Assembly (NCBI GenBank): GCA_048013815.1
Contig: CM106586.1
Coordinates: 12,276,001-12,340,000 of the forward strand
Direction of reading: 5' to 3'
Length of the DNA: 64,000 bases
Origin: Setoptus koraiensis
Taxonomy: Eukaryota; Animalia; Arthropoda
Shown here: positions 1-64,000 of the stretch, piece by piece
Position numbering within the stretch: the first letter of the stretch is position 1
Layout: each line of letters starts with the position of its first letter
Notes under the pieces: generated by a model
Databases searched by the model: none
What the model was told of the DNA's origin: nothing
Seen by the model: only the letters and a program-made list of their open reading frames with translations
Position numbers and translations under genes: made by a program

Positions 1-3000
1 AGCCATCGAAATCATTGATATCAACATAATAAGCACTATAATGAACATTAGAATTGAAATGGATACAATTAAATTATTGCCCAGTTGTCCTACTTGGCCG
101 CTGTTGGGGTCCGTGGCGCCCATGTTGCTGGCAATGTTGTTGGCGTTGCCGGCGTTTGTGGCCAGGGTGCCTATCGGCGAGTGGCCAGGCAGCGTGTAGT
201 TTTTATTATTATTATTGTTAATATTAGTATTATATTGTTGTTGCTGGTTAATATAATCTTGCGCTGCGGTACCTAGAAACTGACGATGATCTCTGGGATA
301 GGGATCGCGCTGGTTCGTTAGCAGCCAGGCGGGCAGCGAGCCCGCCGATATAATGGCGTCATTGTTGCTGCTGGCCTCATTTGTTGTTGTTGTTGTTGTT
401 GCTGTTGTCGGGCTTTGTTGAATGGCGCCGGTTGTTTGGCGCATTAGAGAATTCCAGAGTTTTCTACCAATGAGATGATTATCGTGGCCGCTGTGATGCC
501 GCTGCTGCAGCTCGTAATCAATTTGTGATTTAGAGCGTTGCTGTTGTTGTTGTTGCACCGTTTCCAACTGGTTCGCGGACGGGGGCGCCAATTCCGACAA
601 CTCCGCAGACAACCAACCAATTGGCTGCTGCTGCTGCTGATTAGATCGATCAGGGGTGGCCTCAATAGAGGACGACGACGGCGAGGATAAGCTATGCGGG
701 CTGTGACCATTCAAGTGGTGATGGCGATAAGCAGACAGCAGTTGCTTTGTTTCTATAGATGACGGGGCCCTTGCAGATAATGGCCAGCTTTGATAAGTGC
801 CACTGCCAGACAAATAAGTCGGCTGAATAGAGGAAGATGTAGATTGAGTTGGAACGCCGCCGCCGCCAGAATTATCCAGATAATCACCAGCGGCAGCATC
901 GTTAGGGGCGCCACTTGATTGGTGTTTGTCATCAGCGGCGATGCTGGCAGTGGCGCTGCTAATCCTATTGTGGTTGTTATTGTGGCTCATTTTACTTGTC
1001 GTGGTCGTTTTTGCAGCAGTTAGCTGGTGCTTGGCATTGTTGTTGGCGCTGTAATCACTATTATCACTATCGGTATCTATCATTCTGTTATTGGAAGTCG
1101 CTTGAAAAGAATACGAAGAGGAGCGCTCGTTGAAATTGCTGGAATTTGTCTCGGGTTGACTGTCACTGGCCGGGCTCGGGCTGGGGCTGGGGCCCGAAAG
1201 CTTCGAAAGATTATTACTGTTGTTGCTGTTATTATCATTATATCCCAATTTATCTCGATTTTCGCCAGACTCTGGCGTCCCGTGACCAGACTGGTCGGGC
1301 CCACTGTTGTGCCTCCAACTGGTCGGATTTGCCTGTTGTTGTTGCTGTTGTTGTTGGGCCGTTGTTGCTGGCCTGTCATGCTTGCCGTTATCTGGAGCAC
1401 CACTTGAGCCGAGCACAGAAAAATTGGGCGCTTGTTGTTGATCGACAATGTCGGACGACAATGTCATTATTGGCGAATCATCATCGTTATCATTGTTTGT
1501 GGTCGCTGTTGAATGCACTTGACCAGTTGCAGTGGACTGGCCCATCTCATTTAGATGAAAACTTTTGTCGTGGTTGTTGCACAACATGGCATGCCTATAA
1601 TCATAGCGATCCAATGACGCAATTGGTTTGTTTTGTAGCTCTAGTGGCTGCCGGCAGACAATATTATCGCTGTTGAATACAACGACATTGTTATTATTAT
1701 TATTATTATTATTGCCTTGTGTGACTGAATGCTGAACGCTCATGATGGGCTCATTTATTTGGCCCAACAAATTAGTGCCGGCCTGAATATATTGAGAATA
1801 AATAGGCATAAATTGACGCTGATATTGTTCGTCGTTCATTTGGGGCGTCTGTCTCCTCGGGACCCTTCGCAGCATCTTGTGCAGCCACCAGAGGTCGCAA
1901 GTGCAATTGAACGGGTTATTTGTTATGTCGAGAAAGTGCAATTGGGACCAGGGAAACAGTTTATCACTTAAATGGGACAATTGATTGTTTCGCAACGACA
2001 AAAACTTTAAACTCTCAAAAGTGGGCCCGCTGCCAAGCTGCTTAGTGTGGCCGTCGGGTGTCACTGTTGCTGTCGTTGATGGCGATGGTGACAAGAAAAT
2101 TGTTGACAATTGAATGTTTGATTCAATGCTCAAATGAGTGAGATTTTTTGTGCCATCCTCGTCGAACGCTCTCAAATCTATGTATTTCAGCAAGGCCTGA
2201 TAATTGATCGATAGGCGCTCCAGTGATTTAAGTCCCTTCAATGCGCCCGCCTCGATAAATTCCAAAAGATTCTCATTGAGAATCAATTGGCGCAAATCAA
2301 TCATCTTGCCCAAGCTCGTTTGAGGTATTTGGCGCATTTCATTCGAGCTGAGATTCACTATTTTCAAATGTCTAGAAGATTCTAAATCAATGGCTGAGTC
2401 GCTTATGTAAGACAACTGACACGAGTCTAAGTATAGCTCCTCTAGTTGTGCCAGTGCCACTATTGAATTGGCTGGCAGCGTCTCTTGCGAGCCATAATCC
2501 GTGCCTAGGGGGTTCTGGCCCAAATCCAACAGTTTCAGTGTTATGAGCGGGCCCAATTTGAATGCTTCGCTAGGCACTCGTTTCAGTCTGTTCTGGCGCA
2601 ATCGAAGCTGTTGCAAGCCTATCAGGCCCACCAGTGAATTTGAATTCATATGATATATCATATTGTCGGATAAATCTAATATTTTCAGGCTCACTAATCC
2701 GAGAAAAGCGTGCATTTGAATGCGTTGCAATTTGTTACCTCTCAAATGTAACTCGTGCAATTGTGTCAATTCCAAGAAGGCCGGCTCGTACTGTTGTTGC
2801 AAATTTGAATTTGTTGCAGTTGCTGCAATATCATTGTTCATCACTTCCGGTTGCTGCTGTCTGACGGTCCACGGCGCATCGCCCGACACTTCCTGGCTTG
2901 TTGTCGTGTCAACATGACCAGGGGCCGTATTTAGATGCGCGTGCTTAGAGTTGGAGCTCAGTTGCAGCAGTTGGCCCAATTGCTCTATGCGATTGTCGTT

Positions 3001-3342
3001 TAAATTGAGATATTGTAACTTTTTCAAATTGTTGAAATTCTTTGCCTCAACCATTTGCAGTTGATTGTTGTGCAAATCTAACAATTCCAATTGCTGATAC
3101 ACTGTTAGCGACGTTGTGAGACTTCTCAATTGTAACGATGTCAGCGACAATTGCTTCAATAAGGGATTCAACGTTAACGGTATAACATTGAGATTTTGCA
3201 CAAGACTACAGTTGGTGGTGAGGCGCTGATTATCACATTGGCATTTGGACGGACAAAAGCAATTGACCTGTTTAATTAGGCCACTTGGATGATTGATTAG
3301 TATAGACGCTAGTAGAAAAATTGTGCCCATTAGCGGGGCCAT
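1..3342 (-). CDS. trn/caps: Tartan/Capricious-like leucine-rich-repeat transmembrane protein, 3'-partial (>1114 aa, apparently intronless here)
   Basis: Manual translation from ATG 3342: hydrophobic leader MAPLMGTIFLLASILI; LRRNT FCPSKCQCDNQRLTTNC...VIPLTLNP (cf. the Trn/Caps IPITLNP motif); many LxxLxLxxN repeats (LELLDLHNNQL, LQYLNLNDNRI, LHELHLRGNKL, LKILDLSDNMI); LRRCT NPFNCTCDLWWL...IVCRQPLEL; long S/T/N/Q-rich stalk; TM segment LIVSISILMFIIVLIMLISMISMA at the window edge. Not in the ORF track because there is no stop inside the window. Confidence 0.88.
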   Translation of the reverse strand, partial: MAPLMGTIFLLASILINHPSGLIKQVNCFCPSKCQCDNQRLTTNCSLVQNLNVIPLTLNPLLKQLSLTSLQLRSLTTSLTVYQQLELLDLHNNQLQMVEAKNFNNLKKLQYLNLNDNRIEQLGQLLQLSSNSKHAHLNTAPGHVDTTTSQEVSGDAPWTVRQQQPEVMNNDIAATATNSNLQQQYEPAFLELTQLHELHLRGNKLQRIQMHAFLGLVSLKILDLSDNMIYHMNSNSLVGLIGLQQLRLRQNRLKRVPSEAFKLGPLITLKLLDLGQNPLGTDYGSQETLPANSIVALAQLEELYLDSCQLSYISDSAIDLESSRHLKIVNLSSNEMRQIPQTSLGKMIDLRQLILNENLLEFIEAGALKGLKSLERLSINYQALLKYIDLRAFDEDGTKNLTHLSIESNIQLSTIFLSPSPSTTATVTPDGHTKQLGSGPTFESLKFLSLRNNQLSHLSDKLFPWSQLHFLDITNNPFNCTCDLWWLHKMLRRVPRRQTPQMNDEQYQRQFMPIYSQYIQAGTNLLGQINEPIMSVQHSVTQGNNNNNNNNNVVVFNSDNIVCRQPLELQNKPIASLDRYDYRHAMLCNNHDKSFHLNEMGQSTATGQVHSTATTNNDNDDDSPIMTLSSDIVDQQQAPNFSVLGSSGAPDNGKHDRPATTAQQQQQQQQANPTSWRHNSGPDQSGHGTPESGENRDKLGYNDNNSNNSNNLSKLSGPSPSPSPASDSQPETNSSNFNERSSSYSFQATSNNRMIDTDSDNSDYSANNNAKHQLTAAKTTTTSKMSHNNNHNRISSATASIAADDKHQSSGAPNDAAAGDYLDNSGGGGVPTQSTSSSIQPTYLSGSGTYQSWPLSARAPSSIETKQLLSAYRHHHLNGHSPHSLSSPSSSSIEATPDRSNQQQQQPIGWLSAELSELAPPSANQLETVQQQQQQRSKSQIDYELQQRHHSGHDNHLIGRKLWNSLMRQTTGAIQQSPTTATTTTTTNEASSNNDAIISAGSLPAWLLTNQRDPYPRDHRQFLGTAAQDYINQQQQYNTNINNNNNKNYTLPGHSPIGTLATNAGNANNIASNMGATDPNSGQVGQLGNNLIVSISILMFIIVLIMLISMISMA

Positions 3343-4726
3343 CAATTTGACTTTTGGCCGAAACCTCTGTCTGGGCGAGGATTGAATTTCGACACTTTGC
3401 TGGGGCACATTTTGTTTGTTGTGTTGTGTTGTGTTGTTATCATAGATGGGCGATGATGGCATGTAATCGTGATCACAAATTGCATAGTGTAACTGGCTTT
3501 TTCTATTCAATTGAAGAAACTTGCTTGAATAACACAATAGTAATAATAATAATCTCAATATGGCCACGAACCATTTATGTGGTCTGGCAGCGAAACCAGA
3601 GAGCACCGTTTCCGGTTTGTGTTGCAAGTCTGGCGGTTTCAGCTGTTTGAATCTTTCTTGATTGTCGTCGTCGTGCAACAACAATCCATGCCGAAGCGCC
3701 GACAAGTGAGCGTTTACGAGCGACGCCATTTTTGATTTGACTTGGACCTGTTCGGATAGCGAACAGGAAATCGATTGGAGCGGATTTTGTGTGAACTGTG
3801 ACAATTGTGAATACGAAAAGGGATTTTGTTCTGTTTGCTGTTTGCCAGGGCCGCTGTTAACCGCGCACTGATGGCCCATTTTGTTGGGGCGCGCTGAATG
3901 TGAAGAAATGTGGTCAATGTTGGCTGTGACTTGTTGTGTTTTTCATTACCATAAATAAATCTTGCCGCTTCAATGGATCGCTGGATCGCAAACAAATCAA
4001 AACGCTGTAAATCACGGCCAGCGATATCTGGCGGCTGTATCGGCTATCTGGCGGCCGGTTACATTGCTCTCGAGCTTTGAGATGATTTACGACTGGAGCT
4101 TTGTTACTTACGGAGCGCGCGCGAGCAAAGTTCAAAAAATTGTTTGCCCGTTTGTTTTCGTTTCGTTTCGTCTTGTTGTGTTCGCTTGTGGCCGCTTGCA
4201 ATCGTGCAATTGTGAGATATCTCGTTGTAATTGCTGGTAATTAATGAGCTTTGCTTATGTTCGTGTTTTGGGGCTTTGATTGTGTGCGATGGTGCGACTG
4301 AATTTGCAATTCTGAGCAACTCTATGCGGTTGCAAGTTGCAGCGGACGGACAGATATTTGCTTGCTATATTTCGGGGAGAATATTTTTGGCATTGTTGTT
4401 GTTGTTGTTGTTTTGGTTGTTTTGGTTGTTTCGAGTATCTGGGCTGGACTTGTGTTGCGTGTTGCGCTTCATTTATCTTGTGTGTGTTGTTGTTGACTTG
4501 TGGCTTTGATTTTAAATGCGAAAGATGATAAATTGAAATGTAATGTCATAATGGATTTCAATGGAAGTGCTGTTTGCATTGGCGCGACGTTGTTGCCTTG
4601 CAGCGGCGGCGGCGGCGGATGTGGAAACAAGTTTTCAAGAAGTTTCTCAAGTTGTCGGTTGGCAAGTTTGCAAGTTGTAAGTTGGCGAGTTTGTCAATAT
4701 CGGTCGGCTGGCGAGCGGTCGCAGCG

Positions 4727-4768
4727 CTTGGTCACTAGCACTTGGTCACTAGCACTTGGTCACCAGCA
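4727..4768. repeat. 14-bp tandem repeat x3 (cttggtcactagca)
   Basis: Read directly; the third copy has one substitution. Confidence 0.9.
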
Positions 4769-7260
4769 CCGATTTACGGCCGATTCGCAGCGAAAGTGTG
4801 GGCGTGAGTGAATTATTGTTCGCGTTCGAAGCCAATTGGATTAAGCTGGAGCTGGCAGTGGCGAGCGACTACGACGAGGAATAAATTTCTTTTCATTGTG
4901 TGTGACAGTAGTAGTTTAAAGTGCCATCTCTGGCGGCCAGATAATTCAAATTGATTCTTTGTTGCCGTTGTTGCCCTCGTTGCCTTTGTTGGCTTTGTCG
5001 CGACGGGCGCTGGCCGCTGGCCAAATGATCGATGCGCACTATCAGTCGACCGGCGCGTCACCTGTTATGTGAGGCCCCAGAATTGTCTCTATGTAACACC
5101 GATGTGTATGTAGATGGTTGCCCTGGTGGAGAGTGTTGGCGCCAAACTGCTTGGCACGTTCAATAGATCATATGGTGGTGATTTGTTGTTGGCGCTTGAT
5201 CTCAAGTGTGTTGGTTGTTTTTTGTTGTTTCGCTGGGCCCAGCAGTTGTTTTCTTTTATCTGTTGTGCGCCGAGGGTCGCTGCTGGCTATTGTTGGCCTA
5301 TGTGTGTGTGCTGTTGCACTTGTTCTCACTGTGTTTTCGGGCGATTTTCGGCCTCTTCGGGCCTCTTCTTTTTGTGCACGTTGCGTGTGTTATCTGTTTT
5401 GGGGGGCGCGCGAATTGTTGTGAGTGAATTCTCATATAGTTGCCAGTCAGTTGTTTGCGAGTTGTTTGCTAGTTCTTCGCGAGTTCTTTGCGACTTCTCG
5501 CCCAGTGTTTGCGTGTCTCTCGAGAACAAAATGACGCGCTTGCAAAAGCGCAAAGAGTCAGCCCGAGGACAGAAGACAAGTAATAGATCGCAGTCTCAGC
5601 TCTCAATCTGAATCTCAATATGATTGATTATGATGACGACCACCACTAGTAACGACGTGTGTTGTACGACCATCGACGCTTCATGCTGATGATGGCCCCG
5701 TCGATGGGCGCCGTTCAAGCGTTGTAAGCCGCTTCTGTTCGCTAAGAGTGTAAGCACAAGTTTTGTTGTTACGTAACACAGTAGCACAGATTTAGTAGTA
5801 GTAGTATTTTGGGCAGTATTTTGTATTATTGTAACTGTGTGCCACAACGATGACCGGTCACAATGTTGCTGCTATCGCTGTGCTGATGATGCGCTGTATA
5901 GTATGCGCAGCGCTTATACCTTGTTGTTGCGTTGTTTGGGCCCCTTTTTAATGGTCAGCGACGTGGGGCCAGCGACAAGTGCGACAGTGCTATGCAAACG
6001 ATTTATTTGTATCTGTTCGCAGCATTGCAGCAGCCGATTTTATCGGGATGTTGGCTCGGCGCGGATGATAAGCGCGATATATGTTAGATAGTAACAGATA
6101 GTTGTGATTTGTGATGCTTGCGATATTCACTATCTCGAGCTGTCAGACTATTTGTGCGACGACGCCATTCCATTAGACACTGGCCAATTTCTTTCTGTTG
6201 TCGCTGACTTCTTTTTCTTTTTCTTCTTCTTGCGACTATTGATTATAGATTAATTCGGGCCAGCACCCACACACGGCCCCATTTCACCTGGCTGCATGTG
6301 TGTGAAGGTGATGTGTCGAGGTGAACCACATTGCTTTTTTACACATTGTGCACGCCATTAACTCACGCCAGATCGAGCCACACGTCCCGGCGACAAACGG
6401 CAACTGCTGTCGCTACTGCTGCTGCTGCTGCTGCTGCAACGGGATTACGTAAGTGCCCGAGATTGAGTTGGCAGCGCAACGCTAATGTAACTCGGCTCAC
6501 GGCTCGCCTTTTGCAGTGCGCTCAAGTGTCAAAAATGTTTTTTGTTTCTATTTCGCTGTCGGCTGTTCGCTGGCTCGCCGCCACTCAATATCGCACAAAC
6601 ATCTGCTTATGTCACAACTGCTCTCAGTCGCTTCTTTCACTTCCTCTTTGGCTGCCACTTTGGCCGTGCTTTTGGCTTGCGTTTTTGCGTCTCTCAAATT
6701 GAGAGTCTCGATGCTGTCGCACGATGAATAGCGCGATAATAGGATGAATGCGATGATACGACGATACGGTGAATGCGATATTACGCAAATTGCGGATTGC
6801 TCGCCGCCGACGACGACGACGACGACACGATCACAGAGACGATGTGCTAACGATATATATTGTTAGCGGATATTGTTATAACGCCGTCTGATTGGCCCCC
6901 TTCGAGTGCCAGTCAGTCGCGCAGCATTTATATTTATATCTGGCGCCTCACCAAGCGATTTATCTGCTTTTTTGGGCGGCTTTGTGTGGGCTGCACCTGT
7001 TATAGTTTCACTTTGTCAATTTTGATGCTCAAATGGCACTCAAATGCAACTTAGCGCGGCCAATTTGCGCTACCTCTAGCCAAGCATAACTAATGCCAAA
7101 TTAATGGTGCATATTACTGGCCGCTATTGAATATTTTGATTCAAATATCTGATGATGATCGCTTGCCCGAGACTCTTCTTTTGTCTCTCGCGCCAATGCG
7201 ATTCGTCTTGTTTTTGTTGTCTTTTTGTTGTCTTTTTGTTGTTCTGGCTGCTATCTGTTC

Positions 7261-7312
7261 GCTGTTCCACGGCTGTTCCACGGCTGCTCTACGGCTGCTC
7301 TACGGCTGTTCT
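7261..7312. repeat. 11-bp tandem repeat x~5 (gctgttccacg / gctgctctacg)
   Basis: Read directly. Confidence 0.85.
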
Positions 7313-7791
7313 GCCCACTGTTGGGGCCAACTGTCGCTGCTGATGCTGTTGCGTAAATGTGCGAATAGCCGATACGCGCTCGCTTAGCTGACAGTTTTAG
7401 TTATGACGCAACAACAACAACGACAACGACAACGACAACATGCAATACAACACAATGCAACAACTGCAAACACACTGCGACTGTGTGACAATTTGCCTTT
7501 GTTGACCGTTGCCGTTTCGCCAAATATTCGCCAGCACAACGCAAAACAACGAAAGCGGAAACTAAGCCGGCCCCCACTCCCATTCTGTGCCTGCGCCCTG
7601 ACTGATCCGACTCGTAACTCGCTCACTGTGCACTCATACCGTTGGGCTCACCAATGGCAATACCGCCACCAGCAAGGTATGCGCAAAAGGGTGCAAATTG
7701 TGCAAATGGTTGCGTTGCGCCGGCGCACCAACTTGACGTTGTTCCGTTGCTGTGAGTTACGTCACCGATGTCCGAGCGTCTTGGGCCGCGC

Positions 7792-7834
7792 GCAAACAAT
7801 CTGCGAACAATCTGCAAACAATCTGCAAACAATC
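7792..7834. repeat. 11-bp tandem repeat x4 (gcaaacaatct)
   Basis: Read directly. Confidence 0.85.
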
Positions 7835-7857
7835 GATGTCGATCACCGCTCCGCTCG

Positions 7858-7972
7858 GGCCCGCTGTTCATCGGGCCCGATAAACAGCGGCCCGATAAAC
7901 AGCGGCCCGATGAACAGCGGGCCGGACAAATAGCGGCCCGATTAGCAGCGGGCCGGATAAATGGCGGGCCGG
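7858..7972. repeat. 15-bp unit array (ggcccgataaacagc) with first unit inverted
   Basis: 7858-7877 ggcccgctgttcatcgggcc is the exact reverse complement of 7904-7923; about six direct, progressively degenerate copies run from 7874 onward. Confidence 0.85.
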
Positions 7973-10900
7973 CCAGCAAACATCAAGCAAACTGTGCTGT
8001 CGTGTAGCGTGTAGTAAGTGTTTTAAATTTAACTTAATCGCGTCGGACACAAACAACTGACTGCGAATAAGCGATCGCGAACAATGATTCCTCTCATCTG
8101 GCTCGATTTGATATGATAATGATGCCGGCCAGCTGACTGACTGACTGGCAGCGCGAGATATGTTTTGCTTAATACAACTGCAATCAATCATAGAGGGGGC
8201 ATCTCTCAAAAGTTTGCCCAGTGTCTCTTATCGGCGCCGATGTGTAACTTGCAAGATAAACAACTGGCGGCCGTTTTGGTCGCTACTCGCTGCCGAAGCC
8301 AAGTGGGCCCAGTCGACATCACATGAGAGCATCACATGAGCACATCACATAACAACAACATCTCGTGATACAGCATGCGAGAGGGGCCCGCCGTTAATGA
8401 AATGAACGCCAGACGCAATCATATTGAGCAAACAAACTGCCGCTCTCACAGTGAGTCTCACTTTATTTTTATCCACTCTGCTGTCTAGTCCGTCTCGTTC
8501 ACACGATATTGGGGCCGGCGTGTTCAGTTGCGAGCAGCGCCTCTATGCACGATGGCGTCTGGGCAAAAACAACAGCGATTTGATGCACTTGATCAATGAG
8601 CTGCAATTGCCATTTCCACTGGCTGCCATGACACAATAAACACTTGCGAGGCTTGCGGAAATTCGCCGGGCTCGCGCCGCTGCTGGGAGCCCCGATCGAT
8701 CGGATCATTAGCGCATGTGTGGCGCTCAGATATCGAGCATATCCGATATTGAGCACATCGCCTCGCTGTTTATATTTTGCACATTATATGTTATTATGTA
8801 TAATGTTATTATGTATAATATACCTCGGCCGGAATGTCGAGATATCGCGTTGGCTGACAAGCGTCGCGCACACTGCCAATTACACAAAGATGGAATGTTG
8901 TTGCTCCGGTCGCTGGCGATCATCAAAGATGCAAATTTGCAAATTGGCGCTTCAGTTTGTTGGCAGTTTGTTTGCATTGCTCACAGCGCTCGGTGGGCCG
9001 CTCGACGATAGCGAGGCGCGAAACAACAACATAAACACAAGCGAAACAACGCCAGAAACATGAGCGAAACAACGACAGAAATACAAACGAAACAGCATGA
9101 AATATACGCGACAACGTGAAACACGGAACAACAAACAGCTCGCAAGGGCCGGCGCGAAACGAGATTATAAATTTGACAAGTCGCTCTAATCAGCTGCGCA
9201 TCTCTGTTGGCAGCATTAATTGATTGGCGATTTCGAATGATTCGCGGTGCTTGTGGCGACGGTTCAAGGTCTGCGCCCTCGATGTTTGCAAAATTGTGTG
9301 GCTGCGCCGGCGTGCCACACAATTTTGCGGCGACCCCAAAAGCCCGAGCTGACACAATGTTATCGCTGGCACTGACATTATCGGCGACATCAGCGAGCAA
9401 TGCAAACTGGCGAGCATTATCGCTACAAAACGGAAGTGGCGAGCGTTGCGTGTTGCGTTGCATTATTGTAAATATTGATAGTAGTTTGTGCGAGTGTGTG
9501 TGTGTGTGTGTGAATATTATTAAAATCGTATCATAAACACAAACGACGTCGTCTACAAGCATACATATTCATGCAAAGTCAGACGCCAGGCAGCTGCCAG
9601 TTGAATTGTAGCGATTCGCATGGCGAGTCGCTCAACGATCCGCTCGGCTCGCCCAGAATCTAGACGTTAATCAAAGCCCGAGCGCATATTTAGATTTGCT
9701 TGGTCGCTATCGCGCCGCCGCCGCCGCCATACTTAATCATATGCGACTATGCGAGTATCCGAGCCAAATATCCGAGCGGCCCGACTTGAGCCGACTGTCT
9801 GGATGTGGATAAGATGCCCGAGTCAGATAGGGCCGTCGCGTTATGGCATAATGCTCGCCGCGGCGACATGAACACATGAAAATATATCTGCGTGCGGCAT
9901 ATGTCGTTGGGGCCCGCGCTGAGACGGATGGCGGCGAGTCGCGGCGATACAAGCATTTGATGCAAGGACACACACATATATATATATTGAGCAATTGTAT
10001 TATTCAAATAACTTTTCAATCTAATATCGTGTCATCTTTGCGTGTTGGCTGCGAGCGCGCTGCAACTCGCCACTTGCGACCTCTGCGCAAGTGGGGCCCG
10101 CGCTGGGGCCCGCGCCAGTTTTATTGTGCGCCGCACAATTGTCAAATGGAAATAGAGAGTGGCCAAGCGAAACCGAGCAGATACATTTTATGTTGCTGCT
10201 GCTGCTGTGACGCTTATCCGCTGCTGGCCCCGTTTGCACACACAAACAGATTGAATGGACACAAACACTGACTGACAATGGCGCGCCAACGCCAGCAACA
10301 ATCACAGTGTGTCTACAAGTATTTACAATCGGATATATATCTAAATCGAATAATCGCGCCACTGTCACACAACATTACGTAACAACCAATATAACTGCCA
10401 CTGCTGTCGTTGCTTGCCAGCGCCAGCGCCCGTGCCAGCGCCAGTGCAACAAATAAGAAAAGAAATCAAATCTAAAATGTTGCTTGTTTGTTTGCATTAG
10501 TCGTCTTACTTTGTTAGTTTGTCTGGCCCCATACTGGCCCGCCGCGGCACGAGCCGGCTAATAGCGAGTAGCTATTCAAATGAAACGCAAGCCAGCCGGC
10601 CCAAAGTGAAACTCGTTCGCTTCGTTTCTCGTCGGCCGCGTTGCGTAACTGCAACAACGCCTCCCTGTGGCCGTCTGCTTAGGCTCGCTTCCGACTGGCG
10701 TGCGCTCAAATTGACTGACTCCGGCTGAACGCGGCGCCGTGTCAACGAGACTTCTCACTTATTACAAGCAGCGGCAGCTGAAACGCACAGCGGCTAACAG
10801 TTTTTATTCGGCTCTCGTCGGGGCCCCAAAACGCGACCGAAACTGCGACTCGAACAGTTTGTCAGCGATACGACGATTAGCGCACAAGAAAAACCTTTTA

Positions 10901-11638
10901 CTTGTGTGCCTCACAAACACACACAAATAGCCGGATAATGCTCGCTCTTTATAATTCGCTGGGCCCGACGCGACTAACAAGAGATTAGATACGCGCACAA
11001 TCTAGTTTTGTCCTTAGTTTTCCATTCTTACATGTGTGTGTGTGTGTGTGTGTTTAGATTTGATTGGATTGGATAAAATTGGATCGAATGGGATTATTTT
11101 CTCGGCTTGGGTAACGCTGGGCACCGGCCAGCGCCGATCGCAGTGTCGAGCCGTTGGGCAAACTTTGCATTCGGCTTGGACAATGACGATGATTACCGTT
11201 ACTTGGCGCTTGATTATGGCTGCTGTAAGCGACGCCGGCGCACGATGCCAATTTGTGGACATTTTTAAGCGGCCCCCATCGAGCTTAACCACCGACGCAA
11301 ACAACAAACGGCAACCAACAACCAACAAGCGGCTAACGACCGCCGACCACCGACAAACAACAACAACCGACCGAGCTTATGAAACTAGCTAGTTTAAACT
11401 TGAAACTTTGCCCAAAAAACAAACCACCGGCAGTTACATAAACTGTGCGCCGGCCATAACAACAATATCGCACACACACAGTCGGTCGCATCAAATTGTT
11501 TCAACCACTTTGCATCGCAGCTAACAGTATGCTCGCGTATTGTTGTTGTTGTTGTTGTTGTCGTTGCGTAATCGTGACACCATCTATTTCACTTTGGCCA
11601 TTGCGTCATAGATGCGTTGTATCATACAACGCTTGTAT

Positions 11639-11676
<38 letters not shown>

Positions 11677-12444
11677 CAACAATTCCAAGTCGTAATCTAA
11701 TCGCTGTGCGCCATTTGTATACAAACTGAAACGCACAAGCGCTTGCTCGCATGGGGCCGCTCGGCCGCGGGCAGCGCGTGCAAGCACGTGCTTAATCGCT
11801 GGCGGTTGTTTGTTGTTCGCCATCAAATACTGTTTGTTTGTCAGTTATCAGTTGTGTCGTGTCTCCTCTATTCTCTTCCTCTGTTGACTTATCCATCTAT
11901 CGCTGGCCCTAACGCGTTCCATCCAGCCCAAACCAGTATCATGCGCCCCCACCAATATTTAGCCCCCAAATGACTGCTCGTTCGTCTCATATCCGCTTTA
12001 AATCGCATTTGTTTGCACCTTCGCTCCTCTTGTCGTTGTTGATGCGCTTAACCGGTCCGAAACAACAAGCGGCTTGTAAGCGCTCAAAATGGACGCTCGA
12101 ATGCTGGCGATTATTATTATTATTATTATCGCTCACCAGGATAATAATACGCTATAGCGAATAGGCAAACATCAACTACTTATAACGAATACGTATACAA
12201 CGACTGACGGCTTGTTGTGCGCCGTGAATCATTCACTCGATTCGCCGCCATTCGACAATTCATTATTGTTGTTGCTTGTCTCTTTTTTGGTGGTCATTAA
12301 TTTTTTTTCTCTCTCTCTTCATTATTATCATCCATGCCCCCACTCGAACGCTGCAGGCTGTCTGCGGTTCCCACACTCGCTTCGTTTGGCCCCCTTTGCA
12401 CACTCTCCGGCATCCGTCTCCGGGCCACCAGTTACTCAGTCGAC

Positions 12445-12903
12445 AATTTCGGCCCGAAAATTTCGGGCCGAAATTCACTCGGGCAGAATCGTTGTCTGAA
12501 CTTCAGACTGCAAAGTTCGCACCGAAAATGAGTCCGAAAATGCGCTCGAAAATGCGCTCGAAAACGCGCCCGAAAACGCGTCCGAAAATGTGCCTGAAAG
12601 TGTGCTCCGAGAATGCACCTGAAAATTGACTCTCGCTCCGGAGAATCACTCTGTGTAGAAATTTGAGGAAATCTGCAGGAAACTCAGGAGAGGAACACCG
12701 AAAAAAAAGCGCGAAAAAGGCGAAATTTCGGGCACGTTGGCACGACCAAGGAAATGGGCCCGAACTAAACTGGCTGTAACTTTGGAAATCGCCGGGGAGC
12801 GGCCGAACTGAAATTGAATGACGCGGGAATTGAATGAGGCCGAAACTCCGGCCGAAATTGAGTGGGGCCGAAATCGAATGGGGCCGAAATTTCGGCCGAA
12901 ATT
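12445..12903. repeat. Palindrome-bounded repeat cluster (GGCCGAAAT motif; internal 12-bp array)
   Basis: 31-bp palindrome aatttcggcccgaaa-a-tttcgggccgaaatt at 12445-12475; 16-bp palindrome ggccgaaatttcggcc at 12882-12897; ~9 degenerate 12-mers (gaaaatgcgctc) at ~12520-12625; several ggccgaaa copies at 12800-12900. Confidence 0.75.
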
Positions 12904-13429
12904 AGTTGGACGTGCGTCGGTGCATTTATATTTGCGGAGAGATAATTCAGGTATGGAGTTTTGGTTATTTTTAGCCGGTTTCACATGGATGCTTGCGGCA
13001 CATTGGCGACTGTCGCGCAGCTTGCGTTTGGCGGGTGCCGCTGCGGCCAGCGCAATCAAACTTTCAATTGCGCCCCCGACTGGAAGTGCGCGTGCATCTT
13101 GAAGCGCGTGTGCCCAGCCCACCGAAGCAGGCCGCACGGGCCCCAAAGTGGCCTGCATGCGGCCCGAAATGTGCGCCAATGTATGTATGCCAATGATGAG
13201 GGGCCAGTGATGAGGAGCGGCAATTTTGCGCACAAAATCCGCCCTCGACAGCCGACGTTGACAAGAGCACACAAGATGGCGCCGAAATTCGCGCTCGAGC
13301 TCTTAATCTAGAGCTGGCCAGCGGAACAGGAGCTTATTAGTGTGTGTGTGTGTGTGTGTGTGTGTGATGGCCGGCGGTTGGATTATGGCCGCAGCGCGGG
13401 GCAGAGAATTCATTCAGACTGTTTCGAGC

Positions 13430-13548
13430 GTTCCGACTGTCGCGACCATTTCGAGCGTTTCGACCATCGCGACCATTGCGAATATCGCGGCTGTTGCGAC
13501 TGTGGCGACCATTGCGACTGTGGCGACCATTGCGACTGTCGCCACTGC
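13430..13548. repeat. Degenerate 9-bp array (gcgaccatt / gcgactgtg)
   Basis: Read directly; it generates the VATVAMVAT shadow ORFs. Confidence 0.8.
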
Positions 13549-16500
13549 CAATGGCGACCAACGGGCCGCGCCGCGGCCGGGTGAATTGATGCGATCACTC
13601 GCAATTGGGGCCTGTCGTGCGGCCCGCGTTTGATTGACGTGCTGCGCCATTGGCTAGAGTGGCCGCGAGCGACTAAACCGAAAATACAATATTCGCCACC
13701 TAGACGCACCTCGTGTATGTGTAATTCGGCGTCGGCGAACGCTCGAATGTGACGCAACGGCGACGCCGGCAAGCGGCCAACGGCGAACGGTCAGCGGACG
13801 AATTGTCACAATTCATATCTGCCGGCGCGCGCCAGTTGAACTCTTTACAATTGCAACTTTTGCAACTCAACCGAACACAACTGAATAACTGCAGCAGTTA
13901 CGCCGCAAACTAATCATCGTTATTAAGCCGTGAGGCCCCACAGTTGTGCGGCATGCAATTCAACGGCAGTGCGCTCAGTGAAAACACCAACCAGTCGCAC
14001 CGAACGGTGAATACTCGCCACTCCAATTGGGCCCAACTAAAGAAATTAGAGCGCCACTGGCGGCTCATTAAGCAACAAAAAGCTCGTCTACATAATGCGC
14101 GACATGTTGTGTGTGTGTGTGTGTTATGTAATGTTGTTATGTTGCCTAGCGCCATCGGGCCCCATCAAACGCAAGCCATGCCAATTGCCACTAAACAAGA
14201 GCGCGCATCAAGAAACAATCTCCAGCCAGCTCTCCAACTAATCTAACTGATGCATAATCCCACGCAATCGCCGTGCACCTGTCGAGGCGCGCACCCCGGC
14301 GCGGTGCGGGCCCCAGTCTGCAAAACAGGTAGCGCACCTTGGGTAGCCAGCCAGCCTGCCTGCCTGCCTGCCTGTCTGACTGCCTTTTGCAGAGGTGTCC
14401 AGCGGCGTGTATTAGCAGATTGGGCAATTGAAAGTGCTTTGACAACTCACAACCGGGCTTACCGAAATGGCGCACACCTGTCACAATTGTTTTGCGAGCG
14501 ACAGTGTTGCGAGCGACAGAGGCCCCGACGCTAACAAGCGATTGCAAACCGCCAGCCAATCAATTTTGGCAATTTGGTCTGGCGCCAAAATTAAATTATT
14601 TTCAGCCGATCCTCGCCGACTTGGCGATGCCGCCGCGGCTCGGCCGCGAAATAATTTGCGAAAAGCTGACTGCGAAAAGGGAAAACCTTGGTGAAAAGGC
14701 GCAAAAGTTTTTTTCACAGCCAGCCTAACAGCGTTGTCGTGCGCACGGCGCCCGGCGACAGCATGTGGCGGCGCACAAAATCAATAGATGGTAATAGATT
14801 TTACATTTTGCTGCTGGGGCCCGTCTGGCCGGTTTGCACTACCACTTGTGCCATTTCGCCGATAGTACCGATACCGGCCGAGTGGGGCGACTTTTTATCT
14901 TGTTTCGTGCAGCACGCGCTGCAAATGACACACACTTCGACACACTTGTGCCAGCGACCCAAATTGACCATTGCAGTCGGCGTATCGGTGAATCGGTTCG
15001 GCTTGCATAGCCCGTTGACTCGCTGATGCAACTGGAAACATTTGGCCGAGCAGCATGGTGAATATCGCAGCCGAAATAGGCGCGCAAAAGAGCGAAACGC
15101 AACAAAATGTTGTTAAATTTGAGAGAGAGACAAGAGCAAAAAAAGAAGAGGCTTGACATCGGTTATTTATAGTTATCGTTAGCACGTATCATTTACTTAT
15201 CTGTCCAGGCCCACAAACGGGCCCCACTACTGGGCCCGCCGGTCATGTAGCGCGAGCGAGCCATTAGACAACAACGGCGACGCACATGAGACGCCGGGCA
15301 CGTCGCTGACAGTCGGTCAATCAAGCAATTAATCAAAATGACAGCACCAATAACAGCCAATAGACATTACGTAATCTCTTTGGGTGGCGCTGCCCATTTC
15401 TACCGCTACGGCGCTGTATGTTGGGCTTGTCCAGCCGCCGAGCCACCGATAGAGGGTGCCCCAAGCGAGCGCTAGAGCGCAATTGTCAAGCTTAATTATA
15501 TTGATAATCATGATTACATTTATCTTGATTTGAATTTGACGCCGGCGCCCTGCAGTTGCTCTAAATGAGCGCCAGAGCGCACTCTGTCCAGCGCTCAGGC
15601 CATTTCGGCCCCTCTGGCCCCTTCAACTGGTCGCGGCAGCTGCGGCGGCCCGTCGAGTGACGGCATCGAGTGGCTGAATGATGCAGAGCGACGACGTTTG
15701 TTATTGATTATGATCACTTGATTGATAGCTAAGTGCTGGCTGCAATCCGTGTGTGCGACGCTCTGGCTGCAGTGACAGCGGCGACGACACCGGCAACAAC
15801 CGCATTCATCGCCTCAAGTGAGTCGAGGGGCCCCACTGAGGCGACCCCTGTGCTCGGCGAGTGGCGACAGCGGCCAACAGAGGCGACCGATAACGCGACG
15901 AGGCGCGACAACAAGAACAAGAACAAGTTTGCCCGTCCGCACTTGTGCGCCATCCCGGCGCGCCCTGACAAAACCGCCAGACGACGCCACTAGTTACTCA
16001 CAGCTCACCTGGCGCCTCTGTAGCGTAACCAACGGGGTACTGACGCGTCATTGTTGGGCGCATTGGGCACTTTCTCGTGCGCTGCTATGACGCGCCCCAG
16101 GTAAATGACAATGCGCGCACAGGTGCCAGCATTGAATGATCGATCGGGCCCCACCAAGAGGCGCGCGCCATCTCGAGCGGGGCCCGTGTCTTGCCAAACA
16201 ATGCTGTCGTCGCCATTGGCGTCACCTTTGATGGCACCTCATGTATGAATAATACGCTCTAAGCTGGGGCCCGTCTAACGGCGCCGAATGAATTGAAGAT
16301 TAAGAGCGCATATCTCATTACTTGACAGGCGGATTGTGGTGGCGCGCGCAAGGTGTCGCGTTTCGATTGTGGCCACTTGGAGGCGCGCTCTATTTACTAT
16401 CGCTCTCACAGCGCGAACACTGTGCGAACGTTGGGGCCTGTCGAAAGATAAAACAGGCCCGTGCCAGTTGCTGCTGCTGGGCCGACAAGTGTGCGCAGCA

Positions 16501-16839
16501 ATCAGCCGCGTTCCACCACTCAGAGGCCCCAGTTTGCCGGGCCGCCAAATTGGCTCGCCCCGTTCATAGATGAATATTTTATATTTATCTGCGAATTGAA
16601 TGCCGGGGCCAGATTTTGCCTATTGGGTCCCTTTTCGCTGCCAGTCTCTGCTGGCAGTCGCTGATGCCAGTTTCAGCGGGGGCGCCGATTCGAGAGCGAG
16701 CGGCTTTTAATTCAACTTGAACTTGATGCTCTTTGACACTGTAACATGTCCCGCGGAGTCGCTTGCTCGAGCGAGCTGCCCGCACGCCGCACAACCGCAA
16801 GTGCGGTCGTTCGCTGTCGCCGGCAAACTCTCCCATTTC

Positions 16840-16928
16840 TGGCCTCTCGCTCGCTTGCGAACTCTTGAATTTGTGGCCTCTCGCTCGCTTGCGAACTCTT
16901 GAATTTGTGGCCTCTCGCTCGCTTGCGA
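16840..16928. repeat. 34-bp exact tandem repeat x2.6
   Basis: tggcctctcgctcgcttgcgaactcttgaatttg at 16840 and 16874, partial copy at 16908. Confidence 0.92.
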
Positions 16929-17615
16929 GACGAGACGAGACGAGTCAGACGAGCGGCCAGTGCAATGCCGTGTCAGCGCGCGTTTGTCAACTGCAACTGG
17001 CCCGGACAGGCGAGCTCGCTGGCCGATACGACGCTGAGGCCGACGCTCGTGTTTGCACGCCACCCAAGACAAATTGTGACCCAAATCACGTGCAAGCATT
17101 TTTGCCACGTAAGCAGCCAATTGGTGGCCTGGCGAGCGCTCTTTTCCGCTTTGCTGGCCACAGCAGTGGCCGACTGAGCGGCCGACAATTGCTGTTGAGG
17201 GCGGGCGGCGGGCCAAATGTGGCGCGCGAGCAACATTGGCAAAACGGCCCCAAATTGGCCAGTGGTCAGCGGTCGGCTGAGACGAAAAACAAGGGGCAAT
17301 ATTTTTGACAACAGCAACGACAACAACCACACCACGACGCAACGACAGCAACGACAACCACGACAACAACGACAACAACGACAACAACGACAACGAAACA
17401 AGTGGCCAACGTCGTGCGTACTGTGCACTATTGGCTATGCCGACTATATTAGCGACTGGTGGCGCTCGCTGTGTAATGATGTAATAACATTGTAGTTACA
17501 TTGCAGCTAATTACATGCCGTCCAATAATTTTGGGCCCGACCGAGACAAATCTCGGCCAAAACTATTGGACACAGTCGCGAGTGTGTGTGTATGTATAAT
17601 AATCGCCTAATTGAG

Positions 17616-17627
17616 TAGGGGGCGCTC
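17616..17627 (+). promoter_or_regulatory. CTCF-core-like motif TAGGGGGCGCTC
   Basis: Matches the AGRKGGCR core of the CTCF consensus; an identical 12-mer occurs at 22627-22638. Binding is not shown. Confidence 0.3.
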
Positions 17628-17861
17628 GTAATGAATGAAGCTCGCGCTCAGTGCAAAGAGGCTGCAGATGCATGGCGTATGAGCAAGTGATTAATGAGAG
17701 CGGCGCCGATGCAATCAACAATATCTACCATTATTTGCTTGTTGCCAGTTGCTGGCGCCAGCCACTTAGCAACGGGCCCGCATAAGCTGTTTTGTATGCT
17801 GTTTCATACACTTTGTATATTGTGTGGGCCCCTTGCAGCGCACTGGCCGGCCGGCTCAATT

Positions 17862-17920
17862 CGAGCGGGCCCAACTCGAGCGGGCCCAACTGGAGCGGGC
17901 TCAACTCGAGTGAACTCAAC
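17862..17920. repeat. 15-bp tandem repeat x~4 (tcgagcgggcccaac)
   Basis: Read directly. Confidence 0.8.
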
Positions 17921-18370
17921 TGAGCGCCAACAACACAGATTAAGAGTCTCGATGGTGGCAGTGGCAGCCTGTTGTTGCGACGCCAAGAATTATGTAATCA
18001 TTATTATTAAATCAGATCCGCTGTGTTTGTAAAAACACAGCGCCGTGCTTGTAAAAACAAGCACTTTCTGGCAACTTGCCACCAGTAACTACTGGCGACT
18101 GTCTTATTGTTACAACATGACAATAATTAATCATTTCAATTGGGTTCCTCGTGCCACCTGTCACACTCCGGCCCGCTCGCCAGCAGTGTCAGTGGCGCCC
18201 ATCATCTTGCGCGCTGTGTCAGATGATGCAACTTGCTGCCACTTGCGATACTTGCTGCCACACATTTGTTTGTTATCTGCTGCCAACAAACGCAACGGGT
18301 CGCTAATTGTGCCAGCCAGTCTCAAGTTTCCTTCTCTGCTCGCTGTCTCCCGTTTCTGCTGCTGCCGCCG

Positions 18371-18489
18371 CTCCCATACAGGCTCCCACACAAGCCTCCA
18401 CACAAGCCTCCACACAAGCCTCCACACAAGCCTCCACACAAGCCTCCACACAAGCTCCCACGCAAGCTCCCACACAAGCTCCCACACAA
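18371..18489. repeat. 12-bp tandem repeat x~10 (cctccacacaag / ctcccacacaag)
   Basis: Read directly. Confidence 0.9.
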
Positions 18490-19064
18490 ACAAGAGCGTG
18501 GGCCCCACTTCCGCTGCGCGCCGCGACAACTGGCCCTGCGCCCGTCGCCCGCCGCCCGCCCTCGGCTTTGACCCCGCTGATGACCCCGCACGGAGCGGAT
18601 AAATCAGTGCTGGCTCGCTCGTGCTGCTGGCCAGCGTGAGTAAGCTCATTATTTGTCACGACAATCATTAATAATGCATCATTTGCATATAGAAACATTG
18701 TTTTATTGCCGCTGTTGTCGGTGCTGGTGGCATCGTTGTCGCTGCTGCTAGGCGGTATTGCTGTTGCGGCTTGGGCCGCATACTGGGCACACAACATGGC
18801 TTGGGCCTCACCATCCGCATGCTGTAAGTGTGTGGGCCGGACCTGGGCGCGACATGAAGCCACCTCTTCCGTTTCTCTACAAAATTGTTTGTGTGTTTGT
18901 GTGTCGTGATGATGCACCGCGTATATAAACGTAATAGTGGTGCGTAATGCAGGCCCCACTGGCCCGGTCGCCGTCGACGCTGGCGACGCTGGCGATAATA
19001 ATCTTGGCCCCCATTGTGGGGCCACTATGCGCCGCTGCTGGATGGCGGATGGCGGTTCCATTGT

Positions 19065-19119
19065 TCGCAAGCGACGCATTATAAGCAAGCAACGCATTAT
19101 AAGCAAGCAACGCGTATAA
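19065..19119. repeat. 18-bp tandem repeat x3 (gcaagcaacgcattataa)
   Basis: Read directly. Confidence 0.8.
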
Positions 19120-20312
19120 TGGCCATAATATGTTGTGGGCCGCATCAGTCGCGCTCATGATCAAATAAATATCATCGTGGCCCACGATATTTATTTGATA
19201 TTTATATGTGTGTGTCACAGGTGAACCGACCCTCGCTGCCGCTGCACCCACAAAAGCCAGTGGAGGCAGCACAATACAAGAGCAAGTTTCTGTTGAGTTG
19301 CTATCGTGCTGCGTGCACAACAATATTGTGACATAATATCCAATATCCGTTCATTCGCGCTTCTATTTCCAACAGACCAAGCTGCTCTTTCAGCTTTGCT
19401 GCGATGCCTTCTGACCTGATTGCCGGCCCCAAAAAGCGGCCAAAATAAGCGCCGGACAGCAGGTGTTTTGTGGCTGGTGGCACAAGTCACGGCAATTGGT
19501 TGGTTGGCTGGTTGGCTGGTTCGTTGGTTGTGCTGGGCCAGTAGTATCAATACAATGATATCATGATGGTGATGATATGACATGATATGCAAATGAGATT
19601 AGATATTGGACCAAGTTCACACTGATCAGAGACAATGACACTTATCAGGTTAGCATTATGGAAACCGCACGCAAGCCACGTAACAACACACTTCGCATTA
19701 ATTAGCGTTGCCAAGTAATGACACACTCACGACACAAAAATCGTCACGGTCTTGGTGCATCTTGGCGACCTACAAAGAACTGACTTGGTTTCGCTTTAGT
19801 TGCTAGTCGCTAGTTGCAGTGCGCCAGTCACCACCAGCAACTAGCAACTGGCAAAAATCTCACCTGTCCACCGTAACCAACAAAGAATGGGCACAAGCTT
19901 GCGATTGTGAGCTGCAGTGCAACCGATGCTCACTAGTGGGTACCGCTATAATCTTGATTAGTCCACTAGACTGGATTATGTTTGTTGTGCCAACACCTGT
20001 CTACATGGGTTGCCATTCAGCGGGGGCCGGCCTCGGTCTATGTGTTGACGCAAACCGTTGTGTACGACTTTGGGTACATGTGACAGCTAAACACGCATTT
20101 CACAACTACCGGCCAGATGGATTGTTGATAGAAACGGAAACAGTGGCCCCATTATTAGACGCACTAACTTCATCAAGGTAATCAACTAGAAAATCAACTA
20201 AAGCCACTTGCGCCAGCTTGGATGGCGCCTAAATGGGGCATACAGATACCCCTGAGTCGAGCACGGACATATATCACACACAACCAACCTAGTGCTCTTA
20301 GGGGTCCATAGT

Positions 20313-20315
<3 letters not shown>

Positions 20316-20344
<29 letters not shown>
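20316..20344. repeat. (AT)n microsatellite near the compositional boundary
   Basis: Read directly. Confidence 0.95.
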
Positions 20345-20346
<2 letters not shown>

Positions 20347-21639
20347 ATTTCAGTTAGTGCTAGGTGCCACCACTGATGCCGTGGCAAGAAATAGACCATA
20401 CATCTTTGTTGACTCTCGTTGTACTGTAATTACATGTCATGTCAAATGTACATTATCCTCTTCAATACATAGTGCTGTCATAGAACGAGACTTCCACTCT
20501 TCTGGGGATTCTCTATCTCTCTTTGCCACCTTGTTTATTCTCTCCATTCTCGCTACAGAACACAGTGGACAATCCACTTTAGCCAGTGCAGCTTATTCAT
20601 TTGCAGCACTTGTAACGATTCCTAGCTGACCATTACAGTTACAACTGAGTCACAGGGTAATCACTGTTTTTAATCACTGTTTTTTGTTTTTTGGTGCTTT
20701 GGCTGTATACAACCACCAATTGCCACAGATGCTACCAACACTGTTACACATTTGAAAGAGCTGACGTAGAGGTCAAACACCAATCGACAACGAAACTCCC
20801 AACAGTGTCCGAGCTAGTTTATATGAATGTTCAAGCGGCTAACACTGGAGTTTCGTGGAAATGGCAAAGTAAAAATACAAAAGCGACCAAATTGAATTTC
20901 ACTAATGGAACTCTTTCGAACGAGACGAATAATGGGGCCATTATATTTGATCAACAACTAACAAGCACACCCGCTCAGCTCATTCAGCTCATGCTTTTGT
21001 CCATAGACGAGTAGAAAAAATAAACAGATGAAATAGATAATGTTAGCTTGGCCAACATTTCGTCTAGATACTAGCGACATATCATGTAGCAGCTATCGGA
21101 TGAATTGAATGAATTCAACTACAACAAGTGGTCAGAAAGTAGTATCAAGAAGCTTGACCGATAAAATACTTTCATTGAATAATGCTTTTACCAGTGATTG
21201 AAAGTATTTCCCTATAAGATTCATGTATACTATGAATTTGTATCGACAATTGCGACCTTTTGACCGCGTATTGATTTGTGCCATGTAGCTATTGAGGCCG
21301 TGCGATTGCATGATGATACGGATAAAGATCTCAGTCGTTTTGTCAACGCTTGAGCTTCACCCATATCCTTTAACGGGTGTCCAACCAAATAGTATGTCAC
21401 GAATTTCGGAGGAAGAAACTTACAGAAAAGTTCGGATATTTCTATACCATCCAGCAATAATCTCAAGTCAAAAGATCCACATCCGGATAGTATAGAATAG
21501 AATTTTTTAGTATCGAAACTTTGATATAAAATTCGACCAGAGCTGATGTGCTGACATGTGAATTATTTAACTGTATAACATACAAAAATGTTTATGTTAG
21601 TTCAATCAAACATTGAAAGGATTAATGATCTGATGCTGA

Positions 21640-22438
21640 CTACTTGATCACTAGAGAATCTTGTGTAATTTGACGTAATTGCTTTATGGTACCCTCTATA
21701 TCGTGAGATTGTGTTATTGCTGTACCCGAAACAATCATATTTGCCCCCGCCTTGGCACACTGGCCAACGTTGCTTGGACCAACTCCTCCGTCCACCTCGA
21801 TATCTAAGATTTTATTGATGTGAAGCGATAAACCGAGTAGAGGTTTGATTAGTGGTTACACACAACTAAAATTGAAGCGTATTTTTCATACTCATTGTGA
21901 TCCTCAGGCATAGCTTACCTAATTTGGGGTACTTGGCCCTGATCTGAGACACTTTCGGCATCATGTCAGACATGAATTTTTGTCCGCCAAAACCAGGTTC
22001 GACAGTCATAACTAGAACCATGTCGACTTTATTAATGTAAGGCATTATAACATCAACGCTAGTTGTAGGCTTGATAGCTAATCCTGCTCGCATTCCAGTC
22101 TCTTTAATCTTGCGTATAATTGACTCTTGATCTTGAGTTGATTCGTAGTGATAAGTATACTGAGAGCAGCCAGCGTCAGCCATCGACTCGATCCATCTTG
22201 ATGGTTCAGCTACCATCATGTGAACATCAAAAAAAGTTTGCGGTCCCAGGTCCCTTCTTAGACATTTAACCATTGTGTGTCCAAATGTTAAATTAGGAAC
22301 AAAATGTCCATCCATTACATCGAGATGTAAATAATCCGCTCCGCAATCTAACAGGTGACGCGACTCTTCAGACAATTTGGCTAGATTTGAGTTCAGAATA
22401 GAGGGACCAATTTTGGCCTTTAATTGTTTTGTAGACAT
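21640..22438 (-). CDS. RPE: Ribulose-phosphate 3-epimerase; exons 22438-21919 and 21803-21640 (227 aa)
   Basis: Motifs HLDVMDGHFVPNLTFG, FDVHMMV and VMTVEPGFGGQKF. GTAAGC...TAG intron 21918-21804 restores KL-D-IEVDGGVGPSN...GANMIVSGTAI; spliced length 684 nt is in frame. Confidence 0.96.
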
Positions 22439-22626
22439 ATTGTTATCGGATGATTAAATTACTATCAAAAATTCCTGAGAGATGACAAGAGTGATTTGCC
22501 CTTGGTAACTGGTGAATATCAACGCCGATATGTGTGTCTCTCATCACTTGTTTTTGATTTGTTTTCCTTGTTTTTCAAGACGCCGCTTACCAATGAATCA
22601 CATATTAAGGAAAGATGTTAATCTGA

Positions 22627-22638
22627 TAGGGGGCGCTC
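22627..22638 (+). promoter_or_regulatory. CTCF-core-like motif TAGGGGGCGCTC upstream of RPE
   Basis: Identical to 17616-17627. Confidence 0.3.
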
Positions 22639-22957
22639 CAAGTCGACTCGTCGTGTAAAGGTGATGATATGAAATTCATATCTCATTAATGATAACAGAT
22701 TTGTGGTAAGCTTGTTGTGGCGTGGATTCAATTGGATAGCCATAAATACAATAACTTATGTATATATGTTTGTTTTCAACGCGAGAGAGTAGGATTAGTA
22801 AGATCGAAAAAAGGCTTGAGGCAATTTTTTCTTTCAGTATCGCAAGAAATCAATCTATAAATTATGATTCTATGATGGTTATTTTATAAATATATATATG
22901 TTTATATAGTTATATAAATGTATATTATCTACTCCGCTAGAATGTTGGCCACAATAT

Positions 22958-25107
22958 CTATTCTGGCTCTGGAGGCGGCTGTGCATTTTGCTGTGGTTGC
23001 TGTGTCGGTTCAGGTGGACGGCTTGGTTGGGGTCGTTGCTGGGGGCGCACTTGATCTTGTTGTGGTCGCTGTTGAGCTTGAGGGTGTCCAGCTTGGGGTG
23101 GCACAGGTCGTCTAAAGCAAAGCATCACAGCTATTAGAATAGCTAATATAGTTATCACATAAACATCCCATTCGTCACCTAGTATGACAGATAGATTAAG
23201 ATGACCAAGTGCAGATTCGGTTAGATCTGCAAAACTCATTGAGTTAACTGCTTCCCAAAGATATAGTGCCTTCAACTTGATTTTAACCAAAGCTACAGGC
23301 ACTTGGGCGTCATTGCTAGTTTCAGCCGCTAAATCATAGTATCTCTGGGCCAAATGAATATCGCGCTTTAATCCTAGGCCTTGTTCGTGCATATATCCTA
23401 AATTGAAGAATGCTTGGGCATTCTTTAATTGTTCTGATGCAATCCTGTAATGACTAGCAGCAGCCTCATAATCAACTTTTGTGCCTTGGCCATAGTAATG
23501 ATGATCACCTAGTTTCAATCTGGCGATTGGGTAATTTTGCGCTGCTGATCTAGCCCAATACATGAGCGCTCTTGAGTAGGTTTGATTTTGATCAAACAAA
23601 GTAGAAACTTCCTGGCGATCTAGTATAAAAGCTGCATTACTTTGTGCAACTTCATAACCTAATTCTGATAGGAATGCATAACCGATAAAGGCTTTATCAC
23701 TGTGACCCTCTCTTAGGTCACTATGGGCTTGCATAAGTCTAGTGCCCCAGTTGCCTCGCTCGGCAACATTTTTCAGTAATTCAGTGGCAACGCCGCAATC
23801 TCGGATAGTTCCGGTACCGGTGGCGTGCATTTGAGCCAAGTTATAGAATCCGAGCACATGACCATATTTAGACGAATCTTCAAAATACTTGTAGGCTTTC
23901 TTAAAGTCCTTTTCGACTCCCAATCCTTTGTAGTACATGATGCCTAAATGCAGCTGGCCGTCCATCCAATTTTGTTTTGCTGCATCCTCAAAATGTTTCA
24001 TGGCCTTAGCATAGTCTTTCTCCACACCTTTTCCTTCTAGATACATAATGCCTAGGCCACTTTGTCCAACGGGGTTTCCTTTCTCTGCAGCCGATCGAAA
24101 ATATTGCAAGGCCTTAGTGTAATCTTGCTCAACAGCTGTTCCACCCTCCATATACATCTACATTGATAATAAAAAAATAAGTTATTTTGATAAATGTAAA
24201 TTTATATTTAACATCCCCAAGAATAGATGTTCAATGAATAGATAATAAAATCACTTACCTTGCCTAAATAGGCCATTGCGTTGACATTTCCCGCATCGGC
24301 GGCTTGCTGGAAATAAATGGATGCCTTGTTGTGATCTTTTTCTAGACCTCGCGCGCCCTGAAAATGCAATTGTCCCAGACCTACTTGTGCTTGTACGTCA
24401 CCTTTGTCAGCTAAAAACTGGTAGTATTGTATGAGATCTTCATCCACAATTGGTGAGAATGAACCAGGATTTTCGTGTTCATCATATAATCTTATTCTAT
24501 GTATTATACTAGCTTTGCTAAATGAGAATTCTTCTTCAACTTTCTTAGCAACTCTCCTATACCATTTGAGTGATGATTCACAGTTCTGATAGACGCTTAT
24601 GCCTCCCCAGTATCTATAGGCCAAGGCCATTTGCGCAAATATATTGCCACCGGCGGCCGCAAATGTATAATAGAGCATGGCTTTGGCTTGACTAGCTTGA
24701 ACGCCTAAACCGGCAGCGTACATAAATCCCAAATACATTTGAGCCACGGAACTGCCATTCCTGGACAATTCCTCAAGCAGACCCTGCGCCAATTGGAAAT
24801 CGATCTTGTGATCATGACCGAACAGGTAAGACTCAGCCAATAACTCTTGGCTCCTTGTATAGTTACTAGTTACAATATCTGTAGTTTTTGTCTCAGGTTT
24901 TGTTTGTATAGGTTCATAGGATGGCTCCGACGACGAATATGATTGCTGCTGCTGCTGCGGTTGCTTGCTCTCGGGCAGCTGCTGTTGTTTCTGATCTAAC
25001 AGTGTCTCAAGATTTTGTGGCTCGTCTTCTTCCTTTGGAGGTTCCTTAGTTACAGCTGCCACCAGTTGAAAACAAAGTAAAAGAATAATATGTGATGTGA
25101 AATTCAT
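22958..25107 (-). CDS. SEL1L: Protein sel-1 homolog (SEL1L/Hrd3, ERAD); exons 25107-24259 and 24157-22958 (682 aa)
   Basis: Signal peptide, multiple SEL1 repeats (AQVGLGQLHFQG, GQSGLGIMYLEG, NVAERG, LKLGDHHYYG), C-terminal TM EWDVYVITILAILIAVML and P/Q tail. Intron 24258-24158 (GTAAGT...TAG, 101 nt) joins the two ORFs in frame. Confidence 0.96.
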
Positions 25108-25641
25108 TTTGAATAAATTGATTTATCATTCTAAATATTGATAAATGTTGCAGAAGTAATTCCCTTTGAAGCAGAATAGCCAGAACAGCGCGAGTTTTGA
25201 ACATCTTTCCAGACAAAAACCAATCAAAGCATAAAGATGATTCAACCTTCAGTAAGCAATATTACTGGCACAATCAAGCAGAGTGTATATCATTAATTGA
25301 AAAATTCTTTATCAAAGGGAGGCAGATATATACTAGCTGAGACAACCTGCATCGGACCATCGCAGCTTCTGAAGCAATCTTTTGAAGTATCACCTGTTCA
25401 AGGTAGTGGAACTTGCAATGGGTATATAGACATAGAGAGAACGCTCTCATTGCATTATTATATGGTGACACTCGCTAGTATTATCGTCGAGATATTGAGT
25501 TGGAATATCTCATAGGCTCGTCATTCAATAGTTTATACTATACAGAAGTAACGACAGTTTGAAATAATGCTCCAATAATCTACTATTGGATATTGAAACA
25601 ATCAACAGCAAGAAACATCAAAGATAATAAAGAAAGTCCCT

Positions 25642-27094
25642 ATGGCCTTTGAAAAGTTGGAGAAGCTTGTCTCAGGCCTCGGCGACAATCCCTACTTCGG
25701 AGCTGGATTTGGTCTAGTGGGTGTGGGAGCCGGCCTGGCACTCAGCCGTCAAGCCTTCGCTCTTGGCACTCTCTTGTTCAAACGTCACTGTTTGATGACT
25801 TTAGAAATAACACATCTTGATTGTAGCTATCCATGGGTTTTGCAATGGATAAATGGATATCACAAGAGGGCCCAGCATTTGAGTGTTGTCACACAATTTC
25901 AACAAAGAGAATCAGGACAAATGAGCATAGAGTTTAGTTTTATACCTAGCGTAGGCATACATTTCGTCAATTTCAACAAGAAATGGATCAAGATTGAACG
26001 CGAGAGACAGGAGAGCGCTATACACTCTCGTTCAGGCATACCTTTTGAGAAGGTAAAATTCACTTGTTTCGGTAGCGACAGAACAATATTTGCCAAGATC
26101 TTAGAACATGCTAGTCAAATGGAGCTTTCTAGGCATGAAGGCAAAACTGTGATATATGAGCCAAGAACAGATAGGTGGGAACCATTTGGGGAGCCTAGAC
26201 CACGAAGGCAATACGAAACAGTCATACTAGATACGGGCATAGCTGACACTATACTTGAAGATGTCAAGGAATTCTTGAGAACGCGCCAATGGTATTCCCA
26301 GAGAGGTGTTCCTTACAGACGTGGTTATTTGTTGTATGGTCCTCCTGGTTGTGGCAAAACTTCTTACATAATGGCGCTGGCAGGTGAACTAGAGTATGAT
26401 ATATGCCAAATGAACCTGAGTGAATCAACACTAGCTGATGATAGACTCAATTATCTTCTCAACGTTGCCCCGAGTAAGAGTATCATTTTGCTCGAAGACA
26501 TAGACGCTGCTTGTTTTAATCGAGAGAATGAAGATGGTAAGTAGGCATAGCTCATAGACCAAAGGACTTCTCCAGTGGAAAATCAAAACTTGTAAAATTA
26601 ACACCATGTCTAACTCTTAATATTCCACAGCCAGATATTATGGCATGGGTAAGCTGACACTTAGTGGCCTTCTTAATGCGATAGATGGAGCCTCATCTTC
26701 TGAGGAGAGGATAATATTCATGACAACAAATTATATCGATCGCTTGGATCCGGCCTTGATTAGACCAGGAAGAGTTGATATAAAAAAATACATTGGATAT
26801 GCAAGCGACGATCAAATCTGCAGAGCTTTTGACAGATTCTTTCCGAGGCCCAACGCTTCAACTGGCACATCTGATGAGTCGAAGGAGTTTCTGAAAGCTA
26901 TCAGAACTTACAATGAAGGGCTTAGTAGCCGTAGGCATTGCACGAGTTTGAGCATGGCAGATATACAATCATATTTGCTTCTTCACAAGGATCGACCTCA
27001 GGCGGCGATCGACAATGTTTCCGCCTGGATCAAGGGAAACATTGTTGAGAAGGGGATGGTGGAAAATGTGAAGCCCGACTTAATACAGACCTAG
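25642..27094 (+). CDS. BCS1L: Mitochondrial chaperone BCS1 (AAA ATPase); exons 25642-26536 and 26631-27094 (452 aa)
   Basis: DNPYFGAGFGLVGVGAG, RRGYLLYGPPGCGKTS, LLEDID, LTLSGLLNAIDG, MTTNY..RLDPALIRPGRVD; intron 26537-26630 GTAAGT...CAG. Confidence 0.97.
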
Positions 27095-27389
27095 CCACAA
27101 TAAGGGTACCTCAGAGTGAATATACAAGCCAAATGTCTGAACTGCCATTGTTTTCACAGAATCTCACAGCATCAATAGTTAGAAATATAATTAGTAGTTC
27201 TTTGTTGTTATTAAGGGACAAATAAACTAATACCTCATTTTTTCACGCTCAATCAGCGGCCCTTGATTTTCCTTTGATGATCGAACTCAGTTCGAATGCG
27301 TAGAAGAGAATCGGAATGGCTCAAGGAACACCAAGTGTGTGTGTGAGAGAACGCTCGATCTATTGATTGATTTGTTTAATTTAATTCCA

Positions 27390-27886
27390 TTAGATCCTCG
27401 ATGGATATAACATGACTCTGACACGCTGACCCATGGCTGAGGCTGGTAGATTACGTCTGAATTTAGCTCTGACAACGCCTGAGTTACCGTGTACTCTGGT
27501 CACCTTGCCCCATAAACAACGCTTCTTTGCACGCACTTCCTCATGCTTGATGAGCTTCTTGGTTTTAGCTCTGTAAATGTAAGCGCATTTCTTTCCTAAA
27601 TAGAATTCCGCATCCTTCTTGGTGAGGCAACCTTCTATTCTCAGTAGAGCTGTATGCTCGCGTTGTTTTCGCAATGAACGCTTGTAACCCAAGAACACGG
27701 ATTTGGCGTACAATCTACCACATTTTGGACTCCTCTTTGTGCTGACTGTTTTGGTCTTTGATACAGACTTTGTCTGAAATATTTTGAAGTGGTGCGAAAC
27801 ATGATAGAGAAGATGATTAGTATTTGTCTGAGTTTATGCGTCGGGACTTGACAACTATGAAGAGTTCCGTGGCTTACCTGAGGCAT
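27390..27886 (-). CDS. RPL35A: 60S ribosomal protein L35a; exons 27886-27878 and 27773-27390 (130 aa)
   Basis: [29 protein letters not shown]...[35 protein letters not shown]; 9-nt first coding exon ATGCCTCAG, then intron GTAAGC...CAG 27877-27774. Confidence 0.97.
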
Positions 27887-28544
27887 CTTGGTTTATTCTT
27901 CTAGAGTTGTTTTATTATCTGATTTGTTGGTGATTTGTGATAATTATTCCGAACTTCGATAAATGTCCGGCGAAGGCTGAGTAATGACAGAAAAATCTTA
28001 AATAACAATAGGTGTGTCTGATCCAAATTAATAGTGGATGTTTGGTTAGTTATTGTCCAACATGGGGAATCATAACAAAAAAATATCAGAATTAGGAATT
28101 GTAACTGCATGCGCTAGTGCAAATTAGACGGCCACTCTGAAGCCGGATGCCAACATGCTTTCGAGCTATGCAGCCGCTTCTCCCTTTGGCTCTCATGCTG
28201 CCTGCATACATCAACGAGGTGCGCGCGCATCCTCACAGGGCCGGCCGCCAAGTTTGAAAAGTTTTTTTTTGTTTTTGTTTTTTCTGTTCTTGTTTTGCTC
28301 TGTTCTTTTTTCTTGTTTTTCTTGATTTAATTGATCAATGTGAATAAACTAAATCATGATACCATGTATTTCAAGCCATCATAATTTAGCAATTATACTG
28401 TGATGGAAGTTTCTATCTCAGGCTTGTGTAAATGCAAAGAAACATCGATGTAACAACATTTTCATGGATCATTTATTTGTAAAGTACATTGCTAGACCAG
28501 TGAGCTAGATATGAAGTGTGTCTTTCCTCGCATATTGGTGCTGA

Positions 28545-29775
28545 TAGACATTTCTGGGGTGGTTGTTATTTGAGTTTCGGGCGTGGAGATGGATTAACGT
28601 TATCTTGCGTCGACCCGCGTCTATTATATATAGTTATTGTTGTGTATCCATATGGTCTGCGGCGAGTATGTATGTATTGAAGCCTTCTTTGGAGTCTGTC
28701 TGGGTTTGACTATTGGTGGGGGAGTGTGATATTTGGGGGATATTGTGAGGGATGGGTTTAGGGTGTGGTGTGTGATCTCCTGCCCCCCCTCCCCCAACAG
28801 GTTTTGTTGGGTAGTGATAGTGGAGGTGAGTGAGATTGAGATGTTATTTCGGGGTGGAGGAGGAATGTGGGGTGGGAGGGGGGGGTGTTTGTGGGGTTGT
28901 TGGGCTTATTGGATTTTTAGGAGACGAGTTTGGTGGGGGGAGCGGGACTGGGTGTTGGTCGGGTGAGGTGGGGTGGGGGGGGGGGGAGGGTGTGCTAGGG
29001 GTTAAGTTGGGGGGGGTAGGGTGTGTGAATAGTGGGGGGAGGTTGGGTGTAGGTTGGGTGGGTTGTGTAGATGTGGTTTTTGGTGTTTGGGGTTTGGATC
29101 GGGGGGAGTGGTCTGGGGGAGGTTGTAGGTGCTGTCAATACATACATAATATAACTAAACCCCCCTGTAGAATCTAGTTTTCTTTCATATAAAACAATAC
29201 TCCAAATGTTTCACTAACCAGTACCCCAAAACCGCTACCAAACTACCCACATCCCCATATTCTACAACATATTATCTCTCCCACTCCAACACATACAAAC
29301 CCATACCCAACACTCCCCCATCTCACCTCCAAACCATATAACTCAATCTAACAACACCCCCTCTCGCCAAAAATCATGTGTCACACCATACACTCTCACC
29401 ACCAACTCCCCCATATTATCAAAACTAATCTACTCGTCACATCACTAAACTACCATTACCATGTAAAAGTACTGTTGATAACAAGAGAGAGATACAAAAA
29501 ATTCAATGTACATAATAAATAATTCTACTAAATCAAACTCTCACCCCCCACATCTCTTCACTTCCACTCATCACCTACCTCCCAATCTAACCCCCCCCCC
29601 CCCCCTACCTACCCCACAACACTCACCCTACCAAACATCACAAACCAACATCTCCATACCCCATAAATAATATATACATACAATAACCCCCTAGACCCCC
29701 CCCCCCCAATCAATTCAACCCCCCCCCCCCCCCCCCCTCAGACCATAAATTCACATCTGCCCCTAATACAAACTA
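28545..29775. other. Strand-skewed low-complexity block (G/T-rich left half, C/A-rich right half); probable low-quality sequence
   Basis: Gradual decay from normal sequence into G-run-rich DNA up to ~29135, then C-run-rich DNA to ~29775; the halves are not literal inverted repeats. Confidence 0.7.
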
Positions 29776-30938
29776 CAGATGACTGTGTTCGGACGCCTGC
29801 GTACCACCATGTTAGGGTCATTATCTTCTTGTGTTAGTTCACTCGGAAAATTCGAAGACTCGCTTGAATGTATAGGTTCACAACTTGCAGTGTCGGTATG
29901 GTCATCAGGCTTGTCTCGCAGTGTTGGACCCACCATATCGCTATGTGTTGTAATTTCACTGACACTGACAAGATCATTTGGTCTATTGAAAGAACTTAAT
30001 GTGTTTGGCTCCTTCATGGTAGATAATTCGATCTGCCGAGCAGGGCTTTCCAGTTGTCTGTAAGTTGTTTGCAAACTGTTATTCGATTCACTAAAATTTT
30101 GGGTAGCGTGATAGTCTTGTGATGAATATAAACTCGATGGATCCGCGATACAATTATGTAATTCTTGTATTTGGTCATTGTTGCACCAAGTATACAAGTT
30201 TTGATTGTTGAATTGGTAGGATTGATAATCGTTTGGTTGCCAAGAACAATTACAGTTTATTGTGGCTGATAACTGGTGAATTGGATCTGTAATTCTGCTA
30301 GAGAATGTTCGATTACTGGACTCATTTTGATCGTAATTAGAGTATGACATGAGATTGTTGTTTGTGTATTGACCATTCTCGGCCTCGGTGTCAGCAATCT
30401 CATATGCTGCATCCCTGTTACAAAAACCATTCATATCTAGATAAACATTACCATCGGAAACAATATTTTGGTGTATTTCCATGGGGCTCAACTGATCGTT
30501 AACAATTTGGGCTGCCGATGGATGGGTATGCTGGAAGGTTATATCGTTAGCAAAGTTCTGGTCGTAGTTTGAGGAATCACTAAAGCAATTGTAATGTGTT
30601 GCGGTGTCGCTGGGTTCATATGTTGGGGGCTGAATCGATGATGTCCGATCATTTTGTTCAGATCTGAGAGAATTCACTAAGACGGATTCCGTTCTCATAG
30701 TTCCGTCAACTCTTTCAACTTCCACTTGTGATTCTTTTTTCATGTTGGCTATCCTATATTCTTGCTGTCTCTCGTTTGGAACTTCGTCATTGCAACTACG
30801 ATCGTACGTTGATTTATCGTCGGCGAGTGAATCAGAACTGGTGATTTTTTTCATTTTTATATAAGTTTTGAACTTGGCTTTCACAGTAATAATCATGAAT
30901 AAGTTCACTCCTGAAGAGATGATATTTTTATTTAACAT
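29763..30938 (-). CDS. Hypothetical S/N/Q-rich protein (391 aa as given; C-terminus probably corrupted by the adjacent low-complexity block)
   Basis: Long ORF in AT-rich DNA with a disordered, activation-domain-like composition. It ends VVRRRPNTVICSLY* exactly where the skewed block begins. No family recognised. Confidence 0.65.
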   Translation of the reverse strand: MLNKNIISSGVNLFMIITVKAKFKTYIKMKKITSSDSLADDKSTYDRSCNDEVPNERQQEYRIANMKKESQVEVERVDGTMRTESVLVNSLRSEQNDRTSSIQPPTYEPSDTATHYNCFSDSSNYDQNFANDITFQHTHPSAAQIVNDQLSPMEIHQNIVSDGNVYLDMNGFCNRDAAYEIADTEAENGQYTNNNLMSYSNYDQNESSNRTFSSRITDPIHQLSATINCNCSWQPNDYQSYQFNNQNLYTWCNNDQIQELHNCIADPSSLYSSQDYHATQNFSESNNSLQTTYRQLESPARQIELSTMKEPNTLSSFNRPNDLVSVSEITTHSDMVGPTLRDKPDDHTDTASCEPIHSSESSNFPSELTQEDNDPNMVVRRRPNTVICSLY

Positions 30939-31437
30939 TTGCCAGCTGGGGCTAGCGGGTAACCCTTATAGGCTGATAGAGTCAACATATAGGTATCCTC
31001 CCAGTTGATGAAGGAACTTTTATTTTAACTTCCATTGCATGCATGCTAATAGGCTTTAAGAGTTAACATAAGCTTAGACTAAACAACCACCGTGACACTA
31101 TACCACAACAGAAATGATAACAGTAGTGGGTGAGCTTATGTTTCATCTAACAAACTACAATAGGTTTGTGTGCTAGTACACCGTTCCACTTTCACCTATG
31201 AATGTCAAAAGAGTCGTTGCATAATCACACAAGCTCGCTCTGATTTAAGTTTATAGTAACAAAGATCAAAATTATATACAGTATCACAGACAAAATATTG
31301 TTGCTGTCATAATTGTATTGAATACTCAATAATGCGTTCTTTTTGATCTATGAGAACAAAACAAGAAAAAACTGATGTTCCTTTCGAAACAAACTACACT
31401 CTTCTCGAATACAAATGATTTTATATATGAATTAAAG

Positions 31438-33123
31438 CTAGCTAAATTTTAATAAATGACAAGATAGATCTTTCAAGTTGATCAAAACACAACTTTGCGA
31501 CTTGTAGAATTGTGGCACAGCCACGAGCAAAGTTCGCTTAATTAAAGCACTCCTAATAGATGTCGTACTATTGGGATCTGGCAGTTCCATCTGTGGCCCG
31601 GATTTAGAATGATGCTCATATTCATAATGATCTACCTTGAATTCAGGCTGACATCCAGCAAAGTAAACGGAAGGTCTTTCATATATGGTGAATGGGTCTT
31701 CATCTTCATAGGGCGTACTATATAAGTTGTCTGGAGCGTTAGGAGCACAATGGCCCCATTTTAGATGGTGTTTCATTATATCAATACTATCTTTGAAGTT
31801 ACTATATTGCTTTATTATATCTACATTTTGTCCCGAAGTACCAAAAATAAGTCTATCGTTATAGAGTGCTTCGTGTGGATTTGTTGTACAATTAAAACTA
31901 TTGTAAATGGTTGATTTAGGAAACATACATGGATGAAATGGTTGTTGCGGGAACAAATGTGTTGTGGGGTCCTGGGGGCCGGGCATGACATCAATATTGA
32001 TTGTTTGTGACAATTGACTAAAGAAATCATCCAGGTTTTTGATGGATTGTAGTGAAGAGACGCGTGGTTTAATCTGTCTGGCGCGTTTCATTTTCTCGCC
32101 TAATGACATAGACTTAGAAGAATCGGTATCATCAGTGTCATGTCTAGAATCAGAGAGACAATTTCCGGCGACAAGCATTCTCGATATTTTGGCGCTCCTC
32201 TGGTCATTTTCAAAACTGGTGCCGCCCCAAACAAAATCTATCAATAACTGGAGAGCGCGCACCAGCGAACTATTTCTAGTTAGCTTGTGATCAAAACCTA
32301 AATCTGATATCAATAAAATATAGTTGTCCTCTTCGGCAACCATGGGATACTCCAGATAGTTTGAGGAGGGTTCACCAGTTTTTTCATCATCAATTCCCTT
32401 GGCGCCTGGCTCGGCAAAACATATGTCAATAACATGAAACTCTGCTCCATCGTTCATTTGGTAGCCCAGCAAGGCCACTGTGACGCCTGTAACAAATTGA
32501 CCAGGATCGATGAGTCCTGACAGGGCGATGTTTTCTTTTGTATCTTGTAGCACGAGACTATCATCGGGACTAGCATAATGACCAACGTACTTTTCACAGT
32601 TTATGTGCCAGTCCTTGCTGGCCAGTTCATTGACGAGATCAGGCTGCAGTTTCATCCTTTTGAATATTGTTCCAATCATTATTGATGGCTCCGACTGACT
32701 GGCAACCAATTGAACTCTTTCATCAGCTGACAGATTACACATGGTTGGGTCATCCGCAAAGGAGGCACCTCTGTTAGAATGAGAAGAACTGGCCGAATCC
32801 AATGTAGCGCTGGTGGAGGCTGTTGCATCGTTTATGTTTGTTGTTGCTGATGGTTGCTGATGGTGTTGTTGTTGTTGCTCTTGTGATGGGGAGCCATGAG
32901 GAAGATAGTCGTAGTTGGCTATTGTGTTGACACCAGGCCATTTGTTTCTAGAATTGTGTAACAAGAAGGGCAGCGCTATGGACAGCCTCTTGTTATAATA
33001 TTGGCTGTATTGTCTAGCAAAGTCACATTGTAATAAAAATCTTGAGTTCAGCAATTGATATCTACATTGAATCCGTTGGACAATTCCATCCTGTTGCGAT
33101 CCGCTTGCACTTGTGCTGGTCAT
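31438..33123 (-). CDS. POLD2: DNA polymerase delta subunit 2 (small subunit), intronless
   Basis: FARQYSQYYNKRL, IMIGTIFKRMKLQP, LVLQD...GVTVALLG, LISDLG, VMPGPQDPT...PQQPFHPCMF, TNPH, GTSGQNV, HLKWGHCAPNAPD, DPF...P.VYFAG. First ATG is at 33123 (the ORF-track start 33144 is non-ATG). Confidence 0.95.
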   Translation of the reverse strand: MTSTSASGSQQDGIVQRIQCRYQLLNSRFLLQCDFARQYSQYYNKRLSIALPFLLHNSRNKWPGVNTIANYDYLPHGSPSQEQQQQHHQQPSATTNINDATASTSATLDSASSSHSNRGASFADDPTMCNLSADERVQLVASQSEPSIMIGTIFKRMKLQPDLVNELASKDWHINCEKYVGHYASPDDSLVLQDTKENIALSGLIDPGQFVTGVTVALLGYQMNDGAEFHVIDICFAEPGAKGIDDEKTGEPSSNYLEYPMVAEEDNYILLISDLGFDHKLTRNSSLVRALQLLIDFVWGGTSFENDQRSAKISRMLVAGNCLSDSRHDTDDTDSSKSMSLGEKMKRARQIKPRVSSLQSIKNLDDFFSQLSQTINIDVMPGPQDPTTHLFPQQPFHPCMFPKSTIYNSFNCTTNPHEALYNDRLIFGTSGQNVDIIKQYSNFKDSIDIMKHHLKWGHCAPNAPDNLYSTPYEDEDPFTIYERPSVYFAGCQPEFKVDHYEYEHHSKSGPQMELPDPNSTTSIRSALIKRTLLVAVPQFYKSQSCVLINLKDLSCHLLKFS

Positions 33124-33467
33124 AGATCGGCAGTGCAGTTGCAATACCAGTTAAGTGGTCAAAATCTTGCGGTCAGGCTTGGAGCAAATTTCTCACAAGT
33201 GCAACAGCATGACGTTTCATTGATTAAACCTCGATCAGTTGTGGTCATTTCACCATATGTAAACTATTTTTTTTTTTTATTTTTTGTCTTCAAAAACATT
33301 CATACAGCACATGCACCTTTGTCGATGGCACAGCGCGTGTTGTCTGCGCCGATGGGACGCTTCGGTTGTGGGAGTGAATCCTCCCATCGGGAGATTCCAT
33401 TAGAGCAGATGCAATTTTTTCGCCACATTCTTTTTGCGAATAGAAAGTGCACTCGTTGCGTCCCACT

Positions 33468-33761
33468 GGGGGACCCCACGAACTGTTACTCCCAGATTCG
33501 AGTAATGTACCCAAAAAGTGTTCAGCTCAACCGGTGTACCACTTTTCTGTTTTTTTTTTCGCTGTGCGCTAATGTCACGGGTATATCATGGTTGATCACG
33601 CATGTATTTCGCAAAATGAAAAAGATTTCGAATGACATACTAGGAAGAAGGGAAAAAAGCGGGGAAATGGTGTGGCATTTCTTGGCGTTCAGAAGGTCAA
33701 GCTGAGCACCATTTGGTACCTCTGACCCAAATTTCGGTGTACAACAGTTCGTGAGGCTCCC
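33468..33761. repeat. Diverged ~65-bp inverted repeat (arms 33468-33530 and 33697-33761)
   Basis: Perfect core cacgaactgtt (33477-33487) / aacagttcgtg (33743-33753), plus gtgttcagctcaa vs gtgctcagcttga and further partial identity across the arms. Confidence 0.65.
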
Positions 33762-34238
33762 TTATTAGTTGCAAGGTTCTACGCGTATATATGACATTTC
33801 ATATCAGAGAGAAGATGGTTTCCCTTGCGAATCTGTAGGTTAGCCGCATTTTGTTTGAACTTTGCAATCAATCTGTCGAGTCAAAAATTACATAACAGTG
33901 TAGAGTCTTGCTGAGTGTGTCGTAATGCATCCTTGCTACTATTTTGATGTATGATGGACGACATTCGCGATACCTCAACTATCAACGATGTTGAAACCGC
34001 AGAAAGAGCACCTATACATCTAATGTCACATTATGAACAGGTTCATCGTTGAAGTTACTATAAATAAAAACAATCACAAGCTTTCAATCTGAGGTAAATA
34101 TAGAAATCGCTATCATTACTTTCGATTCAACAAGTCTGTTCTAGAGGATACGAGCCAATCAATTGACATTTGAATCAGCCAAGTCTATATAGAAAATTGA
34201 ATTTAAAACAATTTTAATTGCAGCAATATTCCTACAAA

Positions 34239-34523
34239 ATGGACCTCAGCAGTTTTCTTTCTTGCTTGTTAACTTTCATCTGTTGTTTATCGATCATCAT
34301 ACAACCAACCAAGTGTCTCACCGATGAGGAGAATGCCAGAAATATTCAAGAGGCTTTGGACGATCCGTATCTTGATGAATCGTTCAAGGAACATCTAAGG
34401 CGCGTCGACATTCTCAGACAAGACATAGCGAAAGAGCGCGATGTTCTCAAAGGAGTAAGAGCTAATTTGGACGACTTCCAAAAAGAACTTGATGCCACTC
34501 GAGAGAGAATCAACCTGTTTTAG
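34239..34523 (+). CDS. Small secreted orphan protein (94 aa; signal peptide plus charged helical/coiled-coil domain)
   Basis: AAAATGG start context; MDLSSFLSCLLTFICCLSIIIQPTKC leader followed by a highly charged helical segment; TATAAAT at 34059-34065; possible 5'UTR intron 34094-34223. Confidence 0.75.
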   Translation: MDLSSFLSCLLTFICCLSIIIQPTKCLTDEENARNIQEALDDPYLDESFKEHLRRVDILRQDIAKERDVLKGVRANLDDFQKELDATRERINLF

Positions 34524-35255
34524 TTTCCAACATGGAGTAGTATATTCAAGATAGACTCCATTCAATCCAACATGAACAATCCCACCAATGTCCTTTAGAT
34601 GAAATCCTAAGCCTTTTGGTGGCATGAATAAAATGTTGTGTTCGAATACTAAACTTTGAGGTCTTTGATACTTTATCTCTGATTTGTGTTCTCGTCATCT
34701 CTCTGATGGACAGGTGCTACCCCTACTAATGTAATTTCTATTCTTTTGGCTTGCAATAGATTTCATGAGAAAAAGAAATGGCTCTCTTATAAGAAAATAT
34801 CCTAGCACAGTGCACAGATTTAGGAAAAGTTGATTCGACTATGACCAACGATTGACCCATTTGAATTCAATCTTCTCTTTGCACTTGAGATGTGCGATAC
34901 AATTCTAACCCGCGGATTATCCGTGACTTTTCTCAACTTACGTGGCAATGCCTGGCCGGATGGCCCCTTCGAGAAAATTTGCAAAACGGATCGGTTATCC
35001 GCGACGGATATCCGCGCGCATTTTGTTCTTGCACGTGATAAGGTTAACGCCCCCGTCCATTGTACCGCTACGAAGACGCCTCCAGACAACGTGTTGCGTG
35101 TGTGAGCCATTCGTCCCATCTACCACTTTGATCTGCTAAGTGAATTGCTGTCTCACACAATCACATCAATAAGTCGAACGAATTATCTTTTTATACCTTC
35201 TTTTCAATAGAATTATTTTCATTTTTAACTGCCTGCCCATCTCTATCTAGCCAAC

Positions 35256-36578
35256 ATGTCAACTGATGTCCCAGATTTGGATTGCTCCATGAAGAACTTG
35301 TCATGGAAAGTCGAGATTGATCAATTGAAAGACCTGGCTGAGGGTAAACACGCCATTATAGATTTCTCCGATGAGAGTGACGATTCTGACGCTGAAGATG
35401 GAGAAGATTCCGATGACGATCAAGGCAACATTGTTCCCATTCGACCAGACAAAAAGAGACGTGTCCAAACTCTCGATGCTCAAACCAAACAATCTATTAT
35501 CAAGACCGAAGTGATGTCCCTCGCCGAGGACTTCAGAACGAATAACATCTCGTCGGTGAAGAAGGATTTTCCCGATACAACAGAATTGGAAGTTGAGCCG
35601 AATCTTTTCGCTGCGCAAACTGAGGACGAATACAAAGCAATACATGCCCGATACCATAATTTGGGTAAATATAACGACCTTATAAAGTCTGGCGATTATA
35701 TTATAGTTGTTGAACATATGATCTACAAGAATACCATTCGAACAGGAACAGGAAAATTAATAAATGAAAATTCAACGGTTATATTTGACTATGCCTGCTG
35801 GACTGAAAATTGCCATGAACCATACGATTCCACTTGGTTACGCAAGAAGGCCTGCGTAACAGAACTCTCCCAAGACACACTGATTCCTGGCATCAATATT
35901 CTACTGAGAACCATGAAATTAGGTGAAAGGGCCGAATGCATAATTAAACCCGAATATGCCTACAAGGAACTTGGTGTACCACCTAGAATACCCAGAAATG
36001 CGACGATATTCTGTTTGCTACATGTACTGCGTGCCTATGAGGACTCTTCTCTGGCGAGACTATTGATTTCTCCAGGTAGGGCTCAAGAGTCGGGCGTTCC
36101 ATTTGCCACCATTTTGTCAGTGTGTAATGATGCCAGGATTCTAGGCAACTATTATCTCCAGAAAGGTCAAGCGTGGCAAGCATTGGAGCGCTATAAATCA
36201 GGTCGAGTTATATTGGATGCCTTATCGTACAAGGATGAGCAAGAAGAAACAGCAGCCAATTCGATGCTGATCAAATTCTATAATAACAGCTCCAATGCGT
36301 TGTTGCAATTGAACAAGCCTCGAACAGCATTAACTTTTTGCAAATTAGCTTTGGAGATAGATCGACACAACGTAAAGGCTCATTGGTTTTATACTAGAGC
36401 TTGGGAAATGTTACGACACTATGATAAGGCTCTGAGATGGGCGAAAAAGGGTCTCAACATTGCCGGTTCATATCAAACTATTTTTATTATGAAAGTGGGA
36501 AAGCTTGAATTGGACTTGAAGAGTGCCAAGAAGTTTGAAAACGATCTTTTTAGGAAGATGGGCTCTCGTTACGGATGA
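35256..36578 (+). CDS. FKBP6: FKBP6/Shutdown-like FKBP-TPR co-chaperone (440 aa), intronless
   Basis: FKBP domain GTGKLI..STVIFDY..EPYDSTWLRKK..TMKLGERAECIIKPEYAY..GVPPRIPRNAT, then TPR helices (LGNYYLQKG, YNNSSNALLQL, DRHNVKAHW). The PYDSTWLR and degenerate PPIase site fit FKBP6/shu better than FKBP4/5. Confidence 0.8.
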   Translation: MSTDVPDLDCSMKNLSWKVEIDQLKDLAEGKHAIIDFSDESDDSDAEDGEDSDDDQGNIVPIRPDKKRRVQTLDAQTKQSIIKTEVMSLAEDFRTNNISSVKKDFPDTTELEVEPNLFAAQTEDEYKAIHARYHNLGKYNDLIKSGDYIIVVEHMIYKNTIRTGTGKLINENSTVIFDYACWTENCHEPYDSTWLRKKACVTELSQDTLIPGINILLRTMKLGERAECIIKPEYAYKELGVPPRIPRNATIFCLLHVLRAYEDSSLARLLISPGRAQESGVPFATILSVCNDARILGNYYLQKGQAWQALERYKSGRVILDALSYKDEQEETAANSMLIKFYNNSSNALLQLNKPRTALTFCKLALEIDRHNVKAHWFYTRAWEMLRHYDKALRWAKKGLNIAGSYQTIFIMKVGKLELDLKSAKKFENDLFRKMGSRYG

Positions 36579-36695
36579 CATTATAAGGGCAACTTGACAG
36601 GAACAATCATTCAATTTTTTCCAAGTTGACCGAGTATTTGTCACATTCTTCAGTTGTCTTGACTAAGTATAGAATCAACAATAAAAAGGCAGATT

Positions 36696-39600
36696 TCATC
36701 GGACATGACATACGTTGAACTCAAGTGTTTCTAAAATGGGGGTTGGTAGTTTTGACTCCATAATGGATCTTGGAAAACGTCCTATACGCAAATATTCTAT
36801 GAGGCAAGAAATCATATTCACTAGGTCCAATGGTAACTCGGTCAACGATTTGTTGGCAGCACCCATTTGCTTAAAAACCGATCTTATATAATAACACATA
36901 TAATCAACAATAGTCACATTTTTTGTGTTTTGATACTGGTGAACAAAAGTAATCACTCCGTACATCAAGGGTATTGCATCTATAGTCTCACTTGATAATC
37001 TTGAAATTTTGGGCACTAGACCAGAGATGGCTTTGGAATATATGAATTTTGGCATCTGGGTGAGAATAAGTAAGAATAGTATTGATTCTAGGTGCTGGTG
37101 ATTGTTCGATATATTTGTTGTATAAACTTTTGTTAATGGATCGGACAAACCGATCCATTCAAGGTGGTTTGTAAGTTCAAACAACAGTTGACTATCATCT
37201 TGCCAATTATGACTACTCGAGGTGGGATTAAGTTTAGGAGAATCATTGTTGATGTCTGCAAGGTTAGATGTAGTGGGGTGACTAACGCGAGCGTTATTGT
37301 TTAGAGTGGTCAGCGTGGCGTCATTCAAGGTGTTTAAGCAACTGTAAAAATTTCTGGCTTTTGATCGACATTGAGTACTAAGACAATGAGCTATATTTGC
37401 ACGCATGATCTGCAGTTGTCCAATTTGAAGTATCGTTTCCAAAACAGTCCCTGTGAGAAATCGACTGCATTTTGAGACCAGATTGGCATGGTAGTGGGCG
37501 GAATCCTCCAAAATTGATTGCTTAGCTATGTTATTCTTCATCTCCACAAACAATGAGTCTAACGATTTTTCTTTTAGGAGAGCAGATGTTAGGAAATTGT
37601 CTAATTTTTGGACATTATCCATGATCATTGTAGAACAAACTTGATCAAAACCATTCAAACCTGCTGTTCCAATGCTCGCCTGAGGGTATTAGAGGGGAGA
37701 AACAATATCGGTGTAAAGATTTGAGAGTTTGATCATGGCGTTTTGGTGGCAATCTAGAATACTCTGAAGACTTACATTGATAAGGTCAAACAATTTCAAG
37801 TCTATGATAAATTCTTTCGTTTTACTATCATACCATGCGCTCATTTGATCATCATGTATAGTTGTCTTCGGACTAGTAACTCTCAAAGTTTCAGCAACAA
37901 GTCTTCCAACAAAGTTTGCGGACTGATCCACCTTTGCAAATGTCGGTATCGGTACTCGTTGAGATTGATAGACACTCTGCCAATCAAGCACTTTTTGTTT
38001 GGTATATGTATTACACTCTTGTTCAACATTAAATTTAATAATTCTTGACAACTCCTCTTGCCACATACGTAGACCATAAATGAAAACATAATCTTGTATA
38101 TATTCAAAAGATCGTTTATAACCATCCATAATTTTAGCAAGATTAATTAATTTACTGACTAATTCACTTGGTTTTGCCCTCGAGTTGAAGATCAATTGAG
38201 AATGAATGGCCTCTGCGGCTTGTTTGACTAGCTCTCGTCGGATACCATCTACAAGCAATTGTTTCGAGTCGATCTTAATGACACCGATAGCCGTTTCCCG
38301 CATCATAAGCATGCCTTCTGCATATAGAGAGATCTTGTAAGTTAAATGAGCCACCTCGTCCCTTTCTTCCAGGAATGCAAAATCTCTAAGATCGTTTAAT
38401 GATATCTTAGATGGCAGTTCGTTTATCTTATCTGTCTGCAGTGATATAATTTGAGCAACAAACAAAAACATGGTCTCAGGGATAATGTGCAAAACTTTCC
38501 TTATGTATGACACCAACTGGGATGAATAAAATTGTGACACGGACAATAAGTCAGGACTGTTTACTTGATTGATCCTAATTAGAGATAAGTCAAAAGCGGA
38601 AGCCAGCTTCAAAAAGGTGTATCTTATTTTTGCCACTTGACGAGGATCATCTCTGATTGCTTTTTGCATTTGTCTGGTAAAACTGGTATCCATTATCTCC
38701 CAGCCATAAGACAGGTCTCCAATCATTTGCAGTGTTACCAATGTATCCTCGCTGAGAGAAAGGTTTCGCATGATCAGTGTCAAGTTACGACAAGTATCTA
38801 ATACAAGTTGTTTAACTTGCAGGTTTGATTCCATTTGATAAATTTCCTGAACTTCTTTCATCTTACGTAGCAATTTTACGACATCCTGGCGATCGTGACT
38901 TCGGTTGGATTCATCAGTACTGAACTGCAATGACTTAAATTCATTTAGAATATCGTTGAAAATTTTTTCCAAGTTTCTGTTCTTTTCGACGCCCCTCATT
39001 ATTTGAACACCGGCAAAAATACTTTCGAGTTCATCAAGTAGTTCGATAGTTTCACTTTTCAATTTATTGATCCTAGTAGAATTAGAATCGAGCAGTTGTC
39101 TGTACAGTTCTCTGAAACTCTGTTCTAATTGAGCAGTATTTTGTAGCAATATGAATAGACTGTCCAGATTGACTCCAAGATTGCTACTCTGTACCAATTC
39201 TAGAGTAGTTTTGCATTTTTTTACCTGCCATTTATTGTTAGAGTGCGAATGCAACAAACTCCAACGTATTAGAATATTAGCCTCCCTGAGGTTGTTTAAT
39301 ATTTTAGTGGAATTTTCAAGGACGGAATCTAATTCTAGCCAACCTTCGCGAAGCATGGCCTGTATCTGAGGTGTGACTTTATCGAATCTATCATGGAATT
39401 TATTGCAAACGTGCCTTATGTTATCCACTTCCAAAGTATTGCATAATGCTTGTCTTGCGGCCTTGTACGGTTCCCAAGCTTCAATAAGATTCACAACACT
39501 ACCCATATAGATGCTGATGACCCAATTATCTGGAAAGAATCTATCAACTATTTCTCTCATTTTTGCGTATTGCATAGTAAGAATGTCAGGCACATAGTAC

Positions 39601-40379
39601 AATATCACGTAAAGCATAGACGCTTGTTGAGCCAGCGCAAAGGAACGGTGCTCGGGGTTAGGGAATGTGGTCACTATTTGATTGTATATATCATCTGATT
39701 GAAGTTTAGCTATAAGTAAATTGATCACTGCTTGATTGGCACCAGTGCGAGAAAAATATTTTTCCGGGTAGTTGGCTGGTCGTTTGCCAGTTTTTCTGTC
39801 GTAGCCAGTTGTCCTAAGCAAGTTGCTGGTGTCGTCTAAACTAGAGCCTGGTGCAGTTTTGAATGCAGAATAGCGGTAATAGCTAACAATGATTCTTTCT
39901 CGTGTCGGACCATCAAAGTTTCTGTCTACTACAAGCAGCATGAATCCTAATAAGAAATATGCCTCACATAATAGTTGACGACCATCAATATCTTGCAAAA
40001 CACTGTCCATGGTCTGACCAATGTAAGAGCCATCCTCCAAGTCTTCAATGAAAACATTCAAGTCAACAGAGTACCGATGAATGGATTCAAAGGTTAAATA
40101 GTAGCGAGTGACTATATCTAGATATGTATCACAGAATTCGGAGTCCTTTTGCTTAAGAGATGCATTGGATTCTATTTTGTTCTCTATAGAATCAGATTCA
40201 TTGAAGTAGCTGAAATCATTTACTATCTCCTTGTATAAATTGAACTCTGGCCTATCTGATCTAAACGGCGGTGGTATAATTTCACTGAGACGATAAAGTT
40301 CCGCGATGATGGCATTGCCTCTTGACACTATTTTGGCTAGAGAATGGCCACAAATATTATCACGGCCCAAGAAATTCAT
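36696..40379 (-). CDS. WASHC5: WASH complex subunit 5 (strumpellin); exons 40379-37776 and 37679-36696 (1195 aa)
   Basis: MNFLGRDNICGHSLAKIVSRGNAIIAELYRLS, RERIIVSYYRYS, RPANYPEKYF, MREIVDRFFPDNWVIS, FLKLASAFD, VSQFYSSQLVSYIRKVLHIIP, GLRMWQEELSRII; intron 37775-37680 GTAAGT...CAG, in frame. Confidence 0.97.
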
Positions 40380-41077
40380 GATCCTGGTATCATTCTATTT
40401 GGTGTCCCGCGGTTCTTTTATGTGGATAGTAAATTATAACTAGATTCTAAAATATCTAAGAGCATATGGTTGTTTCTTTGAGCAAAAAATAGGCCCAGTT
40501 CATATTGAAGATGTAAATCATGGCTTTTTGGTACATTTAAACATAGCATCGATGGCGTGCCTCATGGAAGCATTGTTATTGTTTGTGCGAGTGCAAACAG
40601 TAACGACCAAAAGGAATTGAAAGTGCCTTATAGAGTGAACAAGATTTGTATGAGCGAGCGGCCGTTAGGAGGCGTTTCAGAACTGTTTCAGTTGCAATTC
40701 AGCCTTTCAATGTACAGCGCCTGTCCTATTGGAAGCGACACACTGCGGTAAAGTGGATAAAAACAAAGTTCCAGACAAATGATTAAAATCAATGATAAAA
40801 TTGCATGGACAACAATTGCTTTGTTTGAAAAACCGCCAACACGAGAATCTATACAATGTAACTCGATCAAATTTCCGATTCTATCGCTTGTTATTTGTAC
40901 CGGTAAACGTTGATCCGTCCACATCAATATCATCTCTACTAAACATCATCATGTCGGCAACCGACTAGCGGCTTATTGATTGATATTAAAGTGAACAATT
41001 AATTTTAACTTGAATATTTTATCCGACAACTATTAATAAGTAAATTATATCATCAACGACATCATAACAAGTTCAAA

Positions 41078-42157
41078 ATGGAGAATAGTAAAAGCTCAAA
41101 CATTGGGGAGACCACTGGAAAGAAAATTGTTGACCAAAGATTAGAGAAATTTCTATCTATGCTTGAGAATTTGCCCCGATTATGCTCACCAACTATTTGC
41201 GGTACATTATCTATGAATGCAACAAAAAGTTCTACTGCGGGCCAGACTAAGAGTGGTCGTACGACCTTTGACCACAAAGACAAAAAGGCCTCACAACTTC
41301 AAATGACTTGTGAGGAGAAATTCGATTCTATCGTCGACATGTCTGTAGACAACAATCATACACCTGTTAGATTGGCTGACAATCAATTCTTTCATACAGA
41401 ACAAATGGACGACAACGATGAGTCTGAGTGTCAACAAGACAAAACATTTGAGTGGTCCATAGAGCAAGCTGCCACCCTATTTCCCACCAACATTACTGTA
41501 GATAACATATCTGACAACGGCTGCGATGTTGCCGACTTAGACTTGACTTGGCGAACTAAAGAAAACGAAGAGTTTTTCTCACAAAAAACCATAGCCCCGT
41601 CACCATGTCTCCAATATGCTACTTTTTCCTACTCTCAACCCCCGGAGACGCCAAGTAGACGTAAATCATCATTGTATAACACTAGTAGTAATGATACAAG
41701 TGATCCAAGCGATCCAAGTAGCCTTTACAAGACGACACCGACCACGACAAAGTCATCAAGTCAGACGTACTACTCTTCCTACACTGCGTACATCTCAGCT
41801 AATATTGACGAAGACAGTCTACAATCTGTCAATGATAAACTAGCAAATAATCACGTCGATGATTCTGACACTAATTCTAGGTTTTCTACGGATCAACAAG
41901 ACGACTATGACGTTGTTGATGGTGTCGGCGACTACGATACCAGTGGTCAAGAACTAGAATGTGATAATCAACTTATATTCTCACCCAGTGAAGGACCGAA
42001 CATGGGCCATAACTTTAGACTCACTATAAGCTCGCCACGCACTTTCGAAAATTTGTTTGAGCAGGAGAGTAAAATTCAACATAGCACTCCTAAGACGACC
42101 AGCCAAGATGTAGCTGCAAGTAAGCGTATCAGACCTAGACGTAGGATATGTCTATGA
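41078..42157 (+). CDS. BORA: Protein aurora borealis (Bora), 359 aa, intronless
   Basis: FEWSIEQAATLFPTNI and EEFFSQKTIAPSP match the conserved Bora motifs (FRWSIDQLA..P and EEFF....VPSP); the remainder is S/T/D-rich and disordered. Confidence 0.8.
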   Translation: MENSKSSNIGETTGKKIVDQRLEKFLSMLENLPRLCSPTICGTLSMNATKSSTAGQTKSGRTTFDHKDKKASQLQMTCEEKFDSIVDMSVDNNHTPVRLADNQFFHTEQMDDNDESECQQDKTFEWSIEQAATLFPTNITVDNISDNGCDVADLDLTWRTKENEEFFSQKTIAPSPCLQYATFSYSQPPETPSRRKSSLYNTSSNDTSDPSDPSSLYKTTPTTTKSSSQTYYSSYTAYISANIDEDSLQSVNDKLANNHVDDSDTNSRFSTDQQDDYDVVDGVGDYDTSGQELECDNQLIFSPSEGPNMGHNFRLTISSPRTFENLFEQESKIQHSTPKTTSQDVAASKRIRPRRRICL

Positions 42158-42284
42158 CAGAATAATTTCTTTCTGTCAGATTTATCTAATATTTACATCC
42201 TTACATGGAAAAAGAATGTATACTATATCATTCACTATTTATTTTTTAATGTGCTTCAAAAACCTCAACTAATGTGACAACATC

Positions 42285-43775
42285 TTATTCAATCAGCTTT
42301 TTGATCACCCCTTCGAAAGAGACCAAAGTTGTGTCGCTTTTGAAATAACACAGCCTAATGAAATCTTCCGCCAAATGTTTATGATCTGCTGAATAAAATG
42401 CGCTAGGCGGAATACCTTGTAGCTTCTTGTTTTTTGATAACCAGCGTATAAATTTGTGGTCTTTGGTGGCACCCTGCTCTTGAGAGAAATCGAACTTCTT
42501 TGAAAGATCTGAAGTATTGGCCAACAGGAAGTATCCGGCCTCAGGAACAGTCGGCTCCATGTTCGCCTTTGACAATATCTCGACGACTCGATCGCGCTTC
42601 TGCTTCAAAGATGCTGCCAGAGAGGTCCAGTACGACTCTGGGGTGCCCATTCGGGCAGTCTCAATCTCAAAAGATTCCGCTACTGCCTCTTGCAACGGGG
42701 TAGGACAAACGTAGATGCAGTTTTGGTGTAAGAATTGCGCATACCTAATAAGGTCCGATGGTCCGTAACACCATCCCACCTTCCATCCAGTAACGCTGAA
42801 TGTTTTGCCAGCACTTCCGACAGTTATTGTCCTTTCCCACATGCCATCCAAACTAGCTGTTCTGATGTGTTCACCATCTAGGACTAGATGTTCATAAACC
42901 TCATCACTTAACACCAACAAATCGTTTCTCTTACAGATACCGGCAATACTTTCAAGTTCTTGTCGTGAAAACACCTTGCCCAGTGGATTGTGTGGATTGT
43001 TCAAAATGAGCATTTTAGTTTTGTTTGTTATCTTCGATTGCAGTTCATCCTCAGATAAAACCCAATCTGAGCTACTAGTCACTCCATCGCCTTTCTTAGA
43101 TTCTTTCTTCAGGCGGAGAGGTACAAACACGCATTTTCCTTGGGCCATTTTTACCATCGGCTCATAACAATCATAGTAGGGTTCAATTATAATGACCTCA
43201 TCTTCGGGTCCAATGAACGCATTGATAATGCAGTAAATGGCTTCGTAGGCTCCAACTGTCACCAGAACTTCTTTGTTTGGATCAACAGAACGATTCAACA
43301 ATTTCGAGTATAACTCACTTATGGCTTTCACTAGGCGAGGGTGTCCAAAACCTCTGGTGTACTGGTTTATCAAACAACTGCCCCCGGTGACAACTTTGGC
43401 CAGGCCCGCGGTAACATGATCCGGGTAGGCGGTAGGATAGTCTGGTAGACCCTGACCCATGTTCAAAGGCTTCGCTTCTGAAGCCAGCTGAGCGAACTCG
43501 ACCCACACCGATTCTTGTTCATCCTTGATTCTATCTGCTGGCACTAGTCTACTTCTTCCTGTACTTTTTAATTCGGTCATGATTGTTTGTCTTGAATGTG
43601 TATTGGTTGTCGCAAAATCTCTATGTTTATTGTGGCACGAAATTGGTAAGTTCTTCAGATTTTTGTTACATGCATAGCTATTATTGATGATCAAGGGCGA
43701 ATAGATTCTTGAATGTATTTTCGATTTGACCAAATTGTTTATTAGATTGGCACTGGCATTACTAGCTCTTATCAT
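42285..43775 (-). CDS. KYAT3: Kynurenine-oxoglutarate/glutamine transaminase (KYAT1/3 family) with probable mitochondrial leader, intronless
   Basis: SVWVEFAQLA, NMGQGLPD, NQYTRGFGHPRLV, VTVGAYEA, IIEPYYDCYEPM, LNNPHNPLGKVF, SDEVYEHL, TVGSAGKTFSVTGWKVGW, IRLCYFK. First ATG is at 43775 (the track start 43781 is GTG). Confidence 0.93.
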   Translation of the reverse strand: MIRASNASANLINNLVKSKIHSRIYSPLIINNSYACNKNLKNLPISCHNKHRDFATTNTHSRQTIMTELKSTGRSRLVPADRIKDEQESVWVEFAQLASEAKPLNMGQGLPDYPTAYPDHVTAGLAKVVTGGSCLINQYTRGFGHPRLVKAISELYSKLLNRSVDPNKEVLVTVGAYEAIYCIINAFIGPEDEVIIIEPYYDCYEPMVKMAQGKCVFVPLRLKKESKKGDGVTSSSDWVLSEDELQSKITNKTKMLILNNPHNPLGKVFSRQELESIAGICKRNDLLVLSDEVYEHLVLDGEHIRTASLDGMWERTITVGSAGKTFSVTGWKVGWCYGPSDLIRYAQFLHQNCIYVCPTPLQEAVAESFEIETARMGTPESYWTSLAASLKQKRDRVVEILSKANMEPTVPEAGYFLLANTSDLSKKFDFSQEQGATKDHKFIRWLSKNKKLQGIPPSAFYSADHKHLAEDFIRLCYFKSDTTLVSFEGVIKKLIE

Positions 43776-44238
43776 GTCCACTATGTTAACTAGCCGCTTT
43801 TAAACTCAGAACAACAAGTTAAATATAAACTTTGAAAGTTACGTTCTAGACTGTATGTTAGTATTGCAACAAAGTTGATTCCAGTGAAGCACCATATTTC
43901 GATGCATTCCAGCTGACACACCTGAAATTGGCAAGCTAGACTGTGGGTGGCGCACTATTTAAATAAATAAACTGTTAAAAGTTGTTAGGCGAAAGTCTTG
44001 TCGAACGAAATGCACGTAAAAACCCGTCTTTGGACGTTTGCACATATACTGTGGTTAACTCAAGTTTTTTGTATTTGTTGATTTATCGCTTAACGAGATC
44101 TTATCTGGCTGGTAACATGAGCTATTGTGCAATATCACAATTCTCTTTATACAATGATCAATATCAATGTAGCACGATGACCTAAAATTATATATAGGAC
44201 CAATAGTTGAGTTTCGTTGATTCAACCTTGTCTTGACG

Positions 44239-45567
44239 TCATGAGTGCTCTTGCGTCAATTTGGGACCATCTAAACAATTTGTACCACTTTCTATTTGCT
44301 GATCTGTGTTTGTTTCCCTCAATTTGAGACTCTCATACTGTCTCATGCTATGACTAGATTTGCCAAGGCCCAATTTAGGTAGGCCCTTATTGAGACCCTC
44401 CAATATCAGGCAGGCTTTGCAGACCTCCTGGCTAGATATGTAGCCACATTTGGTGCATTTAGTTTGATCGGGTATTTTCATTTTAGCCTCTGTACCCAAC
44501 TGTAATGACTCGCCGGACTTAATAATGTCTATAATGGAAGAGGGCCGAATTGATTCTATATCTTTAAGGAATTCTCTAGCGTGGCCTCTATATGAATTTG
44601 GAGCATAGATACATTCTGTAGAGAAATAGTCTAATTTCTTAAAGTGGGCATAAAGAACAATCTCTTTTTCGTATGTATACTTGAAAGGCTTGGCTCTTGG
44701 AATGGTGAATTCGCAGCTGCCTGAGCCATGTTTTTGTTCAGCTCCAGTTATAATGTCCATAGATCTTACAAGACGATTGGTGTCGCCACGAAGCAAATTC
44801 ATGAGTACTGTCTCTGCCACATCGTCTGCATTATGGCCAGTGACCATTTTATTGCAGCCCAATAAATGGGCGCCGCGATCTAATGCCTGCCGCCTAAACA
44901 CACCACATATTGTGCAATTATTTTTCAAGCCAACCAACTTGACTATTTTATCCATGGTCCAGCCGTACAGTTGCTCGTAGCTGAGTATCTTGAGTGGAAG
45001 GTCATATTGTATCTTGTTTCGTTCTACCGTTTTCAAACTATCGTCTCTGTATCCCGAAATTCCCTCATCTATTGACAGTAATACTAGTCTTAGTTGATAG
45101 TTGTGTCTGTCGTTGAGAAGTTTCATAATATGGGCCAGCACAGTTGAGTCTGTGAGTGGATGATGTGGTTGGTAACATGAAAAATAGATTTGTGATAAGA
45201 GGAGACATTAGAGATAGGACAATTGCTTCATTGAAGCCTGATAATGAGGGCCAACCAAGAGTTACACCAACCTTTTCCACCGCTGGCTCCAATAGCCACA
45301 TAGTCGTCAGGCTCGAATAGTTTGCACTCAACAATTGTCTCGTGTATCTCTCTTTCGAAACATTCGAAGAAGCATTCTTTACACAGTGCTTTACCCTAGG
45401 TTGTTATTTGGATTTAATGTATGACAGAATAACAAATTAATCATCTGGTTAGTAGGTTGTTAGGTCGGTAATGATAAAAATGGTAGCAATATTCGTTTCA
45501 GGTTTACATTTTTCGGCCTCCTCATGATTGGTCGAGCTGAAGCGCATCCATCACAGCTGATGACCAT
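44239..45567 (-). CDS. CTU1: Cytoplasmic tRNA 2-thiolation protein 1; exons 45567-45508, 45395-45272, 45149-44239 (364 aa)
   Basis: Splicing restores [15 protein letters not shown]...[16 protein letters not shown]; [53 protein letters not shown]; total 1095 nt, in frame. Confidence 0.96.
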
Positions 45568-47010
45568 TTTTGTTGTTGCTATTATTTGTTGGACCAAGCC
45601 GCAATCAATTGAGACTCGCTGCGATTAGTTGTGGAGCTGTAGGCTAATTAATTGATTGATGCTAATTAGACGGATTCATAGTTTTACTGGTTTCTTTTTT
45701 TTTGTCTTCTTTTCTTTTTCAAAATAAAGGACCACGTGACGCCAGAAGCTAGTCGATAATTCCAACCGGCACAGAAGCGCGGCTCTGTGCCAACTTTCAA
45801 TTCTGCGCATTTGAAGCGCGCTCATTTCTTTTTAGCTAGACAACTTGTCTAAGACAAGTTTCATATCCAGAGGGCGAAAGTTCATTTATTTGACGATATT
45901 TCACTCACTCTCTATCTATTCTCTTAGTGTCTCCATCTATCTAATTTGCAAATCTTAATCATCAATTTGAGACAATTCAATCAATCAACTTTTCACTCGC
46001 ACTCAAAGTTATGTGTACATGAGATGCCAATGTATCACTAGCCTGAAGTGAGAAGAGAGAATCTCATTTCATCAGCGATATTTTGTTTTTATTGTTTATT
46101 TGGCATTTGCTAATGTACTTGTTGCCACTTGCATTTAAAGCGTCTATGTTGGAATTAGTTTAGCCAACGAATCTGTCTAGTTTCTACTGGCTGCTCAATA
46201 ACTCTCTTAATCTTCAAGCACTCGATAGCAGATTGTCGATTGCTGGACAAATTACTGTGGCAATCTGATTGGGTCAGGCAATGATGGCATGCATTAGCAC
46301 TGTATAGTCACATGAAATCATATAATTTGACTCAAATGACACTTGACTGGCTAAAATATGATGATTAAGCACTATTATCTATTGGCAAACTGACAGTTTG
46401 CAGATTTTACAGTTGTCACATGGGCCTAATAGTAGAAAGTGACATTTGATATGCTCAAAGGAATCAATAGTAGATGTCTTGGTACATATTGCAATCAATA
46501 TCAATCTGAATCCGTATGTGTATGTGTAAATTGAAATTGTTGGATGATGAAATAACCTCGCTCTGTCTTGTAAATGTCGTTATAATTCCCAAGTCAGCAT
46601 CAGATAGCCAACAAGTCGGTTATTAATCTGGGCAAATGCAGTAATGATGATGACTCAGCAGCGTACTTGTTGCGCCAGAAATACTCAGACTGCAAGTAAC
46701 TGATATAGATGTCTGTTTGATATATTTGTCGCCTCACCAAACATCTCAAGCAAGCATCTCAAATTTACACTAATTACACTAATAGTTACTCTTGCTAATG
46801 AGCTGTCACCACGAACTGAACTCACTGATACAATCTAGAATCGTGCTGACTTGTCCATTTGATTTGATATCCCCCACTACGTTACACTATGTGACACTAT
46901 GTCTCAACTATCTATGTGTCAGTGATAGTAGAGATTATTGCTACCTATGCACTCGCTGGTCATGGTGTAATGTGCCAAAATTTTTGAATAGTGGTGCTAG
47001 CGACCGATGG

Positions 47011-47052
47011 TATATAAAGGGGCGACCTGGCCTGAGTAAAATCAGATTAGTT
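47011..47052 (+). promoter_or_regulatory. TATA box and initiator-like element of the LLTP gene
   Basis: TATATAAAG at 47011-47019 with ATCAGATTAGTT about 30 nt downstream; ATG at 47209. Confidence 0.6.
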
Positions 47053-47208
47053 TGAGGTTAGACATCAAACATCTAGTAGCATATAGTAGTAGTAACGTAG
47101 CTGATAAAATAGATTGATAGGGTATTCAAGTAACAAATTTCCGAGTAGTTAGTAATTAAGATTAGTTTTCTGCAAGCAGTTAAAATAACAGCAAACGATC
47201 AGATCAAG

Positions 47209-50200
47209 ATGAACGGCAAAGTTTTGCTGATCACCGTTTTGTCGTTCGCCTCATTGTGTTTGGCAGGTAAGTATCATGGAGAAAATTGTATTGATTTGAC
47301 ACGAATAAAACAACACGAGCCAGCGAATAATTGAAATAATAGAAGCGAACTGAATTTCAGTCAATTACAATTGAATCAAAGTGAAAATAGTTGCCATCAG
47401 CTCAAGTCGAATAGTGCAAACGTAAAGATCAACACAGTGCTAATGTGACCGCTTCCCATTCTCTCATATTTCCCTCACCTGAAAAAATGTCGATCACGCC
47501 GCCTCAACCGCAATCGTCGATCACGCCGCCTCAACCGCAATCGTCGATCACGCCGCCTCAACTGCAATCGTCGGTCGTGCAACGAACGAAACGTTCGAAA
47601 CAACCGCCACCAACAAAACAACCGCAATCGTCAATTTAATTAATCAATTAATTAACTCCAATGACCGAACGCAAACAATTCAACGAACGAAACAGTGCCG
47701 ACAAACACAAAGAACGAACGCTGGTCCAACAATGAGGCCTATGTGCCGGCCAAGAGATCGTCGAACGACGTCGAGAACATCCTGTCGAGATGGTGCCAAT
47801 CGTCTGACATGAGCACAAACGTTTTGACCGAATCATTCAAGCAATTGACTGGCTCATTGAGCTATGCCTCGTCGCGCCAATTGGACCAATTGACCGATGA
47901 CATCATTGTGAAAGAGCACTTCTGTCAAAAGTACAACAAACAATCGTATCCTGAAGACTACAGCAACGAGGATCTAATTAAAGACGTCTACTTGGACGCC
48001 CTAGTTGCTAGCGAGTCGGACGACACAACAGAGCAATTGGTGCGCGCCATTGACACTGGCAAAGTGGACAAAATTCGTGCCAACTATTATCTGACTTTGT
48101 TGGCCGTTAGTTACGATGGTGAAAACAGTCAGACAACATCGTCTAAAAACAGCGACAACGATATTGCACAAAAATTGACCCAGTCATTGTTGAGCAGCAA
48201 AAAGAGTGGCGATTCTCTGAAGGACACCATTGAGCGTCAGAAGATGTTTGCCGCCACATCGGTGTGGTCGAAAAAGATCCAACAACAACAACAACAACAA
48301 CTGTCGTCCATGGACAGACAAAAGATCGAGCAATTGGTTGAGGCCATCGTTGAGCGTTACATCAAGCCAGTGAGCCCAATGACCTATTCAACATCTAGCA
48401 AACAAATAGCAGATCGCGACGCCGCCTTGAAGGCCGTGGCCAACATTCCCGCCTACGCGTGGCCCCAAAAGACCGTGCAATACGTGCTGGATTTGGCCTT
48501 GGACAAGCAAGAATTGGTGAGCGTTCGTCAGAGTGCCATTGAATCGTTGAAATACGCATCGCGCCAACAAGACCAACAATACAAGATTCATCAACAATTG
48601 AAACAATTGGCCTTGTACTCGCAAGAGCAACCGATTGAGGTGAGAATTGTCGCCTACCGTCACCTAGTGCCAACCATTCATCAATTGGTGAACAGATTGA
48701 GCGACTTGGACGAGCTAGTGAGATACATCAACGACGAAACAAAGGACAACAAGGACGTTCAATTTGTCGCCTATGTTGTGTCGCATTTGCAGAATGTGCT
48801 CAAGAACGCCGACAAGAAATATTTGGACGTGCTGAAAAAGGAGCGCCCTCAACAATTGGCCCAAATAAAGGTGGCCAGCAAGCGCATGCAAAAGTATGAC
48901 GATTTGCGCAAATACTCGCGCAACTTCCAAATGGAACAATCGCTGGCCAAATTGGACACTGGCCTCATTTTGGACGGTGACATCATTTATGAGCGATCGC
49001 AATATTTGCCAAAGGTTATGCGCTTGAACGTGTCTATGCCCGTTATGGGCAACACCGTCGAGCTGGTCGAGATTAGCATTCGCCAGAATCACATGCAACA
49101 AGAGCTTCTGTCCATTTTGAAGCCGTTGCAATCGACCAAGATCAACATGGAGTCCATTGACAACGTGGTGTCATCGATCAAGAAGGCCGCCAGCGACTAC
49201 GAGCGCCAACAACAGCAACAGAAACAACAAACTTCCAACAAACAAAGCCCCCAATTGGACCTGAGCATCAAGATGGACGGCGTGACCGTTATGTACGTCT
49301 CGCTAAACGACTTCAAGCAATCAGCGCAACAACAACAAATGAACAAGCACCGTCTCACCAGATCGGCGAGCCGCTCCAGCGACTACTCGCACCAGCGCGG
49401 TCAGCAGTCGTCGTCGGAGAGCGTTATCGAGGATTTGCTGAAGCAACTGAAAAAGAGCATCCTGTTCAACCGTGGCGTTCACTTTCATTTGAACAAACGC
49501 GTGGGCGGCCTCATCGACTTGCAAACAGTGCTAACGGGTAGCGTTCGCGCCGAATCAAAGGTGCGAACTCTCAGCGAGGGCATGCACGAATTGGTGGCCA
49601 AATTTGAGCCAAGATTCGCCTTTGAGTCAGTGATTGGTCTGGCCAAATTCGATACGAAAAAGTCAGCCAAAAAGTACTTGCAGCGCATCTCTACCGAATC
49701 GAGCCTCGGCCTGAGAATGAAATACAAACAAGACGAACTGATTGAGATATTCATCGAGTTGCCCATGGAAGAGATGGAACTGTTTAGAGTTGAGTCGCAA
49801 CTGGTGGAACAAGTAGGCGAATCGTCCACTGGTCTGCCAATTTACAAGTATGCCATCGACATTGAGGACATTGAGGGCGACGATTACGACTATCACCGTC
49901 GCACCAGCGACTACAACACCGTTGACGCAACAACCACATCGACAAACAAAAACAAGAACAACAACGACAACTACGATTACGACAGCGCCTCCCAGTGGCA
50001 ATTGAAGAGCGACTCAGAGAAGGACAAAATGACCCGCTTCTATGGGCAAGACATTGAGAGCTTCTACGGCGACTCAATGAAGAGCATCAGAGAGCGTCGC
50101 AACGCCAACAAACAATCCGAAATGCGTGAACGTTTCGACATGCCCCAACAGGTGAGCCAATTGACCGGCCTGAAGGGTCGCGTTGAGCTGGCCGCATCGC

Positions 50201-53200
50201 CAAAGGACCTGTCCGCTATTATGCGCATTGTTGTCACCAAGACCGACCCCAAAATGACCGGTTTCCGCATGCTGGTGCAAAGCGACAAGCTGAGCGCCAC
50301 TAGCAAGGCCTACACAGTTGCCTTCTCGACGCCGTCGTCGTCGTCGCGATCCCAACAATACCAGCGTCAGATTCAATTGCGCCTAGTGAGCGACATCAAA
50401 TCAGACATGAAGTCGCTGAAGGGCGAACTGAGCGGTCCCGTATTCGACACAATGCGCTTCTCGGTTGCCGCTAAGGACGACGGCCGCAAGAAATCGCTAG
50501 AGGTCGAGCTGTCCGCCGACGGCAAGAAGCCCTGGTCAACCAAGGCCGAAATTGGCGCCATCGAGCAACAACAGCAACAAACCAGCGACAGATCGCCAAG
50601 AACAGGTGAACAACAACAACAGCAGCAGACGTACAAGACTTACGCCCGTTTGTCGCTGCCACAACAATCGCAACCAATGGAAATTGTCGGCCTAGTGTCA
50701 GTGTCGTACAAGCCAAAGACCTCCATCTTCTACGAGATCAAGGTGCCTCAAGAACTGATCGAGATGTTCATGGACGACGACACACCGTCGTACAACAACA
50801 ACAACAACAAGCAGCAGATCGCCAGCGACAGACAAACCATCAAGGGTAGACTGACCATCAGCAGCATCGACAACACCAACGCCAACAAATACCAACAACA
50901 ACAACAACAGCAGAGACGTTCGCGTTCGCGCGACCTCAAGAGCAACTTGGCCAGAATGATCCACGACGGCCAAGATGTCAGCATCACCAACGACGTCGAC
51001 GTCAAGCTGGCCAGCCTGTACTACAAGAGTCTCACTCACGTTGCCTACAAGCCGCAAGAGGACCAAGTTGTGCTGTCGCACACCGTCGACTACCTGTCCA
51101 GCCAAAACAAAATGGAGCAATACCGTTTCGATTTGGAGCTGCAAAACAAGCAGCACTCGCAAGAGAGCGAACAATCGTTTTTGGTGCAACAATTCAACAC
51201 TAAATACCCAAAATACGACAGTGTGTTCAAGGTGCAACACAAGACCAAGACCGAGAACAGAAACAGCCAACAACAGGCGGCCCACTTCATTGCCCAATAC
51301 CTGTACCCTAGCGACAGTTACGTGCAACAGGTGAGATATTATGTCAAGTCGGGCGACAAGGTGCCCAACGTGCAACAGCGTCAACAGTTGATGAGCGCCA
51401 TTGAGTACGAGCACCAGGTGCAATACGCCTCAATGAAGGATATGCAAGTTGTGGTGCGCGTTGCCGCTGCACCAATTGAGTTTGAGCGCGAAATCACAGT
51501 TCAAATTCAATCGCAACAACAACAGCAACAACAATCGCAACGCAACAAGCGCCAACAATCGATCGCGTCGCTCATCAGCGAACCCGACACCATCAAGGCC
51601 CAAGTTGTGGTGAAGAACATGAGCGGCAGCAGAAAGCAGCAACAGACCGGAAGTGGCCGCTACCAGGCCGAACGCGAGGATTTGAACGCCATGATCAAGC
51701 TGGACCAATACTACCAGACCAAGGGCCAGATCAGCGTGCTAGTGAAGGCCGAGGCCGACAACAAGAAGCACTTCATCGAGTTGCGTCACGACATGCAGCG
51801 CAAGCAGCAGCAGCAGCAGCCAAGCGAGCAATGGGACAACTACTTCCGCTTGTCCATTGACAAACAGCAGCCAATTGTGTTTGCGTACACAGTTCGCAGC
51901 AACACCAACACCAACAGCAACTACCAACAACAACAGCAACAGCGCCAACAACAATCCAGACTGATCGATTACGTCATTGAGGGCTCGTACAAGGACAGCA
52001 CCACGGGCGACAGCAGATCGGCGCCAGTTCGCGCTAGCGTTTCGCTCGATTATGCCAACGGTTTCGAGTTTGCGCAACAACTCGACATTCCCGAGCGCCA
52101 AATCAAAATGAACGTGTACGTGTCCGAAATGGAGCAAGTGGCCAAGCTTGAGCTGGACACGCGCGCCATCAAGGCCAAGTTCGTGGCGGACACCAAGCAG
52201 GACAACAAACAGGAAATGATTGTGATGGTGTCGTACGCGCCAGAGCGATTCCAGCACGAGACTCGCGTCGTTTACAACGAGCAGCGCCAACTGGTGGCCA
52301 TCCAAAGCCAGCAGCAAAAGCAGGGCCGTCAGGTGTACAAGCTGACGTCGCAATTGAGCTCGCCCATCGACATGCAACAGTTTGTTGAGCAATACAAACA
52401 ACAGCAACAACAAATGAAATACAACAGCAACAACAAGCGATCGATCTACAGGGGCTACAAGCGCTCCCTGCCGGCCATCGAAATGAGACAAAACCAAGAG
52501 AACAGCTATGTGCGATATCAGTACAACGAGGACAAGTCGCAGTTCACAATGGAGTTCTCGCCTAGCGAAAGCAAATTCTTGATCGAGCTGAAAGACGCTG
52601 AGCGTGAGATTTACCACAAAACGATGGGTCAGTCGAGCGACAACAGCAACAAGCAGTGCCAGACCATTGAATTCCGTTCGCAAACAAGCCAACAGCAGCA
52701 AGTGGTGTACACCGTCGACATTGAGGCCCCAATCGGCGAGCGTTGCCAGTCGGCTACGAAGGCGCGCATCGTGTATCCGTCGTTTTACAACGTCGACATG
52801 CTGTACGAACCCACGAAGAACATCTTCACCGGTCAGGCGAAGAAGGGCGCCAAATTTGAGCGCACCGTGCAACATTTCAGCAAGCGCGATCGTTCGGGTT
52901 ACGCGTATCCGCAATACGTGCGCAAAATTGTGCAATTCTTCGACGACAAACTCGCCGAACAAAAGATCGTTGTTGACGCACAACAATACCCACGCGTCAA
53001 GCTGGCCATGGAAATCCAAGAGGCCGGCCAAAAGAAGTTCGCCACATTGGGCGCCGACATTTATCTGAGCAGCACCGGAAGTAAGAGCAACCAACAGCAC
53101 GAGTCCACGCTGGCGTGGCAAGTCGCTGACCGTTACACGTCGGAGAGTCGCTTTCAGCAGACGGCGCGCGCGCTCATCCTGCAATCTCAACTGAAGGATC

Positions 53201-56200
53201 TAGTCAAGCGCGAGCGTTACGCAATGGACGCATCGTTGTCGCGCAACCAACAGGACAAGTCTCAAGTGAGCATTGACACCCCCATGTACAAGGGCGACGT
53301 GTCGTTTGAGCCAGCGGAGGAGCGTGCCCGCTTCAACATGCAATCGTCGGCAATGTCGTCCGACAACGACAACTCGTGGCAATGGAGCTCGTTCGTGGAC
53401 AGACAGCAACAGCAACAATCGCAGGGCAGATACGTGCGCCGCGCACAAGCCCAATACAAGAGCAAGTACGAGCAACAGAGCCACAATTTTGAATACAACC
53501 CCTACGACGAGAATGTCAAATTCTCGTCGCAGCGCCAGCCAACAAAATACGCAAACAAAAACAACAAACACTTCTGGTCAGTCGACGGTGACCTGAGCAG
53601 CTACCGCCAGCAAGCGGACAAGCTGAAGAAGCGCGCCCCACGCGACGCCTTCGCAAAGCCATCTTACGTCAACATCAAGCACAACGACGACTTTGAGGGT
53701 CAGTTCGCCATGAAGCCGTACGCCCAAGACCAAGACCAGGATCAGTACGTGCAACTGACCATGAAGCGCCGCACCTCGCCGTTCCAGTTCGAGACGCGCC
53801 TCGTGAAACGCGACACCTCTAGCGCCGGTCAATCGCGCTACAACGTGTTTATGAAGCACATGAACCGCGACGAGTTGATCGCTCTAGTGGAGGCCACCCT
53901 CGAAAAGAAACAACATTTGCAGGCGGAAATCAAGCAATTGAAGAGCGGCAAATACCCAACGAGCAGCTTTGATTCATCCTCCGAAAACAGCTACAAATTC
54001 AACGACCAATCCGACGATTACGACAGCAGCGCCGAGCGACAAGCCCGCGTTCACTTCAAGAGCGACAAGCACGGTCACGCAACCTGGGAACACTCGTGGA
54101 ACCAGCAGCCGAAGGAGGCGCGCGAGCGCCAAGACCGATTCAAGTTCGACTTGAACCTGAACAAGAACAACAAGTTCAGCGAGCTGAAGCACAAGACCGA
54201 GTTTGCGTTGTCGCGCGACCTCGACTCGGACTACTCCGACTCTGCCGACTACAACAGCAACTACAACACCAACTACAACACCAACAACAAGCCACAGAAC
54301 CGAGATTCTGACTACTTCGCCGGTAACTACGCCAAGGGCAAGCGCGCCTCTAAAATCGTGAAGCGCAACGCCAATTACGCCAATTACGCCGATTATGTCA
54401 TGCAAAACGCAAATTTGAATTTGCGCTCCAGCACCCAATACAACAACCGCGACTTGTACAACATCGAGGCCGACTACAACGAGCTGTCCAACAGACAGCA
54501 GCAGCAGCAGCAATACAAGCAGCGCAGCCAGCAAGCGGCCATGCCGAGCAAGATCCGCGCTTCCGGTTTCGGGTACGAGACCAGCGTCAAGTATGAGCCA
54601 AAGTCGTTTGTGCACTACTCGATGGCCACCCCGAGCAAGACGCGCCACACTGCGCGCTACCTGTTCCCGACCAAATCGGCACAACAACAACAACAGCAAC
54701 AACAACAGCAACAACAACTCGACAATTTGCACCAGTTCCGCGTCAGATCCACCGATCAACACGACAACGAAATCTATCAGTTTGAGGCGCAATTTCCCGC
54801 CTCAGACGAGTACATCATGGACAGCGAGCGCGATTACGACTGCCTAGACAGATCGGCCGATTGCACCCAAAGCCAGATGGCGCCCACTAGCGGCAACAAG
54901 AAGCCGACCTCGTTCAAATACAACGACGTGTACGGCAACAAGATGCAGTTCGGCATGGACCTGGCCAGCACAAGCCAGCAAAAGTACGTTGTGGTGGAGG
55001 TGCTCGAAGCCAGCAAGGGCTACGAACATTCGACCAAGTACAGCCAGTCGGCTGAGCAGCAAAAATCGAACGCGTTCTCGTTCAAAACAGTGACCAAATC
55101 ACAGCGATTCGGTCAGATCATGAGTGTCGACATTGAAAAATTCAGCGACAAACAGGGCTCGCTGCGTTTCATGACACCAATCGTGAAAGGTGAGCTCACG
55201 AGCGCCAAAACTAACTCGTTCCGTCAGCTAAAATTGCGTTTGCAAAACGCGCAACCCGGCCAACAGCAAACCAAGAAACAATTGAAACAATTGCAAGCGT
55301 TGTTGGGTGCGAGCGCCTTCATTGAGCGTGCCTTTGAGCACCAATTCTTGCACGAAGCAGAATTGTTGGCCAATTACGACGAGCAATATTACAAGATGAC
55401 CGCTCAGACATTGTCACAGGGCCAACAATTGGTTGATTTGTTGCTAGAGACAAAATTGCGCCAACAAACACAAATGAAATTGTTGACAAAACAATCGTCG
55501 TTTGACATTAAATTGGACCAACAAATGCCAAAATTGGACGTGCACATCGACTACAAACAAAAGCGCGCCCAACACGACACCACCATCTACCTGAAGGACC
55601 AACAATTGGGCCAGTGGTCAGTGGACACGCGCACCCGCTATTTGGGCCAGCAAGTGTTCAGCGTCAGTGGCGACTACATCCAATGCCAGCATTCGAGCCA
55701 CCAACAGCAACAGCAACAACAACAGCAAACTAAATGCAGATCGCAGCTCATCGGCTCGTCCAACAACGACCAATACGAGTTTGTGATCGCCTTTGACCAT
55801 CTCGCCGAGACCTTTGTGGCCAAACTGACCAACAAATACACCAAACAAGTGCACTCGTTCACCATCAACAGCGGCTCAACAGCGCAATCGCAATCGAGCG
55901 CGCTCAACATGGAATACACACTCAAATCTGACATGACGCAAGAGATCATTTACCAGGGCGAGGCTCGTTTGCATTTAAACGATTTCGCTCTAGCACGTGC
56001 GCTCATCTCATCACAGCACCGCTCGTACAGCTCGTGGCAGCAAAAGCAGCCAAGCATGCCAAAAGAGAGCCAATTGAGCTTTGTTGTTCGTCCCCAACAG
56101 CAAGATCAGCGAAAGGCCATCAGCGTCAAATATCAACCAAAGAGCTCGTTTGAGCTGACCATCACCAGCGAGCCACATAAATTCTCGCACCAAACAAAGG

Positions 56201-57276
56201 CCGTCGTGCAACCAATGAACAGCAACCAAAACCAAAACCAATACCAAGATGACCAAGACCAATATGACCAAACACAAACCACAATGCAAACCCAACAACA
56301 ATCGCAACAATCGCAACAAAAATGGCGCGATCTGCTGAAACAGGTCAAGGTGAGCTCGAGCCAATCGTGCAAATATTACAAGTGCCAACAACGCGATTAC
56401 ATGACATACGATTTTGAGCTCAACTACGACCAAGACAACAAGACACAAATGTCGCTCAAGACGACCCAATCCACAATGGACTTTGAATTTTTGCCACAAA
56501 ACAAACAAACCCATCTGAGAGACGGTCTGTTGATTGTGTCAACACCCACATACCAACACACACAACAATTCTCGCTAGACACTGAGAAGTACGAGCGTCT
56601 AAACATGCATTTGACTCATTCCATTAAGCCAAAATATCAGCATCAAAAGTCACAAATTTACCAATTGGATGCGGACATTTACGCCAACAACAAACAATCG
56701 TCGAGCGTTGTCGTGCGTTCCCCAATCTCTCAATATCAGATGCAATTTCCGTCGGCATTCTCTGCAGCAATCATTCCAAAAATGCTACAAACTGTCATGT
56801 AAACACTTAGTTGATTAGTCAAGTGTGATGATTGTCTCAAGCGGACAACAATGTCAGCATAACAACAAATAAACAAACTACACAGCTAATGTAATAATAC
56901 CCACAACTCACCGTGCCCAATCTCACTGTTATTAATTACCTCACTGATGCCCAGCCGCTGATTACCATGCTAATCAACCGATACCCGGCCGCTAATTACG
57001 TGCCCATCAACCGATACCCGGCCGCTGATTGAGATGCTAATTAACCGATGAGCGAACGATTGAGATGCCAATTAACTGATGAGCGAGACACCGAGCGACA
57101 GGTTGAGCGATAGTTGCAATAACGATAATTTAGTTCTTTTGTCGCCTCAGTGGCGCCACAATTGAATTGAATGTGATTGTCTGACTAACATTTTCTCTCG
57201 CTCGCACAGGCTCCCTCGCCTGATTGAGCCGCCCAATCAGAGACAGTCTCTAGTAATTAGTCGCCAATTAGTGTGA
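47209..57276 (+). CDS. Large lipid transfer protein (vitellogenin/apolipophorin superfamily) precursor, ~3075 aa; exons 47209-47266, 47696-56798, 57210-57276 (unspliced alternative stop at 56802)
   Basis: Exon 1 encodes a signal peptide (MNGKVLLITVLSFASLCLA), followed by GTAAGT; phase-compatible acceptor at 47695. LLT helical-domain and C-sheet/DUF1943-like segments (LKAVANI, VRQSAIESL, IEVRIVAY, VAYVVSHLQN, RKYSRNF, DIIYERSQYLPKVMRLNVSM...VEISIR). The final intron has a CTAAC branch point and CACAG acceptor, and the joined CDS is in frame. Subfamily unresolved. Confidence 0.82.
47490..47573. repeat. 27-bp tandem repeat x3 in LLTP intron 1
   Basis: tcgatcacgccgcctcaaccgcaatcg repeated three times. 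Confidence 0.9.
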
Positions 57277-57282
57277 TCGCTA

Positions 57283-57330
57283 ATCACCGCTTGATTGTTT
57301 GATCAGCTGACCAAACAATCAAGCGGTGAT
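57283..57330. other. Near-perfect 48-bp palindrome between convergent stop codons
   Basis: atcaccgcttgattgtttg-a-tcagctga-c-caaacaatcaagcggtgat: 19-bp exact arms, one mismatched pair, and a palindromic 8-bp centre. Confidence 0.9.
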
Positions 57331-57365
57331 CAATCGATAATTGTTGTGTTGTAGCTAATCAATAA

Positions 57366-60300
57366 TTAGTGCTGCAGAGAGGCCAGTTTGCATCCGTGCA
57401 GCCACTTGATGATGCGCGCGTTCTTCTCCACTATGGAGCATTGGTGATCGTCGAGCGCGGACAGTGTTGCGCCACAATATTGCTCCAGATTGCCTATTAC
57501 CACTATATCACTAGTGTTGCCATTGACGTCGTCATGGTTGTTGGGGTTATCACTTGTCGTTTCGGGCCGGTGCTGCTCGAACTGGAACGGATGTTGCGCA
57601 ATGCCGGCAGTTTGCAGTTTGCCACAATGGGCGCCAATGTCGCTGTTAGTTGTGGCTGCCGGACACAGAGTGAAATTGTCCGACTGCTTCAAGTTGCCAG
57701 CGCTGCTCGCCAGTTTCCGGCACGATCCTTCCACTTGTTGTCTGTGTGCGTGTGCGTGTGTGTGTGTGTGTGGATATCAGATATCGGGCAGCGGGATTAA
57801 AACAAACAAACAAACGGTCAGAGAGAAATTGTTGGCAAACGGTCATTAGTGAACGTGATTGGCTTTGGGCAATCTCGTCTTCGTTGTGATTCAGCGTAGC
57901 ACTTGTTACTACTAATTGTTGCCTGCACTGAATCGCGGCGTATTGGCATTGTTGTTAGACAACACCCGGTTGTTGTTGTTGTTGTTGCCGTGATTGCTTA
58001 ACGTTGTGTTACGTAACGGGTGTGCTGTGCCGGCCCGCGACGCAATGATTGATTGATTGATCGATCGACCGTGGGGACACTCGCTCGCTCCACTCACCAA
58101 TCTCTCACTCTCTGGCCAATCTCGCTGGCCCTAATGAACTATGGCTCGTTGAGATTATCAATTTTGCATCAATCTCTGGCAGGCAGGCAGGCCGGCCGGC
58201 TACTCTGTCCACTGCCGTTGGTGTCTCTCAGCAGCAGCAGCAGCAGTAACTAAAGTCGCTAACTAAAGTCGGTAATTAATGACCTACAGGTACGGCCACA
58301 CAAGCGTAATCAATCAGCAGTCACTCACTGGCTCAAGTGGCTCGCTCGCTCACACACAACCACTCATCGCAGTTGACTGACCCAAATTATAATTATTATT
58401 TAAATTAGACGAGGCTGCTGCCTGTTCATGGCATCAAATGTAATTACCTTTTGTCTTGATTGTCCAATTTTTTCCTATCGTTTATTGTTTGCATGGCCAC
58501 CGTGGCCGTTGATTGGGCCGCTTGTTGTTGTCGTTGTTGTTGGTGTTGCTGCTGCTGCTGGCGCTGTTGGTGTTGTTGTTGTTGTTGCTGTTGGCGCACA
58601 TTTGAATAATCCGATTGGCGTGATTTGCCGTTATTGTTCTCTCGTTGATGCTCGTTATCTTGCTGCGCAATGGCCGCGTTCGTTGTCGATGTTGGCGTTG
58701 AGTAACAGCGACCAGGGGCTCGGTATTTGCCACTGTAAGTGATTGCGCACTCCTCGGCATGGAGACCATTGTTGCCGGAAGTGTTAGTCATCACCTGTTG
58801 CTGCTGCTGTCGCTGTGGTTGTTGTTGTTGTTGTTGCTGATGTTGCTGATGCTGCTGTTGCTGCTGCTGTTGCTGATGCGCACTGGGTAGTTGGTGCGCA
58901 CTTTGTGGTTGTTGCTGCTGTTGGCGCAGCTCAATCAGATTGACATAATCACCGTGATCGTTGTCGAAGGGCAACAACAGCAAATTGTTGTTCACATCCT
59001 CCAGCGAGTCCACCGCGGATGCGCCGCACCAATCACAGCAATGCTCTCGATTGTTGTGACCAGTGTGCACTCGCTTGTAAACAAGACACTGCTTGTTGCG
59101 CATCGTTCTCCTTGAGGGCACCACCGGCGGCTTCACCTGGCCACCGTGCCTTATGGCAGCCCGTTGACAGTGCCCGCCGAGCGACAGTGCTGACGGGCCG
59201 GCACTCACCTGTCGGGCGTTGTTTTGCTGTTGTTGTTGTTGCTGCTGTTGCTGCTGCTGTTGTCGTTGTTGCTGCTGCTGCTGCTGTTGTTGTTGTTGCA
59301 ACAGTGACGCAATCCGACAGCAGGCAGACCAGGCTTGCGCATTGTTGGTCGGCGCTCTGTCACTGTCACTGCTGCAGCCACCAATACCGTTATCATTGTA
59401 ATTACCGGTGCTCATGCCGGCAGCAGCGCTGATGGTTGCGTCATTGCTAAGCAGCATCGCAGCCGTGCCATCGTCGGCATTGGCTGCTGCTGCCGCTGCA
59501 CAGGTAGCCGCGACAGGTGATTGGCGCCTACACAGTTGGTGTGGCTGCCGTTGGTGCAACATATCATCGCAGTCGGCAGTGCCGTGGCCTGTGTCTGCGC
59601 CGCTGGCCTTTGTTGTCGTTGTTGCTGTTGTCGTTGTTGCTGTTGTCGTTGCTGCTGTTGTCGTTGCTGCTGTTGTCGTTGCTGCTGTTGTCGGTGTAGT
59701 TGCTGTTGGCATGGCTTGCGCTGGCAGCGAGCCGGCCCAGCTTGTTACGCAAAACGGGCTACACATGTCGCTATTGTTGTTGCTGTTGCGCAACAGGTTG
59801 CCGGGGTTGCAGTGTAGGTCAGCGGCGGTGGCACAGTTGGCGTGGATGTTGTTGCTGTCGCCGTTGGCTTGCCGCTGCAATTTGAAGCGAGCATCACTAT
59901 CGACATCACAATCGCTAACAGTATTGGCATTGGAGGTGGCCGTGTTGCCGTTGTTGATATTGGCCACTTTATCACCGCTGCCAGTGACGTAATATGAAAC
60001 GTCGTTGTTGTCGTTGTTGTTGCCGCTGTCGCCGTTGCTGCCGGCGTCAACAATGACAGGCCCTCTAACAATGTCATCTGCATCCTGTTTTAGTTTTGCT
60101 TTTTGTAGTCTCAGTCTGTGATGGGCACTGTCGCACAACAGCGACACACCGCCGCCATCCATGATCCATTTGTTGTGAGAACCCGTAATTACATCCATGC
60201 CATGTTGCCGCCGAATGATTGCATCCTGGCAAGACCGTGTTGCCGCATTCTGTTGGCGCAGTCGCTCGCTGGCGCCGTTTTCCTGTAGCGGCCGCTGCGT

Positions 60301-63300
60301 CGCAACACGGTCGATATATCGACTCGATTGTTGTTGTTGTCGCTGTTGCTGTTGTTGTTGTTGCTGTTGTCGCTGCTCGGTGCGCTGGCCACCCCAACAA
60401 CCCATTCCCATGCACTTGTTTTGCCTATCGACAGCGCCGTTTTCCCAACACATACTGTCAATCTTGGCGGCCGTTATTCGTCGTCGCTCGTCGTCGTCGT
60501 CGTCATTATTATTCATACCGCTGGCAAGCTCATGCACGCTCCTATTACACATCAAACTAATTGGCTCTGGCTGCACTGGCGCCGCTGCCGCCGAGTTTAA
60601 ATCGCAATTTGAGCGATTTAAACTCTCCATCTTTGTTTCACTGCAACACAACAGCGACCCAACAATCGGCCGGCCGCAATTGCCGCCCGATGTTGCTGCA
60701 CTTTCGTTTGAACTTGGTATCGATGCCATCATCGATTGCCGCCGCTGTCGAGCCAGAAAATTGTTGTTGTTGCTGCTGTTGTTGTCGGCCGGCGTCACTT
60801 TACATAATTGTTGCTGCACACTCGACTGCCGCGAAACTGGAACAACACCGACAGCGCCATTACATAATAGACAATGGGCGCCTGGCCGTCGATCTTCAAA
60901 ATCATTTTTATAATCTTGCTCACTGTTGCTGTTGCTGTTTGACGGCTGCACCAGCAACAGCAACTGCAACTGTTGCTGTTTGGCGCCATCGTCTGTGAGC
61001 TGTCGTGATGCAACCCGCTCATGCTGCAACCCGGCCGCCGCAAACCGGCGCCGCGGCCCGTTATCGGGCCGGCGTCTCACCTGATTTTGTATTGTGTCTC
61101 GTGTGTTTTGTATTGTGTCTCGTGTGTCTTGTATTGTGTCTTGTGTACTTTGTATTGCATTGACGGCGGCCCGATCACCTGACACAGCCAAGCTAATAGA
61201 GCTCGGACAATCGCCGGACACTTGGTTGTCGTTTGTTGCGTTTGCTTCGTGGTGCCCACTTAGCCGCTCACAACAATGGCCGGCCCAACTGGAGCCATGA
61301 TCGCCCGATTCACTGTCGCTGGCGCTGTCGTTGTTACGCAACAACAATAGATGCAACAACAGCGCCGACGACGACGACTCACATAAATCTCGATAGGCAC
61401 AATCATTATCATTGTCATTGTTAGCGCTGCCACTTTCACAATCCGGCCGCCGTTGCCGTTGCTGTCGCTGTTGCCGCTGTCGACTAGAATTGACACAATT
61501 TGAGCATATGATTAGCATCACTGTTCCGCCATTATCACCGCTTCTCAGAGGCCCGTCGTTGGCGAGCGTTGCGCAACATGATACAATTGGCTCTCGGCTG
61601 CCACTGCCGCTAAAGCTATTTCCATTGTTCGCCGCTGCAGCCGCACTAATTGCCATGTTGCCGCCACAATTTCCACCTGTTGCCAATCCCAATTTGCAAG
61701 CGTCTAAGTGGAAATAATCATCGCTGGCAGCTTGTGTCTTGCCGGTGAGCCGGCGATTTGCGCCACCATTTTGCATATCGCCGGCCGCCGTCGCATTGTT
61801 GCGCCAAATCGTGTTGTTGTCGCCGTTGTCGTTGTTGTCGCCGTTGTCGTTGTTGTCGCCGTGTGAACTATGCGAGGCGACGGCCCCGACCGGCGCTGGC
61901 TGACCACCGCAGTTGTAGCTCGAATTTCGCCTATTTTTCGCCAGCGCTGAGCCCAACGCCGACCAGCATGTTGCGCAACAGCCCAATCGGACAAAACCGT
62001 TCCTCATCGCCGGCCAATCATCACTATTGTTTATGCGCAACTGCCGATTATCGCTGACAAACCGATGACCGGTGACCTTTGTTTCGGCTGTCATTGCACA
62101 GGCTGACTTGCCAGGTATTTTGGGGTATTTCATCGGGTGCGCATCATTTGTAGTTCTCACTAACGCCAACAGGTTTCTCAGTAACGTGTCGCTGTCTATG
62201 GGCGCTGCATTTGCGTGCCGTTGCCACTCATTGTTGGTGGGCGCCGCTGATCCACTTCCGGTTCTTCCATTGTTCTGTTCATGCCGCCGCCGCTGGTCTC
62301 CGATACTGCTGCCCATCATCACTCTGACCGCAACACCCAACGGGCCCACGATGGAGCAACAAGGTGATTTTGTTGTCGTTTTATGAATCATCGAGTCAGC
62401 TGACAGTTTGTTGCATGTATTTGTTGTATCTCGGGCGACACAACCCGACGCAGCCGGCGTGTGACATCGCCCCGATAATGAGCTGACGTTGCTAATTGAT
62501 TTACACTTTCGCAACAGCGCCATCTGACAGTTGGTGGGCAATTTAGAGTGACAGTTGTCACTGTCAACACTGTCATTTGTGAGATCAGCTGTGTGTGGTT
62601 GTTTTATCACATCGTCACTGTCGTTGCCTCGCATTGATGAGTCCGAAATGAGCCAACGCAATTGACTTTCCAAATTCCAATTAATGTCAGCGGCGTTGTT
62701 GTTGTTGTTGTTGTGGCTGTAGTTGGCACCGTTCGCCTGTCGCTGTCGCTGTTGTTGGCGTCTACAATCGGACGACGACGACGACGACACGGACGATAAC
62801 GAGCGGCGCATAATTCTCTTGGCGCTGTCACAGTGATTGTCGTTGTTGTTGTTGTGGTCAGTTGTTGTGTCGCTGTTTGTGCGGGGCAACAATTGATCAT
62901 TTGTCGTCAAGTGGCCATTGTTTGTGGCGCTGTCCACTGCTCCGCTGGCCGCAGTAACAAATACCTGAGCGCTATGATAGCAGTGTGACAATGACAAATG
63001 TTGTGTGTGGTGACGCCGATCATTATTATCATCTAACAGGTTGTTGCGCGCCGTCACTCTTTGCTGCGGTCTCACTAGTGGTGGTTGCTGTTGTTGCTGC
63101 TGTTGTTGTTGTTGCTGTTGTTGCTGCTGCGGATGATGCTGCTTGCTAGAGATAACGGGCGACCAACACGAGGTTGGAGAACTAGAGGAGCCCGACGAAA
63201 AGGCCGAATCGTCCGCTCCAAAGTCGGCCATTTGAACCGGAAGCTGCCGATGCGAGCTTGCGGTTGTCGTTGTGTTTGTGTTTGATGTGATTGCATGTGT

Positions 63301-63525
63301 CGCTGTGGTTGTGGTTGTCGGCGTCATTGGTGATAATAATGTTGTTTCCTGTCTTTGTTGTTGCTGTTGTCTGTGCTGATGCTGCTGGCACAGTTGATTT
63401 GAATCGGTGTCCGTTTTGCACACACAGTTATCATTATTGTTAGCGCCTGTTGCATTTCTCACTAGTTGTCTTGCCGGAAATAGACGCTCGGTGGCGCTTT
63501 TTCTAGTTGTCGACTGCTGCATCAT
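57366..63525 (-). CDS. FAM110: FAM110-family protein, greatly expanded (~1817 aa); exons 63525-58448 and 57741-57366
   Basis: N-terminal RKSATERL (FAM110 SAVERL motif) and C-terminal SIVEKNARIIKWLHGCK (FAM110 ERNARIIKWLY motif). Donor AG|GTAATT at 58447 and acceptor CACAG at 57742 are phase-compatible; the spliced 5454 nt is in frame. Confidence 0.78.
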
Positions 63526-64000
63526 GATGATTTATCAATGTAACAAGTGTTTGTAAAACGCCTCCAAGTGTGGCTGTTGCGTTGAATTGTGCCGTTCGCT
63601 TGAGTTCAGTTGTGTCCCACTCGATGCATGATAATTGTTGCTGCACCAAACAATTGTTATCGTCTCGCTGCGATCGGCTGTCCGGCCGATCCGCTCGATC
63701 TGGCTGACGTAATATATATGTGTGTGTGTGTGATGTACGCGTTGTATAGGCGGCGCTGCGATTTGATTCGAGGTGGCAAAAAGACAAGTTATACAGTTAT
63801 ATAAGTTATACAGTTTTACAGTTACAAGTTGCACAGGTATAAGTTATGAGCGCAGGGTGGCGCGTAATTGGACGCGCCGTAAATTTGAGATTTGAAAAGT
63901 TTGAAATTGAATGAGCACAAAGGGGGGATTAGCGCCAATCACCATAATATGGTGCCATATAGCACCACACTGCACCACCGCGCACCACACTGCACCACAC

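Follow-up and report, generated by a model that had tools for sequence, protein, structure and literature searches.

Structure and expression of the locus

The window analyzed here, a 64,000-nucleotide stretch of Setoptus koraiensis DNA (assembly GCA_048013815.1, contig CM106586.1, positions 12,276,001 to 12,340,000), carries a two-exon gene whose product is a large lipid transfer protein (LLTP) of 3,054 residues, predicted to be secreted. The gene and all features described below lie on the plus strand. The coding part of exon 1 (47209-47266) consists of 19 codons plus 1 nt and ends in phase 1 at a GTAAGT donor. Its product, read by eye from the sequence, is a putative 19-residue signal peptide, MNGKVLLITVLSFASLCLA; this hydrophobic N terminus matches the signal-peptide exons of Halotydeus destructor and Fragariocoptes setiger in exon, phase, and pattern. 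Intron 1 (47267-47695; 429 nt, GT..AG, phase 1) is followed by exon 2 (47696-56802), a single open frame of 3045 codons that runs across 9.1 kb without a stop codon. The exon-2 coding part comprises 3,034 codons from 47698 and then a stop; the junction codon G|TG, read by eye, gives Val, and Pro follows. All searches, alignments, and folds used the exon-2 protein from 47698, with exon 1 not joined.

The splice that the preliminary description had proposed, in phase 1 from the signal-peptide exon to exon 2 over a 429-nt intron, is present in RNA: spliced contigs from three runs in three studies (X1, X2, and X11) omit exactly these 429 nt and join 47266 to 47696. The accompanying remark that intron 1 is largely tandem repeat does not hold, as the repeat detected by TRF (27-nt unit × 3.1 at 47489-47573) covers just 85 of the 429 nt. 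The 5' ends of the spliced contigs fall at 47059-47066, about 15-22 nt below an initiator-like A at 47044 (within TCAGAT) and just below a TATA box read from the sequence (TATATAAA, 47011..47018), which lies 33 nt upstream of that A. The initiator-like motif with the start of the 5'UTR (ATCAGATTAGTTTGAGGTT, 47041..47059) is identical in F. setiger (L006, about 828-846), and the orthologous loci L006, L007, L008, and L013 have similarly spaced TATA boxes. No RNA contig covers 46500-47035 or intron 1. Because the contigs end just below the TATA box, we conclude that no upstream exon is attached to the transcript, and, as had been asked of the transcripts, none of them adds exons for a barrel; the RNA evidence comes from Logan contigs, which cannot give true 5' ends and would be compatible with a rare alternative upstream start. 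Compared with a variant in run X1, the gene has 23 synonymous and 5 non-synonymous differences; it is expressed and under purifying selection.

An LLTP core that begins at the helical domain

The protein had been described as an LLTP apparently without the N-terminal β-barrel (N-sheet) and the vWD domain, its α-helical domain having been recognized by eye. A Pfam search gave no match to PF01347 in the window protein. The whole 3,034-residue chain produced only a sub-threshold Emfourin match, and in 700-residue pieces the sole match was to PF09172 (Vit_open_b-sht/DUF1943, the first half of the LLTP C-sheet) at residues 405-548 (48910..49341; E 1.2e-13, 51.5 bits vs a cut-off of 23.7); a six-frame search of the genome recovers the same match at this gene. 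In the AlphaFold model, residues 23-400 of exon 2 (47764..48897; 22 helices, AF2 pLDDT about 80) are all helix and form the LLTP α-helical domain, with no strand before residue 408 and with the mature chain beginning about 22 residues ahead of the domain. Strands attributed to the C-sheet and A-sheet of the lipid cavity follow at residues 408-1149 (48919..51144) and align to lipovitellin up to its residue 1070.

Structural alignment with VIA-align placed the model on residues 296-1070 of lipovitellin (1LSH_A, Z 26.0), 317-1073 of apoB100 (9bd1, Z 26.6), and 296-866 of MTP (6i7s_G, Z 18.8), each alignment starting at model residue 14-17; honey-bee Vg aligned up to its residue 1285 with Z 18.3-18.6. 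The best 10 Foldseek matches of the N-terminal model were all LLTPs. By BLASTP, residues 21-707 match residues 48-634 of P0016, itself barrel-less, and residues 87-702 match Halotydeus 350-886. The helical domain noticed by eye is therefore borne out by structure and by less diverged relatives only; by sequence it is too diverged for PF01347 to recognize. Alignment of PF01347 from its first state, which would point to a barrel, was not seen: in the less diverged barrel-less proteins P0016, P0017, and P0021, no more than 25-35 residues separate the signal peptide from the helical half of the family, which starts at profile position 276-301 of 590. In long full-length LLTPs matched from profile position ~250, the match sits at their own residue 440-490.

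We looked for the barrel elsewhere. Searching the window and L006-L008 by tblastn with four N-sheets (Orchesella apolipophorin and the genome's two vitellogenins) gave chance matches only, all with E>0.4, and across the whole genome PF01347 and an apolipophorin-type barrel profile (A4) matched only inside the two vitellogenin ORFs. We conclude that the gene truly lacks the N-terminal β-barrel, as the first reading had it. What is retained, according to the model, is the helical domain, the C- and A-sheets forming the lipid cavity, and a long β-rich tail, and the protein is a member of the LLTP superfamily with the helical domain and cavity but without the N-sheet.

The absence could have been an artefact of annotation, with the barrel encoded in missed upstream exons or in an alternative first exon. 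Halotydeus and Tetranychus urticae do spread their barrel over three exons, and contigs cannot prove a transcription start. Against this, three independent spliced contigs stop at the same place with no cover upstream; the next upstream genes, housekeeping genes for a PP-loop/zinc-ribbon protein and an aminotransferase, are on the minus strand; no barrel-like coding sequence occurs in the window, in L006-L008, or in the genome save in the two vitellogenins; and L008, L012, and L013 encode a signal peptide that runs straight into the helical domain, with an in-frame stop ahead of the ATG. An artefact is thus already largely refuted, and we consider it extremely improbable. Equally hard to credit is a gene fission after which a separate polypeptide would supply the barrel function in trans. 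A honey-bee fat-body Vg fragment (fbVg) was earlier reported to have no N-sheet, which, if right, would mean that the two parts can exist apart, but that reading is questioned (PMC12214520), and the genome searches above leave no stand-alone barrel gene.

All eriophyoid orthologues with a readable N terminus lack the barrel. The TATA box, signal-peptide exon, and phase-1 donor of the window gene recur in F. setiger and L007, and P0031, like L008, passes directly from signal peptide to helical domain. One eriophyoid orthologue is filed as "NFAT5." The signal-peptide exon of Halotydeus ends GCAG|gt and shares the phase-1 intron and the Val-Pro junction with the window gene. These shared features suggest that the barrel was deleted in frame. 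The ancestor would have been a barrel-bearing acariform apolipophorin-like gene, from which roughly 270 barrel codons and two introns may have been lost through a deletion within the coding sequence rather than through exon skipping.

The C-terminal tail and candidate cleavage sites

Downstream of the cavity, about 1,900 residues (51145..56799) form a Q-rich, Cys-poor, mostly antiparallel β tail in which Pfam finds nothing. Gln makes up 13% of the residues of the protein, whose 3,034 residues include only 10 Cys. Neither PF00094 (vWD) nor DUF1081 (PF06448) matched the protein even at E<=10, although the same vWD search does find VWD in the genome's C1 vitellogenin and in P0017. DUF1081 was likewise not found genome-wide, in a search whose control genomes cannot give a signal for this family. 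For the last 1,100 residues, the model consists of β-hairpins and is poor (pLDDT 56); at that quality it matched no vWD fold, and among the Foldseek matches listed only apoB100 entries (β-belt) reached probability 1.00. Teneurin matches of the same model were dismissed (TM about 0.06). An HMM of the C-terminal 800 residues of barrel- and vWD-bearing mite LLTPs also had no match in the window protein; its alignment was poorly anchored, and we give the result little weight. Both vWD and DUF1081 are thus undetectable, in agreement with the initial claim for vWD, and a very diverged small domain could lie in the poorly modelled C-terminal 1,100 residues.

The chain contains two conserved basic sites. 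The first, an RxxR motif (R-L-T-R, residues 552-555, 49351..49362), follows a polyQ run within a disordered loop and is a candidate for cleavage by a convertase. This loop is an insertion present only in eriophyoids, with pLDDT under 50 over residues 549-578; RxxR is conserved in six eriophyoid sequences, as R-N-T/A-R in five besides the window protein. The second, RRSR (residues 1073-1076, 50914..50925), also lies in a loop of low pLDDT (1060-1079), and RRS is invariant in 4 eriophyoid sequences. Of the nine RxxR motifs overall, five come after polyQ runs, in loops modelled with low confidence. The position of the first site, in a loop of the C-sheet region, may be comparable to that of apoLp-II/I cleavage, and the chain may be cut at one or two of the conserved RxxR/RR loops.

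Family placement, function, and significance

The LLTP repertoire of the roughly 49 Mb genome, in all likelihood that of an eriophyoid (gall or rust) mite, consists of two vitellogenins with barrels, one MTP (C1:14.046 Mb), and the window gene, and no other PF09172 or PF06448 loci were found in it. The window gene is thus the genome's sole member of the apoB/apolipophorin/apoLTP class. With insect and collembolan apoLp and insect and mollusc apoLTP rows as outgroup, it falls within a clade of acariform apolipophorin-like proteins (SH-aLRT 99) separate from those rows; in the 29-row tree, the genome's two vitellogenins branch outside the acariform, apoLp, and apoLTP groups. By sequence, the protein is placed with the apoLp-type and apoLTP-type proteins as a group and not with vitellogenins or MTP. 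At about 2 substitutions per site, the stem branch of the eriophyoids is very long, and with such a branch function may have shifted.

The nearest barrel-bearing relatives, in the same clade, are Halotydeus destructor KAI1290052.1 (3,922 aa) and Tetranychus urticae XP_015790080.1 (4,016 aa). They share the helical domain, the C- and A-sheets, and the long β tail with the window protein, and a short signal-peptide exon is present in T. urticae as well. Both, however, have PF01347 over 1-590 (a full barrel), DUF1081, and VWD, none of which is found in the window protein. The window protein is shorter by about 900 residues, has diverged much further, and is rich in Q. Insect apolipophorin II/I, apoLTP-II/I, and human apoB100 are likewise giant secreted LLTPs in which an amphipathic β region follows the LLT module, and the structural match to apoB100 given above is to its βα1 region. 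Compared with apolipophorins and apoB, the window protein lacks the N-sheet, DUF1081, and vWD and has its RxxR in the eriophyoid-only insertion.

Other complete barrel-less LLTPs come from metagenome or transcriptome contigs: P0016/P0154 (2,916/2,919 aa; ERR10899966), P0021 (2,825 aa; JGI 3300010198), and P0017 (3,677 aa; SRR32069682). They are much less diverged than the window protein and are not Q-rich; P0016 and P0021 also lack vWD, whereas P0017 retains DUF1081 and vWD. Also in this group is L013, a genomic, intronless barrel-less locus that has a TATA box of its own. The tree sets these proteins apart from the eriophyoid clade, and AU tests (p 0.0165 and 0.0125), in which the groups were named after the tree was seen and a long branch is involved, disfavour one common origin for the barrel-less forms. 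Judged from these sequences, the barrel losses in eriophyoids and in P0016/P0021/P0017 are probably independent. We found no literature on eriophyoid or barrel-less LLTPs; the Aculops lycopersici genome paper names vitellogenin only within the name of a lipase domain.

The core of helical domain, C-sheet, and A-sheet is the same as that of vitellogenin/lipovitellin (1LSH) and honey-bee Vg. Vitellogenins, however, encode an N-sheet, which they use for receptor binding (PMC12214520), and the window gene encodes none. Since it lies outside the Vg clade, lacks the N-sheet, and occurs beside two bona fide Vg genes elsewhere in the genome, the window protein is not a vitellogenin. A vitellogenin substitute is a separate matter: it could be a yolk protein cut at several polyQ-RxxR loops, stored in the egg, and taken up in bulk or by a route other than VgR. 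The arrangement of the RxxR motifs and the conservation of two basic sites would fit this, as would loss of the receptor-binding N-sheet in a tiny animal with its ovary against the gut, and the transcript can be recovered from several runs coded under organisms other than that of the likely source assembly. We nevertheless regard a yolk role as unlikely, because the genome retains two separate N-sheet-bearing vitellogenin genes and the tree groups the protein with apolipophorin/apoLTP-like proteins.

In crustaceans, clotting proteins have arisen by recruitment of LLTPs, and one bug protein among the matches is named "venom apolipophorin-like" (P0167). The window protein might similarly be a repurposed, non-lipid secreted protein (salivary, cuticular, or clotting, for example) that keeps the LLTP scaffold while the lipid-transport machinery decays. 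Its extremely long stem branch, its Gln content, and the loss of three Pfam-recognizable modules could be read in this way. We think this less probable still than a yolk role: the model shows the cavity-forming C- and A-sheets with good confidence, superposing on lipovitellin, the gene is under purifying selection, and it is the sole remaining apoB-class LLTP while MTP is kept, which argues that the lipoprotein pathway still runs.

Very probably, then, the gene encodes a secreted LLTP of the apoB/apolipophorin/apoLTP class that descended by in-frame deletion of the barrel and acts as a lipophorin-like carrier loaded and taken up without an N-sheet. From its fold and family, its most likely function would be that of a haemolymph lipid carrier that still scaffolds a lipoprotein particle. 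Of the roles considered at the outset, that of a reduced lipid carrier taken up by a different route is still the best reading, and a yolk protein is less likely. The MTP N-sheet recognizes apoB, and in apoB the N-sheet belongs to the region making contact with MTP (PMC5538283). Work on apoB, MTP, vitellogenin, and lipophorin gives the N-sheet a part in receptor binding and in the MTP-apoB contact from which lipoprotein assembly starts. With the N-sheet serving elsewhere as the contact for the receptor (vitellogenin) or for MTP (apoB), loading and uptake of the eriophyoid protein would have to proceed without it.

We suggest, tentatively and as something short of probable, that the N-sheet, regarded as integral to the LLT module and as what MTP and receptors contact, is dispensable for an apoB-class lipoprotein, that acariform mites excised it cleanly at the same border at least twice and possibly a third time (the eriophyoids, the lineage of P0016/P0021 beside Halotydeus, and P0017), and that assembly and uptake in eriophyoids are barrel-independent. 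If so, in eriophyoids a barrel-less protein would be the sole apoB-class carrier, and its assembly and cellular uptake would follow a route independent of the barrel. The gene itself shows that a part of LLTPs thought essential can be lost. That the barrel seems to have been lost repeatedly, and at one and the same domain border, in several mite lineages suggests that it is a separable module. Current annotation misses or misnames eriophyoid LLTPs, for which barrel loss provides a diagnostic character; the loss is also of interest for the streamlining of genomes and proteomes in arthropods that are among the smallest. A barrel-less apoB-class protein that is expressed, under selection, and the only one of its class in a genome that keeps MTP amounts to a natural deletion experiment, with which to ask directly if the helical domain plus the C/A cavity suffice for lipidation, secretion, and uptake.

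Domain content and fold of the window protein

All searches of the window protein were run on exon 2, with residue 1 at window position 47698. A Pfam scan of the undivided chain gave nothing useful. When the chain was scanned in 700-residue pieces, PF09172 (DUF1943, the LLTP "open beta-sheet") matched residues 405-548 (E = 1.2e-13), and no match even at E ≤ 10 was found for PF01347 (Vitellogenin_N), PF06448 (DUF1081), or PF00094 (VWD). An AlphaFold2 model of residues 1-1150 (25 aligned relatives, mean pLDDT 72) contains 22 helices over residues 23-400 and strands from 408 on only. The best ten Foldseek matches in the PDB were all LLTPs (apoB100, lipovitellin, honey-bee vitellogenin, and MTP), and VIA-align aligned model residues 15-862 with lipovitellin 296-1070 (1LSH_A, Z 26.0), 17-920 with apoB100 317-1073 (9bd1, Z 26.6), 14-849 with MTP 296-866 (6i7s_G, Z 18.8), and 14-948 with honey-bee vitellogenin 410-1285 (9enr_A, Z 18.3). 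When a profile built from four eriophyoid sequences was searched against 1.8 billion representatives, matches beginning near profile position 250 began at residues 440-490 of long full-length LLTPs, the same offset as in the structural alignments. The unmatched PF01347 and a helical model that starts at position 296 of lipovitellin bear out the preliminary description, in which the N-terminal barrel (N-sheet) appeared to be missing and the helical domain to come first.

The absence of a C-terminal vWD domain, also proposed there, is upheld by the unmatched PF00094 and by a content of 10 Cys in 3,034 residues; the same scan detected PF00094 in the C1 vitellogenin of this genome and in the barrel-less LLTP P0017. 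The last 1,100 residues were modelled as beta-hairpins at low confidence (pLDDT 56), and among the matches listed for this C-terminal model only apoB100 entries reached probability 1.00. The protein appears to lack vWD, although its C-terminal part might conceivably hold a highly diverged small domain.

Nine RxxR motifs are present in the protein, five of them directly after polyQ runs (residues 552, 965, 1073, 1282, and 1911; window 49351-53440 for residues 552-1914). Of these, the first four are located in the folded part (1-1150) or shortly beyond it, and three of the four coincide with or adjoin loops modelled at low confidence. Sites 552 and 1073, those covered by the alignments examined, are both conserved across eriophyoids: RxxR at 552-555, conserved in six sequences, lies in a disordered, Q-rich insertion loop of the C-sheet region that is confined to eriophyoids, and RRS at 1073-1075 is invariant in the four aligned sequences. 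Either site is a candidate for convertase cleavage comparable to that of apoLp-II/I.

Gene structure and transcripts

The gene contains a 3,045-codon single frame without stops on the forward strand (47665-56799). The coding part of exon 1 (ATG at 47209 to 47266) encodes a 19-residue hydrophobic peptide and ends in TTGGCAG/GTAAGT at 47266/47267; it is 58 nt long, and intron 1 is therefore in phase 1. The intron (47267-47695, acceptor AG at 47694-47695) has the 429 nt first reported for it, but is not "largely tandem repeat", as only 85 of the 429 nt are repetitive (a 27-nt unit, 3.1 copies). The junction codon G/TG encodes Val and the next codon Pro. Upstream, on the same strand, a TATA box (47011-47018) is followed 33 nt downstream by an initiator-like TCAGAT. 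Where transcription presumably starts, 19 nt (47041-47059, ATCAGATTAGTTTGAGGTT) are identical in Fragariocoptes setiger (locus L006, about 828-846), despite only 39% identity between the two proteins; they may represent a conserved element of the core promoter or the 5'UTR.

We compared Logan contigs from four public runs with window positions 46500-50500. Contigs of three runs, each from a different study (X1, X2, and X11), contain the joint 47266 to 47696, which skips exactly 429 nt (GT..AG). The spliced contigs have 5' ends at 47066, 47059, and 47066, which is no proof of a start site, and no contig in the runs examined covers 46500-47035 or intron 1. Since three independent assemblies end a short way below the initiator-like motif and are joined to nothing further upstream, the data argue strongly against further 5' exons; in line with the initial reading, the transcripts add no upstream exons that could encode the barrel. 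Apparent alternative splicing in some X11 contigs at 48257-48347 and 49207-49971 was rejected as low-complexity cross-matching: these contigs touch polyQ-coding stretches briefly and then run into unrelated sequence. The window and the X1 variant differ at 23 synonymous and 5 non-synonymous positions, which shows that purifying selection acts on the gene.

The nearest upstream gene encodes a PP-loop/zinc-ribbon protein (44242-45207, reverse strand), preceded by an aminotransferase gene (42288-43799, reverse). The housekeeping neighbours, BORA-like (41009-42154, forward) and strumpellin (37692-40394, reverse), fit a compact, gene-dense arthropod genome. A 1,693-residue ORF with no Pfam match at E ≤ 0.01 (58444-63525, reverse) converges on the LLTP gene.

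Relatives and probable route of the barrel loss

The closest proteins come from eriophyoid mites: besides several metagenomic or Logan sequences, they include those of F. setiger (39% identity) and Aceria tosichella. The layout of the window gene recurs at the F. setiger locus and at a further orthologous locus, L007: a TATA box, a signal-peptide exon with a phase-1 GT donor, an intron, and a giant exon. At the orthologous locus L008, where an in-frame stop precedes the ATG, and in the eriophyoid fragment P0031, the signal peptide leads directly into the conserved LKQWC...SFKKL at the helical-domain start. The barrel is therefore absent in every eriophyoid orthologue with a readable N terminus. 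The A. tosichella UniRef entry A0A6G1SKJ2 (P0007), which bears the name "Nuclear factor of activated T-cells 5", is an orthologue from about residue 570 on, with an unrelated N terminus; this suggests that transcripts were assembled into a chimera or that the entry was wrongly named.

The best full-length relatives outside eriophyoids, the Halotydeus destructor "Apolipophorin-like protein" and T. urticae LOC107366951, carry PF01347 (1-590), DUF1943, DUF1081, and VWD, whereas the window protein matches only DUF1943. A phylogeny, suggested in the preliminary description, groups it with these proteins: in LG+C20 trees the eriophyoid clade, whose stem is about 2 substitutions per site long, falls within the acariform clade that includes them (SH-aLRT 99). 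The signal-peptide exon of Halotydeus ends in GCAG/gt in phase 1, and its exon 2 starts with TT-CCT (Val-Pro); the window junction, G/TG-CCG, matches exactly in phase and residues. Barrel codons occupy exons 2 and 3 of the Halotydeus gene and the initial stretch of exon 4. Exon 4 continues into the helical domain with no intron at the domain border, which excludes simple exon skipping as the way in which the barrel was lost. An in-frame deletion would have removed the codons for the barrel and two introns with them, sparing the ancestral intron 1 and the exon-2 start.

Three further complete barrel-less proteins were found in metagenome or transcriptome contigs (P0016/P0154, P0021, and P0017). 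Each has a signal peptide (MELRLAL...) similar to that of Halotydeus, and within 25-35 residues after it the PF01347 match sets in, at profile position 276-301. Two loci of this group, L012 and L013, have in-frame stops upstream of the ATG; L013, a genomic locus, has no introns and carries a TATA box of its own. vWD is likewise missing from P0016 and P0021, which in the trees are sister to barrel-bearing Halotydeus (SH-aLRT 93-94); P0017 retains DUF1081 and vWD. AU tests spoke against uniting all barrel-less forms in a single clade (p = 0.0165) and against a clade of eriophyoids with P0016/P0021 (p = 0.0125); because the groups were defined after tree inspection and the eriophyoid branch is long, we consider independent barrel losses probable, not established.

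LLTP repertoire and likely role

Searches by tblastn with four N-sheets found nothing in the window or three orthologous loci. Across the whole genome (48.8 Mb), only two other loci, both vitellogenins, were matched by PF01347 and by A4, a profile built from apolipophorin-type barrels. The one on C1 has PF01347, PF09172, and VWD. The other (1,911 residues; C2:14681016-14686700, L009:2999-8731), whose relatives include A. tosichella "Vitellogenin" and Halotydeus "Vitellogenin-5", matches PF01347 only in the protein scan; a six-frame genome search adds PF09172, with no VWD. In the eriophyoid relatives of this second vitellogenin (about 1,500-1,600 aa, including the A. tosichella protein) PF01347 and PF09172 are the only domains, and Halotydeus-type vitellogenins retain VWD; vWD thus seems to have been lost from two different LLTP classes in eriophyoids. 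An MTP gene is present. As the genome holds three PF09172 loci, no PF06448 locus, and no paralogue detected by the eriophyoid profile, the window gene is its only LLTP of the apolipophorin/apoLTP class.

The protein combines a secretory-type N terminus, the LLTP helical domain, C and A sheets, and a long beta-rich tail. Its gene is expressed and under purifying selection, and no other apoB-class gene accompanies the two vitellogenin genes and the MTP gene that have been retained. In the mite the protein most likely acts as the lipophorin-like lipid carrier. That it is instead a yolk protein, beside those two vitellogenins, seems rather unlikely; repurposing of this LLTP architecture for a non-lipid role is less likely still.

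The literature searched yielded no paper on a genetically barrel-less LLTP or on eriophyoid LLTPs; the closest precedent is an earlier report of a honey-bee vitellogenin fragment without the N-sheet, a reading questioned in PMC12214520. A barrel-less LLTP is of solid interest for the lipoprotein field. The N-sheet serves in receptor binding in vitellogenin (PMC12214520) and in apoB-MTP contact (PMC5538283), and assembly and uptake of the window protein would therefore have to use other surfaces.
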